Shown here: piece after piece, positions 1 to 64,000 of the stretch
Position numbering within the stretch: the stretch's first letter is position 1
How the letters are laid out: each line of letters starts with the position of its first letter
Assembly (NCBI GenBank): GCA_945952225.1
Contig: CAMFHP010000008.1
Span: 1,798-65,797 of the forward strand
Length of the DNA stretch: 64,000 nucleotides
DNA from: an uncultured Myxococcaceae bacterium
GTDB lineage: Bacteria; Myxococcota_A; Polyangia; Polyangiales; Ga0077539
Direction of reading: 5' to 3'
Notes under the pieces: model-generated
Databases searched by the model: none
What the model was told of the DNA's origin: nothing
The model's input: the letters and a program-made list of their open reading frames with translations, nothing else
Translations under genes and position numbers: made by a program

Positions 1-851
1 ACGTCACCGAGCTCCCCGCGGGCTGGCTGGGCAAGCTCCACGCGATGCAGCGCGGGGCCGAGGCGAGCGACGGCGACTGGATCCTCTTCAGCGACGCCGA
101 CGTCGAGTTCGCACCGGGAACCCTGCGCCGCGCGATCGCCCACTGCGAGCACGGCGCCTACGACCACATGACCGTGGTGCCGGGGTTCCGCGCGCAATCG
201 TTCGCGCTCGATGCGACGCTCAACGTGTTCTGCCGCGAGCTCGTGGCGGGGGCGCGTCTCTGGCGTGTGTCGGACCTCACGTCGCGCGCGGCCGTGGGCG
301 GCGGCATGTTCAACCTCGTGCGACGCAGCCTGTGGACGCGCACGCCGGGCCTCGAATGGCTGCGTCTCGAGATCGCCGACGACGTGGTGCTCGGGCAGAT
401 GTTGAAGCAGCACGGCGCGCGGCCCGTGGTGGTGCAGGCCGTGAGCGCGGTCACGCTCGACTTCTACAAGACGCTCGGCGAGATGGCCTGGGGCCTTGAG
501 AAATCGGGCTTCGCGATCATCGGACGCTACCGCGTGTCGGTGATGCTGCTCTCGTGCACGCTGGGCCTCGTGGCCGAACTGGGATGGCTCGCGGGCCTCG
601 CGCTCCCCTCGCCCGCATGGCGCGCGCTCTCGCTCGCGGCGGGTGCGATGTCGCTGCTCTCGGTGGTGCTGCTGATGCACTGGGCCGGGCGCCGTGTGAT
701 CGCGGGGCTCGCGTATCCCTTCGGGCTCGTGGCGCTCGTGGCGATGGTGTTCCGCTCGGCGTGGCTCGTGTGGCGTCGCGGCGGCGTGGTGTGGCGCGAC
801 ACGCTCTACCGCGTCGAGGAGCTACGGGCCCACTCGCGGCTCACGCTCTGA
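1..851 (+). CDS. glycosyltransferase family 2 protein (5' end cut by window edge)
   Basis: The frame is open from base 3 ('VTELPAGWLGKLHAM...'). It has an 'ILFSDADVEF' DxD-type motif followed by a multi-TM hydrophobic C-terminus, with high GC3. Confidence 0.75.
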   Translation, partial: VTELPAGWLGKLHAMQRGAEASDGDWILFSDADVEFAPGTLRRAIAHCEHGAYDHMTVVPGFRAQSFALDATLNVFCRELVAGARLWRVSDLTSRAAVGGGMFNLVRRSLWTRTPGLEWLRLEIADDVVLGQMLKQHGARPVVVQAVSAVTLDFYKTLGEMAWGLEKSGFAIIGRYRVSVMLLSCTLGLVAELGWLAGLALPSPAWRALSLAAGAMSLLSVVLLMHWAGRRVIAGLAYPFGLVALVAMVFRSAWLVWRRGGVVWRDTLYRVEELRAHSRLTL

Positions 852-1445
852 CGGCACCGCGGGCGACCACGCACCGAGGCGGGTCTCCATGGGGTCCTCG
901 TCGAAGAGCCAGTGCCAGAGGGTGCGTCCGTCGCCCGCGGGCTCGCACAGAAAGGCCGCGTCGAGGCACACGACCTTCTTCGCGCGGAGCATGCCCTGCG
1001 CGCCCTTCACGAACATCGCGAGGCGCCGGTCGACCACGCCCACACAGCGTGACTCTTCGATCCACCAGCCGTCGCCGTCGCGCGCGCCGGAGAGCGTGAC
1101 CTCCTGCAGCGTCGCGTAGCGGCCCATCGCCGAGACGCCCACACGGAGCGCCGTCTCGACGGGTGCGTCGGGCGCGTCACCGAGGCCCTCACGCGCCGCA
1201 GCCCACGCGCGCGCGTCGACGGTGGGCACGAGGTAGATCCAGTCGGCGACGGTTCCGCGCACGGGCACCGCGAGCACGGGGAGCACGTCGGCGAAGGCGC
1301 GGGCGAGCGCGTGGAGCTCGTCGTCGGCGAAGGGCGCCGCGTCGAAGACCTCGTCGATGCACGCGCGGGCCACGAGGGCGCGCACGGCGTCCTTCTGGCG
1401 CTCGCGGTCGCGGGTGATGCCGCAGCTCGATCCGCACGAAGACAT
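822..1445 (-). CDS. hypothetical protein
   Basis: 207-aa ORF with balanced composition and high GC3. It starts 40 nt downstream of the TPR gene stop on the same strand. No motif recognised. Confidence 0.6.
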   Translation of the reverse strand: MSSCGSSCGITRDRERQKDAVRALVARACIDEVFDAAPFADDELHALARAFADVLPVLAVPVRGTVADWIYLVPTVDARAWAAAREGLGDAPDAPVETALRVGVSAMGRYATLQEVTLSGARDGDGWWIEESRCVGVVDRRLAMFVKGAQGMLRAKKVVCLDAAFLCEPAGDGRTLWHWLFDEDPMETRLGAWSPAVPSEREPRVGP

Positions 1446-1484
1446 CGGTGGGTCGCGGTGTGGAGGGGTCGAACGGTCGCGCGC

Positions 1485-2459
1485 TCAGGCGTCGGCGGCG
1501 ACGATGCCGAAGAAGACCTCGGCCTCGGCCTGGAGCGCGTCGGAGAGCTCTTCGCGCTGCTCGTCGGCGTCGTCGGTCTCACGCTCCAGGGCCTTGCGGT
1601 ACACGCGCACGGCGTCGAGGGTCTTGCCCTCGCCCACGAGGCGCAGCACGGCGCGCGGATCGACGCCGGACCTCACCTCGTCGTCGCTCGCGTGCGAGGC
1701 GGCCTCGACCTTCGCGACGCTGAAGAACGCGCGGATCGCCTCGGGCTGCGCGGCGATCACCTCGCGGGTCATGGCCACGAGCTCGTCGTCGGTGAGCACG
1801 TCGTGGCCCGCGTCGTCGTCCTCTTCGCGGTCGAGGCGCAGGGCTTCGAGCCAGGCGCGGTCGCGCGTCGCGGTGTCGGCCACCTGGTCGGCCGCGAGCC
1901 CGAGCCCGTGCCACGCGTCGGAGAGCGACGGATCGGCCTCGATGAGCGCTTCGAAGTACCCGCGCGCCGTGCCGATGTCGCCGACGGCGAGCATGAGGTG
2001 GGCGAGTTCGAGCGCGAGGGGCGGCGCGAAGTCGATCTCCTCGGGGGGCGGCGCGTCTTCGAGCGTGGCGCGCGCGGCCTTGATGTCGCCCGCGTTCACT
2101 TCGAGGCCGGCCTTGAGGGCGAGCGCGTCGAGAAAGACCTCGTCGTCGTCGGCCACTTCGAGGGCCTTCGTCACGAGCTTGAGGGCCTCGTCGGTGTCGC
2201 CCACCTCGGTCGCGAGAATCTCCGCGTGCCACATGAGCGGCGTGGCCCACTCGGCGTCGAGCTTCGCGGCCTCGACGAGGAGCTCGATGGCCTTCGCGGC
2301 GTTGCCCTCTTCACGCTGGATCGCCGCGTGGAGCAGCAGCCCGTCGCCGCGCGTCGCCGACGCGTCGCGGAGCCTGTCGGCCACCTTGCGCGCGCCCGCG
2401 AGGTCGCCGTCTTCGAGCAGGGCCCAACCGGATTCGAGGAGGTCTTCGTGCTTCTTCAT
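1485..2459 (-). CDS. TPR repeat protein
   Basis: Start chosen at 'MKKHEDLLESGW' (ATG 2457-2459). Repeated A/L/G-rich helical pairs typical of TPR, plus an acidic C-terminal half. Confidence 0.75.
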   Translation of the reverse strand: MKKHEDLLESGWALLEDGDLAGARKVADRLRDASATRGDGLLLHAAIQREEGNAAKAIELLVEAAKLDAEWATPLMWHAEILATEVGDTDEALKLVTKALEVADDDEVFLDALALKAGLEVNAGDIKAARATLEDAPPPEEIDFAPPLALELAHLMLAVGDIGTARGYFEALIEADPSLSDAWHGLGLAADQVADTATRDRAWLEALRLDREEDDDAGHDVLTDDELVAMTREVIAAQPEAIRAFFSVAKVEAASHASDDEVRSGVDPRAVLRLVGEGKTLDAVRVYRKALERETDDADEQREELSDALQAEAEVFFGIVAADA

Positions 2460-2567
2460 CGGAGTGGTGGCGCCCACTACCACAGGCCCGCGCGACGTGG
2501 TGCGACGATCCCGAGAGATTCTTCGCGGGATGCGTTCTGGCAACCCGCGGCCGTCGCGCGCGAGGTC

Positions 2568-4478
2568 TCAGGCGTTGGACCAGAAGTGCTTCGCGCCCCG
2601 CGCCACGCGCTCGCGCGTGAGGTCGAAGTCGTAGCGGCGCGACGCGCGCGGATCGCCCGAATAGGCTTCGAGGCAGCGGTCGATGACCGCGAGCGCCGTG
2701 TCGCGCAGGTGGGGATGGTGGTGCACCACGAAGGTGATCGCCTCGCCGAGCGCGCGCACCTCGTCGTAGGCGCCCTCGTGCGTGGCGTTCCATTCGAGCT
2801 GCGCGAGGAGCAGCGGGAGCGCGTCGGCGCCGAGGTGGTGGGCGAGCATCTTCGAAGCCATGCGGGTGGTCGGGTGCGGGTACATCCGTCCGCCGCGCTC
2901 CCGGCCCGCGAGCGCGCGCGCCACGAGGTCGAGCGTGAGGGCCTCGGTGGACCATGCGTCGGGGATTCCCCCCTCCGGCCACCCCTGCGCAGCGAGGGTC
3001 TCGAAATGCGCGCGCAGAAAGAGCCGCTCTCCTTCGCCCTCGAAGGGAATCGCGTTCGTGTACGGCCCGCTCGGAATGCCCATGCCGCGGTCGTACGAAT
3101 CGCCGAGGGGATGGGACACATCGCACGGCAACACGTCGTTCGCGCGCATCCACGCGAGCACCGCGCGCACCGTCGCGAGCGTGGCGGCCCCTGCGTCCTG
3201 CGCCCACCCGCCGTCGGTGCCCGCCGAGCCCCAGTGCCACCCGTGCGTGCGCAGCTCGTAGCGGTCGAGCAGGTCTTGCGTGAGCCCTTCGGAGACGCGC
3301 CCCGCGAGCCCCGACGGCGTGGCCGAGCGCAGCATCGAGAGGGCGACGCGCAGGTCCTTCGGGTGCCGCTCGAAGGCCCCGAGCTGAAGGCCGATGTGCA
3401 GGCCGCGCAACGACTCGTCGACCACCGCGAGGCGTTCGAGCGCGAGCCGACGAAACGCGATGGGCGATGCATCGAGTCCCCGCGCGTGGCCGACGCCCTT
3501 CACGAGATCGACGGCGCACTCGCGGTGCCACGGCACGAACCATCGCTGCGCGCCGCGCACGCCGAGAAGGCCCGGACGGCGCGTAGGCAGACGCGGCGTG
3601 TGTCCCTTGTAGACCGCGGCTTCGGGCTCGGGCCCCGGGTGCGCGCCCCACGCCGAGACCTCGTAGCGCGTGACCGCGCCCGTCGCGAGGTCGTGCGCTT
3701 CGACGGTGTCGTTCGTGGGCTGCGCGAGGATCGTCGCGCCGTCGACCGCGGGCACGCAGAGGCTCACCACCTCGTGCACGGCGACCTCGCCCGCGCGGGT
3801 GATCGAGACGCAGCGCACGGTGTCGTTCGAACGGTCGCGCACGAGCACCCACGCGGTGTCTCCCGCGAGGGCGAGGCCGACGTCGGCGCCGGGGTGCACG
3901 GCGAGCGGGAGCTTCCACCACACGGCGTCGTGGGCCGCGTCGACGCCGAGGGAGCCCGCGTAGACGTGGTCGTGGATGCGCGCGAGAAAGTGTCCGTCGC
4001 ACGTGGTCGTGAGGTCGAACGACTCGGGCAGCCATCCCGCGCGGTCGTCGGCCTGCGGACCCACGGTGCGCGCATCGAGGGCGCGCGCCGCCGAGAGGTC
4101 GACCTGACGCTCGTGGCGCGCCGAGTCTCCATCGATCGTCGACACATCGAGCCCGTGCGCGGCGACGGTCACGAGGTGCTCCGCGTCGCCGAGGGTGACC
4201 AGTTGCTGCGGGTGCGCGCCGCGCGAGAGCTTCGCGCGAAGTCCGAGCGCGGGCAGGCCGAGGAGCGACGTGCCCGGGTTGCCGTAGGCGCCCGTGTGCG
4301 TGCGTCCCCACACGAGCAGCGCGCCCTGCCGCGCGTCGATCGAGACGACGCCTGTGGGCGCCGAGACCTTCGCCTGGTGCTTCACCTTCACGGCCTTGCC
4401 GAGCGCGAAGCGGGTGATGCCGAACACGTCGGCGACGAAGAGCGAGGAACCGTCGGGCGCGAAGAGCAGATGGGCCAT
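2568..4478 (-). CDS. hypothetical protein (636 aa)
   Basis: Start chosen at 'MAHLLFAPDGSSLFVADVFG' (ATG 4476-4478); the 119 codons upstream in the ORF track are Arg/Ala junk. The N-terminal half is beta-rich and the C-terminal half helical. No motif recognised. Confidence 0.65.
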   Translation of the reverse strand: MAHLLFAPDGSSLFVADVFGITRFALGKAVKVKHQAKVSAPTGVVSIDARQGALLVWGRTHTGAYGNPGTSLLGLPALGLRAKLSRGAHPQQLVTLGDAEHLVTVAAHGLDVSTIDGDSARHERQVDLSAARALDARTVGPQADDRAGWLPESFDLTTTCDGHFLARIHDHVYAGSLGVDAAHDAVWWKLPLAVHPGADVGLALAGDTAWVLVRDRSNDTVRCVSITRAGEVAVHEVVSLCVPAVDGATILAQPTNDTVEAHDLATGAVTRYEVSAWGAHPGPEPEAAVYKGHTPRLPTRRPGLLGVRGAQRWFVPWHRECAVDLVKGVGHARGLDASPIAFRRLALERLAVVDESLRGLHIGLQLGAFERHPKDLRVALSMLRSATPSGLAGRVSEGLTQDLLDRYELRTHGWHWGSAGTDGGWAQDAGAATLATVRAVLAWMRANDVLPCDVSHPLGDSYDRGMGIPSGPYTNAIPFEGEGERLFLRAHFETLAAQGWPEGGIPDAWSTEALTLDLVARALAGRERGGRMYPHPTTRMASKMLAHHLGADALPLLLAQLEWNATHEGAYDEVRALGEAITFVVHHHPHLRDTALAVIDRCLEAYSGDPRASRRYDFDLTRERVARGAKHFWSNA

Positions 4479-4673
4479 GGCGGCGCGGACTCTATCGGTT
4501 CGCGCGGCGTCGGTCAGCGCGTTGTGCGACGCGCGTCGGGCCCCGTCGCCGATGCGAGGCGGACGCACCGCAGACGTTTGCACGGTGTTGCGTGAACGCC
4601 GCCGCAGCGCGACGCATCGGGAGCGGTCACGGGGCGCCCACGAGGGCACCGCCGCGCCGAGGGAACCCACACC

Positions 4674-5105
4674 ATGCAAGCGCTCCAGGGCGCGCGCCGC
4701 GTTGCGGTCGCGTGCGGCGTCGTCGTCTGCCTGCTCACCGGCTGCTACAGCGGCACCGCCGCGTACGTGCCACGTCACGCGCGCCTCGGCGTCGACGGCG
4801 CCCGCGCGATGCGCGCCATCGAAGACACGGTGCACGCCGCGGGTCTCACCGTGGTCTCACGCGACGCGCGACGCGGCTCCCTCGTCGCCCTGAGCACCAC
4901 CACGGCGCTCGGCGACATGGCGACGCGCGAGCGCTGGGTCTTCGGCCTCCGCGGCGACGACGTGCACGTCGAGATGCACCCCGAGACGCGCGATGCCAAC
5001 GCGTGGGTGCCCCTGCGCCTCGTGTGCGACTGCTACCAGTACGCCCGCGAGCGCGAGATGCTCCGGGCGATCCGCGCGCGACTCATCGACGCGCGACGGG
5101 GATGA
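4674..5105 (+). CDS. lipoprotein, unknown function
   Basis: Signal peptide with lipobox 'LLTGC' and a GAGGGA RBS about 10 nt upstream. It is the first gene of the co-directional flotillin cluster. Confidence 0.7.
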   Translation: MQALQGARRVAVACGVVVCLLTGCYSGTAAYVPRHARLGVDGARAMRAIEDTVHAAGLTVVSRDARRGSLVALSTTTALGDMATRERWVFGLRGDDVHVEMHPETRDANAWVPLRLVCDCYQYAREREMLRAIRARLIDARRG

Positions 5106-5145
5106 CCCGCAGCCACGGCGTGCGTGCTAGGGTCCGCGCCCTCCG

Positions 5146-5943
5146 ATGGGCGGCGCCATTCACATCTTCGTGACCCTGCCGACGCTGATCTACACGGTGC
5201 TGCTCGGGGCCACGCTGCTCTACTGGCTCTCGGTGGTGCTCGGTGCGCTCGACCTCGACGCGCTCGGCGGCGACGGCGCAGACCACGGCGGCGACGCGCA
5301 CCACCACGACGCGGGCGATGCGTCGGGTGACGGCGATGGCGACGCCGACGGCGACGGCGATCATCCCGGTCACGGCGACCTGCTCTCGGCCCTCGGCGGC
5401 ATGTCGATCCGCAAGGTGCCGCTCACGATCTCGCTGAGCTTCACGGTGATCTTCGGCTGGCTGCTCAGCGCGCTCACGGTGCTCTTCGTCGGCGACGTCG
5501 CGCGGCGTGCGGGCGTGCCCTCCGCGGCCTTCAACGCGGTGACCTTCACGCTCACGCTGCTGGTCGCGCTGCGCCTCGCGGGTCTCGCGGTGAGGCCCAT
5601 CGCGAAGGTCTTCGAAGCGCGCGGCGCCACGAAGAAGGAGCAGCTCACGGGACGCCTCGCCGAGGTCTCGACCGCGCGGCTCGATGCGCGCTTCGGTCAG
5701 GTGCTCGTCGCCGATGGCGGCGCGGGGCTGCTCATCGACGCGCGCTGGGAGGGCGACCGCACGCTCCGTCGCGGCGAGCGTGTGGTGATCACGCACTGGG
5801 ACGCCGAGCGCGCCGTCGCCCACGTCGAACCCCTCGATGCGAGCCCGCGTGTGCGCGCGGTCGACGAGGGCGAGCGCGCGGAGGCAGAGCTTTCGCATTC
5901 GGCTGAAAAACAGACCAATCGACGCGGATCCGATTCGGGGTAA
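5146..5943 (+). CDS. YqiJ/NfeD-like OB-fold membrane protein
   Basis: N-terminal TM, then a His/Asp/Gly-rich loop ('GDAHHHDAGDASGDGDGDADGDGDHPGHGD'), more TM helices and a C-terminal OB-like segment ('GRLAEVSTARLDARFGQVLVADGGAGLLIDAR...GERVVITHWD'). This architecture, and the position directly upstream of a flotillin gene, match E. coli yqiJ. Confidence 0.75.
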   Translation: MGGAIHIFVTLPTLIYTVLLGATLLYWLSVVLGALDLDALGGDGADHGGDAHHHDAGDASGDGDGDADGDGDHPGHGDLLSALGGMSIRKVPLTISLSFTVIFGWLLSALTVLFVGDVARRAGVPSAAFNAVTFTLTLLVALRLAGLAVRPIAKVFEARGATKKEQLTGRLAEVSTARLDARFGQVLVADGGAGLLIDARWEGDRTLRRGERVVITHWDAERAVAHVEPLDASPRVRAVDEGERAEAELSHSAEKQTNRRGSDSG

Positions 5944-6036
5944 CCCGCCGATTCTCGTCCGTACGTGCCCGCCGCGTCTGGTACGGTCCGCGCCGCCGTC
6001 GCGCCGGGGTGCCGACGTAGCCAAAGGGAGCGTTGG

Positions 6037-7986
6037 ATGGACAGCCTCATTCCTGTTGTGATCGCGGCGAGCGCGCTCGGCGTGCTCGTGCTCGGCATCA
6101 TGGCCCTGCTCGCACGGTTCTACCGACAGGTCGATCAGGGCAAGGCGCTGATCGTCAACACGCTGAAGGCCGAGCCCCTCGTGACCTTCACGGGCACCGT
6201 GGTCTACCCCATCGTGCATCGCGCCGAGGTGATGGACATCTCGGTGAAGACCATCATGATCGACCGCCGCGGCAAGGAGGGGTTGATCTGCAAGGACAAC
6301 ATCCGCGGCGACATCAAGGTCACGTTCTTCGTGCGGGTGAACAAGACCCAGGAGGACGTGCTCAAGGTCGCGCAGTCGATCGGGTGTGCGCGCGCGAGTG
6401 ATCCCGCGACGATCGAGGGGCTCTTCGAAGCGAAGTTCGCCGAGGCGCTCAAGACCGTGGGCAAGCGGCTCAACTTCGAAGACCTCTACAAGGAACGCGA
6501 CCACTTCAAGGACGCGATCATCGAGGTCATCGGCAAGGACCTGAACGGCTTCGTGATGGACGACTGCGCCATCGACTATCTGGAGCAGACGCCCGTCGAG
6601 TCGCTCGACAAGGACAACATCATGGACGCGGAGGGCATTCGGAAGATCACCGAGCTCACCGTGATCCAGAACGTGAAGACCAACGACCTGCGCCAGAAGG
6701 AGCGCATGGAGGTCGGGGCCCAGAACCTCTCGGCCGACGAGGCGCTCTTTCGCTTCGAGCAGAAGCGCTCCGAGGCCGAGGCGCGGAAGAACAAAGAGGT
6801 CGCCGTCGCGCAGGCCCGAGAGCAGAACGAGGCCGTGCGCGTCGCCAACGAGGAGCACAAGCGCACCGCCCTCGCGCAGGAGAAGAACGCCGAGGAGACC
6901 CTCGTGGCCCAGCAGGCCCGCGAGCGCGCCGTGCTCGTCGCCCAGAAGAACAAGGAGCGCGAGATCGCCGTGGAGCAGGAGCGCGTCGAGCGCGCCCGTC
7001 AGCTCGAAGCGGCCAACCGCGAGAACGACGTGACCGCGCTCAAGATCACCCGCGAGGCCGAGATCGAGCGTCAGCGCCGCGAGATCGCCGACGTGGTGCG
7101 CGCGCGCATCGTGGTCGAGAAGTCCGTGGCCGAAGAGGAGGAGCGCATCAAGGACGTGCGCGTCCTCGCCGATGCGAACCGTCAGAAGGACGCGAAGCGC
7201 ATCGCCGCCGAGGCCGACGCCGCGCAGAACCTCGTGAAGCAGGTGAAGGCCGCCGAGGCCGCGGAAGAGGTCGCGAAGTTTCAGGCGCGTCAGCAGCTCG
7301 TGGCCGCCGAGGCCGCGCTCGAAGCCGCGGAGAAGCAGAGCCGCGCGAAGGTGCGTCTCGCCGAGGGCGTGCAGGCCGAAGCCGCCGCCGCGGGCCTCGC
7401 CGACGTGCGGGTGCGCGAGGCCGCCGCCGCCGCGGTCGAGAAGCAGGGCCTCGTCGATGCGCGGGTGATGCTCGAGAAGATGCAGGCCGAGGCGCAGGGC
7501 GCCGAGCAGCAGGGCGTGGCGCGTGCGAAGGTGCGCGAGGCCGAGGCGCGCGCGCTGGAGCTGCAGGGCGCCGCCGAGGCGTCGGCGATTCGCGCGAAGA
7601 TGAGCGCCGAGGCCGCGGGCATCGCCGAGAAGGCCGAGTCGATGAAGGCCCTCGACGCCGTGAGCCGCGAGCACGAGGAGTTCCGCCTGCGACTGGAGCA
7701 GAGCAAGGTCATCGCGCTGGAGTCGATCCGCGCGAAGAAGGACGTGGCCGGCGTGCAGGCCGAGGTGCTCCGCGCGGCCTTCGAGCACGCGAAGATCAAC
7801 ATCGTGGGCGGCGACGGGCAGTTCTTCGAGCGCTTCATGCGCGCGGTGACGCTCGGTCAGTCCATCGACGGCGCCATCGACCAGAGCGACACATTGCGCT
7901 CGCTGCTCACGCAGATCGCCGAGACCGAGGCCGCGCCCGCCGAGACGGCCGAGACCGCGGAAACCTCCCCCCGCCGCGCGCGCTGA
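6037..7986 (+). CDS. flotillin / SPFH (band 7) family protein
   Basis: AAAGGGAG RBS before ATG 6037. N-terminal TM, an SPFH core ('QGKALIVNT...VVYPIVHRAEVMDISVKTIMIDRRGKEGLICKDNIRGDIKVTFFVRV') and a ~350-aa Ala/Glu/Arg/Lys coiled-coil flotillin tail. Confidence 0.9.
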   Translation: MDSLIPVVIAASALGVLVLGIMALLARFYRQVDQGKALIVNTLKAEPLVTFTGTVVYPIVHRAEVMDISVKTIMIDRRGKEGLICKDNIRGDIKVTFFVRVNKTQEDVLKVAQSIGCARASDPATIEGLFEAKFAEALKTVGKRLNFEDLYKERDHFKDAIIEVIGKDLNGFVMDDCAIDYLEQTPVESLDKDNIMDAEGIRKITELTVIQNVKTNDLRQKERMEVGAQNLSADEALFRFEQKRSEAEARKNKEVAVAQAREQNEAVRVANEEHKRTALAQEKNAEETLVAQQARERAVLVAQKNKEREIAVEQERVERARQLEAANRENDVTALKITREAEIERQRREIADVVRARIVVEKSVAEEEERIKDVRVLADANRQKDAKRIAAEADAAQNLVKQVKAAEAAEEVAKFQARQQLVAAEAALEAAEKQSRAKVRLAEGVQAEAAAAGLADVRVREAAAAAVEKQGLVDARVMLEKMQAEAQGAEQQGVARAKVREAEARALELQGAAEASAIRAKMSAEAAGIAEKAESMKALDAVSREHEEFRLRLEQSKVIALESIRAKKDVAGVQAEVLRAAFEHAKINIVGGDGQFFERFMRAVTLGQSIDGAIDQSDTLRSLLTQIAETEAAPAETAETAETSPRRAR

Positions 7987-8038
7987 ATCCCCGTCCTCTC
8001 CACGTCCATTCCCCCGCACCTGACCGGGAGCGAGAGCC

Positions 8039-11000
8039 ATGTCCGACGCCGCTGAGAACACGGCGGCCTCCGAGCTCGGAGGCAGCTACGAGGTGATCCG
8101 CCGAAGGCTCATCGAGCAGGCGACCGAGCTCGGTCGGCGCGCCGAGCAGCTCAACGCGCGCCGCATCGAGGTGTTCGGCGGCAGCGACCTGAGCCTCACG
8201 GCCACGGAGCGCGTGCGCACGGAGAACAACTGCCTCCCGCGCGACATCGTCGCCGTGGGGCCGCGGCTCCTCGTGGCCTACGACGTGTTCGTGGGCATGA
8301 AGAGCGAGGTCACCGTGGCCGACGTGTTCGGCCTCCACCGCGTCGTGCGCAACGAGCAGGGCGCACCCACGCTCGAACCGCTGCCCCTCGACGACGGCGG
8401 GTTTCTCAGCGACGAGCGCTTCGTCCGCGAGTTCGGCGACCTGTTCAAGTACGTGCGCGAGGCGCGGATCCTCCAGCTCCGTCGCACCGATCACCGCCTG
8501 CTCGCGGTGTTCTCCACGGGCCCCGGCGCGCGCGATCGGAGGGTGTTCCGCTGGAGCATCGACGCCGCGGGACGCATCACGTACCTCGACGCGCGCGGCG
8601 AAGAGGACCACGTGCGCCCCCGCGCCCACGACTTCACGTGGAAGACCGCCACGCGCGAGAACCACGTGCAGGGCCGCCATCCCCACGTGTCGATCTTCGA
8701 CGAGGTCTTCGTCGAGACCATCGGCGGCGACCTCACCATCAAGGTCGAGAACAACACGGCATCGGGCCAGGGCATCTACGCCGAGCCCGTCGACGACGCG
8801 AACCAGTCGCTCGACGACGCGACGATCGGCTACGCGCGGCTCGGCGCGCTGATCCTGCTGCGCGTGAAGCCCTACCGCGAGAGCGTCACGCGGCATTTTC
8901 TCTACAACCCGCGGCGTCGTCAGGTGCTGCGCATCGACGCGTTGGAGCAGGCCTGCCTCGCGCTGCCCGAAGACCACGGCGCGATCTTCTCGACGGGCTA
9001 CTACCTCGTCACCGGCGAGCACAAGCTCTTCGACGCCGAGGGCGGGCCCATGACCTTCGAGCGCGTGCTCCGCGCGCCCAACGGCGAGGACGTGCTCTAC
9101 GTCTTCTTTCGCGAGAGCGACGGTCGCTACCTGCTCTTTCCGTACAACCTCATTCGCAAAGAGGTCGCGACGCCGATCACCTGCCACGGGTACTCGCTCT
9201 TCGACGACGGTGCGCTCATCGTCTTTCGTGCGGCGCCCGGTGAAGAGCCTCGCAGGGTGCATCCGATGCAGGTGTGGCGGACGCCCTTCGTCTCCGCGGA
9301 GGTGGCCGCGAGCGCGCCGGTGGCAGGGTCGTTCCTGGGGCGCGTGGGCAACCCCGACCTGGTGCGCGGCATCTCCGAGGCGCTCTCGCTGCGACGACTC
9401 GCGCTCGGCGAGAACCCCGATCGGCAGACCTGGGAAGACCTCATCGCCGCGTCGGGACGCATGGTCGATGCGTTCCACTGGCTCGGCCACGCGGAGTGCT
9501 TCGACCTGCTGGGTGCGCTCAAGCAGGTGCGCGCCGTCGCCGAGCAGATCGTCGACGAGTACGAGAAGGTCGTCGCGATCCGCGCGCGCGCCGCCGAGGC
9601 CCTCGCGAAGGCCGAGGGCGATCAGAAGGAGCTGCTCCGCGCGCCCGCCGATGCGTCGGAGAGTGCCGACGCGTTCATGCAGGCGCTCACGGCGCTGCGT
9701 CGTCAGCGGGGTGCCCTCGGAACGCTCCGCGAGATGCGCGCGATGAACCTCACGCGCGTCGAGGCGTTGGAGTCCGAGGTCGACGCGCGCTTCACCGAGA
9801 CGAGCCTCGCGGCGGCGACGTTCCTGTGCCGCGACGACGCGCTGCGCCCGCTCGTCGAGAAGGTCGACGCCGCGGTCGCGCAGGCCGAGAAGGTCGCGCG
9901 CTCCATCGAGCTCGCCCCCGCACAGGCCGAGGTCGACCGCGTGTACGAGGGCACCACCGTGCTCTCCGAGACCGTCGCGGGACTCCAGGTCGACGACCCC
10001 ACGGTGCGCACGCGCATCCTCGACGCGATCGGCGAGGTCTTCGGCCGCGTGAACCGCGCCCGCGCCGTGCTCCAGGGCCGCGCGAAGGAGCTCCGCGGCC
10101 ACGAGCTCCGCGCCGAGTTCGCGTCGCAGTCGAAGCTCCTCGCGCAGGCCATCCAGAGCGCGCTCGCGGTGGCCGACACGCCCGAGCGCTGCGACGCATC
10201 CCTCTCGCGCCTCGTGGTGCAGCTCGAAGCCCTCGAAGGCCGCTTCGGCGAGCTCGACGAGTTCGCCCCCGAGCTCGCATCGCGGCGCGAGGAGCTCCAC
10301 GACGCCTTCGGCGCGCGGCGCCAGACCCTCGTCGACGAGCGGCAGAAGCGCGCGGCGAACCTCATGGCCGCGGCGGAGCGCATCCTCCAGGGTGTCGAAC
10401 GCCGCGTGCGCGCGATCCCCTCGCCCGAGGAGCTTCACGCGTACTTCGCGGGCGATCCGATGGTGGCGCGGGCCCGCGAGCTCGTGGCGCAGCTCCGCGC
10501 GCTCGGCGACGCGGTGAAGGCCGACGAGATCGAGGGACGCATCAAGTCCGCGCGTCAGGAGGGCACGCGCGCGCTCCGCGACCGCAGCGATCTGTTCGAC
10601 GGCGCCGACAACGTCATCCGCTTCGGCCAGCACCGCTTCTTCGTCAACACGCAGCCCCTCGAACTCGCGATCGTTCCCCGTGACGGCGCCCTCGCGCTGC
10701 ACCTCACGGGCACGGATTTCTACGAGCCCCTCGAAGACCCGCGCCTCGACGAGGCCCGCGATCTCTGGGCGCAGACGCTCCCCGGCGAGTGCGAGACCGT
10801 GTACCGCGCGGAGTTCCTCGCGGCGTGTGTGCTCCGCGACGCCGAGCGCAACGAGCGCGGCCTCTCGATCGAGACGCTCCGTCAGGAGTCGCTCAAGTCC
10901 GACGGGCTCCTCGCGCTCGTGCGAACGTGGTCCGCGGAGCGCCACGACGAGGGCTACGAGCGCGGCGTGCACGACGTCGATGCTGCGGCCATTCTCGGCG

Positions 11001-13738
11001 CGCTGCTTCCCGTGCTCACCGCGGCGGGCACGCTCCGTCACCAGGGCGACGCGCGCTCCCTCGGAGTGCTCCACGCGGCGACGCTCGACGAGCCCGCCCG
11101 CACCCTCCTCGCGCGGCGTGCCCGCTCGGCCCGCAGGCTCCGCGCGCACATCGGATCGAGCGCCGCGCGCGACGAGCTGGTCGACGAGCTCGTGCCCGCG
11201 CTCGACGCCTCCGCGAAGCTCTGGCGCACCGCCTCTCACGAAGGTCTTCGCCGTCGCGCCGCGCAGTACATCGTCGACGAGCTCGGCGCCGACAGCGCGC
11301 GCTGGGTGCTCTCGTCCGAGGCCACCGCGCTGCGCCTCGCGTTCCTCAAGGTGCTCACGGAGCAGGGCACGCGGTCGGCCTTCGAAGACGACCTGCGCGC
11401 GCTGGAGAAGCTCCCCGCCGAGCGCCTCGCCCTCGCCACGCGCTGGCTCGAAGCCTTCGCGCAGAAGGCGCCCGAGCACACGCGCGCGGTCGCCGAGTGT
11501 GCGGCCTCGATGGTGGTCGACCGACGCATCGAGCGAGAGCCCTCCACGGTGTCGCTCGACGTGAAGATCGAGGGACTCTTCGGTCAGCACCCGCGCGTGC
11601 AGAACCGCACGCTCGCGCTGCGGCTCGATGAGTTTCTCGCGCGCACCGACGAGATGATCGACGTGCGCCTGCCGCGATGGCGCGCGTACCGAAAGGCCCG
11701 CGCCGAGGTGGCCGAACGCGAGCGCCGTCGACTGCGCCTCGATGAGTTCACCGCGCGCGTGCTCACGAGCTTCGTGCGCAACGGACTGATCGACGAGGTG
11801 TACCTCCCGCTCGTGGGGCAGAACCTCGCGAAGCAGCTCGGCGCCGCGGGCGATGGCAAGCGCACCGACCTCATGGGCCTGCTGCTCCTCGTGTCGCCGC
11901 CGGGCTACGGCAAGACCACGCTGATGGAGTACGTCGCGAGTCGGCTGGGGCTCGTGTTCGTGAAGGTGAACGGCCCGTCGCTGGGACACGCCGTGGTGAG
12001 CCTCGACCCCTCGGAGGCGCCCAACGCCACCGCGCGCCAGGAGGTCGAGAAGATCAACCTGGCCTTCGAGATGGGCAACAACGTGATGCTCTACCTCGAC
12101 GACATCCAACACACGAACGCGGAGCTGCTCCAGAAGTTCATCTCGCTCTGCGACGGGTCGCGTCGCATCGAGGGCGTGTGGCGCGGCCGCACGCGCACCT
12201 ACGACCTTCGCGGCAAGCGCTTCTGCATCGTGATGGCGGGCAATCCGTACACCGAGTCGGGCGCGCGCTTTCGCATCCCCGACATGCTCGCGAACCGCGC
12301 GGACACCTACAACCTCGGCGACATTCTCGGCGGCCGCGACGACGTGTTCGCGCGCTCGTACGTCGAGAACGCGCTCACCTCGAACGCCACGCTCGCGCCC
12401 CTCGCGGGTCGTGACCCCGCAGACCTCCGCAAGCTCCTTCGCATCGCCGAGGGTGAGAGCCTCGCGCCCTCGGAGCTCGCGCACCCGTACAGCGCCGCCG
12501 AGGTGGGAGAGATCACCGCGGTGCTCCGGGGCATGCTCCGCGCGCGCAACACGCTGCTCGCGGTGAACGCCGAGTACATCCGCAGCGCCTCGCAGGAAGA
12601 TGCGTTCCGCACCGAGCCGCCCTTCAAGCTCCAGGGCAGCTACCGCAACATGAACAAGGTCGCCGAGAAGATCGTCGCGGCGCACACCGACGACGAGGTC
12701 GAGGCCCTCGTGAGCGACCACTACACCAGCGAGAGCCAGACGCTCACGACGGGCGCAGAGCAGAACCTCCTGAAGCTCGCCGAGCTCCGCGGACGACTCA
12801 CCGACGCGCAGCGCGCCCGCTGGGATGCGATCAAGAAGGAATACCTCCGTCAGAAACGCGTCGGCGGCCGCGACGACGACCCCGTGGCGCGCGTCACGGG
12901 CACGCTCTCGACGCTCGGCGAGGAGCTCGAACGGCTGCGCACCGACCTCGTGAAGGCCGCGTCTTCTCGCGAGGGAGAGCGCACCGTGGCCGCGCAGCTC
13001 ACGCCCCACCTCGACGCGCTCGCGAAGGCCCTCGCCTCGGTGTCGCGCCCCACGCTCGACGTGAGGCTCCCGACGCCCGATCCCCGCGCGCAGGCCGACG
13101 CGCTCGCGCTCGCGCTGCGCAACGCCTCGGCCGACCTCGCGCCCGTGGCCCGCGCCGCACAGCACGGCCTCGGCACGCTCCCCGCGCTCCTCGAGTCGCT
13201 CGTGTCGGTGCTCACCCGCATGGAGCAGCGCCTCGCCGACGCGCCCGTCCCCGTGGCCACGGTCGCCCCCGCGTTGCCCGCGCAGCCCGCCTCCGTGGCC
13301 CGTGCGTCGGTTCCCTCGCCGGCCCCCTCCCCGACCCCTGCGCCGCGCGCGGCGACGCCCGCAAGGCCCCTCTCCGCGCTGCCCGACACCATGGCCGCCG
13401 TGCCCGGTGCGATGCGCTTCGAAGCCACCCTCGACGCGGCGAGCGCCTCGCATCTCTGGGTGCCCCGCGGCGCCGACACCGATGTGCTCCGCGACGGCGG
13501 GGTCTACGTGCAGACCCATCGCGCGCTCCCGCCGCTTGGCGGGCTCGTCTCGCTCGTGATCGACCTCGCGGGTGCGGGACGCTTCGAGGTGCCCGCGCAG
13601 GTGATGTTCGTCCGCGAGGCCGCCCTCGATGTGCCCGATCCGGGCTTCGGCGCGCGGCTCACGCAGCTCCCGCCGGAGCTCGAACGTGCGCTCCGTCGCT
13701 ACGTGATCGAACGTGACCCCGTGCAGGTGCGACGGTGA
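8039..13738 (+). CDS. giant (1,899 aa) single-AAA+ ATPase with C-terminal PilZ-like domain; function unknown
   Basis: Walker A 'SPPGYGKTT' (11894-11920) and Walker B 'VMLYLDD' (12083-12103). 'VMAGNPYTESGARFRIPDMLANRAD' resembles the MoxR/AAA_5-type sensor region. About 1,280 aa of non-ATPase sequence (beta-rich, then long helical) precede the ATPase. A Pro/Ala linker leads to a PilZ-like tail (13412-13735). Confidence 0.85.
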   Translation: MSDAAENTAASELGGSYEVIRRRLIEQATELGRRAEQLNARRIEVFGGSDLSLTATERVRTENNCLPRDIVAVGPRLLVAYDVFVGMKSEVTVADVFGLHRVVRNEQGAPTLEPLPLDDGGFLSDERFVREFGDLFKYVREARILQLRRTDHRLLAVFSTGPGARDRRVFRWSIDAAGRITYLDARGEEDHVRPRAHDFTWKTATRENHVQGRHPHVSIFDEVFVETIGGDLTIKVENNTASGQGIYAEPVDDANQSLDDATIGYARLGALILLRVKPYRESVTRHFLYNPRRRQVLRIDALEQACLALPEDHGAIFSTGYYLVTGEHKLFDAEGGPMTFERVLRAPNGEDVLYVFFRESDGRYLLFPYNLIRKEVATPITCHGYSLFDDGALIVFRAAPGEEPRRVHPMQVWRTPFVSAEVAASAPVAGSFLGRVGNPDLVRGISEALSLRRLALGENPDRQTWEDLIAASGRMVDAFHWLGHAECFDLLGALKQVRAVAEQIVDEYEKVVAIRARAAEALAKAEGDQKELLRAPADASESADAFMQALTALRRQRGALGTLREMRAMNLTRVEALESEVDARFTETSLAAATFLCRDDALRPLVEKVDAAVAQAEKVARSIELAPAQAEVDRVYEGTTVLSETVAGLQVDDPTVRTRILDAIGEVFGRVNRARAVLQGRAKELRGHELRAEFASQSKLLAQAIQSALAVADTPERCDASLSRLVVQLEALEGRFGELDEFAPELASRREELHDAFGARRQTLVDERQKRAANLMAAAERILQGVERRVRAIPSPEELHAYFAGDPMVARARELVAQLRALGDAVKADEIEGRIKSARQEGTRALRDRSDLFDGADNVIRFGQHRFFVNTQPLELAIVPRDGALALHLTGTDFYEPLEDPRLDEARDLWAQTLPGECETVYRAEFLAACVLRDAERNERGLSIETLRQESLKSDGLLALVRTWSAERHDEGYERGVHDVDAAAILGALLPVLTAAGTLRHQGDARSLGVLHAATLDEPARTLLARRARSARRLRAHIGSSAARDELVDELVPALDASAKLWRTASHEGLRRRAAQYIVDELGADSARWVLSSEATALRLAFLKVLTEQGTRSAFEDDLRALEKLPAERLALATRWLEAFAQKAPEHTRAVAECAASMVVDRRIEREPSTVSLDVKIEGLFGQHPRVQNRTLALRLDEFLARTDEMIDVRLPRWRAYRKARAEVAERERRRLRLDEFTARVLTSFVRNGLIDEVYLPLVGQNLAKQLGAAGDGKRTDLMGLLLLVSPPGYGKTTLMEYVASRLGLVFVKVNGPSLGHAVVSLDPSEAPNATARQEVEKINLAFEMGNNVMLYLDDIQHTNAELLQKFISLCDGSRRIEGVWRGRTRTYDLRGKRFCIVMAGNPYTESGARFRIPDMLANRADTYNLGDILGGRDDVFARSYVENALTSNATLAPLAGRDPADLRKLLRIAEGESLAPSELAHPYSAAEVGEITAVLRGMLRARNTLLAVNAEYIRSASQEDAFRTEPPFKLQGSYRNMNKVAEKIVAAHTDDEVEALVSDHYTSESQTLTTGAEQNLLKLAELRGRLTDAQRARWDAIKKEYLRQKRVGGRDDDPVARVTGTLSTLGEELERLRTDLVKAASSREGERTVAAQLTPHLDALAKALASVSRPTLDVRLPTPDPRAQADALALALRNASADLAPVARAAQHGLGTLPALLESLVSVLTRMEQRLADAPVPVATVAPALPAQPASVARASVPSPAPSPTPAPRAATPARPLSALPDTMAAVPGAMRFEATLDAASASHLWVPRGADTDVLRDGGVYVQTHRALPPLGGLVSLVIDLAGAGRFEVPAQVMFVREAALDVPDPGFGARLTQLPPELERALRRYVIERDPVQVRR

Positions 13739-14511
13739 GCGCAGCCCGTCTCGTCACGGTCGCTGTCGTGCTGGTGGCGTGCGCGGCGCGTCCTGCGTCG
13801 GTGCTCCCCGACGTCTCGCACACCGAGCTCACGTCGCGCGCCGTGCAGGTCACGCCCGATCTCACGGTGCGTCCGCTGGCGCCCGGCGTGTTGCGCCACA
13901 CCTCGTGGCGCGTGCTGCCCGACGTGGGGCGCTTTCCCTCGAACGGCCTTGTTCTCCTGGGCCCGCATGAGGCCATCGTGGTCGACACCGCGTGGGGTGC
14001 GGAGCTCACGGAGGCGCTCTTCACCCACATCGAGCGCGACCTGCACCGACGCATCACGCACCTCGTGGTGACGCACTCGCACGACGACCGCATCGGCGGC
14101 ATTCGCGAGGCGCTGCGTCGTCACGTCGCCGTGCACGCGCTCACCCTCACCGCCACGCGTGCGACGGCCGAAGGGCTCCCGCCACCCACCGACCCCTTCG
14201 AACGCGAGACCGCCGTCGACGCCGATGGAATGCGCGTGGAGGTCTTCTTCCCCGGCGCCGCCCATGCCCCCGACAACGTGGTCGTGTGGGTCCCCTCGCA
14301 GCGCATCCTCTTCGGCACGTGCATGGTGCGCTCGGCCGACGCGCGCTCCCTCGGCAACCTCGCCGACGCGTCCGTCGCCACGTGGGCTGCATCGGTGCGC
14401 GCGGTGATGGCCCGCTATCCGTCACCCGCCATCGTCGTGCCGGGCCACGGCGAACCCGGCGACGCCTCGCTCCTCACGCACACGCTCGACCTCGTGGCCG
14501 TGGGACGCTGA
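13735..14511 (+). CDS. subclass B1 metallo-beta-lactamase, lipoprotein
   Basis: The GTG start overlaps the upstream TGA (GTGA). Lipobox 'VLVAC'. All six B1 zinc ligands are present: 'THSHDDRIGG' (H116/H118/D120), 'PGAAHAPDN' (H196), 'FGTCMV' (C221), 'VVPGHG' (H263). 'SLGNLADA' closely resembles the NDM/VIM region. Confidence 0.85.
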   Translation: MSAARLVTVAVVLVACAARPASVLPDVSHTELTSRAVQVTPDLTVRPLAPGVLRHTSWRVLPDVGRFPSNGLVLLGPHEAIVVDTAWGAELTEALFTHIERDLHRRITHLVVTHSHDDRIGGIREALRRHVAVHALTLTATRATAEGLPPPTDPFERETAVDADGMRVEVFFPGAAHAPDNVVVWVPSQRILFGTCMVRSADARSLGNLADASVATWAASVRAVMARYPSPAIVVPGHGEPGDASLLTHTLDLVAVGR

Positions 14512-14515
14512 CCCG

Positions 14516-15073
14516 TCACCCGCCGCAACGCGCGAGGCACACGCCGCTGCAGCATCGCATTCCGCCGCAGCTCACGCCGCACGCGCCGCAGTTCGCGGTG
14601 TTCGCCTGCGTGTCGACGCACGCCCCGTTGCAGAGCTGCCGCGCGCCCTCGCAACCGCACGCGCCGCTGCGACACACGAGGCCCGACTCGCAGCGGTTCA
14701 AGCACCGACCGCAGTTGGAGCTCGACTCCGTGAGGTCGACCTCACACCCGTCGCTCGCGCGGCCGTTGCAGTCGGCCCATCCCTGCTCGCACTCGCACGC
14801 GCCCGCGTTGCAGACCTGGTGGTCGCCGCACGCGCAGACCCGCGCGTCGCTCCCCGTGTCGACCGACGCATCGCGGCCCGTGTCGGGCGCGCTGTCACGC
14901 GAGACCACGTCGGGCGTCGACACGTCGGGCGCGGGCGCGTCCATCGGGGCCATCGCGTCGGGCACGGAGAGATCCGTGCGATCGAAGTCGAGCGCGACCG
15001 TGCACCCGCCGAGCGCGTGCGCCACGACCGTCACCACTCCCCACCGGGACCACAGGCTGCGCACCGTCGCCAT
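14516..15073 (-). CDS. Cys-rich lipoprotein
   Basis: Start chosen at 'MATVRSLW'. Lipobox 'ALGGC', an Asp/Pro/Ala spacer, then repeated 'C.C....C..G.C.C' and 'NCG.CG..C' motifs typical of myxobacterial Cys-rich repeats. Confidence 0.65.
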   Translation of the reverse strand: MATVRSLWSRWGVVTVVAHALGGCTVALDFDRTDLSVPDAMAPMDAPAPDVSTPDVVSRDSAPDTGRDASVDTGSDARVCACGDHQVCNAGACECEQGWADCNGRASDGCEVDLTESSSNCGRCLNRCESGLVCRSGACGCEGARQLCNGACVDTQANTANCGACGVSCGGMRCCSGVCLARCGG

Positions 15074-15229
15074 GAGCCGTCCTCCGTCGACGCCCGCACC
15101 GGCAGACGCACCCGCCAAGGTACCGGATCGCGCGCGCCTGCAAAGCGGCACCTTTGCACACGCGAAGCGCGCAACGTTCTCACACCCGCGACGTGGCGCG
15201 GCGTGGCCGTTTCGCCGTGCGCCGCACGA

Positions 15230-15664
15230 TCACCAGGCCGACACGCCCATGGCCTCGGCAATCCGCGCAGCGTCGTCGCGCGACACCTCGAAGTGCCCGC
15301 GTCGCGCGAGCATTCCCCACCCTGCGTCGCGCGTGAACGAGAGCGCCGCACGCAGCGCCGCGAGCGGAACCTCCCTCGCCTCCGCGCACCAGCGCACGTC
15401 GCGACGAAAGGGCGTGAACCCGCCGCCCATGTCGACCTGCACCACGGGTCCGTCGCCGACGCGACCGAGGGCCGTGAACGCCTGCAGCGCGTCGCCGCCG
15501 TTCATCTCCGTGCGCGGCGAGTAGACGATGAAGCCGTCGCCCGCGGCCATGCGCACGAGCGGCGCGCGCTTGCCGTGGCACACCTGCGTGAAGCCGCCCG
15601 CCACTCCGCGCATCACGTGACTGCGCGAGATCACCCCGATCCAGAACCGCGTCGTGTCGTTCAT
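15230..15664 (-). CDS. EVE (PUA-like) domain protein
   Basis: 144 aa. 'FWIGVISRSHV...GFTQVCHGKRAPLVRMAAGDGFIVYSP' matches the EVE/UPF0310 N-terminal pattern. Confidence 0.75.
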   Translation of the reverse strand: MNDTTRFWIGVISRSHVMRGVAGGFTQVCHGKRAPLVRMAAGDGFIVYSPRTEMNGGDALQAFTALGRVGDGPVVQVDMGGGFTPFRRDVRWCAEAREVPLAALRAALSFTRDAGWGMLARRGHFEVSRDDAARIAEAMGVSAW

Positions 15665-15712
15665 GCGCCGACCGTAGCGTCCGCGCGCTGACAGCCGACT
15701 GTCAGGGTTGTG

Positions 15713-16201
15713 TCAGCCTTTCGGCGCGCCCTGTCGTTCGAGCACGGCGAGGATCTTGTCGAGGCGATCGGCGATGCGCCGCTGCGTCTCCTGCGCGTCG
15801 CGGGCCTCGGCCTCGCGCTCGGCGGCCGGCGCGTCGAAGAGCTTCGCGGCGAGCGAGGGCCCCACGGTGTTGAGCCACGACGCGATGACCTTGCCGCGCT
15901 CGGACCGCGCGAAGGTGTCGGCGTAGCCCACGGAGAGGCTCGTGGTCACGAACACCAGCGCGTCGGCGAAGGTGCGCACCTTGGGGTTCACGCCGCGCTC
16001 GCACTGCCAGAAGAGGTACGCGGCCGAGAGCACGGTGACCGCCGTCGCGTCGAGGGGATCGCGCGCCACGAGCTCGCGCGCCTGCTTCTTCACCGCGGGC
16101 CACGGCCCCCCCGCGTCGGGGTCGCCGAGGGCGTTCATCGCGAGGCCCGCGAGGGCGGTGAGGGCCTTGAGGTTCACGGCGCGACGGGGCGTGGTGCTCA
16201 T
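15713..16201 (-). CDS. small 2-TM ion-channel-like protein (K+ channel pore with non-canonical filter)
   Basis: TM, then pore helix and filter-like 'FVTTSLSVGYADTF', then TM and a charged helical tail. Starts 12 nt after the upstream hydroxylase gene stop. Confidence 0.55.
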   Translation of the reverse strand: MSTTPRRAVNLKALTALAGLAMNALGDPDAGGPWPAVKKQARELVARDPLDATAVTVLSAAYLFWQCERGVNPKVRTFADALVFVTTSLSVGYADTFARSERGKVIASWLNTVGPSLAAKLFDAPAAEREAEARDAQETQRRIADRLDKILAVLERQGAPKG

Positions 16202-16213
16202 CGGGCGCCGAGC

Positions 16214-17356
16214 CTACCGCGCGGCGTACGCGGCGCCAGCGACGATCGAGAGCGCGAACGAGACCCACCAGAGGCCCTGCGAGACCGACGCCCACGCGCG
16301 CGCTTCGAGGAGCCCGCCCACGTTCGCGAGTCCCCACACCGAGAGCGTCGCGGCCGCGAGGTTCACCGCATCGGCCCCCACAGGGCGTTGCAGCACGACC
16401 ACCGAGAGCAGCATCGCGAGCGCGAACACCACCACCGCGTGGAGCGTCGTCGCGCGCGCAGCGGTCACGTCGTAGCGGGGTGCGCCGCGGCGCGCGTCGG
16501 CCATCGCGTTGAGGTCTTCGGCGGGCCATCCGGGCGGCTGCCATCCGGGGCCGCGCACGAGCACCTGGGCGGCGGTCGCGAGGCCCTCGGCGCGGGCCAT
16601 CTTGGCGAGGAGCTTTGCGCCGTACTGGAGGTGCACCCACACGGGGTTCCAGCTCGCGACGGGCTCGATGGTGCCGTAGGTGGGCGACTGCGATTCGGCG
16701 GTGAAGGTGCCGAAGAGGCGATCCCAGACGATGAAGACGCCCGCGTAGTTGCGATCGAGGTAGGCGGGGTCGACGCCGTGGTGCACGCGGTGATGCGACG
16801 GGGTGTTGAAGACTGCTTCGAGGGGCGCGGGCAGGCGGTCGATGAGCTTCGTGTGGATCCAGAACTGGTAGACGATGACCACGCCGTAGGCCGACGCGAA
16901 CACCGACGGCGGCACGCCCATCAGCGCGAGCGGAAGCTGAAACCACAGGGAGAACAGGGGCTGCCACGCGTCCTGACGGAGCGCGACGGAGAGGTTGTAG
17001 TCCTCGCTCTGGTGGTGCACGACGTGGCTGAACCAGCCCACCGCCGACTCGTGGCTCCAGCGATGGAACCAGTAGTAGAAGAAGTCCGCGGCGACGAAGG
17101 CCACGAGCCACGCGACGACGGGATGCGCCGCGAACCAGTCGGTGGCCCGCGCATGGTCGTAGAGCCAGTGGTAGGGCGCTTCGAGGGGCACCGTGAGCAG
17201 CGCCACGAGGAGCTGCTGGTACGCGCCGCACGCGAGGTTCGTGAGCGCGTCGTTCAGGCGGTAGAGACCGAGGTTTCTGCGCCGATCCCACCACCACTCG
17301 GCGCCCATGAAGACGAAGTACATCGGCACCGCGAGCACGATGGGGTCGACCGCCAT
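16214..17356 (-). CDS. fatty-acid hydroxylase superfamily protein (sterol desaturase family; alkylglycerol-monooxygenase-like)
   Basis: Histidine boxes 'HRWSHE', 'HVVHHQSEDYNLSVALRQ' and 'HHRVHHG'. Polytopic membrane protein with an extra C-terminal TM region. Confidence 0.85.
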   Translation of the reverse strand: MAVDPIVLAVPMYFVFMGAEWWWDRRRNLGLYRLNDALTNLACGAYQQLLVALLTVPLEAPYHWLYDHARATDWFAAHPVVAWLVAFVAADFFYYWFHRWSHESAVGWFSHVVHHQSEDYNLSVALRQDAWQPLFSLWFQLPLALMGVPPSVFASAYGVVIVYQFWIHTKLIDRLPAPLEAVFNTPSHHRVHHGVDPAYLDRNYAGVFIVWDRLFGTFTAESQSPTYGTIEPVASWNPVWVHLQYGAKLLAKMARAEGLATAAQVLVRGPGWQPPGWPAEDLNAMADARRGAPRYDVTAARATTLHAVVVFALAMLLSVVVLQRPVGADAVNLAAATLSVWGLANVGGLLEARAWASVSQGLWWVSFALSIVAGAAYAAR

Positions 17357-17404
17357 GGGCGCGGATCATCGCACCCGACACGTGCCCCGCGGTAGCCTCG
17401 CGCA

Positions 17405-17695
17405 ATGGCACGCACCCCACTCACCGACGACGCACTCCGCGAGGCGCTCGCCGCGCTCCCGCGATGGGAGGGCGACGGACGCTCGATCCGCGCGACGTAC
17501 CACTTCTCGACCTACGAAGCGGGCGTCGCCTTCGCGATGCAATGCGCCCTCGTCGCGCAGCGCATGGACCACCACCCCGAGCTGCTCATCGGCTGGCAGC
17601 ACGTGACCGTGACCTTCACCACCCACGACGCCGGCGGCGTCACCGCGCGCGACCTCGACGGAGCCCGCGCCGTCGACGCCATCGCCGCGGCCTGA
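17405..17695 (+). CDS. phhB: pterin-4-alpha-carbinolamine dehydratase
   Basis: 96 aa. 'L..W.......I...Y.F..Y..GVAFAMQCALVAQRMDHHPELLIGWQHVTVTFTTH' is the PCD/DCoH signature. Confidence 0.85.
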   Translation: MARTPLTDDALREALAALPRWEGDGRSIRATYHFSTYEAGVAFAMQCALVAQRMDHHPELLIGWQHVTVTFTTHDAGGVTARDLDGARAVDAIAAA

Positions 17696-17716
17696 ACCGA
17701 CCGCCCGTCGCAGCGC

Positions 17717-19684
17717 TCAGGGCACGCGCCCGAAGCCCGTCCCGTTCCATCGCCAGCTCACACGCCGCGTCGGCTCCCACGGGAGCAGCAGCGCCTCGAA
17801 GCCCTGCGGCGGCGCGTCGTGAAAGGGGTACGTGCTCTGGGTCCATCCGCGCGCGGGCCGCGATTGCACGGTGATCGTGTCGCCCTGCGCGCCCTCGGGG
17901 AGCACGAGCTCGTTGACCACGGCCTCGTCGCCCACACGACGCGCGACCTCGACGGCGAAGAGTCGCCCGCGGTGCGCCGGGTCGAAGCTGTAGACGAAGG
18001 CCATGTCGCGCAGCGAGGTGTTGGCCTGCCCCTGCACCTGAAGCGTCACCGAGCGACGCACGGTCACCACCGCTTCGGCCTTGCCGTCGCGGGTCACGTC
18101 GGCGGCGCGCAGGCCCACCACGGTGTCTCCGGGGTTCGCAGGCAACGAGATGCTCGCGTAGGAGCGACCGCCCATGAAGCCCGTGCCCACGACCACGAGC
18201 GTGCGTCCGTACACGTAGAGCTGCTCGCGCGTGGCGTCTTCGGCCACGTCGGCGTTCACACGAAACTCCGGCCGCGCGCCCGCCGCGAGGTGCTCGCGCT
18301 CTGCGAAGAGACGCAGCACACCGGCCACGTCGGCGCCGGGCTCCACGGGCTCGCGCGGGGGCTCCTGGGTCGGCGCGCTCGGTGCGGAAACGCCTGCGGG
18401 CATGGGCATCGCGACGTTCTCCGCGGGGCCGAACGACTGCGCGGATGCGTCCCAGACGAAGCTCCGCGCGCGCACACCGCCCCAGGGCGTGAGCGGCGCG
18501 TCGACGCCGTCCTCGGTGGCCGCGGGCCAGGTCTGCGCGGTGAATCCCTGCGACGGACCGACGGTGATCGTGAGGCGTCCGGCGGTGAAGGCCACGGTGT
18601 TGCGCACCTCGTTGGCCCCGTCGCGGCGCCCGATCTCGTGGGCGAACACGCGCTGGAACCCGCCGTCGTCGCCGACGCGAAACACCTGGTAGACCGAGCG
18701 TTCGAGGGGAGCGCCCGGTGCGCGCACGGTCACGCCCACGAGCGCGGTGCGAGCGCGCGGCGGGGTGAGCACCTCGGCGCGCTCCACGGTGGCGCCGTCG
18801 AAGGAGAGGAACGCGTACGACGCGCCGCCCGCGATGCCAGGGCCCCACACGACGAGGTGGTGGGGCAACGCGGCGAGGCGCTCGGGGGCTGCGTCGCCCG
18901 CGAGGTTGACCTGCCGTTCGAGGAGCGGTCGCACCGACGCGTCGACGTGGTGCTCGCTACGAAAGCGTGCGAAGAGATCCACCGCAGCGGCGGCGACGGC
19001 GGGCGCCGAGGTCACCGTGGGCGGCAGCTCCTGCGGGCGACGCGCGTCACCGGGACCGTTCGCGAGCACGGTCTCGGTGCTGGGGCGCGCCTCGACGTCG
19101 CTGTCTTCGTAGGCCACGCGAATGCGCGCGCTCGCGAGGTTCTCGCGCAGCCCCGGCATCGCCGCCCACGGAATGCGCGCTTCGAAGGTGTACCCGCCGC
19201 GCGAAGGGGCTTCGACGATCACGGCGCCGGGCACTGCGCGCGACGAGGGCACGCGGTAGCGCACCGCACCGGGAAAGGTCCCGGGCTCGCCGGGCTGGAG
19301 CCCGATCTCCCACGCGGTCCAGAGACGCCCGCGCGGAAAGGCCACGGTGAGCACCACGGTGTCGTCGGCGGGTCGATGCGCACGCGAGCGCACCACGCGG
19401 TCGTCGCGCACCTCCGCGGCGATCCAGAGGCCCTCGTTGTCGCGCCCCACGGCGAACCCGAGGGAGGCGTCGTCGGGCCCCTGCCACGCGCCGATTCCGT
19501 CGATGACCTGCGCGCGGGTGTCGAGGGCCGCGAGCGCGCCGGACCACTCGCGGGGCACGCCGTCGAGGGTCACACGCGCGGCGGCGCGGTCGATCACATC
19601 GACGAGCGGATCGGCCTGAACAACGGCAGACGCGGTGATCAGAGCGAGGGCGAAGGCGGGTGCGTGGGCGCGCGGCGGAGTCAT
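17717..19684 (-). CDS. secreted protein with N-terminal CBM9/DOMON-like domain
   Basis: Start chosen at 'MTPPRAHAPAFALALITASAVVQA' (signal peptide). 'LDGVPREW...GLWIAAEVRDD...FEARIPW' resembles carbohydrate-binding family 9. The remainder is unknown. Confidence 0.7.
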   Translation of the reverse strand: MTPPRAHAPAFALALITASAVVQADPLVDVIDRAAARVTLDGVPREWSGALAALDTRAQVIDGIGAWQGPDDASLGFAVGRDNEGLWIAAEVRDDRVVRSRAHRPADDTVVLTVAFPRGRLWTAWEIGLQPGEPGTFPGAVRYRVPSSRAVPGAVIVEAPSRGGYTFEARIPWAAMPGLRENLASARIRVAYEDSDVEARPSTETVLANGPGDARRPQELPPTVTSAPAVAAAAVDLFARFRSEHHVDASVRPLLERQVNLAGDAAPERLAALPHHLVVWGPGIAGGASYAFLSFDGATVERAEVLTPPRARTALVGVTVRAPGAPLERSVYQVFRVGDDGGFQRVFAHEIGRRDGANEVRNTVAFTAGRLTITVGPSQGFTAQTWPAATEDGVDAPLTPWGGVRARSFVWDASAQSFGPAENVAMPMPAGVSAPSAPTQEPPREPVEPGADVAGVLRLFAEREHLAAGARPEFRVNADVAEDATREQLYVYGRTLVVVGTGFMGGRSYASISLPANPGDTVVGLRAADVTRDGKAEAVVTVRRSVTLQVQGQANTSLRDMAFVYSFDPAHRGRLFAVEVARRVGDEAVVNELVLPEGAQGDTITVQSRPARGWTQSTYPFHDAPPQGFEALLLPWEPTRRVSWRWNGTGFGRVP

Positions 19685-19794
19685 CGGGCGCGCGAGGATA
19701 CCCAACGTGTCCCGCGCGGCGAACGTGGGACGCGCGCGCCGTGTGGGTTGAACGAAACCGCGAAGCCGTGGTAGTCGCTCGCCCCCGAATCTAT

Positions 19795-21429
19795 ATGTTC
19801 GACTCGCTCACCAAGGGTTTCCGCGCCGCCCGCCAACGCCTCACCGGCATGGCGGAACTCTCCGAAGACGTCATCGACCAGGCGCTCCGCGATGTGCGGG
19901 TGTCGCTGCTCGAGGCCGACGTCGAGCTCGGGGTGGTCAAGCGCTTCCTCGCGCGCGTTCGCGAGAAGATGCTCGGTCGCGTGGTGCAGGTGCGCGCCGA
20001 GCACCAGGGCAAGAAGCTCAACATCGCGCCCGAGCAGATCTTCGTGAAGGCCTGCGAAGAAGAGCTCACGGCCATGATGGCCGACAACGACCCCGAGCCC
20101 CTGCGCGAGGCGCCGAAGGGCAACCCCACCGTGGTGATGATGGTGGGCCTCCAGGGGCAGGGAAAGACCACGACGAGCGCCAAGCTCGCGCGGCTCTACG
20201 CGAAGGAGGGCAAGAAGGTGCTCCTCGTCGCGGCGGACCTTCAGCGCCCCGCGGCCGTCGAGCAGCTCACGGTGCTGGGCAACAAGATCAACGTGCCGGT
20301 GTTCAGCGTGCCCGGCGCGACGCCCGTCGAGGTGTGCCGCCGCGCGGTCGCCGTGGCGCGCGTGCAGAAGAAGGACCTGGTCATCCTCGACACGGCCGGT
20401 CGCCTCGCGATCGACACGACGCTCATGGGCGAGCTGCAGGCCATCAAAGACGAGACGAAGCCGCAGAACATCCTGCTCGTGGTGAACGCGGCCATCGGGC
20501 AGAACGCCCTCGCGACGGCGCAGGCCTTTCACGAGACGCTGGGGCTCACGGGCGTGGCGCTCACGATGCTCGACGGCGATGCGCGCGGCGGCGCGGCGCT
20601 CTCGATCCGTGAGGTCACGGGCGTGCCGATCAAGTTCGCGGGCATGGGCGAGACCGTCGAGCAGCTCGAAGCGTTTCGCCCCGACGGCATGGCGTCGCGC
20701 ATCCTCGGGATGGGCGACATCATCGGCATCGTCAACGACTTCAACCGCGTCGTGACCGACACGAAGAAGGTCGAAGAAGACGCCCAGCGGATGCTCCAGG
20801 GCAACTTCACCTTCGACGACTTCGTGCAGCAGATCTCGATGATCCAGCAGATGGGTCCGCTGAAGGAGCTGTTCGAGAAGATGCCCTTCTTCTCCGAGAT
20901 GCTCCCGCAGGACGTGAACATCGACGACCGCGAGCTCGACCGCGTGAAGGCCATGATCGCGTCGATGACCGCGCAGGAGCGCCGCGACCCCGACGTCTTC
21001 AAGAACCAGCAGGGCCGCGTGCAGCGCGTGGCGAAGGGCTCGGGACGCAAGCCCGAAGACGTCGCCGAGCTCATCGCCAAGTTCATGATGATGCGCGAGA
21101 TGATGGGCGGCATCGGCAAGCAGGCGGGCTTCCTCTCGAAGCTCCCCGGCGCGAAGCAGCTCGCGATGGCGCGGCGCCTGCGCGAGATGGTGCGCGTGCA
21201 GGGCGAGAACGCGGCGATGTCGACGCTCATGCAGGAGATGCTCGAAGCGGCCGTGGCAGGCAACGGCGCACCGGGCGGTCCCGGCGGCATGGGCGACCCC
21301 ATGGGCTTCATGAACTCGCTGCTCGGGGGCGGCGGGGCGGGCGGCGCGAACCGCGGCGGTCAGCCCGGCATGCGCCAGCGCGACGTGCGTCGGCAGCAGC
21401 GCCTCGCGAAGAAGAAGACCCGGAAGTAA
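19795..21429 (+). CDS. ffh: signal recognition particle protein Ffh
   Basis: 'MFDSLTKGF', 'GLQGQGKTTT', 'DTAGRL', 'TMLDGDARGGAALS', a Met-rich M domain and a basic tail. Confidence 0.95.
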   Translation: MFDSLTKGFRAARQRLTGMAELSEDVIDQALRDVRVSLLEADVELGVVKRFLARVREKMLGRVVQVRAEHQGKKLNIAPEQIFVKACEEELTAMMADNDPEPLREAPKGNPTVVMMVGLQGQGKTTTSAKLARLYAKEGKKVLLVAADLQRPAAVEQLTVLGNKINVPVFSVPGATPVEVCRRAVAVARVQKKDLVILDTAGRLAIDTTLMGELQAIKDETKPQNILLVVNAAIGQNALATAQAFHETLGLTGVALTMLDGDARGGAALSIREVTGVPIKFAGMGETVEQLEAFRPDGMASRILGMGDIIGIVNDFNRVVTDTKKVEEDAQRMLQGNFTFDDFVQQISMIQQMGPLKELFEKMPFFSEMLPQDVNIDDRELDRVKAMIASMTAQERRDPDVFKNQQGRVQRVAKGSGRKPEDVAELIAKFMMMREMMGGIGKQAGFLSKLPGAKQLAMARRLREMVRVQGENAAMSTLMQEMLEAAVAGNGAPGGPGGMGDPMGFMNSLLGGGGAGGANRGGQPGMRQRDVRRQQRLAKKKTRK

Positions 21430-21498
21430 CGGCCGCCACGCGCGCCGAGAGACTCCACAAGAACCTTTACGTGTGAATGGTCATTCAGAGGGGATGAG

Positions 21499-22944
21499 AT
21501 GAAGAACGCAGCCCGATGGATCGTGTGCCTCGCGCTCGGTGCGGGGTGTGTCGAACAGCCCGCCGCGAACCGCGCCGGGGTGTCTTCGCAGGAGCTGGAG
21601 CAGGTGCGCCGTCGCGTGGCGCGCCGCACGGCCCCCACGCCGCAGCACCCGCTGAACATCAACTTCGGCGGCAACAAGGTGCAGCTCGTCGGCTACGACA
21701 TCAACGTGACCGAGCTGCGCCCCGGGCAGAGCGTGACGGTCACCTGGTGGTGGAAGTGCAACACCGCGCCGGGCGACGGCTGGCACCTCTTCACGCACCT
21801 CGACGACGCGAACCGTCCGCGTACGAACCAGGACAACGTGGGCGAGGTGCGCCGCGCGTATCAGCCCGATCGCTGGCGCGCGGGTGAGTACATCGCCGAC
21901 ACGCAGACCTTCGACCTCCCGGCGGACTGGGATTCCCCCGTCGTACGCTTTCACGTCGGCCTGTGGAAGGACGCGGACCGCATGACGCCGACCCCCGCGG
22001 AGATGACCGACGGCGACCGCCGCGCGCGGGTGCTGGAGCTCCGCACGGGCGTGCAGATCCAGGTGTCGGAGATCGCCGCGCCGCGCGCCACGGGTGCGAT
22101 CAACATCGACGGCCGCCTCGACGAGCCCGCGTGGCAGGCCTCGGCGCGCACCGGCGCCCTCGTGAGCACGATGTCGGGTGATCCCCCGTCGGGCACCGAC
22201 GCGCACGCGCTGGCCCGCATCCTCTGGGACGACACGAACCTCTACCTCGCCTTCGAAGTGCAGGACGAGAACCTCGTCGACCCGTCGCAGAACCGCGACG
22301 ACCACCTCTGGGAGCACGACGCGGTCGAAGTGATGATCGACCCCGACGGCGACGGACAGAACTACTTCGAGTTCCAGGTCTCGCCCCGTGGGACGCGCTT
22401 CGACACGCGCTACGACCGCGCGCGCCAGCCGTCGACGCCGACGCCGGGCCACATCGATTTCAACCCCGAGACGCGCGCCGCGGTGGTGCTCACCACGCCT
22501 GGCACCATCGGCAACCCCGACGACAACGACACGGGCTACACCGTGGAGTTCGCGATCCCGTGGGCGTCGATCTCGACGGGCCTCGCCCACAATCCTCCGC
22601 AGGTGGGCGACAACGTGCGCCTCAACCTCTTCGTGATGGACGAAGCCAAGCAGGGCGGCCACCGCTTCGCCGCGTGGAGCGCGCCGCGCTCGGGCGACTT
22701 TCACGCGCTGGAGCGCTTCGGTCGCGTGACGCTCGTGACGGCGATCCCCGATGCGCCCATGGCGCCCGGCGTGGTCGTTCCTCCGGCCCCCGGTGCGGCC
22801 GCGCAGGGTGCCGCCGCGCAGCCCGCGAACGCGCAGCCCGCGCAGCCCGAAGGCAACCGTCGCATGGCGATCCCCGCGGTGATCAACCCCGCGGTGCTCC
22901 GCGCGGCGCCTCGCGTGGGCGCTCCCTCGGGCATCGGTCACTGA
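21499..22944 (+). CDS. lipoprotein with CBM9/DOMON-like domain
   Basis: GAGGGGA RBS and lipobox 'LGAGC'. 'IDGRLDEPAW...LWDDTNLYLAFEVQD...DAVEVMIDPDGDGQNYFEFQVSP...YTVEFAIPW' matches the CBM9-like pattern. Confidence 0.75.
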   Translation: MKNAARWIVCLALGAGCVEQPAANRAGVSSQELEQVRRRVARRTAPTPQHPLNINFGGNKVQLVGYDINVTELRPGQSVTVTWWWKCNTAPGDGWHLFTHLDDANRPRTNQDNVGEVRRAYQPDRWRAGEYIADTQTFDLPADWDSPVVRFHVGLWKDADRMTPTPAEMTDGDRRARVLELRTGVQIQVSEIAAPRATGAINIDGRLDEPAWQASARTGALVSTMSGDPPSGTDAHALARILWDDTNLYLAFEVQDENLVDPSQNRDDHLWEHDAVEVMIDPDGDGQNYFEFQVSPRGTRFDTRYDRARQPSTPTPGHIDFNPETRAAVVLTTPGTIGNPDDNDTGYTVEFAIPWASISTGLAHNPPQVGDNVRLNLFVMDEAKQGGHRFAAWSAPRSGDFHALERFGRVTLVTAIPDAPMAPGVVVPPAPGAAAQGAAAQPANAQPAQPEGNRRMAIPAVINPAVLRAAPRVGAPSGIGH

Positions 22945-23026
22945 CCGCCTCGCGCGCCGCGGGTGCCATCACGGCCCCGCGGCGAGGCTCCGTTCGCGCA
23001 TCGATCACAGCCCCGAAATGACCGAC

Positions 23027-23066
23027 GGCCCCGCGGAGATTCTCCGACGGGGCCGGTGGTGTTTTC
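23027..23066. terminator. hairpin plus T-run between convergent genes (candidate bidirectional terminator)
   Basis: GGCCCC-G-CGGAG / loop ATT / CTCCG-AC-GGGGCC (11 bp with a small internal loop), followed by GGTGGTGTTTTC on the + strand and TCATTTC on the - strand. Confidence 0.4.
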
Positions 23067-23090
23067 AGGGGACGCGCGAGGCGATGGGGC

Positions 23091-23258
23091 TCACTCGTCG
23101 TCGCTGTCGTCGTCGTCCTTGTCGTTGAAGGCGAATCCCTCGGTCTGCATCTCGGATTCGAAGTCGAGGTCGTCGAGCGACCACCCGATGCGACTCGCGC
23201 CGGGGCGGATCTCATCGCGGGCGAACTCTTCGAACGATCGGTAGTACTTCGAGCTCAT
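23091..23258 (-). CDS. small acidic protein (55 aa), below the ORF-track size cut-off
   Basis: My translation is MSSKYYRSFEEFARDEIRPGASRIGWSLDDLDFESEMQTEGFAFNDKDDDDSDDE*. There is a strong AGGAGAAG RBS 6 nt upstream of the ATG, high GC3 and a candidate promoter upstream. Confidence 0.5.
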   Translation of the reverse strand: MSSKYYRSFEEFARDEIRPGASRIGWSLDDLDFESEMQTEGFAFNDKDDDDSDDE

Positions 23259-23332
23259 GTCGGTCTTCTCCTGACGGAAGCAGTAGCCGGACGACGTCGG
23301 TGGAGCGCCTACTCACACCTACATCTGCCGCC

Positions 23333-23360
23333 AATGTATTCACGCTCCGGGGACCGTCAA
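23333..23360 (-). promoter_or_regulatory. candidate sigma-70-type promoter for the small acidic ORF
   Basis: On the minus strand: TTGACG (23355-23360), 16 nt, TACATT (23333-23338). It sits in a locally AT-richer 260-bp divergent region shared with parA. Confidence 0.25.
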
Positions 23361-23519
23361 AAATCCGCTGGACTTTCCCTGTGGGCTCGCGGTTGCGCGG
23401 TGTTTTTGTGGCGTTTTCGCAGCCGTTGCCACGGGGGGCGGGGTCGGGGTAGAGACCGTGCTCCCGTTGAGCGGGGCCCGCGGAAATCCCGCGTCGGCGA
23501 CCGTCTGGAGAGCACACGC

Positions 23520-24299
<780 letters not shown>

Positions 24300-24379
24300 C
24301 CGGCGCCGCTCCGCCTCTGCGCGCGACGCGACGCGCACCGACCGAACTCCTCCCGCACGAAGCACCGACACCCGACGCC

Positions 24380-25312
24380 ATGACCGACAAGAAGCCCAAG
24401 GTCCCCGACCCGAAGGAACCGCGCCGCGTGCTCGGCCGCGGACTCGACGCGCTGCTCCCGATCGCGCAGGTCGCGCAGGCCGCTGCGAAGCGCGCCGAGG
24501 GCCCGTACCAGATCGTCGGCATCGAGCGCGTGCACCCGCGCCACGACCAGCCCCGCAAGCGCTTCGAAGAGCAGGCCCTCGCCGACCTCGCGGCGTCGAT
24601 CCGTGAGCAGGGGATCATCCAGCCCCTCGTGGTGCGCCGTCGCGACGACGACGAGACGCAGTTCGAGATCATCGCGGGCGAGCGGCGCTGGCGCGCGTCG
24701 CAGCGGGCGGGGCTCCGCGAGGTGCCCGTGGTGGTGCGCGAGACCACCTCCGACGAGGCCTTCGAACTGGCCCTCGTCGAGAACCTCCAGCGGCAGGACC
24801 TCGACGCCGTCGAGACCGCGCAGGCGTACCAGAAGCTCCTCAAGGAGCACGGCTGGACGCAGGAAGACCTCGCCTCGCGCATCGGCAAGGACCGCTCGAC
24901 CATCTCGAACACGCTGCGCCTGCTGCACCTCCCGGGCGACGTGCTCGACCTCGTGACCGCGCAGAAGCTCACCGAGGGCCACGCGCGCGCGCTCCTCTCG
25001 GCGGAGCAGCCCGCGGAGATCACGCGCCTCGCGCATCTCGCCGTCGAGAAGGGGTGGTCGGTGCGTCAGGCCGAGGCCGCCGCGCGCCGTCGCGAGAAGC
25101 CCGCGGACAAGCCCGAGGACAAGCCCGCGACGCCCGAGCGACGGAACCCCAACGTGCTCGACCTGGAGAAGCGCCTCGCCGCGGCGCTGGGCATGCCCGT
25201 GGCCGTGCGCACCGACGCGAGCGGCAAGGCGGGCACCGTCGAGATCGCGTGGGACGACCTCGACCAGCTCGATCGCTTCATCGACCGCGTGCTCGGCGCG
25301 CCCAACGGCTGA
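24380..25312 (+). CDS. parB: chromosome partitioning protein ParB
   Basis: 'LGRGLDALLP', 'GIIQPLVVRR', 'EIIAGERRWRASQ.AGL', 'ENLQRQDL', and an HTH at 'QEDLASRIGKDRSTISNTLRLL'. Confidence 0.95.
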   Translation: MTDKKPKVPDPKEPRRVLGRGLDALLPIAQVAQAAAKRAEGPYQIVGIERVHPRHDQPRKRFEEQALADLAASIREQGIIQPLVVRRRDDDETQFEIIAGERRWRASQRAGLREVPVVVRETTSDEAFELALVENLQRQDLDAVETAQAYQKLLKEHGWTQEDLASRIGKDRSTISNTLRLLHLPGDVLDLVTAQKLTEGHARALLSAEQPAEITRLAHLAVEKGWSVRQAEAAARRREKPADKPEDKPATPERRNPNVLDLEKRLAAALGMPVAVRTDASGKAGTVEIAWDDLDQLDRFIDRVLGAPNG

Positions 25313-25327
25313 CGCGCGCCTCGCGCT

Positions 25328-26203
25328 TCAGAGCGGGAGCTCCGGGAGGGGGAGGCCCGCGCGCATCCACGCCGCGCGGAGCGTGTTCTCGAGCAGGCAC
25401 GCGATGGTCATGGGACCGACGCCGCCGGGGACGGGCGTGATCCACGACGCGCGCTCGGCGGCCTCGTCGTAGGCCACGTCGCCCACGAGTTTTCCGTCGG
25501 CGCCGCGGTTGATGCCCACGTCGAGCACCACGGCGCCGGGCTTGATCCAGTCGCCGCGCACGAGGCCCGCGCGGCCCACGGCGGCCACCACCACGTCGCT
25601 CTCGGCGCAGCGCGCGGCGAGGTCGCGGGTGCGCGAGTGCGCGAGGGTCACCGTGGCGTTGCGCGCAAGGAGAAGGAGCCCCGCGGGCTTGCCCACGATG
25701 TTGCTCCGACCGATCACGATGGCGCGCGCGCCGTCGAGCGAGACCTTCGCGTGGTCGAGCATGCGCATGCACCCGAGAGGCGTGCAGGGCACGAGCGCGG
25801 GGCGTCCCGAAAGCAGCGCACCGGCATTCATCGGGTGGAATCCGTCGACATCGCGGCGCGGATCGATCGCGTCGAGCACGGCGGTCTCGTCGAGGTGCTT
25901 CGGCAGGGGAAGCTGCACGAGCACACCATCGACGTCGTCACGCGCGCACAACGAGTGAACGAGCGCGAGGAGCTCGGCCTGCGTGATGTCTCCGGGGCGA
26001 CGGTGCACCTCGCCGCGCATGCCGACCTCCTCGCAGGCCTTCGCCTTGTTGCGCACATAGACCTGCGACGCGGGGTCGTCGCCGACGATCACCACATCGA
26101 GCCCGGGACGCCGCCCGCGACGGGCTACGAAGTCGCGCACGCCCACGGCCACGCGGGAGCGCAGGTCCGCCGCGATCGCCTTGCCATCGAGAATCTGAGC
26201 CAT
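25328..26203 (-). CDS. folD: bifunctional methylenetetrahydrofolate dehydrogenase/cyclohydrolase FolD
   Basis: Start chosen at '[11 protein letters not shown]'. '[14 protein letters not shown]', 'GVLVQLPLP', 'PCTPLG', 'GRSNIVGKP', '[12 protein letters not shown]'. Confidence 0.95.
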
Positions 26204-26348
26204 CGAATGCCTCACAGCGCATCGCCCGGAGCGAGCGCTCCCGGCAGAAGGGGCGCGGAGCATACCCGAACGCGCGTCGCGCACCGACGCTCTGGGCACA
26301 GGAGCCCCACGGTGACAGCGCCACCTCACCGGTGGTCTACTCCGCGCG

Positions 26349-28325
26349 ATGAGGCACGGACGGCTCTTCGTGTGGCTCGCCTGCGCGGCGACGCTTGGCG
26401 CCTGCGCAACCGACGCTCCCCCCGACCCGGCGCAGTTCGCGTCGGCGACGACGCTCTCCGACGCGATCACCCGCGCGTCGCTGGCGTACGGCGTTCCGCG
26501 CGATCTGCTCGCGGCGATCGCGTGGTCGGAGACGCGCTTCGGCAACCCCCTCGCCCACGACGACGTGGTGCCCGCCGAACGCGATCCGCACGCGCACGCG
26601 ACGGGCGACGTGGGCCCGCTCGGCCTGCGCCCCGCGGTGGCGAACACGCGCGAGCGCGGCGTCGACACGCTGGCCCGCGCGCGTGCGCTGCTCGACAACC
26701 CCGACGTCGAACGCCTCTCGCACAACCTCGGACTCGGCGTCGCAGGCGCTGCGGCGGTGCTCGCCGAGCTCGGTCGAGAGACGGGCGCGCACGGTGACGA
26801 CCTCACGTCGTGGGCCGAGGCCGTTGCGCGCTACTCCGCGGCGCCCGAGCGGGCGTTCCAGCTCTCGTATGCGCGGCAGGTGTTTGCGGTGCTGCGCGAG
26901 GGCGTCGCTGCCGAGAGCACCTTCACCGGCGAGCGTCTCGGCGTGCAGGCGCACCCGTCGCTCGGCGCGGTCGAGGCGATGGTGGGCGCCGTCGGTCAGT
27001 CGGTGGCCGCGAGCAGCGACTACGGCCCCGCGCTGTGGTCGGCCGCGGCCTCGTCGAACTACACCGTCGGACGCGGCGGCAACCCGATCCAGTACGTGGT
27101 GATCCACACGATGGAGGGCTCGTACGCGGGCTCGATCTCGTGGTTCCGCAACACGTCGGCGATGGTGAGCGCGCACTACAGCGTGCGCTCGTCCGATGGC
27201 GAGATCACGCAGTCGGTCGCCGAGTCGAACACCGCGTGGCACGCGGGCAACTGGTATTACAACCAGCGCTCGGTGGGCATCGAGCACGAGGGCTACGTGG
27301 CCGCGCCGGGGCGCTGGTACACCGAGGCGATGTACGCATCGAGCGCTCGCCTCGTGCGCGCGCTCTGCAACAAGTACGGCATCCCGATCGACCGGCAGCA
27401 CATCATCGGGCACTACCAGATTCCCCGCAGCGGCAGCGGCGCGCCCTGCGCCACGAACGCCACGAACTGCGGCGGCGCGGGCGGCCACACCGACCCCGGC
27501 AACGGCGGCACCGGCTGGGACTGGAACCACTTTCTCGACCTCGTACGCGGCGGCAGCGCACCGCCTCCCCCTCCTCCTCCGCCGCCTCCTCCTCCACCGC
27601 CTCCGCCCCCTCCTGCGCCCGCGTACGCCGCGGACTTCGTGGGCATGAGCTGCCCCGCCACGGCCACGTCGGGCGACCGCCCCGTCGCCTGGATCGAGTA
27701 CCGCAACACGGGCACCGCGACGTGGCAGATCGCAAGCACGCGCGTGGGCACCACGAACCCCCGCGACCACGACGGCGTGTTCTTCGACATGGAGAACTGG
27801 GTCGCGCGCAATCGACCCTCGGGCGTCGACCATGCGACGGCGCCCGGCGCGGTGGGGCGCTTCTCCTTCGTCCTCAACATCCCCGACGTGACGAGCGAGC
27901 AGACCGTCGCCGAGAACTACGGCCTCGTGCAGGAGGGCGTCACCTGGTTCGGCCCCGCCGACACCGCCGTGCGATGCGCCGTGCGCGTGTCGCCGCGCGT
28001 GGTGCCCGATGCCTCCGCGCCCGCCGACGTCGTGACCGCGCCCGATGTGTCCGCGCCTGATGCCGACACGCCCGATGCGTCGGAGATTCCCGACGCGTCG
28101 GAAATTCCCGACGCATCGACCGCGGACGTGCAGGCGCCTGAAGACGTGTCCGTGGTCGACGCCTCGACGGCCGATGCGTCGGACCTGCGTGCGGCCCCTG
28201 AAGACTCGCCCGGCTGCGGCTGTCGCAGCGCGCCGGGGCTCCCTGCGCGCGGCGCGCCCGTGTCTCCCGCCTCCACGCTCGTGTGCGCAGCGCTCGCTGC
28301 CGTGGTGCTTCGCCGCCGTCGCTGA
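26349..28325 (+). CDS. multidomain cell-wall hydrolase: SLT-like domain, N-acetylmuramoyl-L-alanine amidase (Amidase_2/PGRP), Pro18 linker, Ig-like domain and MYXO-CTERM tail
   Basis: Lipobox 'LGAC'. 'AIAWSETRF' resembles the lytic transglycosylase Glu motif. 'YVVIHTMEG...AHY...[13 protein letters not shown]...IIGHYQI...GGHTDPG' is the Amidase_2 pattern. 18 consecutive Pro. C-terminal 'GCGCRSAPG...[15 protein letters not shown]'. Confidence 0.85.
27561..27614 (+). repeat. (CCN)18 tract encoding 18 consecutive prolines
   Basis: Read directly: ccg cct ccc cct cct cct ccg ccg cct cct cct cca ccg cct ccg ccc cct cct, in frame with the hydrolase. Confidence 0.9.
28071..28118 (+). repeat. 18-nt coding tandem repeat (about 2.7 copies; PDASEI units)
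   Basis: cccgatgcgtcggagatt / cccgacgcgtcggaaatt / cccgacgcatcg, inside the Asp/Ala/Pro spacer before the MYXO-CTERM tail. Confidence 0.8.
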
Positions 28326-28377
28326 CCGTCACGGTCGGGCTTGGGGTTTCGCGCGCTCGCGTCGTTGCAACTCCACG

Positions 28378-28797
28378 ATGGCGACCTCGTACCCGGGCCT
28401 CTCGCTCCACCTCGCGCCCCTCGCACGCGCCGCCGGCGCGCCGACCGCGCTGTGTGATCTTCGCAACCAGCTCCTGGTGTTCTTCTCCGCGTCGGCCTGG
28501 GCGCGCACGCAGTCGACCTCGCACGCGATCGAGCTCCGCGACGCGACGCGCGCCCTCGAACGTGCGGCCTCGCAGCTCCGCGACGCGCTCGCCTGCGAGG
28601 TGACCGCGGCGCCGACGGAGATCACCGCGTCGGCCGTGCAGCGCTTCGTCGCCGACACCGACACGCCCATGGGCACGCTGCGCCGGAGCCTCATGCTCTC
28701 GGGCATCGACGGCGTCGAGCTGCTCGCAGACCTCGAAGTGGCGCTGGCCCGCGTGCGCATCGGCGCGCTCCCGCACGCCGACCGTCGCGCCGCGTAG
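28378..28797 (+). CDS. hypothetical protein (139 aa)
   Basis: 'MATSYPGLSLHLAPL...' has high GC3 and balanced composition, whereas the overlapping minus-strand ORF is Arg/Ser/Ala junk. No motif recognised. Confidence 0.5.
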   Translation: MATSYPGLSLHLAPLARAAGAPTALCDLRNQLLVFFSASAWARTQSTSHAIELRDATRALERAASQLRDALACEVTAAPTEITASAVQRFVADTDTPMGTLRRSLMLSGIDGVELLADLEVALARVRIGALPHADRRAA

Positions 28798-28798
28798 G

Positions 28799-30109
28799 TC
28801 ACTCCGTCGGCGCGTGGGGGTGCGCGTCGTCGTGGGCGCTCCACGGCAGCGCGCGTTCGCGCCAGTGCAGAAAGAGGCTCTGCACGATCGACATCACGGG
28901 CACCGCGAGGAGCGCGCCCTGGATGCCGAAGAAGTGCTCCCCCGCGAGCAGCGAGAACACCACGAGCACCGGGTGGATCTTCGCCGCGTCACCCATGATC
29001 TTCGGGTTGAGCAGGTTGGCTTCGAGCTGGTGGATCCCGAGGATCCAGAGCAGCACGAACACGCCGGTGCCGAAGCTCTGCGTGAGCCCGATCGCCACGG
29101 CGGGCACCGAGCTCAGGATCGATCCGAAGATCGGCACGAGCGAGAACACCGTCGCGACGAGCGCGAGCGTGGGACCGTACTTCAGCCCCGCGATGGCGAA
29201 GCCCACGGCGCTCAACACCCCGTTCACCATGCAGATGATGAGCTGCCCGCGCACGACGCCCTTGAGCCCGCGGTCGAGGCGGTCGAGGAGCGCGTCGAAA
29301 TCGTCGCGCGCCGCGGGGTGCACGAGCCCGCGCAGAAAGCCCCAGATCTGCGCCTCGGTCACGAGCATGTAGGCGCTGACCATCATGGTCATGAAGAACC
29401 CGAAGATGCCGCCGATGACCCCGCCGATGATGCCGCTCCCCACGCGCACGATGTCGCTGAGGTGACCGGCGCCGAGGGCCTGGAGCTTGCGGCCGAGGCC
29501 CTCCTGCTCGCCGGGGGGCGACACGCGCGGAGAGCCTACGCGGAAGCGGTTTTCGTCGATGCGCTCGATCTGGAGCCCGTCGCTCGGGAGCACCACGCGC
29601 CAGCCCCCCGCGGGCGCCGCCTCGATGCGCAGCGCGGGCTCGTCGGCCTCGTCGGGTCCGTCGACGTTGGGCGGCGCGTCGGGCGAATGTGTGGCGCCGC
29701 CGAGCACGCCCTGGAGCCTGCCCGCGAGGCGCTGCACCGAGGGCAGCCACGTGCGCTGCGCCTTCGCGCGAATCTCGGGGACCTCGTGCACGGCGAAGTC
29801 GCGCACCTCGACGACGACGCGCGGGGTGATCGCCGTGATGCCCAGCACGAGCGACGTGATGAGCCCGACGTAGATCGTGAGCACCGCGGCCCAGCGGGGC
29901 ATCGCGCGGCCCGCGACGCGCACCTTCGAGAGCGCGGTGACCACCGGAGCGAGCACGTACGCGAGGAGGGCGCCGAGCACGAAGGGCCGCAGCACGGCCT
30001 GAAACGCATAGAGCGTCGCCACGAAGACGAGGGCGCACACCGCGAGGAAGATCCGTCGGCGTCGGCGCGCGGCGGGGTCCTCGTCGAGCGCCAGGGTGCG
30101 GTCGACCAT
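28799..30109 (-). CDS. AI-2E family transporter (PerM/UPF0118)
   Basis: Eight-TM-type profile. C-terminal 'GIHQLEANLLNPKIMGDAAKIHPVLVVFSLLAGEHFFGIQGALLAVP' is characteristic of the family. Confidence 0.85.
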   Translation of the reverse strand: MVDRTLALDEDPAARRRRRIFLAVCALVFVATLYAFQAVLRPFVLGALLAYVLAPVVTALSKVRVAGRAMPRWAAVLTIYVGLITSLVLGITAITPRVVVEVRDFAVHEVPEIRAKAQRTWLPSVQRLAGRLQGVLGGATHSPDAPPNVDGPDEADEPALRIEAAPAGGWRVVLPSDGLQIERIDENRFRVGSPRVSPPGEQEGLGRKLQALGAGHLSDIVRVGSGIIGGVIGGIFGFFMTMMVSAYMLVTEAQIWGFLRGLVHPAARDDFDALLDRLDRGLKGVVRGQLIICMVNGVLSAVGFAIAGLKYGPTLALVATVFSLVPIFGSILSSVPAVAIGLTQSFGTGVFVLLWILGIHQLEANLLNPKIMGDAAKIHPVLVVFSLLAGEHFFGIQGALLAVPVMSIVQSLFLHWRERALPWSAHDDAHPHAPTE

Positions 30110-30143
30110 GGCGCATTGGTTGGCACGGAACCGCGCCCGTTGG

Positions 30144-30683
30144 CTACGGCTCTCGTACGGGCGCGAGCGCGGCGTTGCCGAGCGGTCGCAGGAGCGGTTC
30201 GAGCCGCGCCCACGTGGCGTCGAGCGCCTCGGGCATCACGCGCACGTCGGCGATGATGGGCATGAAGTTCAGGTCGCCGCGCCACCGCGGGACGATGTGC
30301 ACGTGGAGGTGCTCTGCGATGCCCGCACCCGCGGCCGCGCCGAGGTTGAGCCCCACGTTGAGGCCCTCGGCGTTCACGGCCTTCTGGAGCACCCCGCAGG
30401 TGTCGCGCACGAGTTCGAAGAGCGCCGCGTGTTCGGCGGCGGTGAGCTCCGCGAGGTCGCTCACGTGGCGCGTGGGAACCACCATGAGGTGCGACGACGC
30501 GAAGGGGTAGCGGTTGAGCATCACGAAGGCGTCGGCGCGGCGGCAGAGGATCAACCGCTCACGGTAGTGCGACGGGTCTTCGGAGGGGTAGCGACAGAAG
30601 ATGCAGCCCTGCTCCTTGGGACCGCGGATGTACTCCATCCGCCAGGGGGCCCAGAGGTGCGGACGTTCCGGTTCGTGCGACAT
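30144..30683 (-). CDS. HIT family protein (Ap4A phosphorylase / ATP adenylyltransferase-like)
   Basis: Start chosen at 'MSHEPERPHLWAPWRMEYI'. 'CIFC', 'NRYPFASSHLMVVP' and the histidine triad 'EHLHVHIVPRWRGDLNFMP'. Confidence 0.85.
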   Translation of the reverse strand: MSHEPERPHLWAPWRMEYIRGPKEQGCIFCRYPSEDPSHYRERLILCRRADAFVMLNRYPFASSHLMVVPTRHVSDLAELTAAEHAALFELVRDTCGVLQKAVNAEGLNVGLNLGAAAGAGIAEHLHVHIVPRWRGDLNFMPIIADVRVMPEALDATWARLEPLLRPLGNAALAPVREP

Positions 30684-30740
30684 GGGAGCGACGTCGCGCA
30701 CCCTAACGCGGCGCGTGACGCGCAGGGAAGGGCCTCGTCG

Positions 30741-31490
30741 CTAGCCGCGTCCCGTGAGCACGCGCGCCTTCGCCTTCGAGAGCCACTGCGTCGCCCAGAA
30801 GGGCAGCCTGCGGATCACCTGCTTGCGCGCGCGATACACCGGCGACGACACGTCGACGATGGGCGCGCCGTCGGCCACGCGGAACATCTGCGCGTACGGA
30901 TCGACGGCCTTCGCGGCCTCGTCGTTGAGGAACAGAAACGCGTTGTGCCGGTACCACGGCGCCACGGCCTCGTCGTCGCGGAGCAGCGGGCGCAGGCAGT
31001 CGTAGAGCGCGTAGCCCCGCGCCGCGAAGAGGTCGCGCCAGTACTCGTAGGGCATCTCGTGAATGTGGTTCTCGCCGCCCTGCCCCGGCGGCGCCGCGGA
31101 GAAGAGCACCGCGTTGGCGTGGGCCGTGAGGTCGGCGACGAATCCCTCGGCGCGCGAGGCCGGGAGGTGCTCGGCCACTTCGACGCTCTGCGCGAGGTCG
31201 AAGCGACGACCGAGGGCGAAGGGCTGCGCGAGGTCGTGGGCCGTGAAGCGCCCGGGGTCGACCATCATGCGCGCGCGGTCGACGTAGTCGCCGTCGAGGC
31301 CGGCGTAGTCGGCGACGCCGTGGTCGCGCCACACGGAGAGCCACGCGCCCTGGGCGCAGCCCACGTCGAGCACGCTGGTCACCGGGAGGATGCGCTGCAC
31401 CACCGCGACGACCTTGCGGGCAGAGTCGAGGGACACGCGGGTGGTGTGGTCGAAGAACGAGCTGTCGTAGGTGTACGCGGGGGTCGACAC
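30741..31490 (-). CDS. class I SAM-dependent methyltransferase
   Basis: 'VLDVGCAQGAWL' (motif I), 'FDLAQSVEVAEHL', 'VLFSAAPPGQGGENHI'. Confidence 0.8.
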   Translation of the reverse strand: MSTPAYTYDSSFFDHTTRVSLDSARKVVAVVQRILPVTSVLDVGCAQGAWLSVWRDHGVADYAGLDGDYVDRARMMVDPGRFTAHDLAQPFALGRRFDLAQSVEVAEHLPASRAEGFVADLTAHANAVLFSAAPPGQGGENHIHEMPYEYWRDLFAARGYALYDCLRPLLRDDEAVAPWYRHNAFLFLNDEAAKAVDPYAQMFRVADGAPIVDVSSPVYRARKQVIRRLPFWATQWLSKAKARVLTGRG

Positions 31491-31635
31491 GGGACTCGGT
31501 GCGCTTTCGTGCGTGGAGGGATGAGCGGGGACGCGCGGACCCGTCGGTGGCGCAACGCCGTAGGAGGCCGCGCGCGAGGCCCTTTGCGGGCCCGGGACAC
31601 TAGCAGACGAAGGGCCTGCAGTTGCGCACTTCGCG

Positions 31636-31664
31636 TTGACTTTTCGTGGGAATACGACTACCCA
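31636..31664 (+). promoter_or_regulatory. candidate promoter for rpsA
   Basis: TTGACT (31636-31641), 17 nt, TACCCA (31659-31664). The -10 is weak. It lies in a lower-GC 415-bp intergenic region. Confidence 0.25.
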
Positions 31665-31905
31665 CGGCGGCCTCGCTCCGGGTTTCTTCCGGGCGGACCC
31701 TGCGCCTCGCGCGCCGTCTCACGTCGACACCCACGTAAGGGATATTCAACTCGCACCACGACCGCGCGATGGGCGCGCGGACGGCGGAGATGCGGCCCTC
31801 TGTGAACCGGGTTTCGATGCGTACGGCGCTGTGATGCACCACCGCAGACCGCGCGAAATGATCCGTCGGGGACTTCTCTCGAAAGGCAGGTCTCAGAACA
31901 ACCGC

Positions 31906-33651
<1,746 letters not shown>

Positions 33652-33682
33652 TCCGCTGATCTCGACCTGATACGAACGGCTT

Positions 33683-33715
33683 CGCGGCGCGGTGGCGATG
33701 AGCTCCCGCGCCGCG
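33683..33715. terminator. perfect 10-bp GC hairpin between convergent rpsA and the VIT-vWA gene
   Basis: CGCGGCGCGG (33683-33692), a 13-nt loop, then CCGCGCCGCG (33706-33715), followed by TCGTCATTT. The loop is large and the T-run short, so the call is tentative. Confidence 0.35.
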
Positions 33716-33770
33716 TCGTCATTTGGGGGATCGACGCGGCGTGGGTGCGGTGTGTTGCGCGGGGGTGCGC

Positions 33771-36700
33771 TCAGCGGCGCGCGGCCGTGCGGACCGCGGC
33801 GGGATCGGGGGTGACAGGCTCGTCGACGAGGGCGCCGTCGGTCACGCGAAGCCCGCGGGCGCGGTGCTCGCGATCGAGACGAACCGTGCGCTCCACGAGG
33901 CGCGTGCGAAGGCCCTGCGGAACGAGGAGCTGCACGCGCACGTCGACCGCGCGGCGGTGTTCGAGGCCCGCCGTGGCGCGCACCACGAGGTGCTGACCGA
34001 CGAGCGCGGTGTCGGGTGTCCACACGCGCGCGCCGAGCGATGCGGGCGCGTCGCCGACGACGGTGGGCGCGGTGTCGGCGTCGGTGCGTGCGAGGAGCTC
34101 CAGCGCGAGATCGGGGTGCGTCCATCGCACGATCACGCGGCCCTCACGGGCGTTGCGAAGGCGCGCGGCCACGCGGAGCCACGCGCGCACGGCGGGATCG
34201 TCGGGGCGCAGGGCCACCACGCGGGCCACCTCGGCGTCGAGGATCGCCTGCGCCACGGGGCCCATCGCGTCGCTCCCCGACGCCTCCGATGCGCGACGGA
34301 GCAGACGGAGGCCTTCGTCTTCGCGTCCCGCGGCCAGCGCGCAGAGTGCCACGCGCACGAGCGGGAGCGCGTCGCCGGGGCTCAACATCGCGAGCGTCTG
34401 CGCGTGGTGGTAGGCCTCCGCGGGCCATCCCCAGGTGAGCAGAAGGTCGGAGAGCCGCGCGCGGGCGAAGGGATCGTAGGGCGCGAACTCGGCGACCTCG
34501 GTGAACGCGCGCAACGCCTCGTCGCGGTCGTTGGCGCGCAGGAGGAGCTCGGCCACGCGGCTCCGCACGCGCGCGTCGGCGACGGGGTCGTGGCGCAGTC
34601 GCTCGCCCACCGCGCGTGCCTCGGGGAGCGAGCCTGCGTCTTCGAGGGCGTCCATGAGACGGAGGCGGAGGTCGACGTCGTCGGGCACCGCGACGAGCCA
34701 CGCGCGCAACAGGGCGATGCGCTGCGCAGGCGTGAGCGTCGGCGCGGCGAGGCGCGTGAGGAGCGCATCCCAGTCGAGCGACACAGGCCGTGCGCCGCGC
34801 GCGCGCCACACCCACGTGGGACCGAAGCGTCGCGCGATGGCGCCGTCGAGCCACATCACCGACGCGCGGTCGGAGAGGCCGTTGCGAAGCGCCACCACGT
34901 CGTCGGGATTCGTGAGTGCCACGAGGAGCACGTCGAGCAGCGCGCGACGGTCGTCCCACGTGCGCAGCTCGCAGCGTGCGACCGCGGTGTTCCACACGTC
35001 GAGGGCGGTCGAGGCCGATGGGCCGCGCACACGCAGACGCTCGCGCCACAGCGTACGGAGCACGTCGCGTGAGAGGCCCGCGGTGGGCGCGCACACGCGC
35101 GTCGCGGGTCCCGTCGCGATGGGGAGCGACCACGTGAACGCGCGCACGTAGCGTCCCGGCGAGGCGCCGAAGAGCGCGGGCTCGGGCACGCGCACGCCCG
35201 ACACCGCGCGGCGCACACACTCGGCGGCCTCGACGTCGTTGAGGGTCGAGTACGCGAGCGTCGCCGCCGTGACCTGGCCCGTCGCGTCGATGTCGGCCGC
35301 GATGCCCACGGTGCCCGCGATCGCAGGGCGAAGTGCGCGACGTCGCGTGATGCACACCTCGGCTGCGGGACCTGCCACGGAGAGCGCCTCGACGAGCGCC
35401 GCCGCGCCGCCCACGCCGCGCCCCTCGCCCTCGCCGTGCACCTGCCAGCCGCGTCCGTCGTCGAAGGCCACGGGAACCTCGCGGGCGTCGCGCTCGGTGC
35501 GAAGCACACCGCGCGGAGCGAGGTCCGACGACACACCGAGCGACGGGAGACGCGCGCCGTCGTCCTCGGCGGGCCAGAGGCTCGCGCGCACGGTGAGTCC
35601 CTGCGCCGCGACCGTCGGATCGACGGCGGCCACCACGAGGCCCGACACCGGCGTGATCACACCGAAGCGCGCGCCGAGGTCTGCGATGGAGCCGCGTCCG
35701 GCGCCCCCTCGCGTGAGCGCGTCGATGCGCGCGGAGGCCCAGCGCCGTGCGAGGTCGCCGTGGTCGACCACGTCGCGGAGTTCGAGCGGGAGCGTCCACG
35801 CGCGCGCGGTGAGCCCGTCACGGGCGCGCACGGTGAGCTGCGTGGGGGCGCGTCCGGGGAGCTCGGCGAGGAGGTGCAGCGCATCGCCCGCGACCCACAC
35901 CGTGCGGCGCGTGGGCATCGGGTGCGTGAGCAGCGGGCCCGCATCGACGCGAAGGTCGCGAAGACACGGACGGAGCGCGTGGGCCACGATGCGTTCCGCG
36001 GCGTGCACGGCGTCGTCGGCGTCGTCGACACGCAGTGCGAGGCCGCCGTCTTCGGTGAGCGGCGCGAGCACCTCGGGGTGCGCCGCGGCGCCGAGCGTGA
36101 CGGTGTAGAGCCGCAGGTCGGGCGCCTGCCGCGTGGCCTCGTCGACGAGACGCGCAGGGTCGAGTGCGCCCACGGTGGGCGTGCCATCGCCGAGGTACAC
36201 CACCGCGCCGTTGCGCGACGGATCGAGGGCCGCGTGCGCGTCGACGAGCATGCGCGCGAGGTCGGTCGCGCCCCCCGAGCGGGCACGGGCCACGGCGTCG
36301 AGCATCGACTCGCGACGGGCGTCGTCGACGGCGGCGAGCGTGCCCAGCGAAGGCCCTGCGGGGCGCGCGCCGAGGTCGCCGACAAAGAGGGCCGCGCGGT
36401 CGTCGGGACCGAGCTGCCGGAGCATCGCGTCGATGGACGCGCGGGCCAGTTCGAGCGATGCGGGGTCGGTCGCAGCCGAGGTGTCGAGCACGAGCGCGAG
36501 GTCGGTTCCACGTGCGATGGGCGTTGGAAGCGCGACGTCGACGAGGAGGTGGCGCGTGCCATCGGGCTGCGCGGCGACGCTGCGCCACGCGCGGGCCGCG
36601 GGGATCGTGCGAGGCCTCGCGTCGTCGAGGGTGACCACGAGCGCGCCGCGCGGGCGCCAGTCGCTGCGGCGCATGCGAACGTGCTGGTCGGCGTCGAGGC

Positions 36701-37811
36701 GCGCTCCCTCGGGAGACTCCACGCGTGCGGCGTCGGCCTTCGAGAGGTCGACGTCGAGGGAGAACTCGCCCACCGCCTGCGGCGCCACCGCATCGCCGAG
36801 GGGATACACCCAGCTCCGTCGGTTGTGCGTGTGCGGGAGCCACTGAACCCACGAGAGTTCCGTGCGGCGTGTGGCGCCGGGCGCGAGCGTGCCGAGGCTC
36901 GCGTACACCTCACCGTCGCCCGCGGAGAGCAGCGCCGCGAGCCCCGCGTGGGCCACCCGTCGCGCGACCACGCCGGGCACCGCGTCGTTCCACCCGTCGC
37001 CCTCGCCCTCGCCCACACGGAACGACGACACGAGCGCGCCGTCGGGCACTCGCACGCGGTACTCCACCGGCGCGACGCGCTCGCCGCCGTTGAAGAACCG
37101 CTGCGTCACCGTGGTGATCGCGAGGTCGCCGGTCACACGCACGACCACCCGCTGCTCGTTGAGCGCGAGCGCGCCGGGCGCCTCGCCGTCGTCGCCGTGC
37201 GACACCATGCGTCCCGTCGACGCGTGCGCGGTCTGCGGGGTGGCGGCGCCGCCGGTCCAGTCGTCCCACACGCCCGCGGGGTGGAGTTCGAGCGCGCCCG
37301 TTCCTTCGAGCGACTCGCCCTGCGCGACCTGCCCCTGTCGCGCGCCCTGCTGGTACGAGGCCTCGCCGCGCACGACCACGACGCGCGTGCCCGCAACGCC
37401 TGCCACGCCGCGCTCTACGGAGAACGCCGCGTCGGCGAAGCGCAGCACCGCATCGTCGCCCACAGAGAGCGCGCGCTCGCCCTCGCCCCACGCCGATGCG
37501 GACACACGACCGCGCACCACCCGCGCGCGTCCGTCGAGGAACGTGAGCTCGGTGTCGCCCGCGAGGCGCAGCTCGATGCCGTCGTCGGTGCGCACGATGG
37601 CGCGTCCTTCGGCGGCGGTGCGCACGCTTCCGCTGCGTTCGGCGCGCGCGATGCCTTGCGGATCGACGACCGAGCCTGCGCCGAGCACGCGCACGCCCGG
37701 GTGCAGCACCTCGATGGAAGCGCAGGTCGAAGCCCCCGCGCGGAGCCCCTTAGCGCGGCACGACATTTCGCCGAGGAGCGCGACGAGTGCGACGGTGACG
37801 GCGAGCTTCAC
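33771..37811 (-). CDS. FecR-like / VIT / von Willebrand A / TonB-C(AgmX-PglI)-like / TPR giant protein (1,346 aa), paralog B
   Basis: Signal peptide and a FecR-like segment ('GRAIVRTDDGIELRLAGDTELTF'). VIT-like 'VVVRVTGDLAITTVTQRFFN...VEYRVRVP'. vWA 'LALVLDTSAATD...GGATDL...VVYLGDGTPTVG'. 'VCITRRRALRPAIAGTVGIAADIDATGQVT...ECVRRAV' resembles a TonB-C fold. TPR-like C-terminal third. Confidence 0.85.
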   Translation of the reverse strand: MKLAVTVALVALLGEMSCRAKGLRAGASTCASIEVLHPGVRVLGAGSVVDPQGIARAERSGSVRTAAEGRAIVRTDDGIELRLAGDTELTFLDGRARVVRGRVSASAWGEGERALSVGDDAVLRFADAAFSVERGVAGVAGTRVVVVRGEASYQQGARQGQVAQGESLEGTGALELHPAGVWDDWTGGAATPQTAHASTGRMVSHGDDGEAPGALALNEQRVVVRVTGDLAITTVTQRFFNGGERVAPVEYRVRVPDGALVSSFRVGEGEGDGWNDAVPGVVARRVAHAGLAALLSAGDGEVYASLGTLAPGATRRTELSWVQWLPHTHNRRSWVYPLGDAVAPQAVGEFSLDVDLSKADAARVESPEGARLDADQHVRMRRSDWRPRGALVVTLDDARPRTIPAARAWRSVAAQPDGTRHLLVDVALPTPIARGTDLALVLDTSAATDPASLELARASIDAMLRQLGPDDRAALFVGDLGARPAGPSLGTLAAVDDARRESMLDAVARARSGGATDLARMLVDAHAALDPSRNGAVVYLGDGTPTVGALDPARLVDEATRQAPDLRLYTVTLGAAAHPEVLAPLTEDGGLALRVDDADDAVHAAERIVAHALRPCLRDLRVDAGPLLTHPMPTRRTVWVAGDALHLLAELPGRAPTQLTVRARDGLTARAWTLPLELRDVVDHGDLARRWASARIDALTRGGAGRGSIADLGARFGVITPVSGLVVAAVDPTVAAQGLTVRASLWPAEDDGARLPSLGVSSDLAPRGVLRTERDAREVPVAFDDGRGWQVHGEGEGRGVGGAAALVEALSVAGPAAEVCITRRRALRPAIAGTVGIAADIDATGQVTAATLAYSTLNDVEAAECVRRAVSGVRVPEPALFGASPGRYVRAFTWSLPIATGPATRVCAPTAGLSRDVLRTLWRERLRVRGPSASTALDVWNTAVARCELRTWDDRRALLDVLLVALTNPDDVVALRNGLSDRASVMWLDGAIARRFGPTWVWRARGARPVSLDWDALLTRLAAPTLTPAQRIALLRAWLVAVPDDVDLRLRLMDALEDAGSLPEARAVGERLRHDPVADARVRSRVAELLLRANDRDEALRAFTEVAEFAPYDPFARARLSDLLLTWGWPAEAYHHAQTLAMLSPGDALPLVRVALCALAAGREDEGLRLLRRASEASGSDAMGPVAQAILDAEVARVVALRPDDPAVRAWLRVAARLRNAREGRVIVRWTHPDLALELLARTDADTAPTVVGDAPASLGARVWTPDTALVGQHLVVRATAGLEHRRAVDVRVQLLVPQGLRTRLVERTVRLDREHRARGLRVTDGALVDEPVTPDPAAVRTAARR

Positions 37812-40800
37812 GGCGCCCTCCGGGTGGCGATGCGAACGTGGGTGTCGGGCTCGGGCGGCGGTGTGAGCGCGCCGTCGACGACGTCGAAGCGCGCACGAGA
37901 TTGCGACGCCTCGAAGCGCACGCGCTGACGCACGACACGTTCGCGCGGCGTGCCTTCGTTCCAGAGCACCACGAGCTCGACGTCACCACGCGGACGACCG
38001 CCGCCCGCGCGGCGCACTTCGAGGGAGAGCCCCGCGGGAACGTCGGACCACACCGCGCCTTCGAGGGGCACCTGCGCGCCCACGAGTTCGGCGCGTCGAA
38101 GGGGCACGTCGCGGGTCGCGACCCAGAGCTCGGCCGACTCGTCGGGGTGCAACGCGCGAAGCACCACACGCACCGCGCCGGCACCACGCGCCGCGGGGCT
38201 CCGACGCCATCGTGCGCGCAGGGCGGCCACGTCGCGCGCGGCGGCGTGCGGGTCGGACGCGGCGAGTGCGAGCTCGGTGGCGATCCACGCGGCGGCGGCT
38301 TCGACAGTGCCATCGGTCGCACCCGGTCCGCCCGCGGTGCTCACGCGCTCCGCGAGACGGATCGACTCGTCGAAGCGACCGGCCGCGCGCGCGGCCCACG
38401 CGAGTCGCAGCAGGATCTCGGGCGCGTCGCGCCGCAGGGTCGCGAGGGTCTGAAACTGCCGATACGCCTCCTGCGCCCAGCCGTGAGCGAGCGCGATGTC
38501 ACCGAGACGCTGACGCGCCGCGGGATCGTCGGGGGCGAACTCCACGATCTCGGAGAACGCGCGCCGCGCCTCGGCCTCGTCGCCGATCGCGAAGAGCGCC
38601 TCACCCACCACGGTGCGGGCGCGTGCGTCGGTGCGCGGGTCTTCGCGGAGCTTCGCCGCCGTGGCGCGCACCACCTCGCGATCGTCTGCGAGCACCGCGG
38701 CGTCGAGCACGAGCAGCGCCAGTTCGAAGTCGTCACCGTGCACGCGCGACAGGGCCAGCAGCACCGAGAGCCGCTCGCGGGGCGTCACCGCGTGGGCGAG
38801 CGCCGCGGAGAGCGTGGCCGCATCGAGGCGTCCGAGGCCGAGCTCGTCGGCGCGCGCGAGCTCTCCGCGCCGGGCGAGCGTGCGGAGCAGCACGTCGCGC
38901 ATCCACGCGCGTGCACCGGCGTCGCGCGCGAGCCCGCGGTAGAGCGCGATCTGTCCGTCGACGGATCCCACCGTCTGCGCGAGCACGCGCAGCATCGCCA
39001 CGCGGTCGGGCCATGCGGGCAGCTCGCACGCGCGCTTCGCGTCGCTCCACACGCGGAGCGCGGTGGCCGCGTCGGCCTGCGCGAGCCGTTCGCGCCAGAG
39101 CGACACGCGCTCGGCGAGGGTCACCGCCGCGGCGTCGCTGCACCGTGCGAGCGCAGTGGTCTCTGCGGGTGCGGGCGCCGACTGGGCGGCGCGCTGCGCC
39201 TGGTCTGCGGCGGGCTCGCGGTGGTCACGGGCGTTGCGCTCGTCGCCGTCGAATCCCGCGACGGACGAGCCCTCGATGCCCCATCGCGACGTCGTCGCAC
39301 GTCGACCGCCCGCGGGGCGTAGTCCGTCGGCAGCGCGCTCCGTCGCGGGCATCACGGGTGCCGCGGTCGGAGGTGGCGGCGGCGCGGCGACCGTCGGCTC
39401 GGCCTCCGCAGCGTTGCGATTCATCGGCGCGAGCGGCTGCTCCTGTTGCGCGGCCTCACGGGCCACACCGGGTGACGACGGTGCTTCGGGCTGCGCGGGG
39501 ATGTTTGTGGTGCGATCGATGTCCTGCGGAGCCGCGGTGGGTGTGGTGGTCGACGCGCTCGGCGCGGGTGCAGCAACCGGTGCCTGCGCGACGGTCGCGG
39601 CGGGGACCTCTTCGCGCGCCTCGTGGTCGAGGCGTGCGCATCCCACGAGCGGAATCAGATCGACGAGGGACCACCGCAGGTCGCTCTCGCGACGCGCATC
39701 GCGGGGCACGAGCGGCTCGTCTTCCGAGGGCACGTAGAACGACGTGAACGGCGTCACGAGCCCGAAGCGCGTGCCGAGTTCGACGACCACCGCGCGGGGC
39801 TCACCCGTCGCGAGCAGGTGATCGAGGCGGGCCGACGCCCAGCGCGCGCGCAGGTCGTCGCGGTCCGCGAGGGTGCGCACCGCGGGGTCGACGGTGCGCA
39901 CACGTTCCTGACCATTCCAGCGCGCGCGCACGGTGACACGCGGGGTGCGATCGCCGGTGGCGCGTCCGACGACCACGAGGGGTTCGCCCGCAGGCACGTC
40001 GACGGGCCCCACCGGGTACACACGTTCGACGTCGGGCCCCAGGTCGACCTGAAACCCTCGCACCAGCGGACGCGTCGCGTGTTCGATCACCTCGATGGCC
40101 GTGCGCGCGACCTCGGCGCGTCGTGCCACGCGCGCGGCGAATCCCGTGGGGGCCGCGATGCCCGCGAGCACGTCGAGCTTCGGCGCGTCGCCCACCGCGA
40201 TCGCGTAGAGCCTCGGGTGCGGATCCATGCGCGCGAGCCGCGCCCGCAGCGCCGTCACATCGGCCTCGCCCACCGTCGCATCGCCGTCACCGACGTACAC
40301 GATCACGCCGTTGCGTCGCGGGTCGAGGGCCGCGTGGGCCGCGTCGAACATGGCGCCGAGATCGGTTGCGCCACCGCGGCGGTCGTTGGCCAGCGCGTCG
40401 AGCAGCCGCTGACGGGCCTCGTCGGTCACCGCCGCGAGCCGTGCTTCGGGCGCGCCCACGGACCGCGTGGACACATCCCCCGCGAGCACGAGGAGCCGAT
40501 CGCGCGGCGAGAGCGAGCGCACGAGGGCCTCCGCGAAGGCCTGCCCGAGGAGCGCCGAGGCGGGGTCGGTGGCCGCCGAGTGGTCGACCACCACCACGAG
40601 GTCGACGCCCTCGTCGCGCGCGGTGAGCGCCTCGGAGAACGGCGGCTGCACCGCGACGCGCACGAAGCCGAAGCGGTCACCGACGGCGCCCGACGACGGC
40701 ACGCGCACGACGCTGGCCGCCAGGGGCGGAGGGCCTTCGAGGTCGAGCACGAAGTCCGCGGCGGGGAGCGTGTCGCTGCGAGAGAATGTGAGGTGGTCTC

Positions 40801-41971
40801 CATCGCGCACGGCGCCGTCGCTCGCGCGGAGCCCCGTCGACTGCGCGCGGCTCACGTCGACGTCGACGCGGAGCTCTCCCACGCGCGTGCCGAGCGAGGC
40901 GAGCGGGAGCCGCCATGCGCGGCGGCCGTCGACGCCCGCGGAGAGCCACTGGGTGTACGTGATGCGCACGCGCCGCGTGGTGCCCGCGGCGATGGGATAG
41001 AGGCGCGCGTGGTAGCGCCCTGGAGCGTCCCATTCGAGCAGCGCGGGGTCGTGGGTGGAGCCGCGGTAGACCTGCGCCTGGTAGTCGGCGGCGGCGACGT
41101 TGCGCTCGCGCACGAAGCCGTCGACGAGCGCGCCCCGTCGGTCGACGGCGAAGCGTTGGAGCACCGCGCCGCGCGGCACCACGAGGGTGTAGAGGCCCTC
41201 GACGGTGTCGGCGGTGGGGTTGAAGAAGGTCTCGTCGAGCTCGGTGATCGCGAGGTCACCCACCACGGCGACGTGCGCGTCGAGGCGCTGCAGCGCGAGG
41301 GGCCAGCGCGGCGCGCCCTGCTCGTCGGGGCGTCGCGCAGCCACCGCGCCGATGCCCATGGCGCTCGCCGTCTCGACGCCCGCGGGGAGCTCATCGGCGA
41401 GCCCGCCGGTCCAGTCGTCGAAGAGCGTTCGCGCGTTCACGGTGGCGCCCGAGACATCGATGCGCGCCGACTCGCCTGCGCGCACGAGTCCCTGACGTTC
41501 GCCCGCGCGCCATGCGACCTCGCCCGCGAGCACGTCGACGAGCGCTGCACCGCCCACGCGCGCCACGCTCGCACGCACCCCGCGCAGCGCGAGCGACACC
41601 GCGCCGACCGAGAGCGCCGCAGGGTCGTCGTCAGGCGCGTCGCGACGTCCGCCGATCCACACGCGCCCCGCGTCGAGCGTGAGCGCCGATGCGTTGTCGA
41701 TGCGCACGCGCGCGTCGCGATCGAGGAGCACGCGGTCGCCGTGGTCGAGCGCAACGATGGCCCGCCCGGCGCTGTCGGTGCTGAGCACCGCACCCGCGAC
41801 GAGGCGACGGAGGTCGGTCACGTCGACCGTGGAGTTCCCCTCGCGCAGCGACACGCCGGCGCGCACGCGCTCGACGTGGGCGACGGTGACGACGAGCGGC
41901 GACGCGCGCTCGCACGCGGCGGACGACACGAACGTGGCAAGAACAACGGCCGCGGCGAACGAGAAGCGCAT
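37808..41971 (-). CDS. FecR-like / VIT / von Willebrand A / TPR giant protein (1,387 aa), paralog A
   Basis: Signal peptide and FecR-like 'GRAIVALDHGDRVLLDRDARVRI'. VIT-like 'HVAVVGDLAITELDETFFNP...GLYTLVVP'. vWA 'DLVVVVDHSAATD...GGATDL...IVYVGDGDATVG'. A Pro/Ala/Gln low-complexity insert, then a TPR-like C-terminus. Its stop overlaps the next start by 4 nt. Confidence 0.85.
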   Translation of the reverse strand: MRFSFAAAVVLATFVSSAACERASPLVVTVAHVERVRAGVSLREGNSTVDVTDLRRLVAGAVLSTDSAGRAIVALDHGDRVLLDRDARVRIDNASALTLDAGRVWIGGRRDAPDDDPAALSVGAVSLALRGVRASVARVGGAALVDVLAGEVAWRAGERQGLVRAGESARIDVSGATVNARTLFDDWTGGLADELPAGVETASAMGIGAVAARRPDEQGAPRWPLALQRLDAHVAVVGDLAITELDETFFNPTADTVEGLYTLVVPRGAVLQRFAVDRRGALVDGFVRERNVAAADYQAQVYRGSTHDPALLEWDAPGRYHARLYPIAAGTTRRVRITYTQWLSAGVDGRRAWRLPLASLGTRVGELRVDVDVSRAQSTGLRASDGAVRDGDHLTFSRSDTLPAADFVLDLEGPPPLAASVVRVPSSGAVGDRFGFVRVAVQPPFSEALTARDEGVDLVVVVDHSAATDPASALLGQAFAEALVRSLSPRDRLLVLAGDVSTRSVGAPEARLAAVTDEARQRLLDALANDRRGGATDLGAMFDAAHAALDPRRNGVIVYVGDGDATVGEADVTALRARLARMDPHPRLYAIAVGDAPKLDVLAGIAAPTGFAARVARRAEVARTAIEVIEHATRPLVRGFQVDLGPDVERVYPVGPVDVPAGEPLVVVGRATGDRTPRVTVRARWNGQERVRTVDPAVRTLADRDDLRARWASARLDHLLATGEPRAVVVELGTRFGLVTPFTSFYVPSEDEPLVPRDARRESDLRWSLVDLIPLVGCARLDHEAREEVPAATVAQAPVAAPAPSASTTTPTAAPQDIDRTTNIPAQPEAPSSPGVAREAAQQEQPLAPMNRNAAEAEPTVAAPPPPPTAAPVMPATERAADGLRPAGGRRATTSRWGIEGSSVAGFDGDERNARDHREPAADQAQRAAQSAPAPAETTALARCSDAAAVTLAERVSLWRERLAQADAATALRVWSDAKRACELPAWPDRVAMLRVLAQTVGSVDGQIALYRGLARDAGARAWMRDVLLRTLARRGELARADELGLGRLDAATLSAALAHAVTPRERLSVLLALSRVHGDDFELALLVLDAAVLADDREVVRATAAKLREDPRTDARARTVVGEALFAIGDEAEARRAFSEIVEFAPDDPAARQRLGDIALAHGWAQEAYRQFQTLATLRRDAPEILLRLAWAARAAGRFDESIRLAERVSTAGGPGATDGTVEAAAAWIATELALAASDPHAAARDVAALRARWRRSPAARGAGAVRVVLRALHPDESAELWVATRDVPLRRAELVGAQVPLEGAVWSDVPAGLSLEVRRAGGGRPRGDVELVVLWNEGTPRERVVRQRVRFEASQSRARFDVVDGALTPPPEPDTHVRIATRRAP

Positions 41972-42267
41972 GGCGATGGCCGATCCTTCGGGCGTGGAGG
42001 GGTGACGCGAGGCCCGCTTCGATCCGTACGGGCGCGCTGCACGTCGACGTGACGTGGAGCGCGTCGGACCGACGAGGCGCGCGGTGCCTTGGCAAGTTCG
42101 CGCAGCACGTGGCCGAGATGCCCGCCGAAGTGTTGCCCGTGATCGACCCGCGTCGCGACACTTCCCGACGACCGGATGCGGGAGATCACGGCGTGCTCAA
42201 GGCGCGCGGTCATCCCGCCGAGAGGAGCCTCTCGGAAGCGCCGGTTGCGGCGCACTTCGGGAGATCC

Positions 42268-42492
42268 ATGCGAACGAACGCGGTCGAGCACGTGGTGGCG
42301 ATGGTGTCGGCGGTGGCCCTCGTGGCGGTGGCCGCCGTGGTGGTGCTGCGAGCGCCGTTGGCGCAGGGCGCGGCCCGTCACGCAGGGCGCCCGCACACGC
42401 CCGGCGTGGTGGAGCGGGCGCAGACGACCGCGTGTTCGGCGCGGTGCGCGGCGGGCCTCGAAGCGTGCCTCGCGCGGTGCGCGCTCCGTTGA
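42268..42492 (+). CDS. candidate 74-aa single-pass membrane protein with twin CX3C motif
   Basis: MRTNAVEHVVAMVSAVALVAVAAVVVLRAP...TTACSARCAAGLEACLARCALR. High GC3 and a GGGAGA sequence 3 nt upstream of the ATG. There is no homology evidence and the ORF may be spurious. Confidence 0.3.
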   Translation: MRTNAVEHVVAMVSAVALVAVAAVVVLRAPLAQGAARHAGRPHTPGVVERAQTTACSARCAAGLEACLARCALR

Positions 42493-42611
42493 ACAGGTGA
42501 AACTGTCGCGTCGCGCGGAGATCGGTCGAAGGTTTCTCCGGTTCGCGGTCATACACCGTGCAGGACGTTGCGCGGCCCGCGCAGCGCAGCCCCCACGACG
42601 AACGAGACGCC

Positions 42612-43889
42612 ATGGAACACACCGACACCTCTTCGCTCGATCACGGCCTCCCCTCCCCAGCGGCGTCTGCGCGTCTGCTCGTCGACGAGGGCGGGCGCGC
42701 GCCGCGTACGGTCCTCGTGGCGCCGGGCTCGGTGCTGCGCGTCGGCCGGGCGCCCGACCTGGAGCTCTCGCTCGACGATCCCCGCGCATCGCGCACGCAC
42801 TGTCTCCTCCGCTACGACGGCCAGTCGGTCACCCTGCAGGATCTCGAAAGCTCGAACGGCACGTGGATCGGCGCGAACCGCGTCCACGGGACCGTGCCCC
42901 TCGCGAACGGCGCGCTCTTTCGCGTGGGGAGCACCTCGGTGGTGCTGCTCCTGCCCGAGCGTGAGGCGTCGGCGCGCACGCTCCCCGCGACGGCCCCTGC
43001 GCCCGTGATGGTCGACCCTGCGACGGTGTCGCTCTTCGACCTCGCGCGACGCCTCGGACCGACGGACCTCGCGGTGCTGGTGCAGGGCGAGACGGGCTCG
43101 GGCAAGGAGGTGGTCGCGCGGGCGATCCATCAATCGAGCCCGCGGGCGACGGGACCCGTCGTGGTGGTGAACTGCGCGGTGCTCTCCGACGCGGTGAACG
43201 AGCCCGACAACGCGCAGCGCATCGCGGAGTACTTCGACACCGCGGAGGGGGGCACGCTCCTCCTCGACGAGGTGGGCGAGCTGTCGGCCGTGAGCCAGGC
43301 GCGCCTGCTCCGCGCCCTGCAGGAGCGCACGGTGGGGGCGTCGACCACGTCGGGCGTGCGGGTCGTCGCGACGACGCACCTCGACCTCGCGCGCGAGGTG
43401 TCGGCGGGACGCTTCCGCGAAGACCTCTACTTTCGCCTCAACGGCGTGACCGTCGACGTGCCCCCGCTGCGCGCACGCGCGAAGGACATTCCCGCGCTCG
43501 TGCAGCGCATGCTCGAAGAGCACGGCGGCACCCTCACGCTGGGCACCGGCGTCGCGGCGGTGCTCGCGGCGCATCGCTGGCCCGGCAACGTGCGGGAGCT
43601 CCGCAACGCCCTCTCGTCGGCGGTGGCCCTCGCGCAGGGCGGGGTGATCAAGGTCGAGCACCTTCCGCCCGCGGTGCGCGGTGACAGCGCGGCCTCGTCG
43701 GCCCCGGTATCGCCGCTGCGCGAGCGCGTCGATGAGACCGAGCGCAAGGTCATCATCACGGCCCTCGAGAGCACCGGGTGGAACCAGTCGCGCGCCGCGC
43801 GGGTGCTGGGCATCTCGCGCCGCGCGCTGATCTACAAGATGGAGCGCTACGGTCTGAAGCCCCTGCCCAACGGCCAGCGTCACGCCTGA
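42612..43889 (+). CDS. FHA-domain NtrC-type AAA+ transcriptional regulator lacking the GAFTGA loop
   Basis: FHA: '[25 protein letters not shown]...[13 protein letters not shown]'. AAA+: '[19 protein letters not shown]', '[12 protein letters not shown]', '[10 protein letters not shown]', '[10 protein letters not shown]'. Fis-type HTH: '[26 protein letters not shown]'. Confidence 0.85.
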
Positions 43890-44014
43890 CCGACGACGCC
43901 CCATCGACGGGGCGGCCACCGCACGTTGACGTGCACGTTTCCAGCAGAGACGGGGTATGCTCCGCAGGTGGCGCGCGGCCCCCGATCGCGCCGCGCGGAG
44001 TCGACCCGACCACG

Positions 44015-45541
<1,527 letters not shown>

Positions 45542-45596
45542 CACGTAGTGGGCACCGCGGCGTCGGGGGGACCCGACACGCGCATGGCGCCACACG

Positions 45597-46799
45597 ATGC
45601 TTCACCGTTCCAGCCGTCTCCGCGTTGCCCTCCTCGCGTCGTGCACGTGTGTGCTGTGGGGTGGTGCGACGAACGCGCAGCCCGCGCCGCAGACGACGCC
45701 CACCGCCGCCCAGGTCGCCGAAGGTCGAGAGCATTTCGACCGCGGAATCAGGCTCTTCGACGAGTCGAACTTCGATGGCGCGCTCGTGGAGTTCCAGCGC
45801 GCGTGGGACCTCTCGCAGCGCTCCTCGGTGCTCACGAACATCGCCGCGGCCTGTCAGGCCCTGCACCGTTACGCCGACGCCATCGCGGCCCTCGAGCGCT
45901 ACCTCACCGTGTCGACCGACGCGCGCCAGCGACGACAGGTGCAGCGCGCGATCGAGGAGCTCCGGGAGCTCATCGCCTACGTGCGTGTGACGGTGGTGCC
46001 CGCCGACGCGCAGGTGCGCCTCGACGCGCGCTCCATCGATGCCTCGCAGGAGGTGCTCGTCGGCCCCGGCACGCACCACATCGAGGCGACGCACGCGGGC
46101 CGCGTGGCCGCCTCGGCAGATTTCACCATCGCCTCGGGCGAGCACCGCGAGGTGCGCCTCACCCTCGCGGAGACCGCAGGCGGCACCACCGGACCGACGG
46201 TGCTCATCGTCGACCCCGCGAACCCGCCGCCCCCGCCGCCTCCGCCGCCCCCGCCTCCACCGTCCACGATCGCGGTCGACGGCGTTCCCTCGAACGCCAC
46301 GCTGCGCCTCGACGGCGTGCCCATGGTGCTCGACGGACGCCCGCTCACCGTGGCCCCCGGCGCCCATCGCGTCGAGATCTCGGCCCCCGGCATGCGCCCG
46401 TGGAGTGGGCCCATCACAGCCCGCGCGCAGGCGTCGCACCGCCTCCACGTGTCGCTCTCGCCCGCGACCACGGGAATGCGCCCGATCTACTTCATCGCCG
46501 CGGCTTCGGCGACGGGCGTGTTCCTCATCGCGACGGTGGCGACGGGGCTCTCGGCCATCAGCACGCACTCGGAGTACATGTCGCTCGCGCCCGGCGATCC
46601 GCGCATCGCGACGCTCGGCTCCGAGGGGCGCGCGCTCTCCATCGCGTCCGACCTCCTGGGTCTCGGCACCCTCGGACTCGGCGCGCTCTCCGTGGTGCTC
46701 TTCACCCGCACGTCGTTTCACAACGAGCCCTCGTCGGCGCGCTTCGTTCTCGCGCCGACCGCGGGCGGCGCCACCGCGGGCGCGACCTTCACGTTCTGA
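45597..46799 (+). CDS. secreted TPR-like / PEGA-like domain protein with Pro13 tract and C-terminal TM region
   Basis: Signal peptide, then 'YVRVTVVPADAQVRLDARSI...GPGTHHIEATHAG' and 'TLRLDGVPM...VAPGAHRVEISAPG' (PEGA-like), then hydrophobic C-terminal helices. Confidence 0.7.
   Translation: MLHRSSRLRVALLASCTCVLWGGATNAQPAPQTTPTAAQVAEGREHFDRGIRLFDESNFDGALVEFQRAWDLSQRSSVLTNIAAACQALHRYADAIAALERYLTVSTDARQRRQVQRAIEELRELIAYVRVTVVPADAQVRLDARSIDASQEVLVGPGTHHIEATHAGRVAASADFTIASGEHREVRLTLAETAGGTTGPTVLIVDPANPPPPPPPPPPPPPSTIAVDGVPSNATLRLDGVPMVLDGRPLTVAPGAHRVEISAPGMRPWSGPITARAQASHRLHVSLSPATTGMRPIYFIAAASATGVFLIATVATGLSAISTHSEYMSLAPGDPRIATLGSEGRALSIASDLLGLGTLGLGALSVVLFTRTSFHNEPSSARFVLAPTAGGATAGATFTF
46224..46262 (+). 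repeat. (CCN)13 tract encoding 13 consecutive prolines
   Basis: Read directly, in frame with CDS 45597-46799. Confidence 0.9.
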
Positions 46800-46801
46800 C
46801 C

Positions 46802-47761
46802 ATGCGCCGACGCGCGTGGTGCGAGACGCTCCCGCTGGCCGACCTGGCCGCTGCGAGACCCATGTCGCTCGCCGCGCGCTACGGGCTCGGGCTCCTCGTC
46901 GCGGTGCGTCCCGAGTCGCTCGACGCGCTGCCTGCGCTCCTCGCCGCGAGCGCGCATCACGGCGTGCGAATCACCGTGTGGCCCATGCTCGACGACGCGC
47001 ACGGACGCTGGCTCGGCGTACGCACCGTCGACACCTTCGGCGCCTTTCTCGATGAAGTGCTCGCGCGTTGCCCCGCGGGCTCCATCGACGCGGTGGCCTT
47101 CGACCTCGAACCGCCCATCGGGCTCGTGTCGCGCGTGCTCTCGTCGACACGCGCCGCCTCCCTCACGCCCCGCGACGCGCGCAGCCCTGGATTCACCGTC
47201 GGCCGCGACGCGATCGCATCCCTCGTGGCCCGCGTGCACGACCGCGGACTCGACGCGGTGGCCGCCGCCGTGCCCATGACGCTCTTCGATGGCCCCGCCG
47301 CGCGGTGGCAGCGCGCCCTCGGCACGCCCGTCGACGGCCTCGCGTGGGACCACGTCACCGCCATGGCCTACTCCACGATGTTCGAAGGGTGGTCGCTGCG
47401 CACGCTCGACCGCCGCGACGCGCTCGCCGTCGTGGCCGCCTGCGCACGCGCCGCGCGTGAACGCCACGGTGCCCGCGCGGACCTCTCACTCGGCGCCATC
47501 GACACCGGCGCCCTCGGCGATGAGCCCGTCTACCGCTCGCCCGCGGAGCTTGCCGACGATGTGGCCGTCGCCCACGCGTGCGGCGTCGACGACCTGACGC
47601 TCTTCGACTACGCGGGCGCGCTCCGACGGGGGCGACCGGAGGCGTGGCTCGACGCGTTCACGGCGCCGCCGCGCGCGATCGAGGTGCCGACGACGTGGCG
47701 CGCCTCGGCGGTGGTGCGGAGCTTCGAAGCGTTCGGCGGCGCCTGGCCCGCGCGCCGCTGA
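46802..47761 (+). CDS. hypothetical protein (319 aa)
   Basis: The ATG lies 2 nt after the upstream stop. Composition is balanced ('VRITVWPMLDDAHGRW...AVAFDLEPP...'). No motif recognised. Confidence 0.6.
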   Translation: MRRRAWCETLPLADLAAARPMSLAARYGLGLLVAVRPESLDALPALLAASAHHGVRITVWPMLDDAHGRWLGVRTVDTFGAFLDEVLARCPAGSIDAVAFDLEPPIGLVSRVLSSTRAASLTPRDARSPGFTVGRDAIASLVARVHDRGLDAVAAAVPMTLFDGPAARWQRALGTPVDGLAWDHVTAMAYSTMFEGWSLRTLDRRDALAVVAACARAARERHGARADLSLGAIDTGALGDEPVYRSPAELADDVAVAHACGVDDLTLFDYAGALRRGRPEAWLDAFTAPPRAIEVPTTWRASAVVRSFEAFGGAWPARR

Positions 47762-48256
47762 TCACGCGCCCTGGAACATCATCGCCAGCTCCGACGCGAG
47801 GATGCGCGAGGTCTCGCTGGCGCTGCATCCCGCGCAGCCCGCGATGGCCCGCTGCGAGTCTTCGAACATCACCCGCGCGCGCGCCATGTCGCCCTCGCAC
47901 GCCGTCGCGAGCACGGCGAGCGTGCGCGCCTCGCCGCAGCCCGGTCCGAGCGTTTCGAGGCGGTCGGAGCACGCGCGCACGAGGTCGGTGCGCCCCGCGC
48001 GCAACGCGAGGATGGCGACACGCGCCACCGCGGTCTTGTCGCGGAGCCCCTCGACGGACCCGTCCGCGAGCAGGTCGTCGAGGGAGGCCGAGAGCGCCGC
48101 CGGATCGTCGTCGGAGAAGTCGTCCCACAGCGCGGCGACTCGGTCGTCGGTGGGCAGACGGAGCGCGCGCTGCTTCGCCTCGAAGCGCGTGTTCACCCGA
48201 TGGATCCAGAGCGAGAGCGCGACCACGCCCACCACGATCGCAATCAGCGTCGGCAT
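47762..48256 (-). CDS. hypothetical membrane-anchored protein (164 aa)
   Basis: Start chosen at 'MPTLIAIVVGVVALSLWI' (N-terminal TM); the remainder is helical and acidic. Upstream codons in the ORF track are junk. Confidence 0.55.
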   Translation of the reverse strand: MPTLIAIVVGVVALSLWIHRVNTRFEAKQRALRLPTDDRVAALWDDFSDDDPAALSASLDDLLADGSVEGLRDKTAVARVAILALRAGRTDLVRACSDRLETLGPGCGEARTLAVLATACEGDMARARVMFEDSQRAIAGCAGCSASETSRILASELAMMFQGA

Positions 48257-48322
48257 GGCGTATCGGAGACCACAGCCGCGGCGCTTCGCGCAAGGGCGCC
48301 GGGGCCTCGCAGGAGTCGCTCC

Positions 48323-48916
48323 ATGGCCCCGAACCCCGACAGCTACGAAGCCCGTTACATGAACGCCGACGCGGCGGTGATCCAGTCGCGCAAGCCGATG
48401 CCCTGGTGGTTCTTCGCGATCCTCGGGGTGGCGGCGCTCGTCTCCGTGGGCTCGGGCCTCGCGTCGGGCTCCTTCGCGGCGCTGCTCTCGCTGCCGGTGA
48501 TCGCGGTGGTGGCGCTCGTGCTCTCGGTGCTGCGCGTGGTCGTGACGCGCGAGTTCGTGCACGTGCAGCTCGGGCTCTGGGGACCGAAGATCGCCCTCGC
48601 CGACATCCTCTCCATCGAGGCCATGGACTACCCCGCGATGCGCTACGGCGGCTGGGGCATTCGCCGCGGCCTCGACGGGAGCTGGGCGTACAGCACCCCC
48701 GGCGGCAACGGTCGCTGCGTGCGCATCGAGTACCGCGACGGCGATCGCACGAAGGCCGTGTGCGTGTCGACCAACGACGCCGACGAGGTGGTCAGCGCCG
48801 TGCGCTCGCTCAAGGCTGGAGGAACGGGCGTACGCGTCGAGACGGAGTCCCTCGCGGCCCCCGAGGAGGCCGAGGTTCCACGCGCTTCGGAGGACGCGGC
48901 GAAGGCCCGGAGGTGA
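48323..48916 (+). CDS. membrane protein with two TM helices and a small beta-rich C-terminal domain
   Basis: AGGAG RBS 8 nt upstream. 'WWFFAILGVAALVSVGSGL...LSLPVIAVVALVLSVL'. It lies directly upstream of selA on the same strand. Confidence 0.6.
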   Translation: MAPNPDSYEARYMNADAAVIQSRKPMPWWFFAILGVAALVSVGSGLASGSFAALLSLPVIAVVALVLSVLRVVVTREFVHVQLGLWGPKIALADILSIEAMDYPAMRYGGWGIRRGLDGSWAYSTPGGNGRCVRIEYRDGDRTKAVCVSTNDADEVVSAVRSLKAGGTGVRVETESLAAPEEAEVPRASEDAAKARR

Positions 48917-48941
48917 CGGCCTCGCGCGCGTCGGTGATAGC

Positions 48942-50387
48942 GTGCGCGCCGTGGTTGAAGACCGTCTTTCGAGGCTCCGCGCGCTCCCGGCCGCCCACGC
49001 GCTGCTCGCACACGAAGCCCTCCGCACGCTCGCGCAGACCCGCGGCGACGACACGGTGAAGCGCCTCGTGCGCGCGTCCCTCGAACGCGCCCGACGCGCG
49101 CTCCTCGACGGATCGCTCGACGGGGACCGCGCGGCGCTCACCGCAGCTCTTGTGGCCGACGTGCTGACGGTCTCGGCGCGCGAGCAGGAGCCCGGACTGC
49201 GCGCCGTGGTCAACGCGACCGGCGTGGTGCTCCACACGAACCTCGGACGCGCGCCCCTCGGCGACCGCGTGCTCGACGAGGTGCGCGAGGCCTGTCGGAG
49301 CTACGCCACGCTCGAATACGACCTCGACGAAGGACGGCGCGGGCACCGCGACCTCGCCCTCGCCACACGCCTCGCGCGGCTCACCGGCGCCGACGACGCC
49401 ACGGTGGTGAACAACGGTGCGGCGGCGGTTCTTCTCGCATCGACCGCCCTCGCCGCGGGGCGCGAGGTGGTGGTCTCGCGCGGTGAGCTCGTCGAGATCG
49501 GCGGCGGGTTTCGCATCCCCGACGTGCTCACGTCGTGCGGCGCGACGCTCGTCGAAGTGGGCACCACGAACCGCACGCGCGTCGACGACTACGCCCGCGC
49601 GATCACCGGGCGCACGGGCGCGGTGATGAAGGTCCACCCGAGCAACTTTGCGATCACGGGCTTCACCGCGTCGGCCGATGTGCGCGCACTTGCAGACGTG
49701 TGCAGGTCGCGAGGCGTTCCCCTCGTCGAAGACCTCGGGAGCGGCGCGATGGTCGACACCGCGCACTTCGGCGTTCCCCGCGAGCGCACGGCCCGCGACG
49801 CGCTCGCCGAGGGCGTCGACCTCGTGATCGTGTCGGGCGACAAGCTCCTCGGCGGTCCGCAGGCGGGCATCCTCGCCGGCCGCGCCGAGCTCGTCGCGCG
49901 CATGCGCCGTCATCCGCTCATGCGCGCGCTGCGTCCCGGTCGACTCGTGGTCGCCGCGCTCGACGCCACGCTGCGCGCCTACGAAGAGCAGCGCGCCCAT
50001 CGCGACGTCGCCGCCGTGGCCCTGCTCGCACAACCGCTCGCCGTGCTCGAAGCGAGGGCCCGACGCATGGCCGCAGGGCTCCCAGAGGCCCGTGTAGCGC
50101 CCGTCGAAGGGCGCGTGGGCGGCGGCACCCTTCCGACGGCGGCGCTGCCCTCCTGGGGCGTTCGCGTGGTGGGAATCCATGCGGCCGCGGTCGAGCGACG
50201 GTTGCGTGCGGCGCGTCCCGCGGTGGTGGCGCGCATCGAGAGCGGAGAGGTCGTGCTCGACGCGCGGACGGTGCGAGACGACGAGGTCGACGCGGTGCGC
50301 GCGGCGCTCACCCTCGCGGTCGCTGCGGGCGGAGACGTCGTCTCGACGGACGCGCGCGCAGACGACGGCGACGACGGCAGCCCGTGA
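48942..50387 (+). CDS. selA: L-seryl-tRNA(Sec) selenium transferase
   Basis: 'VVNATGVVLHTNLGRAPL', 'ATLEYDLDEGRRGHRD', 'VVNNGAAAVLL', 'VVSRGELVEIGGGFRIPDV', 'VEVGTTNRT', and the PLP-lysine motif 'SGDKLLGGPQAGI'. The start is GTG. Confidence 0.9.
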   Translation: MRAVVEDRLSRLRALPAAHALLAHEALRTLAQTRGDDTVKRLVRASLERARRALLDGSLDGDRAALTAALVADVLTVSAREQEPGLRAVVNATGVVLHTNLGRAPLGDRVLDEVREACRSYATLEYDLDEGRRGHRDLALATRLARLTGADDATVVNNGAAAVLLASTALAAGREVVVSRGELVEIGGGFRIPDVLTSCGATLVEVGTTNRTRVDDYARAITGRTGAVMKVHPSNFAITGFTASADVRALADVCRSRGVPLVEDLGSGAMVDTAHFGVPRERTARDALAEGVDLVIVSGDKLLGGPQAGILAGRAELVARMRRHPLMRALRPGRLVVAALDATLRAYEEQRAHRDVAAVALLAQPLAVLEARARRMAAGLPEARVAPVEGRVGGGTLPTAALPSWGVRVVGIHAAAVERRLRAARPAVVARIESGEVVLDARTVRDDEVDAVRAALTLAVAAGGDVVSTDARADDGDDGSP

Positions 50388-50397
50388 TCGATGGGGC

Positions 50398-52251
50398 TCA
50401 GTGCGCGTGGGGCTCGCTGCGATCGCCGGGCTCGGCGGGCGCCATCGCGGCGAACCACGCGCGAGGCCCGAGTCGCACGAGGCTTCGCACGAGCACGGCC
50501 GCGAGAAACGCCGCGCAGGCGAGCTCCCACCACGCGTGCGTGTGGGCCACGAGGTGGTGCATCTCGGGCACCGCACTTCGGGGCACGAGCGCGTTCACGG
50601 CCACCCCCAGCAGCACCGACGCCGTGAGGCTCGCGAACGCATAGGCGAGCGCCGCGCGGTTGCCGAGCGCGCGACGGATCGCGGCGATCACCGGGAGGTT
50701 CGTTCCTGGCGCCACGAGCACGAACGCGAGCGCAGCGCCCACGGAGGCGCCCTTGTGCACGAGCATCGCCGCGAAGGGCGTCGCCCCCTGCGCGCACATG
50801 TACAGCGGAACGCCCGCGAGCGCGGCGACCACCACGTCGAGCGGCGCGCCGAGCGAGGCGATGCGCGCGGGGTCGATCGCGGCTTCGAAGGCCGCGGCGA
50901 GACAGAGACCCACCACGTACCAGGCCGCCACGTGGTCGAGGGTCGGGCCCACCGCGCGGCGCAGCGCGTAGCGCACGCGACCGGCGTGGTCCGCGGGCGG
51001 AAGCTCATCGGCGGGCGTGTCGCGCCATCGCAGCACGGGGCGCATGAGGGCCTTCGCGGGCGCCGCGCGGAGTGACACGCGCATGGTCACGTTGCGCGCG
51101 CTCCACGCGACGACGAGGGCCACGACGACGGCCACCGCGAGGCCCGACGCGATGCGCGCCACCGCGAGCGGAGCGCCCAGCAGTCGGAACGAGAACACGG
51201 CGCCGCCCACGTCGACGGCGGGCGTTCCTGCGGCGAAGGCGGCGACGGCGGCGACGGGCACACCCGCCGCGAGGAGGCTGCGCACGAGCGGGAGCACGCC
51301 GCACGAACACTGCGGCAGCGGCACACCGAAGACCACACCGCGGAGGGCCTGCGAGAGCGACGCGCCGCCGCTCAGCCATCCCGCCACACGCCGCGGAACC
51401 CACGTCTGCACCGCGCTCGCCGCGAGGAGCCCCACGAGCATCGACGGCGCGGTCTCGACGAAGAGCGGCCCCAGCGACTCGACGAACGACAGCTCGTGCG
51501 GCCGCGCGTGGCGCAGCACGCTGTCGGGGTCGGGGATCCACGTCGCGAGGCCCACTCCCCCGAGAAAGGCCGCGGCCGAGAGGGCCTTCGTGCCCGCCGT
51601 GGGTGACACCCTTCCGTGGCGATGCGTGGCGAGTCGCAACATCGCGCCGATGCCGAAGGCCGCCACCGCGTCGAACACCGCGTCGGGAATGCGCGCGAGC
51701 AACGCGCTGCCGAGGAGCGCGCCCACCACCGTCGCCGACGCCACGAGCGCGAGCCGCGGAATCGCGCGACGCCACCCCATCGCGGGCACGAGCGCCGTCG
51801 CGAGAAAGAGCCCCTCGGGCAGTCGATGAAGCACCAGCGCGACGCCGAGGCCCGCGCTCACCGACCCGTGGTGCTCGCCCGCGGCCGTGGCCATCGCGAG
51901 CCCCGCCCCATCACCGAGCGCGTGCACCACGAGGGCCGGGAGCACCACCGCCGCGCCGAGGCGGTCGTCGTCGTGGTGCGCGCGACGGTCGGCGAACCAC
52001 AGCACGCCGTAGCCCAGCGCGACGAGCGCGAGCCCCGCGGCGCCCACCTCGTCGACCACGTGGGGCACGAGGTGGAGCAGCAGGAGGGCGGGCACCACGC
52101 CCAGCGTGAAGCCGTCGATGAACGACGACGGCGCGCGGCGGCCGCGTCCCCACGCGACGAGGAGCGGTCCCACCGCGAACCCCATCAGCGACAGGAGGAG
52201 CACCGGCCCGAGCACGGCGGCGGTTCTGCCCTCGCGTGCGCGAATTCGCAA
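50398..52251 (-). CDS. fusion membrane transporter: ZIP-like N-terminal half and DUF318/ArsP-type permease C-terminal half
   Basis: ZIP-like 'HALGDGAGLAMA' and 'HRLPEGLFLA'. Permease half has 'PLPQCSCGVLPLV' and 'GVPLYMCAQGATPFAAMLVHKGASVGAALAFVLVAPGTNLPV'. The ORF-track start is TTG, so the start is uncertain. Confidence 0.8.
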   Translation of the reverse strand: MRIRAREGRTAAVLGPVLLLSLMGFAVGPLLVAWGRGRRAPSSFIDGFTLGVVPALLLLHLVPHVVDEVGAAGLALVALGYGVLWFADRRAHHDDDRLGAAVVLPALVVHALGDGAGLAMATAAGEHHGSVSAGLGVALVLHRLPEGLFLATALVPAMGWRRAIPRLALVASATVVGALLGSALLARIPDAVFDAVAAFGIGAMLRLATHRHGRVSPTAGTKALSAAAFLGGVGLATWIPDPDSVLRHARPHELSFVESLGPLFVETAPSMLVGLLAASAVQTWVPRRVAGWLSGGASLSQALRGVVFGVPLPQCSCGVLPLVRSLLAAGVPVAAVAAFAAGTPAVDVGGAVFSFRLLGAPLAVARIASGLAVAVVVALVVAWSARNVTMRVSLRAAPAKALMRPVLRWRDTPADELPPADHAGRVRYALRRAVGPTLDHVAAWYVVGLCLAAAFEAAIDPARIASLGAPLDVVVAALAGVPLYMCAQGATPFAAMLVHKGASVGAALAFVLVAPGTNLPVIAAIRRALGNRAALAYAFASLTASVLLGVAVNALVPRSAVPEMHHLVAHTHAWWELACAAFLAAVLVRSLVRLGPRAWFAAMAPAEPGDRSEPHAH

Positions 52252-52296
52252 CAGAGATACGTCTACGAAATCGCCCGACGCGCGCGGCGGTGGCGC

Positions 52297-52743
52297 TCAG
52301 GCGCAGCGGTCGCAGCGGCCCTTGAGCTGGATCTCGACCTCGCGGCCCTTCAGCGAACGCGGCGCGCCGCGCGTCGAGTGGAGCTCGACGATCTCGTCGG
52401 GGAGGCACTGCACGTCGCCGCACTCGTCGCAGACGAAGTGGGGATGGCGCTTCTCTTCGTGCGAGCGCACGTCGTCGGCGCGGAGTTCGAAGCGCCACAC
52501 GTGATCGCCCACGTCGGTGCGCCGCAGGAGCCCGGCCTCCGTGAGGTCGGTGAGGTTGCGGTAGATCGTCGCGCGATCCCACTGGGGCGCGAGCGCTTCG
52601 GCGAGCTCGCCGTGCGTCACCGGCGACGTGGCCGCCGAGAGGCGCTGGAGCACCGCCACGCGCGGCGACGTCACGCGGAGGCCCGACGCGCGGATCTTCT
52701 CGCGGAGCTCATCGAGCGAAGGCGTCGTTCGCGGTCGCACCAT
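52297..52743 (-). CDS. Fur family transcriptional regulator (Zur-like)
   Basis: 'GLRVTSPRVAVLQ', 'ATIYRNLTDLTEAGLL', 'HPHFVCDECG...C' and a C-terminal 'GRCDRC' structural Zn site. Confidence 0.9.
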   Translation of the reverse strand: MVRPRTTPSLDELREKIRASGLRVTSPRVAVLQRLSAATSPVTHGELAEALAPQWDRATIYRNLTDLTEAGLLRRTDVGDHVWRFELRADDVRSHEEKRHPHFVCDECGDVQCLPDEIVELHSTRGAPRSLKGREVEIQLKGRCDRCA

Positions 52744-52799
52744 CGGCCGACGGTTCTAGTACCAACCCGCACCGCGGCGCAATGGCGGCGCCCGCGCGC

Positions 52800-54164
52800 T
52801 CAGCGACGCGCGCGTCGACGACGGAGCGCCGCGAGCGCCAACGCCACGAGCGCGACGAGCGGCGAGCGCGTCGGGAGACCCGGCGTGCGGCATCCGCAGG
52901 TGGTGTCGGGAGGCGCAGGCGTGGCTGCATCGGGCGCTGCGTCGAAGGCCGCGTCGCGTGCGGCATCGCGCGGAACGTCGGCGGTGGCGTCGCGCGCGCC
53001 GCTGTCGAACACGGGCGCCGAGGCGTCGGGCTCCGGCGCTTCGAGCATGCGCTGCAAGAGGGGCCAGCGCTCGACGCAGATGTCCGCGCCCTCGGAGCGC
53101 TGCGTGCACGTGGGCGGGCCCACGAAGGCGTCGAAGTTCGAGAAGTTCACGACGGTCGAGAAGCTGCGTCCGCCGTCGGACGAACGGCCGAGCGCGAAGG
53201 GCTGGTTGATCCAGTCGGAGCACGCCCACAGCGTGCCCGCGTGCTGACGCAGACACAGCACGGGCAGCGGGTTCACCTGTCGGAAGGTCTCGCCGCCGTC
53301 GTCGCTGCGCTGGAGCCCCTCGGCGATGCTCCCGTACCAGACCGTGCGGCCGTCGTCGGAGATCGCGAAGCCCAGCATCGGGTCGCGCGCCATCGCCACG
53401 CGTTCGAAGCGCATGCCGCCGTCGCGTGAGCGCAGGAGCTCCGTGCCCAGACCCGCGGCCGCGCGCACGAACACCACGTCGGGGTTCGTCGGATCGACGC
53501 CGCTCACCCAGAGCGAGTCGTAGGTTCCGCCGTCGCCCGTGAGCGCGCGCATCGTGGCGCCGCCGTCGTCGCTGCGAAAGAACACGGGCGCGAAGCCCTC
53601 CTCGCGGCGCCCCGTGAGGTAGAGCCGCATCGGGTCCGAGGGCGCGACCTCGATCGTGTCGAAGGCCACGCCCGCGACCCCATCGCCCACACGGCGAAAC
53701 GCGCCCGTCATCGTGTCGCCGCGAAACACCGCGTTCACGCCCGACTGCGCGCCCTCGATGGCGTAGGCCACCGTGCCCGCAGGCGTGGTCGTGAGGTCGG
53801 CGAAGAAGCGCCCGCGCACGCTCTCGACCTCGTCGTGCTTGCACGCGTCGAAGGTCGTGCGGAGGCCCTCTTCGTACGCGTAGAGCACGGTGCCGCCCGC
53901 GGTCACCTCGATGGGCGCGTCGTAGTTGAACGCGGGCACGAGCGGGTAGTAGAGCCCCTCCTCGCACATCCACGCGAAGGTGCGGCCGCCGTTGCGGCTC
54001 AGGAGCAGACCGAAGGTCGTGCGGAGGGCGATCACGTCGCTCGACGGGCCGGGGCCCACGACGACGTGCTGCGCGGTGGGAAAGCGTCCGTTGGCCTGCG
54101 AGGCAGACGACGCCGCGGCGAGCGAGAGGGCGGCGGCGAGGGCGACGATGCGGGCGGTGCGCAT
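52800..54164 (-). CDS. BNR/Asp-box repeat (sialidase-like beta-propeller) protein with MYXO-CTERM tail
   Basis: Start chosen at 'MRTARIVALAAALSLAAASSASQA'. Repeated 'S.DGG.TF/ S.NGGRTF / SRDGGMRF / SDDGGETF / SSDGGRSF' boxes. The tail is 'TTCGCRTPGLP...LVALVALALAALRRRRARR'. Confidence 0.8.
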   Translation of the reverse strand: MRTARIVALAAALSLAAASSASQANGRFPTAQHVVVGPGPSSDVIALRTTFGLLLSRNGGRTFAWMCEEGLYYPLVPAFNYDAPIEVTAGGTVLYAYEEGLRTTFDACKHDEVESVRGRFFADLTTTPAGTVAYAIEGAQSGVNAVFRGDTMTGAFRRVGDGVAGVAFDTIEVAPSDPMRLYLTGRREEGFAPVFFRSDDGGATMRALTGDGGTYDSLWVSGVDPTNPDVVFVRAAAGLGTELLRSRDGGMRFERVAMARDPMLGFAISDDGRTVWYGSIAEGLQRSDDGGETFRQVNPLPVLCLRQHAGTLWACSDWINQPFALGRSSDGGRSFSTVVNFSNFDAFVGPPTCTQRSEGADICVERWPLLQRMLEAPEPDASAPVFDSGARDATADVPRDAARDAAFDAAPDAATPAPPDTTCGCRTPGLPTRSPLVALVALALAALRRRRARR

Positions 54165-54272
54165 GAGGCGCGGGACTATGGGTGACGGCCCCGCGCGATT
54201 GCAACCCGCCACGGCGCGCGCGGCGAAACACCCGCTGCCCGCGCGCGACGCCCTGCGGTAGAGGTGCGGCCC

Positions 54273-55031
54273 ATGGCCGACCCGACCGTGCACACCGTGG
54301 TGTTCCTGCACTCGTTTCCGATGGACCGCGCGATGTGGGACGCGCAGCGCGCCGCGGTGGAATCCGACGGACACCGCGCGCTCGCCCTCGACCTCGCGGG
54401 CTTCGGCGACGCACCGCTCCCGCCCGACGCCGCGCCCACGATCGAGACCTACGCCGCGCAGGTGCTCTCCACGCTCGATGCACACGGCGTGGCGCGCGCG
54501 GTCTTCGTGGGCCTCTCGCTCGGCGGCTACGTCGCGCTCTGCATCGCCTCCATGGCCCCTGCGCGCGTCGCGGCCCTCGTGCTCGCCGACACGCGCAGCG
54601 CCGCCGACGACCCGCCCACGCGCGCGGGACGCATCATCAACCTCTCGCTCGTGCGCGACCGCGGCGTCGAAGCCCTCTTCGACAAGATGCGCCCGATGCT
54701 CCTCGCGCCGGACCACGACCCCGCGGTGGCGACGCAGCTCCGCGCGATGGCGCTCCGTCAACGCCCGGAGTCCGTGGCCTTCGCGCTCGTCGCGATGCGC
54801 GACCGGCCCGACCGTGGCGCCGTGCTCGATGCGTTCGCCGCACCGACGCTCGTGCTCGTGGGAGACCGTGACGTCATCACACCGCCCGCGGAGATGACCG
54901 CCATGGCCGCGCGGATGCGCGACGCGCGCGTCGAGGTGCTCGAAGGCGCGGGACACCTCTCGAACCTCGAACGGCCCGAGGGCTTCAACCGCGCGCTGCG
55001 GGCGTTCCTGCGCGGGCTGCCGGGCGCGTAG
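54273..55031 (+). CDS. alpha/beta hydrolase
   Basis: GAGG RBS before ATG 54273. 'VVFLHSFPMD', nucleophile elbow 'GLSLGG', and 'GAGHLSNLERPEGF'. Confidence 0.8.
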   Translation: MADPTVHTVVFLHSFPMDRAMWDAQRAAVESDGHRALALDLAGFGDAPLPPDAAPTIETYAAQVLSTLDAHGVARAVFVGLSLGGYVALCIASMAPARVAALVLADTRSAADDPPTRAGRIINLSLVRDRGVEALFDKMRPMLLAPDHDPAVATQLRAMALRQRPESVAFALVAMRDRPDRGAVLDAFAAPTLVLVGDRDVITPPAEMTAMAARMRDARVEVLEGAGHLSNLERPEGFNRALRAFLRGLPGA

Positions 55032-55335
55032 CGCGCTCGCGTTCGAGCTTCGCGATCCGGGCGTCGACGCGGTCGAGGTGCGAGGTCGAGAAGTGCCGGT
55101 CGACGAAGCGTCCGACGCCGAAGAGGGCCGCGAGGGCGCAGAACACCTCGGTGCGTTCGGGCGCGCCGAGCCAGGCCTTCAGCGCCCAGCCCACGCCGTA
55201 CCCGAGCCCGAAGCACACGATCGCGATGGGAAAGAGCGCGGCGTAGCGGTTGGTCTCCCACCAGGTGATGCGGTCGAGGAGCCGCTGGCGCTCGGCGCGC
55301 GCGAGGGTCAGGGGGTCGTTCACGTCGTCGGCCAT
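54985..55335 (-). CDS. hypothetical small membrane protein (116 aa)
   Basis: Start chosen at 'MADDVNDPLTLARAE'. High GC3 and two hydrophobic helices. Its 3' end overlaps the convergent hydrolase gene by 47 nt. Confidence 0.5.
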   Translation of the reverse strand: MADDVNDPLTLARAERQRLLDRITWWETNRYAALFPIAIVCFGLGYGVGWALKAWLGAPERTEVFCALAALFGVGRFVDRHFSTSHLDRVDARIAKLERERATRPAARAGTPAARG

Positions 55336-55509
55336 CGCAGGGCGCGCGACTCTACACGCCGCGGCCCGCAGCGCCCACACCCCGACCGCGCAGGGCACCG
55401 CAGCGCGTCACCGTCGACGGGAGGCGACATGCGCGGAACACCGTCCACACAAGGGATTTTCGCGCAAATGCGTCGTGACCGTCGCGCGAGGTGCGTTACC
55501 GTCGCGGCC

Positions 55510-57285
55510 ATGCGAACCGCGATGCGACTCGTCTCTCTGGTCACCCTCGCCTCGTGCGCTGCGATGTCGTGCAGCGACGGCGGCACGTCTCCGACGCCGA
55601 CGCCTTCGCAAGACGGCGGCGTGTGCACGCCCGACCGCGCGCAGTGGAACAGCACCGTGCGCGGCCTCGTCGCGCAGCAGTGCGGCGGGTGCCACGGCGA
55701 CACGCCCTCGTACGGCGCGCCCTACTCGCTGCTCGACTACGACGCGCTCCTTCGCGCGCGCACCGGCGGACGCCCCGTCGATCGCATCGCGGCGCGCATG
55801 ATGGCCGGCACCATGCCCCCGTCGGGCACGCCCGCGCCCACCGACGACGTGGCCCGCGCGATCGTGCAGTGGGCCACCTGCGGCGCGCAGACGCCGTCCG
55901 CGGGTCACGGCCTCCGCGCGACGCGCCCGGTGTTCCGCTCGCCCCCCACCGCGCCCTCGGGCATGGAGACCTGGGACCTCACCGCGCCGCAGTGGAGCGT
56001 CGGCCCCGACGTGCTCGACCGCTACCAGTGTTTCACCTTCGAGTTCCCCGGCACGACCGACCGCTTCGTGCGGCGCTTCGAACTCGTCGCCGACCAGCGC
56101 GCGGTGCTGCACCACGTGGTGCTCCTCCGCGACAACAACCGCGTGGCCCCGACGACGCCGTTCGAGTGCGGGAGCATGCCCGAGGGCAGCGACTACCTCT
56201 ACGCCTGGGCGCCCGGTCAGGACGCGCTCCAGTTCCCCGAGGGCGGGCTTCGCATCACGCCGGGGCAGCGCCTCGTGATGCAGATCCATTACAACAACGG
56301 ACAGCACCTCCCGAACCTCCGCGACAGCTCGGGCCTGCGCCTCTACCACACGGCGCCGAGCGGCACGGAGTACGGCATGGTCGCGCTCGGTCCGCTCGCC
56401 TTCCAGATCCCCGCGCGCTCCACGGGTCAGACGGCGAGCGCGTGCACCGTCACCCGCGAGTCGCGGATGCTCGCGGGCATGCCGCACATGCACCAGTTCG
56501 GCTCGACCTTCACCGAAGAGATCGTGCGCGCCGACAACTCGCGCGAGTCGCTCATCGGCATCCAGGGATGGCAGTTCGCGTCGCAGCTCTTCTACGACTT
56601 CAGCACCCCGCTCCACCCCGGCGACCGCATCGAGACGCAGTGCGTGTTCGACAACACCACCACGTCGACGGTGCGCAGCGGCGGACGCACGAGCGACGAG
56701 ATGTGCTTCAACTTCGCGTACATCACGCCGCCCCCGTCGGAGCGCTACTGCGACCAGCCCGTGGGCTCGCCCGAGACGGTGCCGTACACCCCGGGCATGT
56801 GCGCGATCCCCGCGGCGCCCACGGACATCGCCACGGTGTCGGGCCGCGCGATGGTCGCTGCCGCGCCCGCCCTCGCCGGCGGCACGCTGCGCGACGGACG
56901 CTGGGAGCTCCAGGGCGTCACCTGGTATCTGAACTCGGGCATGGTGGGCACGAGCACCACGATCAACCTCGACGAGACCTCGCTCCACGCGCGCGGCCAG
57001 GTGTGGATCAACGGCACGCAGATCAACGCCGACCTCGTGACCCGTCTCAACCTCACGCTCGTCGGCGGCGCGCGCCTCTCGCGCGACCTGCCCACCACCT
57101 TCGCGGGCGCCCTCGCGAGCGGCACCACCTCGCCGCTGCGCCTCACGGCCTCGTGCCCGAGCTCTGGCGCGCCGCAGACCCTCGACTACGCCGTCGACGG
57201 CGACACGCTCACCGTGGGACCGCCCGCGCAGAACTACTCGGGGCTCATGGTCACGCCGCGCTACCAGTTCCGCTTCGTGCGCTGA
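55510..57285 (+). CDS. lipoprotein: heme-c (CxxCH) domain fused to a PHM/DBH-like type II copper monooxygenase and a C-terminal beta domain
   Basis: Lipobox 'LASC'. 'QCGGCHG' (55681-55695). 'VLHHVVLL' (aa 201-202), 'MQIHYNN' (H260), 'PHMHQFG' (H326/H328) and 'SDEMCFNF' (M398). The spacing (+58, +66, +70) is close to the PHM Cu ligands H107/108, H172, H242/244, M314. An alternative start lies at 55468. Confidence 0.8.
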   Translation: MRTAMRLVSLVTLASCAAMSCSDGGTSPTPTPSQDGGVCTPDRAQWNSTVRGLVAQQCGGCHGDTPSYGAPYSLLDYDALLRARTGGRPVDRIAARMMAGTMPPSGTPAPTDDVARAIVQWATCGAQTPSAGHGLRATRPVFRSPPTAPSGMETWDLTAPQWSVGPDVLDRYQCFTFEFPGTTDRFVRRFELVADQRAVLHHVVLLRDNNRVAPTTPFECGSMPEGSDYLYAWAPGQDALQFPEGGLRITPGQRLVMQIHYNNGQHLPNLRDSSGLRLYHTAPSGTEYGMVALGPLAFQIPARSTGQTASACTVTRESRMLAGMPHMHQFGSTFTEEIVRADNSRESLIGIQGWQFASQLFYDFSTPLHPGDRIETQCVFDNTTTSTVRSGGRTSDEMCFNFAYITPPPSERYCDQPVGSPETVPYTPGMCAIPAAPTDIATVSGRAMVAAAPALAGGTLRDGRWELQGVTWYLNSGMVGTSTTINLDETSLHARGQVWINGTQINADLVTRLNLTLVGGARLSRDLPTTFAGALASGTTSPLRLTASCPSSGAPQTLDYAVDGDTLTVGPPAQNYSGLMVTPRYQFRFVR

Positions 57286-57325
57286 GCGCCGCCCCACGCC
57301 GCGCTCGCGCATCGAACGCCTGCGC

Positions 57326-58945
57326 ATGAAGAAGCTCGTCTCGCTCTGCACCCTCAACAGCCTCCCCGACCGACGCGCGCAGCTCGTGAAGGGCCCCGAC
57401 GGACGCCGCTACGCGTGCGTGCGCCGCGGGTCGCGCGTCGACCTCCTCGACGATCGCTGCCCGCATGAGGGCCATCCGCTCTCGATGGGGCTCGTGCGCG
57501 ACGGCGTGCTCACCTGTCAGTGGCACAACTGGAAGTTCTCCCTCGACGACGGCGCGTGCCTCCGCGGCGGCGAGCACGTGGCCCGCTACGACGCGGAGGT
57601 GCACGACGGCGAGGTGTTCTTCGATCCGCGCCTCGACGACGACGACCGACGGGCGCGCATCCGTCACGACCTCGAACGCGCCCTCGAACGTGCGCAGGCC
57701 GACGGCGCCACGCGCGAGGCGCTCCGTCTGCTGCCCTTTGAGGGCGGGCTCGACGAGGCCGTCGACGCGATGGTGCGCCACGCGATGGACCGCGACGGAT
57801 GCGCCATCGCAGGCCACGCGCGCGCCGCGCTCTCGCTCCGCGACGCGGGTGTGCTCGACGACGCGGACGCCCTCGCCGTGCTCGCATCTGCGGCCGTGCG
57901 CGAAGGCGGATTGCGCGCGGTAGCGCCCTCCCCTGTGGCGCCCTCCCCCGCGACGCGCGCTGCGACCCTCGACGACGGCGAGGCCGTGCTCCTGGCGCTC
58001 CTCGATGAGCGCGTCGACGAGGCCGAGTCGTACGCGCGCGGAGTGCCGCCTTCCCACGCGATGCGCGCCCTCGACGCGTGGCTCATGCCCTGGGCCGCCC
58101 TCAAGCTCTGGAACGGCGGCGCCACCCTCGCCGCACTCGCCGACACGCGCGCCGTCGCGGCGCACCTCACCGACGGCACGCGCACGGCCTCGCTCGCGGC
58201 GCTCACCCGCGGCCTCGGCGTGGCGGTGGCCGAGAGCGACCTCCCGCCGTGGCGACACACGCGCAAGGCGCTGCTCGAAGCGCGCGTGATCCAACCGGGA
58301 ACCGCGGCCCTCGACGACGCCGAGGCCCTCGCGCGCGACGCGCTCACCTCCGAGGGGCAGGGGCTCCATGCGACGCTCATCGCGCTCGACGCGGGCGCGT
58401 CTCCCGCCGCGGTGCTCACCGTGCTCGCGCGCACCGCCGCCGAACGCGCCGCCACCTGGAACGTCGCCCACTCGCGCGACGATCACCGCGACGTGCGCGC
58501 CCTCGACGCGACGCGCGCGCTGCGCTTCTGCCGCGCGGCGCAGACCCTCGCGGGAGCGGTTCCCGGTACGCACTCCGTCGCCCACGCGGTGCTCGCCGCG
58601 GGCCTCGTGGGCAAGCTCCGACGGCACACCCACGTCGCCGAAACACCCGCCCGCGCGCACGGCGCCGACACCCTCGCCGACGCCCTCGCACGCCGCGACG
58701 GTGCGGCCCTCCGCGCGCTCGTGAACGACGGCGCGTCGCTCGCCGCGCTGACCCGCGCCGCAGCCCTCGACGGCGACGGATCGCACGCCCCCTTCGCCGC
58801 CGACTGCCACGCGATGGTGCGCGACGGAACGCTCACGGTCTCCGCGGCCCGCGACGCGATGGTGCGCGCGGTGTTCGAAGAGCCCCCGGCCTCGCTCGCA
58901 CGCCTCGCGGCGAGGGCGAAGCGCGCGGTCGAACGCACGCGTTGA
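57326..58945 (+). CDS. Rieske [2Fe-2S] domain protein with 430-aa helical C-terminal region of unknown function
   Basis: 'CPHEGHPL' followed 16 residues later by 'CQWHNWKF' (CxH...CxxH). It starts 40 nt downstream of the copper monooxygenase gene. Confidence 0.8.
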   Translation: MKKLVSLCTLNSLPDRRAQLVKGPDGRRYACVRRGSRVDLLDDRCPHEGHPLSMGLVRDGVLTCQWHNWKFSLDDGACLRGGEHVARYDAEVHDGEVFFDPRLDDDDRRARIRHDLERALERAQADGATREALRLLPFEGGLDEAVDAMVRHAMDRDGCAIAGHARAALSLRDAGVLDDADALAVLASAAVREGGLRAVAPSPVAPSPATRAATLDDGEAVLLALLDERVDEAESYARGVPPSHAMRALDAWLMPWAALKLWNGGATLAALADTRAVAAHLTDGTRTASLAALTRGLGVAVAESDLPPWRHTRKALLEARVIQPGTAALDDAEALARDALTSEGQGLHATLIALDAGASPAAVLTVLARTAAERAATWNVAHSRDDHRDVRALDATRALRFCRAAQTLAGAVPGTHSVAHAVLAAGLVGKLRRHTHVAETPARAHGADTLADALARRDGAALRALVNDGASLAALTRAAALDGDGSHAPFAADCHAMVRDGTLTVSAARDAMVRAVFEEPPASLARLAARAKRAVERTR

Positions 58946-58951
58946 CGACGG

Positions 58952-59578
58952 TCAGTCGGCGCGCTCCGCGGGCTTCGGATCGCGCGCCGCGAGCAGCGCC
59001 GCAGCCGCGAGGAGCGGCGCGAGCACGGCGTCGTAGAGCGCTTCGAACGAAGGCAGCGGACGCACCGTGGCGCGCTGCGAGGCGACGTTCATCGCGAGCG
59101 TGGCGAGGGCCGCGAGCGACCACCACCGCACGGCCTTCGGCGTCGCCTTCACGAGCAGCGCAACGGCACTGAGCGCCACCGCGCCGTCGAGCGCCGAGGC
59201 GAGGTTCGCGTAGGCGCCAGGGAGCCATCCAGCGCCCGCTGCGGAGAGCCGCGCGAGGCCCGCGAATCGCAGCACCGCGAGGCCGAGGGCGAACGCGGGA
59301 GACGACGCCACGAGCGCGCGCCGCAACGGGGATGGCGCCTGCGTCGCGAGCACCATCGCCGCGAGGGCCGCCGCGCCGTGCCACTCGCGGAGCATCCGCG
59401 CGTGGGCGAGCCACGTCGCGCCGCCGAGCCACCCGAGGAGCGCGAGCATCCACACGCCCGCGGCGACACGTTCGCGCGCGGCCTTCGCGGCGAGCAGGGG
59501 CGCGAGGCCCGCGAGCAGCGCGGCGGTGGCCGACGTGCCCAGTACGATCGCAAAGAACAGCCTGGCGCTCTCGGACAC
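58952..59578 (-). CDS. hypothetical polytopic membrane protein
   Basis: GTG start chosen at 'VSESARLFFAIVLGTSATAALLAGL'. There are six or more hydrophobic helices, and the upstream part of the ORF is Arg/His junk. Confidence 0.5.
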   Translation of the reverse strand: MSESARLFFAIVLGTSATAALLAGLAPLLAAKAARERVAAGVWMLALLGWLGGATWLAHARMLREWHGAAALAAMVLATQAPSPLRRALVASSPAFALGLAVLRFAGLARLSAAGAGWLPGAYANLASALDGAVALSAVALLVKATPKAVRWWSLAALATLAMNVASQRATVRPLPSFEALYDAVLAPLLAAAALLAARDPKPAERAD

Positions 59579-59688
59579 GGTGACGGTCTCTCTCGTAGCG
59601 CCGCGCGCACGGTGCCGCGGCGGGTGCGGGCGTATAGCGTGATGTTCCCCCTCCACGCGAGGGGCGCGTTGTGGGTAGTGTCGCGGCC

Positions 59689-60642
59689 ATGAAGGCGTCA
59701 ACCCTCACGCTCGACCGCGGCGGCGAGCGGATCTTCGTGTACGCGTGGCTCCCCGACGGCGACGCCCCGGTGCGCGGCGTGGTGCAGGTGAGCCACGGCA
59801 TGGCCGAACACGCGGCGCGCTACGAGCCCCTCGCGGAGTCGCTCGTCGCGCAGGGCTTCGCGGTGTACGCCCACGACCACCGCGGCCACGGACGCACCGC
59901 GGGAGACCCTTCGCGCCGCGGACATTTCGCCGACCGTGACGGATGGCGCGCCGTCGTCGACGACCTCTACGCCGTGGGCGACCACGCGCGCGCGCAGCAC
60001 CCCGGCGCACCGCACGTTCTCTTCGCCCACAGCATGGGCGCGTTCATGGGGCAGCAGGCCCTCTACGAGCGCGGCGGTGACTACGCCGCCGTGGTGCTCT
60101 CGGGCTCGACGAGTCCGGTGAGCAATCCGCTCGCGCCCATCGGACGCGTCGTCGCGCGGGCCGAGCGCTGGCGCCTCGGACCGAAGTCGGCGAGCGCGCT
60201 GCTCACGAAGCTCTCGTTCGGCGAGTTCAACCGCGCGTTCAAGCCCGCGCGCACCGAGTACGACTGGCTGAGCCGCGACGCCGCCCAGGTCGATCGCTAC
60301 ATCGCCGACCCGTGGTGCGGCTTCGACATGACGACGCAGTCGTGGGTCGACCTGCTCGACGCGCTGCCCGTGATCGCGGCGCCCGAGAACGTCGCGCGCA
60401 TCCCGAAGGATGTGCCCGTGTACATCCTCGCGGGCTCGATGGACCCGGTGTCGGGCGCCGTGAAGGGCCTGCGCCAGCTCGTCGACGCGTGGAGCGCCGC
60501 GGGCCTGCGCGACCTCACGTGGAAGGTCTACGAGCAGGGCCGCCACGAGATGCTCAACGAAATCAACCGCGCCGAGGTGCTCGACGACCTCCGACGCTGG
60601 CTCGAACGAACCGTCCCCGCGAAGAAGGGAGATCCGTCATGA
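59689..60642 (+). CDS. alpha/beta hydrolase (lysophospholipase / monoacylglycerol-lipase-like)
   Basis: 'VVQVSHGMAEHAARY', 'AHDHRGHGRT', nucleophile 'FAHSMGA', and 'GSMDPV...GRHEMLNE'. Confidence 0.85.
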   Translation: MKASTLTLDRGGERIFVYAWLPDGDAPVRGVVQVSHGMAEHAARYEPLAESLVAQGFAVYAHDHRGHGRTAGDPSRRGHFADRDGWRAVVDDLYAVGDHARAQHPGAPHVLFAHSMGAFMGQQALYERGGDYAAVVLSGSTSPVSNPLAPIGRVVARAERWRLGPKSASALLTKLSFGEFNRAFKPARTEYDWLSRDAAQVDRYIADPWCGFDMTTQSWVDLLDALPVIAAPENVARIPKDVPVYILAGSMDPVSGAVKGLRQLVDAWSAAGLRDLTWKVYEQGRHEMLNEINRAEVLDDLRRWLERTVPAKKGDPS

Positions 60643-60854
60643 AGCAGGCGACCCTCACCATCACCGGCATGCACTGCGGCGGCTGCGTGGCCTCCGTCGA
60701 CCGCGTGCTCGCGAAGCTGCCCGGCGTGGGCGAGCGCAAGATCACCGTCGGGTCCGCGACGCTCACCGTCGACGAGACGCAGGTGGGCGAGGCGCAGCTC
60801 CGCGACGCCATCGACGGCGCGGGCTTCGACGTGACCGACGTCGCGTGGTCGTGA
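60639..60854 (+). CDS. heavy-metal-associated (HMA) domain protein, CopZ-like
   Basis: 'ITGMHCGGCVASV' (MxCxxC), 71 aa. The ATG overlaps the upstream TGA (ATGA). Confidence 0.85.
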   Translation: MKQATLTITGMHCGGCVASVDRVLAKLPGVGERKITVGSATLTVDETQVGEAQLRDAIDGAGFDVTDVAWS

Positions 60855-61312
60855 GCACCGCCCCCGCCGAGGCGCGCAAGGCCCTGCAGACCAGCGTCGT
60901 GCGGATGCGCGTGCACTACGCCGAGGTCGACCGCATGGGCTTCCTCCACCACAGCAACCACCTGCGCTGGTTCGAACGCGGCCGCGAGGAGTTCTGCCGC
61001 CGCCGCGCCGCGGCCTATCGCGAGATGGAAGACGCGGGCGTGCTCGTCGTCGTGGTCGACCTCGACGTGCAGTACAAGTCTCCGCTGCGCTACGAAGACG
61101 TCGTCGACCTCCACGTGCGCCTCACCGACGTGCGCCACGCCTCGCTCACCTGGGAGTACGAGATGCGCCGCGTGGGCGACGACGCGCTCGCCGCGACGGG
61201 CCGCACGCGCCACGCGTTCGTGACCCGCGAGGGGCGCATCACCCGCGTCGACGCGCGCGTCGCGGGGCTCCTCACCGGCGACGAGACCGAGACCCGCCTC
61301 GGCGAGATCTGA
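60845..61312 (+). CDS. acyl-CoA thioesterase (4HBT / YbgC-like)
   Basis: 'VHYAEVDRMGFLHHSNHLRWFERGREEF', and hot-dog fold spacing. The GTG start overlaps the end of the HMA gene by 10 nt. Confidence 0.8.
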   Translation: MVVSTAPAEARKALQTSVVRMRVHYAEVDRMGFLHHSNHLRWFERGREEFCRRRAAAYREMEDAGVLVVVVDLDVQYKSPLRYEDVVDLHVRLTDVRHASLTWEYEMRRVGDDALAATGRTRHAFVTREGRITRVDARVAGLLTGDETETRLGEI

Positions 61313-61321
61313 TCCGCGCGC

Positions 61322-62482
61322 TCAGCGCCCCTCGCACACGCCGCCGTCGACCGCGCTCCATCGCACCGCGGGATGGCGTCGCACGATCGTCGCCTGCTGC
61401 CGCGAGAGCCCCCGCGCCATGGCCTCCGTGGGCCGCGCGTTCATGAGGTTCGAGGCGTCGGTGTCGTCGAGGACGTCCGCGCGTCCGTCGGCTTCGACCG
61501 AATGGTAGAGCCCGAGGTAGTGCCCGAGCTCGTGGGCCATCACGCGCACCGCGTGGGGCGGCGCTTCGGTGCCCGGCGGAATCGCAAAGCACCCGTCGCT
61601 CAACACCACCCCGTCGGCCACCGACGACGTCGCCCCTCCCCCGGGAACGTGCGTCGTGAAGCCCTCCGGCGACGTGGTCTCGCCGAGCGTCGCGTTGCGC
61701 ACCGTGAGGCATCGCACGCCCCACACGGTGATCCGCGGCGCCGACGCTTCGAAGCCCCTGCACGCGCTGGCCGCACGGGCCGTGAGGTCTGCGAGCGTGG
61801 CCCCCTCGCCCGCCTGCACGGTCACCTCGTCGGCCACCGACGGAGGAAGCACACACCGCGCGACTACACGCACGCGCAACGCGGCGTCGGCGAGCTCGGC
61901 GGACACGTCGCGTTCGAAGCGCCGCAACGACGCGTCATCGGCCCGCGCGAGCCAGCTCGATGGCGTGGCGATCACCGCGAGGTCGAGCGCGCCCGTCGCA
62001 CCGGGGGTCGCATCGTCGAGGGCCACCCGCGCGACCGTCGCGCGCACCCCCGAAGGGAGCGGCCGCAACGACGCGCCCGTCGCACAGTCACGAAGCGCGA
62101 GCGTCACGCGCGAAGGCCCGAGCCGCGACGCATCGGAGGGGATCGCGAACCACCCCGCGCCCTGCATCACGCTCACGCGCTGGAAGCACCGGACGCACGT
62201 GGGCCCGAAGTCTCCGGGCGTGACGAGCGCGGTGCCGTCGTCGAGGGTGAGCGCGTCGACCTGCACGCAGCGCGAAGGGTCCGAGAGCGTGACCGCGAGG
62301 AGGTGGGCGCCGGCGGGGAGTGCGAAGGGTCCCGCGCGTCCGTCGTCGCCGAACACCGACGCGCCGACGGGCACCAGGGGCGTCATCGCGCGGCACGTCA
62401 CGACATCGGGAATCGCCGTGTACGAAGGCGTTTCACACGACGCGAGGGCGACGAGCGCGAGCGCGAGCGGGCACCGGGCCAT
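61322..62482 (-). CDS. lipoprotein zinc metalloprotease (metzincin-type HExxHxxGxxH)
   Basis: Lipobox 'LASC'. 'VMAHELGHYLGLYHS' lies near the C-terminus and is followed by 'NLMN'. Confidence 0.75.
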   Translation of the reverse strand: MARCPLALALVALASCETPSYTAIPDVVTCRAMTPLVPVGASVFGDDGRAGPFALPAGAHLLAVTLSDPSRCVQVDALTLDDGTALVTPGDFGPTCVRCFQRVSVMQGAGWFAIPSDASRLGPSRVTLALRDCATGASLRPLPSGVRATVARVALDDATPGATGALDLAVIATPSSWLARADDASLRRFERDVSAELADAALRVRVVARCVLPPSVADEVTVQAGEGATLADLTARAASACRGFEASAPRITVWGVRCLTVRNATLGETTSPEGFTTHVPGGGATSSVADGVVLSDGCFAIPPGTEAPPHAVRVMAHELGHYLGLYHSVEADGRADVLDDTDASNLMNARPTEAMARGLSRQQATIVRRHPAVRWSAVDGGVCEGR

Positions 62483-62521
62483 GGCGCGCGTTGTCGCCCA
62501 TCTCGCGCCGCGTGCGAAGGG

Positions 62522-63160
62522 TCAGCGCGGGTCGACGAGAAACGACACCGTGGCCTCGACCGCCGCGCCGTCGATGGCGTGCCCCAGCGTCGGATGCACG
62601 CGCGCGTTCACCGTCGCGCCGCGCGCACGCAACGAGTCTGCGAAGCCCCGCGACTCGTCGGGCGAGACGTTCATGTCGGCGCCCCCGGTCACGAGCAGAA
62701 AGGGTGTGGTGATCGCGCCCTCGGGCAGCTCGGCCCCGCGACCGCAGAGCGACACCACCGCGCCCAGCGGACGGCGCGCGCCGACCCACGCCGCGAGCGA
62801 GGCGCCCTGCGAGAAGCCCACGAGCGAGAGCTGCGACCACGAGAGCCCGCGCGCGGCGCACTGGGCGGCGAGCCACACGTCCATCGTGTCACCGGCGGCG
62901 CGCATGCGGGCGGCGCGGTTCGAAGCGTTCATGCCGCGCACGTCCCACCACGCGCGGCCGAAGCCCATGGGCGCCGCGCGGAATCCGTCGGGGAGCAGCA
63001 GCTCGGCGTCGGGGAGCGCGCGCGACACCGCGCGGGCCACGGGCACCAGGTCGTCGGCGGTGGCGCCGTAGCCGTGAAGAAACACCACCAGCCGTCGCGG
63101 GGTCTCGTGCGCCGCGATCTGCAACACGCGCGGATCGTCCGCGCCAGCGTCCTCGAACAT
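62522..63160 (-). CDS. phospholipase/carboxylesterase family alpha/beta hydrolase
   Basis: Start chosen at 'MFEDAGADD'. 'VVFLHGYGA', nucleophile 'GFSQGA', and 'GGADMNV...GHAI'. Confidence 0.8.
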   Translation of the reverse strand: MFEDAGADDPRVLQIAAHETPRRLVVFLHGYGATADDLVPVARAVSRALPDAELLLPDGFRAAPMGFGRAWWDVRGMNASNRAARMRAAGDTMDVWLAAQCAARGLSWSQLSLVGFSQGASLAAWVGARRPLGAVVSLCGRGAELPEGAITTPFLLVTGGADMNVSPDESRGFADSLRARGATVNARVHPTLGHAIDGAAVEATVSFLVDPR

Positions 63161-63517
63161 TGCGTGAGCTCCTGATGGGGCGTCGCCCTGCACGCGCAGC
63201 GCGAGAGCGCCACGGCCAGCGCACGCGCGCGGCCGTCTTCACCCGTAGTGCACGCAACCACGCGAAGTTCCCACCGACGGCTCCCTCGGAGGTCGCGCCT
63301 CCCCCCCATCCATATTTGCATGACCGTTCGCGCGCTCCCCGGCCGACGCACGGGTGACCGCCAACCCGTACCCGCGCGCCGGATCTCCCTTGCGCTCGTG
63401 GCGTTGTCTTCGCCACCGGGCAGGACTGTCGCGAGGGCGCCCCCAGCCCCCGAGGCCCGCCGCACCCACGCGGTTCAACCATCACGTTGCATCGCGCGAC
63501 CGGCCTACGATCGCGCC

Positions 63518-64000
63518 ATGAAGTTCCCCCCCTCTGCACGTTGCGCTGTGGGCCTGTTGCTCCTCCTCGGTTGCGAGGATCCCGCATCCCCCCCGACCGA
63601 CGTTCCCCTCGACAGCGCCCCCGACGCGCCCACGGACCGCACCGCCCCACCCGACGCCGCTCTGATCGACGCAGCGTCCGACACGGCACCGGACACTCCA
63701 GCAGCCGACACCGACCTGCGCGACGCAGCCCCAGCCGACAGCGCCGCCGACGCCGCAACCGATGCCGCCACGGACAGCGCGACCGACGCCGCAACCGACA
63801 GCGCCTCCGATCGACCGGCCGCGATCGAGCGTTGCAACGGTCTCGACGACGATGGCAACGGCACGGTCGATGACCTCGCCCCCTCGCCGTGCGCGACGGG
63901 CCCCTGCATGGTGGGGCGCAGCGTGTGTCGTGCGGCGATCGCTGCCGGCGTCGAAGAGGCACCGCGGTGCGAGCGAACGAGCTACGTCGCATCGACCGTC
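63518..64000 (+). CDS. lipoprotein with Asp/Ala/Pro spacer and 'CNGxDDDxNG' Cys-rich repeat (3' end cut by window edge)
   Basis: I translated the frame to the window end and found no stop: MKFPPSARCAVGLLLLLGCEDP...ERCNGLDDDGNGTVDD...CATGPC. Lipobox 'LLGC'. It is absent from the ORF track because the ORF is open at the window edge. Confidence 0.6.
   Translation, partial: MKFPPSARCAVGLLLLLGCEDPASPPTDVPLDSAPDAPTDRTAPPDAALIDAASDTAPDTPAADTDLRDAAPADSAADAATDAATDSATDAATDSASDRPAAIERCNGLDDDGNGTVDDLAPSPCATGPCMVGRSVCRAAIAAGVEEAPRCERTSYVASTV

Follow-up and report, generated by a model that had tools for sequence, protein, structure and literature searches.

A DUF3686 AAA+ ATPase encoded with flotillin-like and YqiJ-like proteins as a candidate ATP-driven partner of flotillin and PspA

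What does a 1,899-aa AAA+ ATPase do when its gene directly follows those for a YqiJ-like membrane protein and a flotillin-like scaffold, and which of the genes around it belong with it? We addressed both questions for a 64,000-nucleotide stretch of DNA from an uncultured Myxococcaceae bacterium (the window), in which five ORFs lie in a row on one strand:

4479-4673, no strand: divergent intergenic region, likely the promoter region of the five-gene unit
4674-5105, + strand: lipoprotein ORF, 143 aa predicted, lipobox LLTG|C; local accessory, outside the conserved module
5146-5943, + strand: YqiJ/YuaF-like (DUF1449, NfeD-type) membrane protein ORF
6037-7986 (longest ORF from 5965), + strand: flotillin/YqiK-like scaffold ORF
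8039-13738, + strand: giant AAA+ ATPase ORF, 1,899 aa, cytoplasmic
13735-14511, + strand: subclass B1 metallo-beta-lactamase lipoprotein ORF; local passenger, outside the module

Re-derivation of the five ORFs gave the same arrangement as the initial annotation, with gaps of 40, 93 and 52 nt and a final GTGA overlap in which the metallo-beta-lactamase start codon (GTG, 13735-13737) runs into the ATPase stop codon (TGA, 13736-13738). A ribosome-binding site, AAGGGAG, lies 8 nt before the flotillin-like ATG at 6037. The gene 5' of the unit is on the minus strand in a near-identical ENA contig (L085), where it is equivalent to window positions 2568-4478. No sigma-70-like promoter was found in 4479-4673 and no plus-strand terminator-like site within 4000-15500, the latter being weak evidence for one unit; because the GC content is 72%, the scan for both is uninformative. 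Pfam detected no families in the flanking ORFs (1311-4595 and 14516-19774).

The first and last genes of the row are co-located local passengers and not members of the module. The lipoprotein matches no Pfam or NCBIfam family and has no homologue in 80 related loci; its one further occurrence is in contig L085, which is 99% identical. The fifth gene was correctly read as a metallo-beta-lactamase lipoprotein, and the label can be refined to subclass B1 (NF033088, 242.8 bits with a cutoff of 200), below every named allele cutoff (for PYX, 199 versus 473). It too lacks a homologue in the 80 related loci and is absent 3' of the ATPase gene at the locus of a 73%-identical MAG (L084). Both genes are thus restricted to this genome and near-identical relatives. 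As neither is conserved, we rejected the earlier proposal that the five genes form one functional system.

The other three genes behave differently. ATPase homologues number at least 4,177, with 916 cluster representatives at 50% identity, and at least 585 loci encode the enzyme among GTDB species genomes. We took the 80 best-scoring of these loci, 74 of which had enough upstream DNA to be informative; they come from Myxococcota, Actinomycetota, Gammaproteobacteria, Planctomycetota, and Acidobacteriota. A flotillin-like gene is found directly 5' of the ATPase gene, on the same strand and within 500 nt, in 72 of the 74 loci (97%), and in 69 (93%) a YqiJ-like gene is also present directly 5' of the flotillin-like gene. 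The common order on one strand is YqiJ-like, flotillin-like, giant ATPase. The linkage suggested from the single locus is therefore enriched far beyond chance, and the three core genes are one closely spaced unit inherited across phyla, though linkage may be looser in family members more distant than the best 80 of at least 585 loci. From plasmid and chromosome records, ATPase homologues are known in Deinococcota and Bacteroidota as well, with the neighboring genes inspected in the Pseudomonas and Hymenobacter records only. Some copies are plasmid-borne, on megaplasmids such as pQBR103 and in Streptomyces, Deinococcus, and Hymenobacter, and experimentally tractable bacteria with the family include Pseudomonas, Streptomyces, Myxococcus, Proteus, and Vibrio.

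The identities of the two membrane proteins had to be set through profiles of their homologues because direct searches were empty: neither window protein alone matched anything in Pfam, NCBIfam, or the PDB sequences. The features read from them are:

5638-5841, + strand: predicted OB-like domain of the YqiJ-like protein (aa ~165-232)
aa 4-27 of the flotillin-like protein, + strand: N-terminal TM segment, a hydrophobic stretch in the translation
6097-6669, + strand: SPFH/Band-7 domain of the flotillin-like protein (aa ~21-211)
7798-7827, + strand: conserved C-terminal INIVGGDGQFF motif of the flotillin-like protein

Compared with hhalign, the profile of the scaffold (A1) aligned with E. coli YqiK over 190 columns (probability 99.5%, E 6.6e-23; 29% identity in the SPFH domain), and that of the membrane protein (A4) with E. 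coli YqiJ over 132 columns (probability 93.2%, E 2.9e-7), spanning aa 75-217 of the YqiJ-like protein on residues 50-191 of YqiJ. The flotillin and YqiJ labels hence stand by profile comparison, but they cannot be detected on the window proteins directly. Homologues of the scaffold are named YqiK or flotillin family in the databases and score 660-1245 bits against the profile across phyla. PF01145 Band_7 was found in three of 20 close homologues (matches in 75%-identical ones, best E 1.4e-11), and in the PDB the A1 profile found Flotillin-1 alone, at an E of 0.09 that is too weak by itself. Judged by these sequence comparisons, the window protein is a member of a subfamily of its own that is strongly conserved, yet Pfam Band_7 misses the window sequence. 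For the YqiJ-like protein, the Lysobacter homologues are named DUF1449 (E 6e-19), and one homologue matches PF21001 YqiJ_N. Its translation predicts TM1, a 45-aa Asp/Gly/His-rich linker, TM2-TM3, and the C-terminal OB-like domain. The flotillin-like protein would continue after the SPFH domain in a Glu/Ala/Arg-rich, heptad-like coiled coil of about 350 aa, and the basic residues that follow its N-terminal TM segment predict that it faces the cytoplasm.

Similar pairs are known. E. coli yqiJ-yqiK and B. subtilis yuaF-floT encode a homologous NfeD-type protein and flotillin in the same order as the window. No ATPase gene follows in E. coli, as the initial annotation noted; sibD/ibsD are found there instead, in contrast to the giant ATPase of the window. 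The combination with an ATPase is not new; it has already been described by comparative genomics. Ravi et al. (mSystems 2024, 9:e00847-23; PMC11237479; preprint 2020) report from in silico work an operon of CesT/Tir-PspA, YqiJ/YuaF, Band-7/flotillin, and beta-propeller/coiled-coil/AAA+ proteins. In the parts of that paper that concern the operon, the three core proteins, their architectures, including the TM, SPFH, and coiled-coil layout of the flotillin-like protein, and the gene order are the same, and the Dokdonia donghaensis entry of their Table S3 matches both our census loci and the window. The same passages note that "related abbreviated operons" are "more widely distributed". Compared with the full operon described there, PspA, the CesT/Tir chaperone, and the PLD gene are missing from the window; a PilZ-like C-terminal domain on the ATPase, a lipoprotein gene, and a B1 metallo-beta-lactamase gene are features of the window that those passages do not include. 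They also contain no structure-based clade assignment for the AAA+ module and no quantitative census of the ATPase. The module's status as experimentally uncharacterized holds: we found no experimental study of it in the literature, and searches on DUF3686/PF12458, on YqiJ with YqiK and AAA+, and on Myxococcus flotillin with AAA gave nothing relevant.

The ATPase itself has the following parts:

8126-9478, + strand: DUF3686 beta-propeller (aa 30-480), with a long N-terminal helix (aa 17-46) before the propeller
9296-10588, + strand: long helical/coiled-coil region (aa 420-850, AF2), including DUF7902 at 9836-10090
10613-11518, + strand: small beta domain (aa 859-897) and all-helical domain (aa 920-1160), AF2
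11786-12658, + strand: single AAA+ module (aa ~1250-1540)
11894-11920, + strand: Walker A, SPPGYGKTT (aa 1286-1294)
12083-12103, + strand: Walker B, VMLYLDD (aa 1349-1355), Asp-Asp replacing Asp-Glu
12164-12205, + strand: pre-sensor-1 beta-hairpin (aa 1376-1389), AF2 strands E176-181 and E184-189 in model numbering
12242-12244, + strand: sensor-1, N1402
12296-12298, + strand: conserved Arg, R1420
13412-13729, + strand: PilZ-like beta-barrel (aa ~1792-1897), AF2 pLDDT >90

No domain had been recognized in the first ~1,280 aa, yet Pfam finds DUF3686 (aa 30-480, E 3.9e-190) and DUF7902 (aa 600-684, E 2e-23) there, in addition to AAA (E 1.5e-6), and the order DUF3686, DUF7902, single AAA+ recurs in members from Gammaproteobacteria and Acidobacteriota. 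Neither Pfam nor AF2 with Foldseek matched aa 1-1280 to a characterized family with a soluble function. AF2 modeled aa 52-414 as beta-rich with pLDDT mostly 80-90, and the PDB matches of the N-terminal model were beta-propellers (clathrin terminal domain, prolyl oligopeptidase, WD40, IFT, Nup). With a 1,200-aa N-terminal model, Foldseek returned generic propeller or propeller-plus-solenoid matches at TM-scores of at most 0.13, so a predicted likeness to coat proteins is a lead and not a result. The protein has no TM segment and no protease domain.

As the initial annotation had it, there is exactly one AAA+ module, with both Walker motifs at the positions first given; Pfam places AAA and AAA_5 (25.0 bits, cutoff 22) together at aa 1282-1405, and the AF2 models contain no second alpha/beta P-loop core. 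We considered aa 920-1160 as a degenerate second AAA+ domain and rejected it, as the model has no beta-sheet or P-loop core there; the pLDDT is about 90-95 over aa 920-1200. Across 20 diverse homologues the Walker A, sensor-1, and Arg residues are conserved, and K1292 of Walker A is invariant. The Asp-Asp of Walker B means that the rate of hydrolysis could be unusual. From Walker A to Walker B our reading of the sequence found no evident canonical aromatic-hydrophobic-Gly pore loop, which makes polypeptide threading uncertain.

A likeness to Vps4 had been suggested, and at the level of clade it does not hold. In the AF2 model the pre-sensor-1 hairpin sits between alpha3 and beta4, Pfam finds no MIT domain, the N-terminus being a propeller, and the best structural matches are RuvB, NorQ, and CbbQ. 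RuvB gave the best Foldseek E-value (2.7e-6), a similarity at the level of the generic AAA+ fold (14-18% identity) that is on par with those to NorQ, CbbQ, Rubisco activase, and HslU. The highest target TM-scores, 0.54-0.59, were to NorQ (0.58) and CbbQ2, with Cdc48 and FtsH ranking lower and with poorer TM-scores. On the predicted structure, the module belongs to the pre-sensor-1 hairpin group, closest to RuvB and MoxR (NorQ/CbbQ), and not to the Vps4/classical clade. The AAA_5 match and the top TM-scores recall the MoxR enzymes (NorQ, CbbQ, RavA), in which a single AAA+ module acts as a remodeling chaperone. Unlike them, the ATPase has no helix-2 insert hairpin predicted in its AAA+ model, a Walker B ending in DD rather than DE, and N-terminal domains that add about 1,250 aa; the window operon has no VWA partner gene, nor is a VWA-domain gene among the conserved neighbors of the ATPase loci.

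The C-terminus sets the window protein apart. Beyond a disordered Pro/Ala-rich linker (aa 1738-1787), which joins it to the rest of the ATPase, lies the PilZ-like barrel. TIGR02266 matches it below the cutoff (E 4.2e-5, 23.6 bits versus 68.7), and PF07238 PilZ was found in several homologues. Outside the myxobacteria the alignment of homologues stops at about aa 1630-1650, and these homologues have no Pfam C-terminal domain. In 38 homologues the c-di-GMP motifs are not intact, as RxxxR is absent and D-V-(V/L)-R-x-G-G stands where (D/N)xSxxG would be expected, its Ser replaced by Val or Leu. The domain is a degenerate, lineage-specific addition to the ATPase.

In Gammaproteobacteria and Bacteroidota the core is preceded by genes for a CesT/Tir-like chaperone and for PspA, a member of the ESCRT-III superfamily. 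DUF2170 and PspA are encoded directly 5' of the core in 14 of 22 gammaproteobacterial loci. Seven of the 22 have a rhomboid gene, in six of them immediately 3' of the ATPase gene, and a gene for a PLD-type phospholipase lies 3' in seven; the PspA-extended unit of the two phyla often includes both functions. No PLD or rhomboid gene was found in the myxobacterial, actinobacterial, planctomycete, or acidobacterial loci. By RefSeq annotation pQBR103 and a Hymenobacter plasmid have the same PspA arrangement, pQBR103 with a rhomboid gene upstream within the cluster. Polyamine (yjf) genes are also among the linked genes, and in one Hymenobacter plasmid a LexA-family gene lies divergently upstream. 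The window operon is the abbreviated form. Because no PspA gene is present within the 64 kb, a link to PspA for the window is an extrapolation from other phyla. Even so, the analogy to ESCRT-III and Vps4, first drawn from the flotillin-ATPase pairing, gains independent support from PspA 5' of the core in the gammaproteobacterial loci and on a Bacteroidota plasmid.

We lean towards the three genes encoding a cytoplasmic-membrane maintenance module in which the ATPase turns over the scaffold, PspA polymers, or both. The flotillin-like protein would oligomerize on the cytoplasmic side of the inner membrane to form a cap or cage, and its membrane partner would be the YqiJ-like protein. The ATPase, presumably a hexamer, may dock through its propeller and coiled-coil arm on the flotillin assembly or on clients gathered there. 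Under envelope stress it would hydrolyze ATP to build up, take apart, or recycle the scaffold, PspA polymers, or both. It would thus do the job of Vps4 on ESCRT-III with an unrelated AAA+ clade (pre-sensor-1 hairpin, RuvB/MoxR-like). The likeness to ESCRT-III/Vps4 and to archaeal CdvB/CdvC is one of function only, an AAA+ enzyme genetically coupled to a membrane-remodeling polymer; the window ATPase shares no homology with Vps4 beyond the AAA+ fold, has no MIT domain, and with its propeller and coiled coil reaches 1,899 aa. Ravi et al. reach the same contextual inference in the passages on the operon (PMC11237479). A connection between SPFH proteins and PspA has been reported for B. subtilis, in which the SPFH protein YdjI is needed to localize PspA (Scholz et al. 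2021, as cited in PMC11188069 and PMC7619361), and a 2025 review that covers ESCRT-III-like systems in bacteria states that PspA/Vipp1 have no known Vps4-like ATPase and that other means must regulate how they assemble (PMC7619361).

A more far-reaching version, which we hold only tentatively, is that the DUF3686 ATPase could be the missing energy source of bacterial ESCRT-III/flotillin repair. The enzyme would be coat-like, its propeller and the long helical arms after it being laid out as in clathrin, Nup, and IFT proteins; it would dock on flotillin caps and, with a RuvB/MoxR-type AAA+ ring, disassemble or recycle polymers of both flotillin and PspA, making it a convergent, non-homologous counterpart of Vps4 in at least seven phyla. 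The PilZ-like domain would add a lineage-specific regulatory input in Polyangia-type myxobacteria.

A different use of the same parts seems unlikely to us but comes next in plausibility, namely that, by analogy with HflK/C-FtsH and with NfeD-stomatin pairs, a flotillin cage confines or positions the ATPase, which may extract or remodel damaged membrane proteins, and not the scaffold or PspA, and pass those proteins on to proteases, the linked rhomboid being one example. HflK/C-FtsH is an established case in which an SPFH cage and an AAA+ enzyme are paired at the inner membrane (Ma et al. 2022, as cited in PMC11188069 and PMC7619361), the window locus has the SPFH and NfeD-type pairing, and a propeller is a plausible client-binding domain. 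The rhomboid gene next to the ATPase in six gammaproteobacterial loci, and upstream in pQBR103, would fit such a hand-over, although just seven of the 22 loci have one and loci of the other phyla have none. Unlike FtsH, a membrane-anchored AAA+ of the classical clade fused to a protease, the window ATPase is soluble, with neither a protease domain nor a TM segment, and the canonical pore-loop motif is not evident. The SPFH domains of HflK/C are also periplasmic, while the flotillin-type scaffold of the window is predicted to be cytoplasmic.

It is improbable that the module serves in conflict or anti-phage defense, sensing phage-caused membrane perturbation and triggering PLD or rhomboid effectors in abortive infection. 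Large multidomain NTPases are common in defense systems, effector-like genes of both kinds lie beside the core in some Gammaproteobacteria, and copies of the ATPase gene occur on plasmids (pQBR103 and those of Streptomyces, Deinococcus, and Hymenobacter). We rated this reading low because PADLOC gave no significant match for any of the five proteins, only P-loop-level similarity (E about 2e-3), and 50,697 phage records held no homologue. Flanking genes are kept among related Nonomuraea and among related Pseudomonas loci, suggesting stable vertical inheritance and not a variable defense island; none of the effector-like genes is found in the loci of the other four census phyla, and the linked PspA and yjf genes speak for a housekeeping role in envelope stress.

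That the protein is a true DNA repair ATPase, its place next to flotillin genes having no functional meaning, is very improbable: the NCBI and Pfam annotation ("DNA repair ATPase" or "ATPase involved in DNA repair"), the top rank of RuvB in Foldseek, weak RuvB_N matches, and the LexA-family gene of the one Hymenobacter plasmid favor it, but no nuclease, helicase, or DNA-binding domain was detected, the RuvB likeness is confined to the generic fold, no paper was found tying DUF3686 to DNA repair, and chance position cannot account for a membrane scaffold gene being linked to the ATPase gene in 97% of the informative loci from five phyla. The name probably stems from coiled-coil similarity to SMC/SbcC-type proteins.

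As the association had already been published, the value of the window by itself is modest; what is new here is the quantified census, the structure-based clade assignment, and the PilZ-like variant. Bacterial flotillin assemblies have no known mechanism of formation and turnover. The name "DNA repair ATPase", propagated to thousands of genes, is probably misleading, and from its genomic context the DUF3686 ATPase family is a strong candidate for the ATP-driven partner of flotillin and PspA.

A YqiJ-like gene, a flotillin-like gene and a gene for a giant AAA+ ATPase, named "DNA repair ATPase" in databases, form a real and widespread three-gene system. Its composition, architecture, order and conservation, and its PspA extension in two phyla, are directly observed. 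In the window these genes lie within a unit of five same-strand ORFs. All five were borne out on re-reading, with spacings of 40, 93 and 52 nt and an overlap of the last two ORFs (GTG at 13735 over TGA 13736-13738).

Genes of the unit and domains of the ATPase
4674-5105, + strand: ORF 1, lipoprotein
5146-5943, + strand: ORF 2, YqiJ-like protein, 265 aa
6037-7986, + strand: ORF 3, flotillin-like protein
8039-13738, + strand: ORF 4, 1,899-aa ATPase
13735-14511, + strand: ORF 5, metallo-beta-lactamase (MBL) lipoprotein
ATPase aa 30-480: DUF3686 (Pfam, E 3.9e-190)
ATPase aa 600-684: DUF7902 (Pfam)
ATPase aa 1282-1405: AAA/AAA_5, single module (Pfam)
ATPase aa 1792-1897 (13412-13729, + strand): PilZ-like beta-barrel

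The flotillin-like gene has a Shine-Dalgarno sequence (AAGGGAG) upstream of its ATG at 6037. The upstream neighbour of the lipoprotein gene is called on the opposite strand in an ENA contig of 99% identity. This leaves 4479-4673 as divergent intergenic DNA and makes 4674 the most likely start of the unit. A scan found no terminator-like site on the + strand inside the unit, which is weak evidence at a GC content of about 72%. Long overlapping ORFs surround the unit (1311-4595 (+) / 2568-4478 (-), and 14516-19774), none with a Pfam family. Upstream, the gene caller on the near-identical contig picks a minus-strand 636-aa product.

A 90%-clustered database contains at least 4,177 proteins of the ATPase family; clustering at 50% leaves 916 representatives, mostly of 1,600-1,900 aa and down to 28% identity. 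Scanning one genome per GTDB species for the motifs SPPGYGKTT and MAGNPYTE gave at least 585 loci. For the gene-neighbourhood census called for in the initial annotation, we took the 80 best-scoring of these, from Actinomycetota (28), Myxococcota (25), Gammaproteobacteria (22), Planctomycetota (3) and Acidobacteriota (2), and searched their six-frame translations with flotillin-like, YqiJ-like and ATPase profiles derived from the window. Of these best 80, 74 were informative, each with more than 3.2 kb upstream. A flotillin-like gene lies on the same strand within 500 nt upstream of the ATPase gene in 72 of the 74, and 69 also have a YqiJ-like gene within 500 nt of the flotillin-like gene; in three additional loci the YqiJ-like gene stands 640-1,580 nt off. 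Within the core the genes are separated by a median of 7-141 nt, depending on the phylum. The only informative exceptions to flotillin-ATPase adjacency are Myxococcales 68-20, with the flotillin-like gene 6.4 kb upstream, and a Labilithrix MAG, with none within 10 kb of the ATPase gene. Searching plasmid records with tblastn added Deinococcus, Hymenobacter (Bacteroidota), Proteus, Vibrio, Photobacterium and Halomonas. The full module also occurs on a contig labelled "uncultured Clostridia bacterium" (CAZQBW010000056.1), which is probably mis-binned; its ATPase shares 53% identity with the myxobacterial query.

The initial reading finds partial support. The five-gene system first proposed reduces to a core of three, the lipoprotein and MBL genes being non-conserved passengers. 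No homologue of either was found in the 80 census loci, a 73%-identical MAG has other genes downstream of the ATPase, and translational coupling of ORF 5 to the ATPase gene through the GTGA overlap is confined to this lineage. ORF 5 encodes a subclass B1 MBL, scoring 242.8 bits with NF033088 (cutoff 200), and has the lipoprotein signal LVAC. It falls far below every named B1 allele family, the nearest being the myxobacterial PYX, COR and MYX, and by sequence is possibly a new environmental B1 enzyme.

Neither the flotillin-like nor the YqiJ-like protein directly matches a Pfam, NCBIfam or PDB sequence. Their initial labels proved right through homologues and profile comparison. Homologues of the former at 75% identity have Band_7 and are named YqiK or flotillin at source, and a profile built from 20 sequences matches E. 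coli YqiK (probability 99.5%, E 6.6e-23). The homologue search with the YqiJ-like protein reaches Lysobacter "DUF1449" proteins, and its profile matches E. coli YqiJ (probability 93%, E 2.9e-7). Unlike the core in the window, E. coli yqiJK is not followed by an ATPase gene. Between TM1 and TM2 of the YqiJ-like protein lies a 45-residue Asp/Gly/His-rich low-complexity linker (aa 36-80, 5251-5385), which accounts for a weak, spurious "TrAA12-like" Pfam match. Its length differs between homologues, and it could bind metal ions.

The first 1,280 aa of the ATPase, in which no domain had been recognised, contain DUF3686 and DUF7902 and so belong to a recognised family. The initial annotation had also put forward a structure check of this region. 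We modelled aa 1-1200 with AF2 from a 38-sequence alignment (mean pLDDT 83). The predicted chain opens with a long N-terminal helix, followed by a beta-rich domain over aa 52-414, long helices covering about 430 aa, a small beta domain and then a compact helical domain (aa 920-1160). Foldseek matches in the PDB were beta-propellers (clathrin terminal domain, prolyl oligopeptidase, WD40) and propeller-plus-solenoid proteins (IFT-A, nucleoporins), with low global TM-scores. The assignment as a propeller is generic, and a coat-like layout is no more than hinted at.

Walker A spans aa 1286-1294 and Walker B spans aa 1349-1355, both at the nucleotide positions first assigned to them. As first read, the AAA+ module is single, with one Pfam match and one alpha/beta core in a model of aa 1201-1899 (AF2, mean pLDDT 78). 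The model predicts this core with its lid, then a helical extension, a disordered linker of 50 aa and a confident beta-barrel. K1292 of Walker A is invariant in 20 diverse homologues. Walker B has Asp-Asp, not Asp-Glu (D1354-D1355, 12098-12103), without exception in 20 homologues that range down to 33% identity. The interval between the motifs has a conserved NGPSLGHxVxSLDPxEAPNATA in place of an aromatic pore loop. A predicted beta-hairpin (aa 1376-1389) between alpha3 and beta4 takes the position of the pre-sensor-1 hairpin, which is absent from classical-clade AAA+ proteins (Vps4, Cdc48, FtsH). Its best matches in Foldseek were RuvB (E 2.7e-6) and two proteins of the MoxR family, NorQ and CbbQ2, with target TM-scores of 0.54-0.59.

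The C-terminal barrel matches TIGR02266 below its cutoff, and PF07238 is present in some homologues. It lacks the c-di-GMP motif RxxxR, and the Ser of DxSxxG is replaced by Val/Leu. The barrel is confined to Polyangia-type myxobacterial homologues; others align only up to about aa 1630-1650 and have no extra Pfam C-terminal domain. Cystobacter fuscus and some Sorangium copies also lack it.

We characterized flanking genes by ORF clustering, Pfam and iterative search. Directly upstream of the core, 14 of the 22 gammaproteobacterial loci encode DUF2170 (YjfI, CesT/Tir-like) and PspA/IM30. Seven have a rhomboid gene, immediately downstream of the ATPase in six, and seven a downstream PLD-type gene. 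None of these four was found in the other census phyla or in the 64-kb window. The P. fluorescens SBW25 megaplasmid pQBR103 (NC_009444.1, 85428-101512) has a long same-strand cluster, annotated in RefSeq as PspA, rhomboid, DUF2491, DUF350, DUF1190, glutathionylspermidine-synthase-like, hypothetical, SPFH and "DNA repair ATPase", which joins yjf-type PspA/polyamine genes to the YqiJ-like, SPFH and ATPase core. RefSeq gives Tir chaperone, PspA, DUF1449, hypothetical and "DNA repair ATPase" for a Hymenobacter sp. DG25B plasmid (NZ_CP010056.1, 126740-137047), where a flotillin-like gene precedes the ATPase gene. Divergently upstream of that cluster is a gene for a LexA-family regulator, which may point to a regulatory link and may have contributed to the "DNA repair" label.

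The association of these genes has been published before, and so has the membrane-remodelling hypothesis. The operon is described by Ravi et al. 2024 (mSystems; PMC11237479; preprint 2020), whose Table S3 has the same gene order in Dokdonia; the window is one of their abbreviated, PspA-less operons. Our literature search found no mention of DUF3686 or PF12458 and, as first stated, no experimental study. According to a 2025 review (PMC7619361), no Vps4-like ATPase for PspA is yet known in bacteria; in B. subtilis, the SPFH protein YdjI brings PspA to the membrane (as cited in PMC7619361 and PMC11188069).

The flotillin-like and YqiJ-like proteins may form an oligomeric scaffold facing the cytoplasm. 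The ATPase would bind this scaffold, or PspA, via its propeller and coiled coil, and would use ATP to remodel or recycle scaffold or PspA assemblies under envelope stress. The analogy first drawn with Vps4 acting on ESCRT-III holds for the proposed function, with PspA linked in two phyla, but not for descent: the ATPase has no MIT domain and has a predicted pre-sensor-1 hairpin, and on both counts is not a Vps4. The likeliest of three alternatives is a machine for extraction or quality control within an SPFH cage. Second comes a defence system, which is disfavoured by the conserved flanking genes in related loci and by searches of defence systems and phage records that gave no significant match. 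True DNA repair is the least likely, as the ATPase has no DNA-related domain and is linked to membrane genes.

Added here are the quantified census, the RuvB-MoxR / pre-sensor-1 placement of the modelled AAA+ module, the invariant Asp-Asp Walker B, the myxobacterial PilZ-like extension and the recognition of two non-conserved passenger genes. The pQBR103 cluster provides a ready experimental system for the module.

Follow-up and report, generated by a model that had tools for sequence, protein, structure and literature searches.

Does a membrane hydroxylase gene that starts only 48 bp from a gene for pterin-4a-carbinolamine dehydratase (PCD), on the opposite strand, encode a bacterial counterpart of animal alkylglycerol monooxygenase (AGMO/TMEM195, EC 1.14.16.5) beside the enzyme that recycles its cofactor? 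The two genes lie within a 64,000-nucleotide stretch of DNA (hereafter the window) on a 128-kb contig from an uncultured Myxococcaceae bacterium. AGMO oxidises BH4 to the 4a-carbinolamine, which is recycled by PCD (PMC4423366), and a first-pass annotation of the window had suggested that the two genes could be a functional pair of this kind. The locus consists of the following features.

1485..17356, no strand: lineage-specific segment of ~16 kb with 11 genes and the hydroxylase at its right edge (synteny comparison with relatives)
15713..16201, minus strand: gene for a 162-aa protein, co-directional with the hydroxylase gene and 12 bp downstream of it (weak Ion_trans_2 match)
16214..17356, minus strand: AGMO-like membrane di-iron hydroxylase, 380 aa (Pfam, BLASTP, residues, neighbour-joining tree, AF2)
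17357..17404, no strand: divergent intergenic spacer, 48 bp from start codon to start codon (ORF list)
17405..17695, plus strand: pterin-4a-carbinolamine dehydratase of the PCD/PhhB/DCoH family, 96 aa (Pfam Pterin_4a, NCBIfam NF002017, 3jst)

The ORF list, the 17357-17404 gap and the Pfam matches bear out the divergent arrangement described in the first-pass annotation. The 380-aa FA_hydroxylase frame contains FHRWSHESAVGWFSHVVHHQSEDYNLSVALRQ and NTPSHHRVHHG, GC3 is 0.93 for the hydroxylase and 0.92 for PCD in DNA of 72% GC, GC by codon position follows the pattern of real genes, and three independent metagenome contigs share this gene order. Only the ~20 nt of the spacer directly upstream of the PCD start are common to the upstream region of a relative's PCD (L179). 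A simple scan found no sigma-70-like promoter in the 48 bp, and terminator and tRNA scans yielded nothing informative. The 162-aa gene may be co-transcribed with the hydroxylase; its product has a weak, below-cutoff match to K+-channel pores (Pfam Ion_trans_2, E 5e-4), and neighbour clustering did not recover it as a conserved neighbour of AGMO-like genes at other loci.

Our comparisons suggest that the 380-aa protein is probably a bacterial AGMO orthologue, for which pterin dependence is plausible. The protein matches FA_hydroxylase (PF04116, E 1e-26), its AF2 model has a pLDDT of 82, and BLASTP aligns its residues 33-369 with residues 68-402 of the 445-aa gibbon AGMO (Nomascus, P0121) at 36% identity over 344 aa (E 3e-66). 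A human sterol C5-desaturase gave only 27% over 160 aa (E 1e-10). Other bacterial members of the family are 37-40% identical to gibbon AGMO and 39-45% identical to the window hydroxylase, and some relatives come near the threshold for AGMP_C (PF24858), the AGMO C-terminal domain (26.4 bits vs 28.3). In a neighbour-joining tree (a distance method; 368 columns, 300 bootstraps, few and exclusively bacterial outgroups), a clade with 78% bootstrap support united animal AGMO with the bacterial ~400-aa proteins and with two plasmid proteins, and the remaining seven of the nine plasmid-borne paralogues fell outside it. Identity, residues and tree thus agree with the first-pass placement of the protein with AGMO and not with non-pterin desaturases. 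Members of this AGMO-like family are widespread in Bacteroidota, Acidobacteriota, Gemmatimonadota and Myxococcota, and JGI/IMG auto-annotation already names many of them 'alkylglycerol monooxygenase'.

The principal alternative, which we consider somewhat unlikely, makes the protein an AGMO-like paralogue whose substrate for hydroxylation or desaturation is a different membrane lipid (for example an acyl chain, a sterol intermediate, or a lipid of the ornithine or sphingolipid type) and whose electrons come from a non-pterin donor. Its position beside PCD would then reflect a chance rearrangement, and PCD would act in molybdopterin metabolism or with a phenylalanine hydroxylase encoded at another site in the genome. 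Database names lean this way, since at NCBI the family goes by no name beyond 'sterol desaturase family protein' and the sole NCBIfam match of the hydroxylase is a weak one to OlsE ornithine-lipid hydroxylase (59.9 bits vs a cutoff of 475), but full-length similarity to AGMO far exceeds that to other FA_hydroxylase members and counts against such a reading. Bacterial 'sterol desaturase family' paralogues (such as OlsE and the short, 250-310-aa plasmid-borne proteins) share the Pfam domain and histidine boxes, but they lack the C-terminal domain, for the most part have neither the SE[DE]YNLS..LRQ block nor the Glu137 equivalent, and are 17-34% identical to the hydroxylase (40% for a 280-aa Tsukamurella protein inside the AGMO clade). 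Taxonomy also favours this alternative: most family members found are from Bacteroidota, which are not known as ether-lipid producers. The same distribution weakens, for the family as a whole, the earlier argument drawn from myxobacterial ether lipids.

Conservation of individual residues argues for AGMO. The eight-histidine motif (HX4H, HX2HH, HX2HH) is complete, with equivalents of H132, H136, H145, H148, H149, H221, H224 and H225, and all 19 tabulated catalytic or essential AGMO positions are kept: besides the histidines, the hydroxylase is identical to animal AGMO at D125, E137, E152, D153, Q162, H201, D233, N235, Y236, W243 and D244. Mutagenesis found the listed positions to be essential (the last seven in human AGMO) or, for E137, to set the Km for tetrahydrobiopterin, and this glutamate is reported to be absent from other animal fatty-acid-hydroxylase proteins (PMC3304488; PMC3617469). 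Its equivalent in our alignment is E103, within HRWSHE and directly after the second histidine, which confirms that the tetrahydrobiopterin-interacting residue is retained. Thirteen ~400-aa relatives keep the same positions, with conservative or isolated replacements only at 153, 233, 236 and 243. All 14 aligned bacterial family members and six animal AGMOs have the glutamate itself, and in those 14 its HxxxHE...SED surroundings are invariant as well, while seven short bacterial 'sterol desaturase family' paralogues have T, R, H, K, A or Q in its place. Since a distant 410-aa Ralstonia paralogue also has E at this position, a glutamate at '137' is not an exclusive marker of AGMO. Retention of every AGMO-specific essential residue, including the one linked to pterin, nonetheless counts against a paralogue acting on another lipid.

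Compared with the animal enzyme as a whole, the hydroxylase shares the FA_hydroxylase eight-histidine di-iron motif and is colinear for ~340 residues, a span that takes in most of the C-terminal membrane domain. It differs in being bacterial and shorter (380 vs 445 aa; the last transmembrane helix is missing, as are ~35 residues at the N-terminus), and its natural pterin would not necessarily be tetrahydrobiopterin.

The neighbouring 96-aa protein is canonical-looking, in keeping with its earlier identification as a PCD. It matches Pterin_4a (PF01329, E 7e-27, 93.8 bits vs a cutoff of 26) and the NCBIfam equivalog NF002017 (94.3 bits vs a cutoff of 80), its closest solved relative is a putative PCD (3jst, E 1e-16), and the HHP...W...H...D catalytic motif is present. 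Naponelli and colleagues reportedly defined in 2008 a signature of PCD activity, [EDKH]-x3-H-[HN]-[PCS]-x5,6-[YWF]-x9-[HW]-x8,15-D. QRMDHHPELLIGWQHVTVTFTTHDAGGVTARDLD fits this signature at all positions but the first, a Q that close homologues share. A further PCD homologue occurs in a 'Polyangiales bacterium' MAG. PCDs without an obvious hydroxylase partner are said by the same authors to be common and linked to molybdenum cofactor metabolism, a point in favour of a paralogue with another substrate.

Among the genes of the window and of ~8-9 kb past each end, there was no Biopterin_H/aromatic amino-acid hydroxylase, which extends an observation made earlier for the window itself. GTP cyclohydrolase I, PTPS, sepiapterin reductase and dihydropteridine reductase were likewise not found over the same span. 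Neighbour clustering and a Pfam census did not recover pterin-synthesis or pterin-reduction genes as recurrent neighbours of AGMO-like genes, as would be expected if the family used a non-pterin donor. An SDR gene divergent from an AGMO-like gene on the P. aeruginosa plasmid pPAMH19 was considered as a candidate dihydropteridine reductase but not used as evidence: its best match is to a FabG subfamily, and it scores only 100 bits with the TmpR model of dihydropteridine reductase.

In the first-pass annotation, a census of PCD genes beside FA_hydroxylase-type genes had been proposed, and an unconserved adjacency was to count against a functional pair. We found the adjacency to be unconserved: PCD was near the AGMO-like gene at 0 of 160 other loci (80 from species-representative genomes and 80 from metagenomes; phmmer and tblastn searches of 6-10 kb flanks, contig permitting), and it was absent from the flanks of the closest relatives (P0003, P0007 and P0014; 64-71% identity). 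Four weak downstream 'PCD' matches proved to be a GNAT acetyltransferase ORF. PCD homologues in relatives (69-77% identity) have other neighbours. A sister assembly (GCA_039809605.1) has both genes on separate contigs, with PCD retaining its right-hand block. In one relative, a single GMC oxidoreductase gene lies between a DUF72-GT21-(~200 aa) block and a PCD-(~650 aa) block, the blocks being matched by Pfam order. In the window, the hydroxylase-PCD junction forms the right edge of the ~16-kb segment, which carries a TPR protein, several unknowns, an 1899-aa DUF3686/AAA protein, a B1 metallo-beta-lactamase, a Cys-rich protein, an EVE protein, the 162-aa protein and the hydroxylase.

Judged from these synteny comparisons, the pairing is the product of a lineage-specific rearrangement or insertion and not a conserved operon. 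The adjacency therefore adds, at most, weak evidence of functional coupling; its uniqueness to one lineage, at a synteny breakpoint, favours a chance rearrangement. By our estimate, the chance of PCD adjoining the hydroxylase is ~2/N genes, or ~2-3 in 10,000 at ~8,000 genes. The arrangement recalls phhA-phhB of Pseudomonas and other bacteria (phenylalanine hydroxylase and PCD), in that a gene for a putative pterin-consuming monooxygenase lies beside one for a recycling PCD. Unlike phhA-phhB, which is co-directional, the window genes are divergent, the hydroxylase belongs to an unrelated membrane di-iron family, and the pairing is conserved in none of the relatives examined. If it does depend on a pterin, the hydroxylase would be served by the PCD of the cell regardless of where that is encoded.

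A different gene proved to be a recurrent neighbour of the family. A Pfam census of nearest neighbours identified a YhhN-family gene next downstream of the AGMO-like gene, on the same strand, at 57 of the 136 loci with enough downstream DNA (median gap 127 bp). All-against-all clustering had shown no obvious conserved neighbour because ORFs that overlap the hydroxylase masked this downstream gene. The paired loci belong to Bacteroidota wherever taxonomy is known, and their AGMO-like proteins are ~40% identical to the window hydroxylase; no YhhN gene lies near the hydroxylase in the window or in Myxococcota clade neighbourhoods. YhhN proteins are lysoplasmalogenases, which cleave vinyl ethers, in mammals, Legionella and M. 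tuberculosis (PMC3137066; PMC9052158; PMC11994398). In animals, AGMO acts on alkyl ethers and TMEM86A/B on the vinyl ethers of lysoplasmalogens, and the Bacteroidota homologues of these two ether-bond-cleaving enzymes form a tight same-strand gene pair. Such a partner points to ether lipids, and not to sterols or ornithine lipids, which argues against a paralogue acting on another lipid. The pairing lends new support to an ether-lipid role for the AGMO-like family, and it adds more to the case for a bacterial AGMO than the window's hydroxylase-PCD pair, which adds little. We found neither an AGMO-YhhN link nor a study of the bacterial pair in the literature searched.

The best joint explanation of these observations is a bacterial AGMO orthologue that works by a tetrahydropterin mechanism and lies beside a genuine PCD in a non-conserved placement, a combination that we consider about as likely as not. 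The hydroxylase would be embedded in the membrane, with a di-iron centre bound by its eight-histidine motif. By homology, it would consume O2 and a tetrahydropterin in hydroxylating a 1-O-alkylglycerol-type lipid at the carbon adjacent to the ether oxygen. The hemiacetal so formed would decay to a fatty aldehyde and a glycerol moiety, and the pterin would be released as 4a-hydroxypterin. PCD would dehydrate the latter to a quinonoid dihydropterin, which some reductase would then reduce.

The enzyme might instead cleave alkyl ethers with a reductant other than tetrahydropterin, the adjoining PCD being irrelevant, which we regard as improbable. Pterin-independent alkylglycerol cleavage does exist in nature, an NADPH-dependent activity having been reported from Leishmania (review PMC3617469), genes for pterin synthesis, PCD and dihydropteridine reductase are not conserved neighbours of the family, and the YhhN link to ether lipids is independent of any link to pterins. 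Nevertheless, this scenario does not account for the invariance of the Glu137 equivalent and its HxxxHE...SED surroundings across the 14 bacterial members aligned, and it leaves even the one-off adjacency to PCD as a notable coincidence.

Extending the tetrahydropterin reading beyond the window, we propose only tentatively that bacterial ~400-aa AGMO-like proteins may truly be ether-lipid monooxygenases that depend on a tetrahydropterin. In that case, the 'third class' of pterin-dependent enzymes would reach into bacteria, and some 'partnerless' bacterial PCDs, those without an aromatic amino-acid hydroxylase, would gain a partner. It would follow that the AGMO-like and YhhN lysoplasmalogenase genes of Bacteroidota form a two-gene module breaking alkyl and vinyl ether lipids, and that animal AGMO descends from the bacterial ~400-aa lineage. 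Confirmation would demonstrate a pterin-dependent lipid monooxygenase in bacteria and extend an argument for myxobacterial/bacterial roots of eukaryotic ether-lipid metabolism that concerns biosynthesis only and does not mention AGMO (PMC13012113). Bacterial orthologues would also offer tractable material for work on structure and mechanism, AGMO being so labile that purification of the active enzyme has never succeeded (reviews including PMC3617469). The reviews consulted describe AGMO from animals alone (including PMC3617469), and the literature searched held no report of an experimentally demonstrated bacterial AGMO. This agrees with the earlier statement that none was known to have been demonstrated, although the JGI/IMG names mean that the idea is not new as annotation.

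The hydroxylase matches only in part the full-length AGMO architecture of nine predicted transmembrane helices and a C-terminal domain (PF24858). The protein stops ~20-45 residues short of close relatives and animal AGMO, both of which have a last transmembrane helix that it lacks, and AGMP_C (PF24858) did not match it at E <= 0.01; the missing helix and the missing match count against an AGMO orthologue. This early end, together with its location at the edge of the lineage-specific segment, could mark a decaying or non-functional copy brought in on ~16 kb of variable DNA, but we consider that very improbable given an intact frame with normal codon-position GC, retention of all catalytic residues, an identical sequence on several contigs from different samples, a family member (P0100) that likewise ends early, and the activity still detectable in the distal human AGMO mutants D384A, R396A and C397A (PMC3304488).

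Two genes lie back to back in the window, their start codons 48 bp apart, in DNA whose GC content stays near 72% along the whole length:

16214-17356, minus strand: AGMO-like hydroxylase, 380 aa, carrying HRWSHE, SHVVHHQSEDYNLSVALRQ and SHHRVHHG (Pfam FA_hydroxylase, E 1e-26)
17405-17695, plus strand: pterin-4a-carbinolamine dehydratase (PCD), 96 aa (Pfam Pterin_4a, E 7e-27)

ORFs, Pfam matches and third-position GC (GC3 ~0.92 for both ORFs, as in real genes of the window) agree with this divergent pair as the first-pass annotation described it, and the arrangement was recovered on three metagenome contigs, the longest of 128 kb. PCD is canonical, exceeding the NCBIfam equivalog cutoff for 4a-hydroxytetrahydrobiopterin dehydratase; the sole NCBIfam match of the hydroxylase was OlsE, weak and far below threshold. 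A Pfam survey bore out the reported lack of an aromatic amino-acid hydroxylase, finding no gene for such an enzyme, for pterin synthesis or for pterin reduction in the window or ~8-9 kb past each end.

The hydroxylase belongs with animal alkylglycerol monooxygenase (AGMO). Hundreds of full-length (~400 aa) bacterial relatives, 40-71% identical, emerged from a search of 5.8 billion proteins; they come from Myxococcota, Thermoanaerobaculia, Vicinamibacteria, Acanthopleuribacter, Chitinophagales and other Bacteroidota. In NCBI they appear as 'sterol desaturase family protein', many carry the JGI name 'alkylglycerol monooxygenase', and some give near-threshold matches to the Pfam AGMO C-terminal domain. 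A human AGMO sequence was confirmed by database search (98% identical to the cluster representative, Nomascus AGMO, and 100% to a partial entry), after which AGMO comparisons used database sequences only. The window hydroxylase aligned nearly end to end with gibbon AGMO (36% identity over 344 residues, E 3e-66), versus 27% over 160 residues (E 1e-10) for human sterol C5-desaturase, a comparison that serves as a lead only. Bacteroidota and Acidobacteriota proteins were 37-40% identical to gibbon AGMO versus 39-45% to the window hydroxylase. Its AlphaFold model is confident (pLDDT 82, pTM 0.80), and a PDB search found nothing resembling it.

In a MAFFT alignment that also held six animal AGMOs, 13 relatives from bacteria and nine paralogues on plasmids, named 'sterol desaturase family', the window hydroxylase keeps all positions defined by mutagenesis of human AGMO: eight histidines, E137, Q162, H201, D233, N235, Y236, W243 and D244. 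In the human enzyme, E137A raises the Km for tetrahydrobiopterin 18-fold (PMC3304488; PMC3617469). The equivalent position is T, R, H, K, A or Q in seven short paralogues; this residue is a good marker but not an exclusive one, E being present in a distant 410-aa Ralstonia protein too. The proposed kinship was upheld by a neighbour-joining tree of 368 alignment columns (300 bootstraps, bacterial paralogues as comparison): the hydroxylase shares a clade with animal AGMO, the other ~400-aa proteins of bacteria and two proteins from plasmids (78% support), and support for the bacterial ~400-aa group itself was 82%.

The hydroxylase's place beside PCD is a peculiarity of this lineage and does not make the two a system. 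AGMO-like genes are common (more than 596 matches listed among species-representative genomes), and the idea that PCD adjoins them across bacteria failed: no PCD lay near an AGMO-like gene in 80 loci from genomes, 80 from metagenomes (flanks up to 6-10 kb as contigs permit) or in the contexts of three close relatives. Four weak PCD matches near AGMO-like genes were rejected as a GNAT gene. PCD homologues (69-77% identity) have other neighbourhoods. In GCA_039809605.1, PCD (P0250) is followed by a ~650-aa unknown protein, ffh, a CBM9 protein, parA, parB and folD (locus L179), syntenic with window 17405-26203, while a separate contig holds the hydroxylase orthologue (P0003, 71% identity), flanked by genes for a Ser/Thr kinase and a response regulator; no hydroxylase N-terminus is encoded in the 110 bp upstream of P0250. 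PCD thus occupies a conserved region close to parAB, partition genes that in many bacteria map near the chromosomal origin. Another relative has one GMC oxidoreductase gene between the blocks that flank window 1485-17356. From these PCD contexts we conclude that the hydroxylase came to lie beside PCD by a lineage-specific rearrangement or insertion of ~16 kb. We estimate that two named genes would be neighbours by chance in ~2-3 of 10,000 cases for a ~8,000-gene genome; the coincidence is striking, yet cannot weigh much because the adjacency is not conserved.

A stronger, and unexpected, context signal came from the YhhN (lysoplasmalogenase) family, which ranked first (20 of 128 ORFs) when the ORFs nearest to the AGMO-like genes on either side were assigned to Pfam families. 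By profile search, 57 of the 136 loci whose downstream DNA reaches 1 kb or more have a YhhN gene directly behind the AGMO-like gene in the same orientation (median gap 127 bp); Pfam E-values in direct checks were about 1e-40 to 1e-45. Among genome loci, every YhhN-positive one with a taxon label belongs to Bacteroidota (Pedobacter, Chryseobacterium, Flavihumibacter, Hanamia and Daejeonella among them); loci from metagenomes are unlabelled. Some loci, of Flavobacteriales type, have a GNAT (Acetyltransf_3) gene between the AGMO-like gene and YhhN, with a gap of ~690 bp; this gene is the source of the spurious weak tblastn matches to the PCD query.

AGMO-like and YhhN pairs, same strand: L013 10001-11867; L049 10001-11867; L133 6001-7873; 54 more loci
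GNAT-inserted loci: L011 about 5780-6400; L033 11218-11757; L095, L142, L053, L115, L135

Lysoplasmalogenase activity of YhhN proteins is known from rat, human (TMEM86B), Legionella and M. tuberculosis (PMC3137066; PMC9052158; PMC11994398). In Bacteroidota, homologues of the two animal enzymes for alkyl and vinyl ether cleavage therefore form a conserved gene pair, and this speaks for an ether-lipid role of the bacterial AGMO-like family without recourse to PCD. The arrangement, which our literature search did not find described, looks like a putative two-gene ether-lipid cleavage module. Since YhhN is absent near the AGMO-like gene in the window and in the Myxococcota clade, transfer of this signal to the window gene rests on ~40% identity and shared catalytic residues.

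AGMO oxidises BH4 to the 4a-carbinolamine (PMC4423366). We infer that the window hydroxylase would use O2 and tetrahydropterin to hydroxylate a lipid adjoining its ether oxygen, that the product would collapse to fatty aldehyde and glycerol, and that the 4a-hydroxypterin released would be recycled by PCD, with a further reductase needed to close the cycle. Action on another lipid substrate, with PCD adjacent by chance, is a less probable but serious alternative, to which the unconserved adjacency lends weight and against which the YhhN pairing argues. Ether cleavage without pterin, compatible with AGMO-like genes standing apart from PCD elsewhere, seems improbable with the pterin-linked glutamate (E103 in the window protein) in place. 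The hydroxylase stops ~20 residues short of its closest relatives and ~30-45 short of animal AGMO; because of this early C-terminus (3' end at 16214) it is without the last predicted transmembrane helix, which animal AGMO and close relatives possess. The ORF downstream holds no trace of that helix, and the next gene begins 12 bp past the end. A decaying copy would explain the truncation and is very unlikely for a gene with every catalytic position kept.

The gene is best filed as a putative bacterial AGMO, an addition to an established family. The novelty first claimed stands in part: the AGMO reviews found describe the enzyme from animals only and literature searches returned no demonstrated bacterial enzyme, but automatic annotation (JGI) already calls bacterial relatives AGMO.

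Elsewhere, P. aeruginosa plasmid pPAMH19 (NZ_LN809998.1; L168 5099-7230) encodes a 408-aa AGMO-like protein with the Glu137 equivalent, divergent from a 230-aa SDR, a possible pterin-reductase partner; the SDR's best match, a FabG subfamily, fell below cutoff, and the dihydropteridine reductase (TmpR) model gave only 100 bits.

The ~16-kb lineage-specific segment carries a 1899-aa DUF3686/DUF7902/AAA protein (8039-13738, plus strand), two unannotated proteins upstream of it (5965-7986, ~650 aa; 5146-5943, ~265 aa) and an EVE-domain protein (15230-15664), and could be a variable or defence-type island. A subclass B1 metallo-beta-lactamase (13735-14511, plus strand; NCBIfam equivalog NF033088, 242.8 bits versus a cutoff of 200) has PYX, COR and MYX as nearest named families, fitting a recent report in which Myxococcota are said to be a main reservoir of B1 enzymes. 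A second 'animal-type' monooxygenase, with both domains of copper type II ascorbate-dependent (PHM/DBH-like) enzymes (55078-57285, plus strand), is followed by a 539-aa Rieske [2Fe-2S] protein (57326-58945, plus strand), with a small HMA (heavy-metal-associated) gene nearby. Two adjoining giant proteins of 1346 and 1387 aa (33771-41971, minus strand) have VIT and TPR domains, the second also FecR. Selenocysteine synthase SelA (48942-50387, plus strand; PF03841, E 2e-126) implies that the organism uses selenoproteins.

Follow-up and report, generated by a model that had tools for sequence, protein, structure and literature searches.

A conserved, co-translated pair of ITIH-like VIT-vWA proteins, predicted lipoproteins, in Polyangia

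Two adjacent genes in the window (the whole stretch of DNA analysed, 64,000 nucleotides) constitute a conserved co-translated operon of Polyangia, present in Sandaracinaceae and related 'Polyangiales' lineages. The upstream gene product is designated U and the downstream one D; judged by their sequences they are real paralogs, with similarity far beyond chance. The reading preferred here, to which we assign an even chance, is that U and D are exported lipoproteins, probably anchored in the outer membrane, which work as an obligate pair and form an envelope scaffold or adhesion complex.

Both genes, and all features of U and D given below, lie on the minus strand. U (1,387 aa) is encoded at 37808..41971 with an ATG start and a GC3 of 0.86, and D (1,346 aa) at 33771..37811 with a GTG start; the ORF check returned the lengths, strand and 4-nt overlap of the preliminary description. 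The overlap, read directly from the sequence, is GTGA, and the coupling junction (37808..37821) reads GGAGG-gcgcc-GTGA: the Shine-Dalgarno GGAGG at 37817-37821 lies 5 nt 5' of the GTG start of D (37809-37811), which overlaps the TGA stop of U (37808-37810). A 4-nt ATGA/GTGA overlap was kept in 26 of 45 U-D pairs, which argues for stoichiometric co-production of the two proteins. U comprises a lipoprotein signal, a FecR-like domain, an ITIH-like head, an Ala/Pro linker, a TPR solenoid and a beta-sandwich, while D comprises a lipoprotein signal, a FecR-like domain, a diverged ITIH-like head, a TonB-C-like domain, TPR and a beta-sandwich. ITIH stands for the inter-alpha-trypsin inhibitor heavy chains of eukaryotes.

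The alignability of the two proteins, noted earlier by eye, was confirmed by BLASTP in two segments, with 35% identity across residues 1-751 (E 3e-82) and 37% identity between U 944-1385 and D 907-1346 (E 7e-41); all of the motifs quoted before were found in the alignment. Orthologues of U in Polyangiales MAGs showed 54-68% identity. Among 78 loci surveyed there were 45 clean tandem pairs with D directly downstream of U, and D was never found without an upstream U. Together with the overlap, this constancy supports, at the level of gene arrangement, a functional coupling of U and D. Solo extra copies of U were found at loci L026, L042, L071 and L077; these are cases of U without D and tell against obligate pairing. 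In a tree of 43 genomes U and D formed separate clades with mirrored topology, and the duplication is for that reason considered ancient. Pairwise distances of U and D were correlated at r = 0.986 in these 43 genomes, a value that any vertically co-inherited pair of neighbours would give. The proposed origin by duplication, with asymmetric divergence afterwards, was borne out by the mirrored clades, by the conservation of the VIT domain (63% among U copies versus 43% among D copies) and by the TonB-C-like module, which the family HMM detected in 44/44 D and 15/45 U. The best-conserved region, also between the paralogs, was the TPR core (54% versus about 35% overall).

A FecR-like beta-sandwich was located in U at aa 25-183 (41423..41899). 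It scored 25.2 bits against Pfam FecR (cutoff 24) and matched the PupR CCSSD (6ovk_R) in Foldseek with E 2e-6 and an rmsd of 2.6. D scored 15.7 bits, below the cutoff, so that of the FecR domains read in both copies only that of U passed the HMM check. Pfam VIT was above its cutoff of 26.5 in both proteins (U 60.4 bits; D 27.3 bits, partial), the alignment showing a deletion in the VIT domain of D relative to U, and several TPR families were matched in both. Pfam VWA was weak (U 17.3 and D 15.1 bits versus a cutoff of 23.8), but the vWA fold was upheld by profile and structure comparison. The ITIH-like head of U (aa 222-750; 39722..41308), consisting of VIT, vWA (aa 457-632) and a post-vWA domain, was delimited by the family profile, AF2 and Foldseek; the profile matched ITIH4 (9c4f_I) with E 1.2e-24 over profile positions 222-789, and the AF2 model (AF2 models were of single chains; pLDDT 90.5, pTM 0.89) matched ITIH1 (6fpy) with E 2e-28 over 588 columns. 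The corresponding head of D, with its partial VIT, spans aa 213-733 (35613..37175), as placed by Pfam VIT and by BLASTP to U. Partial HMM matches were also obtained to TIGR03788 (76 bits for U, 62 bits for D) and to TIGR04477.

The MIDAS loop reads D463-H-S-A-A-T468 in U (40568..40585) and DTSAAT in D (aa 443-448; 36468-36485), and in the family profile that of U aligns to 'DKSGSM' of ITIH4. D-x-S-A-A-T had been reported correctly for both copies. Its description as degenerate is not retained: a census of variants showed one substitution, DxSxA for DxSxS (second Ser to Ala/Gly), fixed family-wide, with D, S, A and T invariant in alignment A1, and a change fixed across the family is not decay.

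Both window copies and 112 of 125 relatives have a lipoprotein signal whose last residue is the lipobox Cys. In U the signal peptide with Cys20 (MRFSFAAAVVLATFVSSAAC; 41912..41971) belongs to a Cys column that is 100% conserved among U copies, with L-[AS]-[AG]-C lipoboxes in relatives; in D the signal peptide with Cys18 (VKLAVTVALVALLGEMSC; 37758..37811) aligns with the family lipobox Cys, a column 95% conserved in D. The lipoboxes of the window copies are atypical (S-A-A-C in U, E-M-S-C in D). The suggestion that the proteins are secreted or periplasmic thus holds as regards export; free secretion is not supported, since the SPII-type lipobox Cys indicates membrane-anchored lipoproteins. Conserved Cys pairs in both proteins fit an oxidising compartment. 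In Myxococcus xanthus, Lys at position +2 is the inner-membrane retention signal of lipoproteins (PMC3222651). It was present in 0/45 U and 3/45 D, and if the M. xanthus rule extends to this distant class, the outer membrane is the most likely destination of both proteins.

The TonB-C/AgmX-PglI-like module described for D was recovered at aa 801-896 (35124..35411; Cys820 and Cys865, a pair 98% conserved in D). Its score against NF033768 (31.3 bits, E 1.7e-7) is below the curated cutoff of 40; orthologues passed that cutoff, the family HMM gave 66 bits, the AF2 fold was alpha-beta-beta-alpha-beta, and PDB profile matches to TonB C-terminal domains were at E about 2e-3. U contains at the equivalent place a disordered linker (aa 780-943; 39143..39634) in which the TonB-C family HMM found no match. 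This had been called a Pro/Ala/Gln insert of some 200 aa; it is of low complexity as stated, but it has 164 aa, is rich in Ala (25%) and Pro (15%) with Gln at 5% only, and is an ancestral linker rather than an insert. The module was lost from U in 30 of 45 lineages, that of the window included, and in U orthologues that keep it (relatives P0036 and P0071 among them) about 175 aa match the GltG C-terminus with 170 and 150 bits. From these distributions, a better account of the contrast of module and insert is that U lost a GltG-like C-terminal domain in particular lineages.

The C-terminal parts are alike in both proteins. U has a helical/TPR solenoid at aa 944-1262 (38186..39142; Pfam TPR families) with the invariant pair C944/C982, and D has one at aa 907-1220 (34152..35093), all-alpha in AF2 with pLDDT mostly >90 and with TPR superhelices as its Foldseek matches (E about 1e-6). 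A C-terminal beta-sandwich follows in D at aa 1225-1331 (33819..34139; AF2 strands, model residues 446-552) and, by homology to that fold, in U at aa 1263-1375 (37847..38185), where it includes a W-x-H-P-D motif with H1275, P1276 and D1277 invariant in the alignment. No relatives of the U sandwich were found by sequence in Pfam or PDB.

In the scaffold or adhesion complex favoured here, U and D would associate most plausibly via the highly conserved TPR cores, or by docking of the TonB-C-like domain on TPR; in the published model of the gliding machinery the GltG C-terminal region binds the TPR protein GltD (PMC11761067). The pair would build a periplasmic or cell-surface scaffold whose two non-identical vWA heads might recognise a protein or polysaccharide ligand by means of the fixed four-of-five MIDAS, and another partner could dock on the TonB-C-like domain of D by beta-strand augmentation. 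Energy-transducing TonB function is not expected, as the N-terminal transmembrane helix by which TonB/GltG is coupled to ExbBD/AglRQS is missing from both proteins. No partner gene for an outer-membrane barrel or motor accompanies the pair across clades. It is also conceivable, though we consider it rather unlikely, that U and D act independently of each other as ITIH-like adhesins, surface-exposed or matrix-released, which bind exopolysaccharide or prey/substratum ligands via their vWA/VIT heads, the tandem reflecting co-regulation only. In such a role they would resemble the ITIH heavy chains, which stabilise hyaluronan matrices; the ITIH-like head is full-length, sortase/exosortase signals anchor other bacterial VIT-vWA proteins at the surface (compare the partial TIGR03788 and TIGR04477 matches), and the solo U copies are compatible with independence. 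U and D lack the ITIH ester-transfer site (DPHFII), LPXTG and PEP-CTERM, however, D never occurs alone, the overlap is kept in most pairs, and periplasmic assemblies are where TonB-C-like and TPR modules typically occur. Some M. xanthus lipoproteins are exported to the matrix, with Ala at +7 as the signal (PMC3222651); this Ala was found in 14/45 U but is not conserved, Pro dominating in D and the window copies having L and R.

Two further readings are both judged improbable. The pair could be a periplasmic sensor arm, its FecR-like and TonB-C-like modules docking on an outer-membrane transducer and the signal reaching first a membrane Ser/Thr kinase and then an FHA-bEBP. In cell-surface signalling FecR and TonB do dock on such a transducer, and the FecR-like fold is similar to that of the PupR signalling domain. 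A divergent plus-strand block (42558..46799) adjoins the pair, its products assigned by domains: an FHA/sigma-54 bEBP (42558-43889), a membrane Ser/Thr kinase with a periplasmic PEGA-like tail (43778-45541) and a PEGA protein (45597-46799). Ser/Thr kinase genes occur within 6 kb in 23 loci, and as immediate same-strand neighbours upstream in L010, L012-14 and L023 and downstream in L035, L043 and L061; kinases are very abundant in these genomes, so this count is near chance. The block recurs in the five closest loci only (L006, L022, L024, L032 and L046), one shallow clade, and FHA-bEBP/kinase synteny is absent from L001, Sandaracinus and most other loci. No sigma-54 -24/-12 promoter was found upstream of U, no TonB-dependent receptor gene is linked to the pair, and both proteins lack any transmembrane or cytoplasmic part that could relay a signal inward. 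Control by the divergent regulator and kinase, as put forward in the preliminary description, is doubtful on the promoter and synteny results; the synteny named there beforehand as decisive fails beyond the immediate clade. The other reading concerns a U-specific internal motif, WSLVDLIPLVGC(A) (39635..39676), with an invariant Cys778 after the head. U might be processed or doubly anchored at this lipobox-like [LVA]-[ATV]-G-C-S, giving two lipoproteins (head and tail) or a two-point tether, or Cys778 might form an intermolecular disulfide leading to higher-order assembly. Conservation of Cys778 is 98% among U copies and 0% among D copies (x-G-C in 44/45 U), and it is the sole conserved Cys that lacks a partner. 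Sandaracinaceae sequences have Arg residues and an uncharged stretch of 14-17 residues ahead of this Cys and a Ser/Gly/Glu/Pro-rich tether behind it, an arrangement exactly that of a lipoprotein signal, and the order of hydrophobic segment, disordered linker, Gly-rich stretch and TonB C-terminal domain mirrors the transmembrane helix, linker and C-terminal domain of GltG. Other clades have only 3-6 hydrophobic residues there ('PEVRAAGCS'; 'DLIPLVGC' in the window), too short for a signal or membrane helix; from established Sec/lipoprotein biogenesis, a signal behind an already translocating chain would be in the wrong orientation for Lgt/Lsp; and AF2 gave no confident structure around Cys778 (pLDDT <50). 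We know of no precedent for internal processing or double anchoring of this kind.

Compared with known systems, U and D share with FecR/PupR the N-terminal beta-sandwich, but lack the anti-sigma N-terminal domain, the transmembrane helix and a linked ECF sigma or TonB-dependent transducer gene. The gliding adhesin CglB of M. xanthus is an outer-membrane lipoprotein with a vWA domain (PMC9946355), and U and D are likewise vWA-bearing lipoproteins of the myxobacterial envelope; neither of the two is matched by the CglB model. In each of the six closest relatives the gene divergent from U encodes a CglB-like vWA lipoprotein, which speaks for the scaffold reading; the window has no such gene, which speaks against it. 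The product of this neighbour, unlike U and D, has a canonical DxSGS MIDAS and no VIT (83.5 bits versus a cutoff of 200). With GltG (PglI) and GltJ (AgmX) of the Myxococcus Agl-Glt gliding machinery and the paralogous NfsG the family has in common the disulfide-type TonB C-terminal-like domain (NF033768), which binds a separate TPR protein in the GltG model and is fused to TPR here. In U and D this domain is internal rather than C-terminal, FHA, ZnR-GYF cytoplasmic domains and a motor-coupling transmembrane helix are missing, and scores are far below the equivalog cutoffs (GltG 650, GltJ 450). The marine proteobacterial sortase target TIGR03788 and the XrtN-sorted VIT protein TIGR04477 also combine a VIT-vWA head with export, yet U and D score far below their equivalog cutoffs (552 and 250), are anchored by an N-terminal lipobox instead of a C-terminal LPXTG/exosortase signal, and have an extra tail of ~600 aa. 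U and D differ from ITIH1/ITIH4 (6fpy, 9c4f) in being bacterial, with no bikunin or chondroitin partner, in the second MIDAS Ser (Ala/Gly), in lacking the DPHFII cleavage/ester-transfer site, and in having the N-terminal lipid anchor, FecR-like domain and TonB-C-like/TPR/beta-sandwich tail. The entire VIT, vWA and post-vWA head is nevertheless homologous over about 570 profile positions, the motifs 'DG-PTVGE' and 'TP(L/F)TS' are common to both, and the head leads into a long Pro-rich region. Two different ITIH heavy chains, paralogs of each other, act in one complex in vertebrates.

The two minus-strand genes, referred to here as U (upstream; 37808-41971, ATG start, 1,387 aa) and D (downstream; 33771-37811, GTG start, 1,346 aa), code for ITIH-like paralogs of ancient origin that are co-translated, are predicted to be lipoproteins and, in Polyangia, behave as an obligate pair. 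Both ORFs have coding-type GC3 (0.86-0.87), and the surrounding DNA is high-GC chromosomal sequence (about 72-75%) whose housekeeping genes include ffh, folD and rpsA. The junction reads GGAGG-gcgcc-GTGA, with a strong Shine-Dalgarno sequence (GGAGG) 5 nt ahead of D's GTG, which overlaps the TGA stop codon of U. Using BLASTP, the two products were aligned over residues 1-751 (35% identity, E 3e-82) and over the last ~440 residues (37% identity, E 7e-41). The adjacent paralogous genes claimed in the preliminary description are borne out by the ORFs, the overlapping junction and these alignments, and every U/D motif that it quoted was found. The pair converges on rpsA (31636-33651, + strand), with stop codons only ~120 nt apart (33652-33770). 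No intrinsic terminator was detected in this interval by a simple scan, and a scan of 33500-42700 for sigma-70 promoters and terminators gave nothing exceeding chance.

Among the candidates that a protein search scored, at least 240 clusters reached E <= 1e-10; even the top one was only 68% identical, and those with names were from Polyangiales, Sandaracinaceae or Sandaracinus. The same tandem pair was recognized by gene context in Sandaracinus amylolyticus, where it lies within CP070225 7,946,888-7,971,636, and also in a Polyangiales MAG. One genome per species was scanned, giving 207 relatives, and 78 family loci were retained (identified below by L-numbers), among them 45 clean U-D pairs. 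The genes overlap by 4 nt in 26 pairs (ATGA 22, GTGA 4) and are separated by -1 to 59 nt in 17 of the 45; in one the apparent overlap of 251 nt probably stems from a wrong start call. In a neighbour-joining tree (1,096 columns) U and D formed separate clades with mirrored internal topology, the exception being one small clade (L021, L073, L074, L079). Pairwise U-U and D-D distances were closely correlated (r = 0.986, 43 genomes), and the median within-genome U-D identity was 35%. A U-type gene was located directly upstream of every D-type gene found. Some genomes have extra solo U-type copies with no D within 10 kb (L026, L042, L071, L077; also L039 and L080), two of them in MAGs that also carry a full pair (L042 with L043, L077 with L038); the TonB-C-like domain described below is kept in L042, L039 and L080 and absent from L026, L071 and L077. 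The earlier idea of duplication and sub-functionalisation is supported by the separate, mirrored clades and by asymmetric divergence, with the TonB-C-like module detected by a family HMM in 44/44 D copies and 15/45 U copies, and with VIT conservation of 43% among D copies and 63% among U copies. D of the window has a deletion within VIT. That D might be a decaying pseudogene was rejected, the gene being intact with its motifs in at least 44 genomes.

VIT, FecR, weak VWA and several TPR families were identified in both proteins using Pfam. VIT (PF08487; cutoff 26.5) scored 60.4 bits over its full length (1-111) in U and 27.3 bits as a partial match (2-50) in D. Human ITIH4 was matched by a 14-member family profile (E 1.2e-24, ~570 positions), profile positions 222-789 aligning to ITIH4 residues 35-634. 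U residues 1-800 were modelled using AlphaFold2 and a 69-sequence alignment (pLDDT 90.5, pTM 0.89), and Foldseek matched the model to ITIH1 (6fpy; E 2e-28, 588 columns, TM(target) 0.59). In the model, VIT is followed by a vWA fold and a post-vWA domain, collinear with ITIH. Where ITIH4, the comparison reference, has the MIDAS motifs DKSGSMSG, GGTNI and LTDGDPTVGE, the family has D-x-S-A-[AG]-T, GGA[TS][DN]L and Y-x-GD[GA]-x-P-T-V-G. The complete MIDAS (DxSxS ... T ... D) is not present: the second Ser is replaced by Ala or Gly (DxSx[A/G]), as the sole MIDAS substitution, fixed in both paralogs, while D, S, T (GGATD) and D (YxGDG) are kept. The MIDAS had been called degenerate; it is altered in both copies, but the alignment identifies one family-wide fixed substitution, a conserved four-of-five variant and not decay.

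In the alignment the N-terminal hydrophobic segment ends in a near-invariant Cys, and most relatives have L-[AS]-[AG] just before it; Cys20 of U and Cys18 of D align with this lipobox Cys (conserved 100% and 95%). Start codons were picked in 125 family genes before lipobox testing (pattern [LVI][ASTVI][GAS]C), and 112 of them passed a relaxed pattern. Together with the near-invariant Cys, this marks U and D as predicted lipoproteins; the window's own lipoboxes are atypical (SAAC in U, EMSC in D). In M. xanthus, Lys at +2 marks inner-membrane lipoproteins (PMC3222651). Since Lys at this position was present in 0/45 U and 3/45 D copies, extrapolation of the M. xanthus rule predicts outer-membrane sorting for both. 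The FecR match (PF04773; cutoff 24) was above cutoff in U (25.2 bits) and below it in D (15.7 bits), and the N-terminal beta-sandwich of U was matched to a PupR/FecR signalling domain (6ovk_R, PupR CCSSD; Foldseek E 2e-6).

The C-terminal half of D (residues 780-1346) was modelled using AlphaFold2 (pLDDT 85) and divides into three: aa 801-896 fold as a TonB-C-like domain, aa 909-1220 as a TPR solenoid made up entirely of helices, and aa 1225-1331 as a beta-sandwich that ends the chain. Only generic TPR superhelices were matched by this model in the PDB (Foldseek), and a profile of the beta-sandwich (W-x-H-P-D motif) found no credible relatives in Pfam or among PDB sequences. The TPR core is the best-conserved region, also between the paralogs (54% U vs D). 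TonB C-terminal domain chains were weakly matched by the 14-member profile (E about 2e-3). On the AgmX/PglI-type model NF033768 the window's D scored 31.3 bits (E 1.7e-7), under the curated cutoff of 40, and no match was found in the window's U; the cutoff was passed by Sandaracinus U (103.9), Sandaracinus D (61.9) and P0036, a further U orthologue (88.7). The modelled D module has the alpha-beta-beta-alpha-beta fold (H22-48, E54-62, E67-76, H81-92, E109-117; pLDDT 83-92) with a Cys820/Cys865 pair that is 98% conserved among D copies. As the module occurs in only a third of U copies, the window's state, with U lacking it, is the commonest. The corresponding stretch of U, 164 aa long with 25% A, 15% P and just 5% Q, is the ancestral linker that remained when the module was lost. 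The preliminary description was thus right to place a module in D and an Ala/Pro-rich stretch in U; its Pro/Ala/Gln insert is low in Gln and is a linker, not an insert.

Just beyond the ITIH-like head (about 30-60 residues), U carries a lipobox-like motif, [LVA]-[ATV]-G-C-S (residues 766-779; 39635-39676, - strand), whose Cys778 is present in 98% of U copies and absent from D. All other conserved Cys residues have a partner, and disorder was predicted around Cys778 (AF2). In Sandaracinaceae the motif has the look of a second lipoprotein signal, with Arg residues, 14-17 uncharged residues, the lipobox and a tether rich in Ser, Gly and Pro. The hydrophobic part in the other clades, the window's (DLIPLVGC) included, falls short of the length that such a signal needs. 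A universal transmembrane helix was rejected for this segment, which has 3-6 uncharged residues in many clades. Cys778 may be left over from a GltG/TonB-type membrane segment that was captured, may serve in an intermolecular disulfide, or may be something new.

Divergent from the pair is a plus-strand block (42558-46799) of an FHA/sigma-54 activator (FHA-bEBP), a membrane-spanning Ser/Thr kinase (43778-45541; helix at ~aa 445-463) whose short periplasmic tail is PEGA-like, and a PEGA protein (45597-46799) with a signal peptide, a TPR-like region, PEGA domains, a poly-Pro tract and C-terminal hydrophobic segments. These three look like an envelope-sensing module. Control of U and D by this block had been proposed and does not hold beyond the nearest relatives: the synteny is limited to the closest clade (L006, L022, L024, L032, L046), the block not being present in L001, Sandaracinus or most other loci, and no sigma-54 promoter was found. 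Upstream of U (41972-42557) there was no match to TGGCAC-N5-TTGCW with <=2 mismatches (8 in the window vs 15.8 expected), and a GG-N10-GC scan of nine aligned upstream regions gave no conserved -24/-12 element. The block was rejected as a conserved part of the system. Ser/Thr kinase genes are found near the pair in 23 loci at varied positions; they abut it on the same strand upstream in L010, L012-L014 and L023, and downstream, overlapping the D stop, in L035, L043 and L061, loci that belong to several unrelated clades. Because genomes bearing U and D are very rich in kinases, the association is at most weak.

The region upstream of U also contains the motif GCAA(N1-2)CCTTCGG (42123-42138, - strand, GGGCAACACTTCGGCG), ~150-165 nt from the U start and conserved at the same position in L006, L022, L024 and L032. 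In both orientations it departs from the -24/-12 pattern of sigma-54 elements, and may be an operator or promoter element. A 74-aa ORF (42268-42492, + strand) with coding-like codon usage, one hydrophobic helix and a Cys-rich tail (C-x3-C-x6-C-x3-C) had no NCBIfam match; it sits in the gap occupied in relatives by a CglB-like gene.

Elsewhere in the window, a 1,904-aa protein (8024-13738, + strand) contains DUF3686 ("ATPase involved in DNA repair", 632 bits), DUF7902 and AAA/AAA_5; the two ORFs upstream of it (5131-5943, 5944-7986) had no Pfam match. A 795-aa protein (54898-57285, + strand) has both copper type II ascorbate-dependent monooxygenase domains (PF01082, PF03712; PHM/DBH-like), a family best known from animals, and its gene adjoins a Rieske-domain ORF (57041-58945). 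PADLOC gave no defence-system match for the 1,904-aa protein, the other large uncharacterized ORFs of the window, U or D; its kinase and bEBP matches were to generic domains.

The analysis establishes the paralogy, conservation, coupling, folds and export signal of U and D. As the most likely mechanism, in which we place about even confidence, they would be anchored in the outer membrane and make up an envelope scaffold or an adhesion complex, with the TPR and TonB-C-like tails holding it together and two non-identical vWA heads presented; where they are located, that they form a heteromer and that they bind a ligand we infer. VIT-vWA (ITIH-like) proteins matter in the matrix biology of vertebrates, and to our knowledge no bacterial one has been characterized. 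No paper on this family came up in literature searches for VIT/vWA proteins of myxobacteria or of bacteria, and databases annotate it only generically; its novelty lies in the combination of known kinds of domain. The 78 loci from a species-representative genome collection, the cultured Sandaracinus amylolyticus included, define a well-delimited bacterial ITIH-like family with a confident structural model, a fixed four-of-five MIDAS and an ancient division of labour between U and D. That a TPR scaffold and a TonB-C domain of the GltG type are fused to the ITIH-like head was unexpected. Should the proteins assemble into an envelope complex, they would make a tractable system for studying the use of integrin-/ITIH-like heads in diderm envelopes and for roles of TonB-C-like domains uncoupled from a motor; if they form none, they are a routine uncharacterized paralog pair.

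With ITIH heavy chains U and D share the VIT, vWA and post-vWA head, but the full MIDAS and the DPHFII cleavage/ester-transfer site are absent: no DPHF motif was found in either protein, the only DPH tripeptides being at U 583 and U 1240 in unrelated contexts. Unlike the sortase/exosortase-sorted VIT-vWA proteins (TIGR03788, TIGR04477), they have no LPXTG/LPxTG or PEP-CTERM-type sorting signal; they scored 76 and 62 bits on the TIGR03788 equivalog (cutoff 552) and 16.7 bits on TIGR04477 (cutoff 250). The FecR periplasmic domain is common to FecR-type anti-sigma regulators, whereas in U and D the N-terminus is a lipoprotein signal in place of an anti-sigma domain and transmembrane helix, and no ECF sigma or TonB-dependent transducer genes were found in the window or family loci.

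The remaining likeness is to the gliding machinery of Myxococcus. Each of the six nearest relatives (L003, which has two copies, L006, L022, L024, L032 and L046) has a gene for a CglB-like vWA lipoprotein, divergent from U and between it and the FHA-bEBP gene (L032:5565-6869, - strand). The protein is Cys-rich with a canonical DxSGS MIDAS (DRSGSMS) and matched the CglB model NF033757 partially (83.5 bits, E 1.4e-23; cutoff 200); tblastn found no trace of the gene in the window's gap (41972-42557). Conceivably, though we think it improbable, U-D and this lipoprotein are an unrecognized motor-less relative of the periplasmic/outer-membrane part of the Agl-Glt/Nfs focal adhesion, in which a GltG-type TonB-C domain was fused to a TPR scaffold and an ITIH/integrin-like adhesive head. 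On this view the invariant, lipobox-like Cys of U, which has no partner, would be what is left of a GltG-type membrane segment once captured, and would now serve as a covalent cross-link or second anchor. The pair would then be a new kind of envelope tether/adhesion complex specific to Polyangia. The likenesses, of U/D and of the CglB-like neighbour, are resemblance and not membership. U and D have neither the cytoplasmic FHA (GltG) or ZnR-GYF (GltJ) domains nor the AglRQS-coupling transmembrane helix, and scored far below the GltG and GltJ equivalog cutoffs (<=170 bits vs 650 and 450), with only the C-terminal part covered. That part is alike in U orthologues with the module: ~175 residues of P0071 (Sandaracinus) and P0036 match the GltG C-terminus (NF033760 474-649; 170 and 150 bits). 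In a published AlphaFold prediction of the Agl-Glt machinery, the GltG segment 428-543 encircles GltD, a TPR protein of the periplasm; the GltG TonB-C-like domain docks on GltD, and a GltF strand augments the domain's sheet (PMC11761067). In U/D proteins a domain of this kind is joined in one chain to the TPR solenoid that immediately follows it, which suggests, by analogy, that here too the two work together.

Follow-up and report, generated by a model that had tools for sequence, protein, structure and literature searches.

A predicted periplasmic lipoprotein joining a cytochrome c domain to a PHM/DBH-type two-copper core, and the Rieske protein gene beside it

The two genes considered here, referred to as gene A and gene B, lie near the end of the 64,000-nucleotide stretch of DNA that was analysed (the window), and all coordinates refer to this stretch. 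Gene A encodes a three-domain protein in which a cytochrome c domain precedes a core resembling peptidylglycine alpha-hydroxylating monooxygenase (PHM) and dopamine beta-hydroxylase (DBH), while gene B encodes a Rieske protein. The features assigned, together with the evidence for each, are as follows.

55510..57285 (stop codon included), + strand: gene A, whose product has the order cytochrome c domain, PHM-like two-copper core, C-terminal beta domain (open reading frame, Pfam, phmmer against the PDB, AlphaFold model and Foldseek)
55510..55572, + strand: predicted signal peptide of gene A with lipobox LASC16 (sequence; C21 is aligned with the family LAGC cysteine)
55618..55914, + strand: predicted mono-heme class I cytochrome c domain, aa 37-135 (profile against the PDB, Pfam, helices of the model)
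55681..55695, + strand: heme-c attachment motif C58-G-G-C61-H62 (C58, C61 and H62 invariant in 40/40 homologues)
55813..55821, + strand: M102-P-P, with the probable distal Met heme ligand (invariant in 40/40 homologues)
55972..56307, + strand: PHM N-terminal (CuH) beta-sandwich, aa 155-266, with H201, H202 and H260 (Pfam PF01082, PHM alignment)
56401..56763, + strand: PHM C-terminal (CuM) beta-sandwich, aa 298-418, with H326, H328 and M398 (Pfam PF03712, PHM alignment)
56803..57282, + strand: C-terminal all-beta domain, aa 432-591 (model; confined to the three-domain subfamily)
57326..58945, + strand: gene B, 539 aa, with a Rieske domain, an all-alpha domain and no export signal (translation, Pfam, model, Foldseek)
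57326..57631, + strand: Rieske [2Fe-2S] ferredoxin-like domain of gene B, aa 1-102, with C45, H47, C64 and H67 (Pfam, conservation, Foldseek)
57638..58942, + strand: all-alpha domain of gene B, aa 105-539 (model; no recognisable relatives)

Gene A yields a 591-aa lipoprotein when positions 55510-57282 of the forward strand are translated, with the stop codon at 57283-57285. In the public annotation of the contig the gene starts at 55429, giving 618 aa, and a start at 55468 is also possible, and the mature protein is identical for all three. The N-terminus, MRTAMRLVSLVTLASC, includes the lipobox L-A-S-C16 and a second cysteine, C21, which occupies the column of the LAGC lipobox cysteine in 38 of the 40 homologues used throughout for conservation (41-67% identity), L-A-G or a similar sequence preceding the Cys. 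Residues 1-36 are disordered in the AlphaFold model of the protein (pLDDT 88 and pTM 0.75 overall). By these signals the product is classed as an exported lipoprotein, predicted to face the periplasm. The residues singled out in the initial annotation of the locus, the CGGCH at aa 58-62 and a set of His and Met positions, are all present in the translation, the former as C58-G-G-C61-H62 and the latter as H201/H202 (LHHVVLL), H260 (IHYNN), H326/H328 (PHMHQFG) and M398 (DEMCFNF).

Enzymes with a PHM/DBH core produce amidated neuropeptides and noradrenaline in animals. The likeness of the gene A protein to this group is far beyond chance, because both Pfam domains score above their cut-offs: Cu2_monooxygen (PF01082) with 36.2 bits (cut-off 30, E=8e-9) and Cu2_monoox_C (PF03712) with 45.3 bits (cut-off 23, E=8e-12). 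A phmmer search of the PDB retrieved rat PHM (E=3.3e-14) and DBH (E=4.5e-13), with the six copper ligands aligned residue for residue. Thus H201, H202 and H260 correspond to the CuH ligands H107, H108 and H172 of PHM, and H326, H328 and M398 to the CuM ligands H242, H244 and M314, and each of these ligands is invariant in 40/40 homologues, as are Y172 and Q258, the equivalents of PHM Y79 and Q170. The ligand spacing, described earlier as close to that of PHM, is 58/66/70 against 64/70/70 in the animal enzyme. Foldseek matched the model to PHM in an alignment of about 290 columns (E=5e-17, TM 0.70-0.76, rmsd about 3 A) and to DBH with E=4.5e-15. An HMM search and an overlay of the predicted structure on PHM had been proposed as checks in the initial annotation; the first places both Cu2_monoox domains over the Pfam thresholds and the second gives a TM of 0.75. 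Its central claim, that a heme-c domain is fused to a PHM/DBH-type monooxygenase, is therefore upheld by Pfam, PDB and Foldseek comparisons and by metal ligands that are invariant family-wide. The assignment of the core as a PHM/DBH-type two-copper monooxygenase is well supported by sequence and model, with metal loading and activity as predictions.

The region upstream of this core is predicted to form a class I cytochrome c domain carrying one heme. Its profile aligned with solved class I cytochromes c (QcrC with E=1.6e-4, and c-552, c6 and c-553) from the CxxCH motif through the Met region, and the model shows four helices at residues 43-62, 77-81, 89-99 and 112-122. The M102-P-P motif lies about 40 residues beyond CxxCH, is aligned with the 'MP' Met region of the solved proteins and is also invariant in two-domain relatives, and M102 is likely, from the alignment, to be the sixth (distal) heme ligand. 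Pfam Cytochrome_CBB3 matched 18/18 sequences of this domain type that were tested; the score for the gene A domain is 20.3-23.7 bits, below the curated cut-off of 27, which relatives with several hemes pass with 34-71 bits. The sub-threshold score, together with two additional invariant cysteines in the domain (C39 and C124), could be taken to mean that CxxCH binds no heme, that the helical domain serves a structural role, thiol-disulfide chemistry or metal binding and that a diffusible reductant supplies the coppers. We regard this as highly improbable, given that CxxCH and the Met-Pro-Pro that follows about 40 residues later are both invariant, that the profile aligns with solved cytochromes over the heme motif and Met region, that relatives with repeated copies of the domain exceed the Pfam threshold and that the predicted export would bring the protein to the compartment of heme attachment.

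The fusion of cytochrome and copper core extends well beyond this locus. Relatives of the gene A protein fall into 852 representative clusters (50% identity) at E<=1e-30; most have two domains and some have three, and in some the core is preceded by 2-4 heme domains. An upstream CxxCH was found in 108 of the 114 representatives that contain the CuM motif and are 400 aa or longer, and the remainder are truncated gene calls or one eukaryotic DOMON-DBH protein. In five representatives the same copper core is preceded by 2-4 heme motifs. The fusion is thus general, and essentially obligate, in the bacterial clade to which the gene A protein belongs. The C-terminal domain is more restricted, being missing from relatives of about 420-480 aa. 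It is modelled with high pLDDT as about 10 long antiparallel strands and yielded no Pfam match and no PDB sequence match by profile search; strand lengths and a G-x-W-x-L first strand make it a candidate lipocalin-like barrel.

The conserved residues also bear on the substrate. In PHM, R240, N316 and Y318 hold the C-terminal glycine carboxylate and the backbone of the peptide. These positions are aligned with M324, F400 and F402 of the gene A protein, and among the homologues they are M in 34/40, F in 39/40 and F in 40/40, respectively. With Met/Phe/Phe in place of the triad that binds the carboxylate, the protein is not expected to amidate peptides; a glycine-extended peptide C-terminus, one of the candidate substrates named earlier, is unlikely and drops out of consideration, and the three replacements suggest that the substrate is probably hydrophobic. 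A true bacterial peptidylglycine alpha-hydroxylating monooxygenase, amidating secreted peptides with the cytochrome as donor, would account for PHM structures being the nearest solved relatives and for the retention of the catalytic ligands and of the Y79 and Q170 equivalents. We nevertheless consider it very unlikely, since the triad is not only altered but conserved in its altered form, the match to DBH is about equal to that to PHM, and no gene for a PAL-like lyase or a precursor peptide is conserved near the homologues.

Nor did the gene neighbourhoods reveal a dedicated partner: no neighbouring gene family is common to more than 11 of the 80 loci that carry gene A homologues, and those common to several loci are, where identified, housekeeping genes. 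The lack of a conserved substrate-pathway neighbour would suit an enzyme that is not a substrate monooxygenase at all, and in which the coppers shuttle electrons between the cytochrome c and a small-molecule oxidant or reductant. Such a protein might, for instance, reduce O2, nitrite or peroxide in the periplasm, or might be a dehydrogenase with electrons leaving through the heme. Cytochrome-c-tethered copper enzymes of this general kind exist, including cytochrome-fused copper nitrite reductases, and titles of PDB entries describe nitrite, azide and CO at the coppers of PHM. Against this, the full PHM/DBH catalytic set, including the CuM Met and the Y79 and Q170 equivalents, is invariant and typical of O2-activating hydroxylases, and the peptide-binding residues are not simply lost but replaced by a conserved hydrophobic pocket (F400, F402). 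We know of no PHM/DBH-fold enzyme that acts as a small-molecule reductase or dehydrogenase and judge these variants, taken together, to be unlikely.

Gene B was correctly described at the outset as encoding a 539-aa Rieske protein 40 nt downstream of gene A; it starts at 57326 and carries C45-P-H47, 16 residues and then C64-Q-W-H67. The Pfam Rieske domain scores 39.8 bits (cut-off 20.3), the ligands C45, H47, C64 and H67 are invariant in 30 homologues, and in Foldseek comparisons the Rieske part is similar to T4moC, to CarAc and to the ferredoxin of naphthalene dioxygenase (TM 0.8-0.89, rmsd 1.6-2.1 A). The model is of high confidence (pLDDT 93, pTM 0.91). The helical domain is, as first stated, unrecognisable: it has no Pfam match, and all 50 PDB Foldseek matches listed cover the Rieske part only. 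No Sec or Tat signal peptide is present, as the N-terminus forms the first strand of the Rieske fold, with residues 5-9 already belonging to strand 1. By sequence and model, the product is classed as a cytoplasmic protein of a separate family.

Gene B lies on the same strand as gene A across a 40-nt gap in which no terminator-like site was found, and the Rieske centre that it encodes is intact, has a ferredoxin-like fold and keeps its ligands in all homologues compared. This might suggest a dedicated three-component system in which electrons pass from the Rieske protein to the heme domain and on to the copper sites. The neighbourhoods of the two families give a different picture. A Rieske or B-type gene was found at none of the 80 loci with gene A homologues, within up to 10 kb (67 of the 80 have at least 2 kb downstream), and HMMs derived from the Rieske and helical domains of gene B gave no matches in the same loci. 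Conversely, a profile of the gene A protein had no matches in 81 loci with gene B relatives, no Cu2_monoox gene is present beside a 46%-identical homologue of gene B, and no oxygenase or reductase partner is conserved near gene B relatives. The two proteins each belong to a large stand-alone family. Moreover, they are predicted to occupy different compartments, since the gene A protein is an exported lipoprotein and the gene B protein has no signal peptide. We consider such a three-component system extremely unlikely. The initial annotation had offered the Rieske protein as a possible electron donor and had named lack of synteny in relatives as the observation that would count against it; the gene is not syntenic (0/80 and 0/81 loci), the compartments differ, and the suggestion is abandoned. 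Among these loci the adjacency of the two genes is confined to this genome, and gene B is most probably an unrelated neighbour without a role in electron supply, although the two may be co-transcribed, or linked in a lineage-specific manner, in this organism.

Taken together, the evidence favours, with a probability of about 0.6, a periplasm-facing copper monooxygenase of the PHM/DBH fold in which the fused cytochrome c replaces ascorbate and the gene B product has no part. The heme domain is favoured as the point of electron entry because its fusion to the core is essentially obligate and because relatives with 2-4 hemes occur; from the periplasmic location and the obligate fusion we infer that the cytochrome takes over from ascorbate. 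Of the two donors initially put forward in place of ascorbate, the fused cytochrome c thus stands and the Rieske protein does not. The description of the system as self-contained was overstated, as the heme domain would still need an upstream periplasmic reductant.

In the mechanism that we propose, the protein would be exported by the Sec pathway and heme would then be attached. The heme domain would take single electrons from periplasmic respiratory carriers, for example soluble cytochromes c or the bc1 complex, and hand them to CuH in the place of ascorbate, and CuH would relay them to CuM, a direction of flow that is assumed from PHM chemistry. By analogy with PHM and DBH, CuM would bind O2 and hydroxylate a C-H bond of the bound substrate, and the barrel-like C-terminal domain may help to bind or deliver that substrate. 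Electrons for the family would then probably come from the respiratory chain rather than from vitamin C, and a core preceded by anything from one to four heme motifs is consistent with an electron wire that is built in. A wider proposal, which we hold slightly more probable than its converse, is that these proteins constitute the first ascorbate-independent branch of the PHM/DBH group, a large family, mainly from myxobacteria, of lipoproteins that reside in the periplasm, use 1-4 fused c-type hemes to link CuH directly to the respiratory chain and hydroxylate a hydrophobic substrate within the cell envelope. If true, enzymes of this type would possess a built-in one-electron donor that is visible spectroscopically, and the disputed transfer of electrons from CuH to CuM would therefore become directly measurable.

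Among known systems, the closest is PHM, the catalytic core of PAM (PDB 1PHM, 1OPM, 1SDW and 3MLJ), which shares the fold of two beta-sandwiches (TM 0.75), the CuH (His3) and CuM (His2Met) ligands, each with its counterpart in the alignment, and Y79 and Q170, which are conserved as Y172 and Q258. It differs in that identity is only about 24%, the R240/N316/Y318 triad is M/F/F in the gene A protein, which has no PAL lyase partner, and the protein is lipid-anchored, with a heme-c domain before the core and an extra beta domain after it; in addition, the bacterial, periplasmic setting would make a supply of ascorbate unlikely. The group of DBH, tyramine beta-monooxygenase and MOXD1 (DOMON plus catalytic core; PDB 4ZEL) shares the core (E=4.5e-13 by sequence, 4.5e-15 by fold), the presence of an additional domain before the CuH domain and after the CuM domain, and a substrate that is probably not a peptide carboxylate. 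DBH itself occurs in secretory vesicles, in soluble or membrane-bound form, with ascorbate as reductant. In the gene A protein, the N-terminal domain is predicted to be a class I cytochrome c instead of DOMON, and the C-terminal domain lacks detectable similarity to solved structures.

For the heme domain, the relevant comparison is with class I mono-heme cytochromes c (Pfam Cytochrome_CBB3 and PSCyt1; QcrC, c-552, c6), with which it shares a length of about 100 aa, the four-helix arrangement, CxxCH near the end of helix 1 and a Met in M-P(-P). It differs in its score under the Pfam cut-off, in the invariant C39 and C124, and in that, within this clade, it never occurs free-standing but always as a fusion ahead of the copper core. 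In the gene B protein, the first 100 residues have the fold and CxH...CxxH ligands of Rieske-type ferredoxins (T4moC, CarAc, BphA3, NirD), to which a 435-aa all-alpha domain without known relatives is added. Finally, the proposed design has parallels in cytochrome-c-tethered copper nitrite reductases, such as the Ralstonia pickettii enzyme, and in cellobiose dehydrogenase, the cytochrome domain of which reduces the copper of LPMO. In each case a heme domain is covalently linked or dedicated to a mononuclear copper site, which thereby receives single electrons without the need for a small, diffusible reductant. The copper folds (cupredoxin in the nitrite reductases and immunoglobulin-like in LPMO) and the reactions differ from those of the gene A protein, and the resemblance is one of mechanistic analogy, not homology.

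The window has a G+C content of 72-76%. Metagenome-assembled Polyangiales and other Myxococcota are most closely related to it, and the same stretch is also present on the ENA metagenome contig ERZ12289976 NODE_1173. Translation of two adjacent genes, a predicted lipoprotein gene with cytochrome c and copper domains (gene A) and a gene for a Rieske-domain protein (gene B), yielded the following features:

55510-57282, + strand: coding part of gene A, 591 aa
gene A residues 58-62, + strand: CGGCH motif, present in a single copy
gene A residues 201/202, 260, 326/328 and 398, + strand: His/Met residues
57326-58945, + strand: gene B, 539 aa, its ORF beginning 40 nt past the gene A stop codon
gene B C45-P-H47, 16 residues, C64-Q-W-H67, + strand: Rieske motif

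Since the translated proteins carry these motifs at the positions reported, the sequence observations of the initial annotation were accurate, including the residue contexts quoted for the His and Met residues of A. The N-terminus of A, MRTAMRLVSLVTLASC, is a signal peptide with a lipobox at its end. Its start codon is uncertain: in the public gene call for the identical ENA contig the gene opens at 55429 (618 aa), and further ATG codons occur at 55468 and 55510. The choice among them alters only the length of the signal-peptide n-region and leaves the mature protein unaffected.

Sequence and model comparisons place gene A among the copper enzymes of the type of peptidylglycine alpha-hydroxylating monooxygenase (PHM) and dopamine beta-hydroxylase (DBH), with both copper sites predicted. 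The two Pfam domains lie above their cut-offs, Cu2_monooxygen (residues 155-266) with 36.2 bits against 30 and Cu2_monoox_C (residues 298-418) with 45.3 bits against 23, and a phmmer search against all PDB chains retrieved rat PHM (E=3.3e-14) and human DBH (4.5e-13). In the phmmer alignment, H201, H202 and H260 of A correspond to the CuH ligands H107, H108 and H172 of PHM, and H326, H328 and M398 to the CuM ligands H242, H244 and M314. An AlphaFold model built from a 40-sequence alignment (pLDDT 88, pTM 0.75) matched some thirty PHM structures in Foldseek (best E 5e-17, TM 0.70-0.76 relative to PHM, rmsd about 3 A), and DBH was also matched. The copper core anticipated in the initial annotation is thus borne out by domains, ligands and fold. 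All six ligands are invariant across 40 homologues of 41-67% identity, and the same holds for Y172 and Q258, which correspond to Y79 and Q170 of PHM.

In PHM, R240, N316 and Y318 hold the C-terminal carboxylate and backbone of the substrate. The aligned residues of A are M324, F400 and F402, and in the family these positions are occupied by M (34/40), F (39/40) and F (40/40). On this residue comparison gene A fails the test for a peptidylglycine hydroxylase while belonging to the PHM/DBH superfamily, and a hydrophobic substrate appears more likely. The flanks of 80 loci carrying A homologues revealed no conserved lyase or precursor-peptide gene, and the peptide C-terminus, earlier listed among the possible substrates, is unlikely. 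True peptide amidation, for which the PHM-like fold and ligand set might speak, is very improbable given the replaced carboxylate-binding residues. The C-terminal beta domain of A yielded no Pfam match, nor any match among PDB sequences with a 15-sequence profile.

In the AlphaFold model, the N-terminal domain of A has its four helices arranged as in a class I cytochrome, and C58, C61 and H62, together with the M102-P-P motif, are invariant among the homologues. The domain profile matched the actinobacterial bc1 QcrC subunit in the PDB (E=1.6e-4), followed by c-552, c6 and c-553, and the alignments to these solved class I cytochromes c span the region from CxxCH to Met-Pro. Cytochrome_CBB3 was matched by all 18 domain sequences tested, and PSCyt1 additionally by seven; the score of A itself for Cytochrome_CBB3, 20-24 bits, lies under the curated Pfam cut-off of 27. 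Given this domain evidence and export as a lipoprotein, a cytochrome c with a predicted His/Met-ligated single heme c is a reasonable reading, in agreement with the heme-c domain proposed earlier to lie ahead of the copper core. A non-heme role for the CxxCH motif could draw on this sub-threshold score and is highly improbable beside the invariant CxxCH and Met-Pro-Pro motifs and the profile matches.

A word-indexed search gave 299 homologues, nearly all of about 590 aa and from Myxococcota, that carry the database names 'hypothetical' or 'cytochrome c5', and homologues are present in the cultivable relative Sandaracinus amylolyticus (DB32_008257); ten relatives checked by cluster name were all 'hypothetical' or unnamed, and no NCBIfam naming model matches A. 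When 1.84 billion representatives were searched exhaustively with a profile, 852 clusters were obtained at E<=1e-30. Among the best 150 of these, 114 representatives combine a length of 400 aa or more with the CuM motif, and 108 of the 114 have an upstream CxxCH, the exceptions being gene calls truncated at the N-terminus and a single eukaryotic DOMON-DBH protein. The three-domain form found in A (cytochrome c, copper core and C-terminal beta domain) occurs in 34 representatives, 73 lack the C-terminal domain, and in five the same copper core is preceded by two to four heme motifs. In these tandem-heme variants (P0238, P0252, P0262, P0278 and P0323) the CxxCH motifs are spaced by about 93 residues, and matches to the cytochrome Pfam model reach 34-71 bits, which exceeds its cut-off.

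By these sequence counts, fusion of a cytochrome c to the copper core is a trait of the family. A string of heme domains that varies in length and always lies on the CuH side of the core is as expected of an electron-input wire, and this is the main argument that heme would replace ascorbate as electron source. Separately, six lipoproteins of 466-563 aa (P0244, P0245, P0280, P0300, P0305 and P0309) match the PHM domains, some also having the C-terminal beta domain, and lack the CxxCH, HxH and (D/E)EM motifs; judged by sequence, they have the appearance of degenerate enzyme paralogues that are free of metal.

Gene B encodes, by sequence and model, a real Rieske protein: the domain scores 39.8 bits in Pfam, none of its four ligands varies among 30 homologues, and in Foldseek it resembles T4moC, CarAc and related ferredoxins (TM 0.8-0.89). 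The remainder of the protein is a single domain:

57638-58942, + strand: all-alpha domain of gene B, residues 105-539, 435 aa (model pLDDT 93, pTM 0.91)

As the initial annotation had noted, this helical domain is unrecognisable; it has no Pfam match, and the 50 PDB matches listed by Foldseek all cover only the Rieske part. It invariably occurs in fusion with a Rieske ferredoxin-like domain at the N-terminus, and more than 571 loci related to B occur in metagenomes. Arg, Pro and Gly predominate among its invariant residues (R130, R134, P255, G265, P307 and R374), so that no metal site is evident there, and it constitutes an orphan family in its own right.

The proposal that B supplies electrons to A was rejected. 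The 80 A loci, taken with flanks of up to 10 kb in both directions (67 with at least 2 kb downstream), gave no match to B by tblastn even at E<0.05 and none to HMMs of its Rieske and helical domains. Conversely, no A-type gene was found in 81 loci with relatives of B, 78 of them true Rieske-plus-helical and 36 with at least 2 kb upstream. No neighbours of B are conserved across its loci, and a homologue of 46% identity is surrounded by unrelated genes. The two genes are thus not syntenic in relatives, the finding that the initial annotation had named as contradicting its scheme. Moreover, residues 5-9 of B already build the first strand of the Rieske fold in the model and thus leave no signal peptide, so that A, exported, and B are predicted to occupy different compartments. 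The promoter/terminator scan, which found nothing, detected no terminator between the genes, and they may therefore be co-transcribed in this one genome. There is no evidence for a functional link and B is a bystander; a Rieske chain feeding A, for which adjacency in the window could be cited, is the least probable of the alternatives considered. Showing B to be unrelated keeps a wrong three-component model out of annotation.

No neighbour of gene A is conserved. When flanking ORFs were clustered all against all, the largest common family reached 11 of the 80 loci, so that an operon-level clue to the substrate is absent. Those shared genes that were identified, such as deoxynucleoside kinase, GidB and a protein kinase, have housekeeping functions. 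Often two or three A paralogues occur per genome, on different contigs. The genes around A in the window encode alpha/beta hydrolases, small membrane proteins, an HMA copper-chaperone-like protein, a thioesterase and an M43-like protease; ten neighbours besides B were compared by tblastn with the 80 loci and none travels with A. Nearby features include:

50398-52251, - strand: ArsP_1-type permease, 617 aa, the Pfam domain covering residues 263-553 only
52297-52743, - strand: Fur-family regulator, directly upstream of the permease
59671-60642, + strand: Hydrolase_4/lysophospholipase-like alpha/beta hydrolase
60639-60854, + strand: HMA copper-chaperone-like protein, 71 aa, with MHCGGC
60845-61312, + strand: 4HBT thioesterase
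61322-62482, - strand: predicted lipoprotein, 386 aa, HELGHxxG motif, residues about 312-349

The three genes at 59671-61312 have overlapping ends, a metal chaperone between two hydrolases being an unusual operon, and the arrangement is not conserved beside A homologues. The permease carries an additional membrane region at its N-terminus, with stretches rich in His and Asp, and, together with the Fur regulator, may form a metal-uptake or metal-efflux pair (50398-52743). The 386-aa lipoprotein gave weak, sub-threshold matches to zinc metalloproteases (Peptidase_M43, M10, reprolysin-like) centred on HELGHxxG. Three 2-kb bins (6001-8000, 20001-22000 and 32001-34000) have a lower G+C of 0.67-0.68 versus about 0.73, the first two with strongly positive AT skew (0.18-0.24), and scans of the whole window for rRNA, tRNA and Rfam families were negative.

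With domain identities, ligand conservation, export signal and family-wide fusion established for gene A, and no partner gene, a reaction scheme may be outlined. Heme c would be attached in the periplasm and reduced by carriers of the respiratory chain, single electrons would pass from heme to CuH and on to CuM, and CuM-bound O2 would hydroxylate a hydrophobic substrate. A redox role other than monooxygenation could accommodate the cytochrome domain and is unlikely, with all six copper ligands and the Y79 and Q170 equivalents retained. Conservation of the heme fusion over hundreds of clusters would imply that PHM/DBH chemistry can be powered in a different way, through the respiratory chain. 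It would also point to a hydroxylation reaction in the cell envelope of myxobacteria, a group with a wealth of unusual lipids and natural products.

PHM and DBH are textbook copper enzymes, and cytochromes tethered to copper enzymes have precedents in other folds. In the literature searched, we found no characterisation of bacterial PHM/DBH homologues and no paper describing a cytochrome-c-fused one. For PHM and DBH, the route of electrons to and across the two widely separated coppers is debated, and a 2025 review treats open and closed conformers (PMC12164859). Gene A may offer a naturally heme-tagged, self-reporting model for kinetics and spectroscopy of this inter-copper electron transfer. 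Its parts are well known, and its appeal is that it would represent a branch of a classic enzyme family that does not depend on ascorbate.
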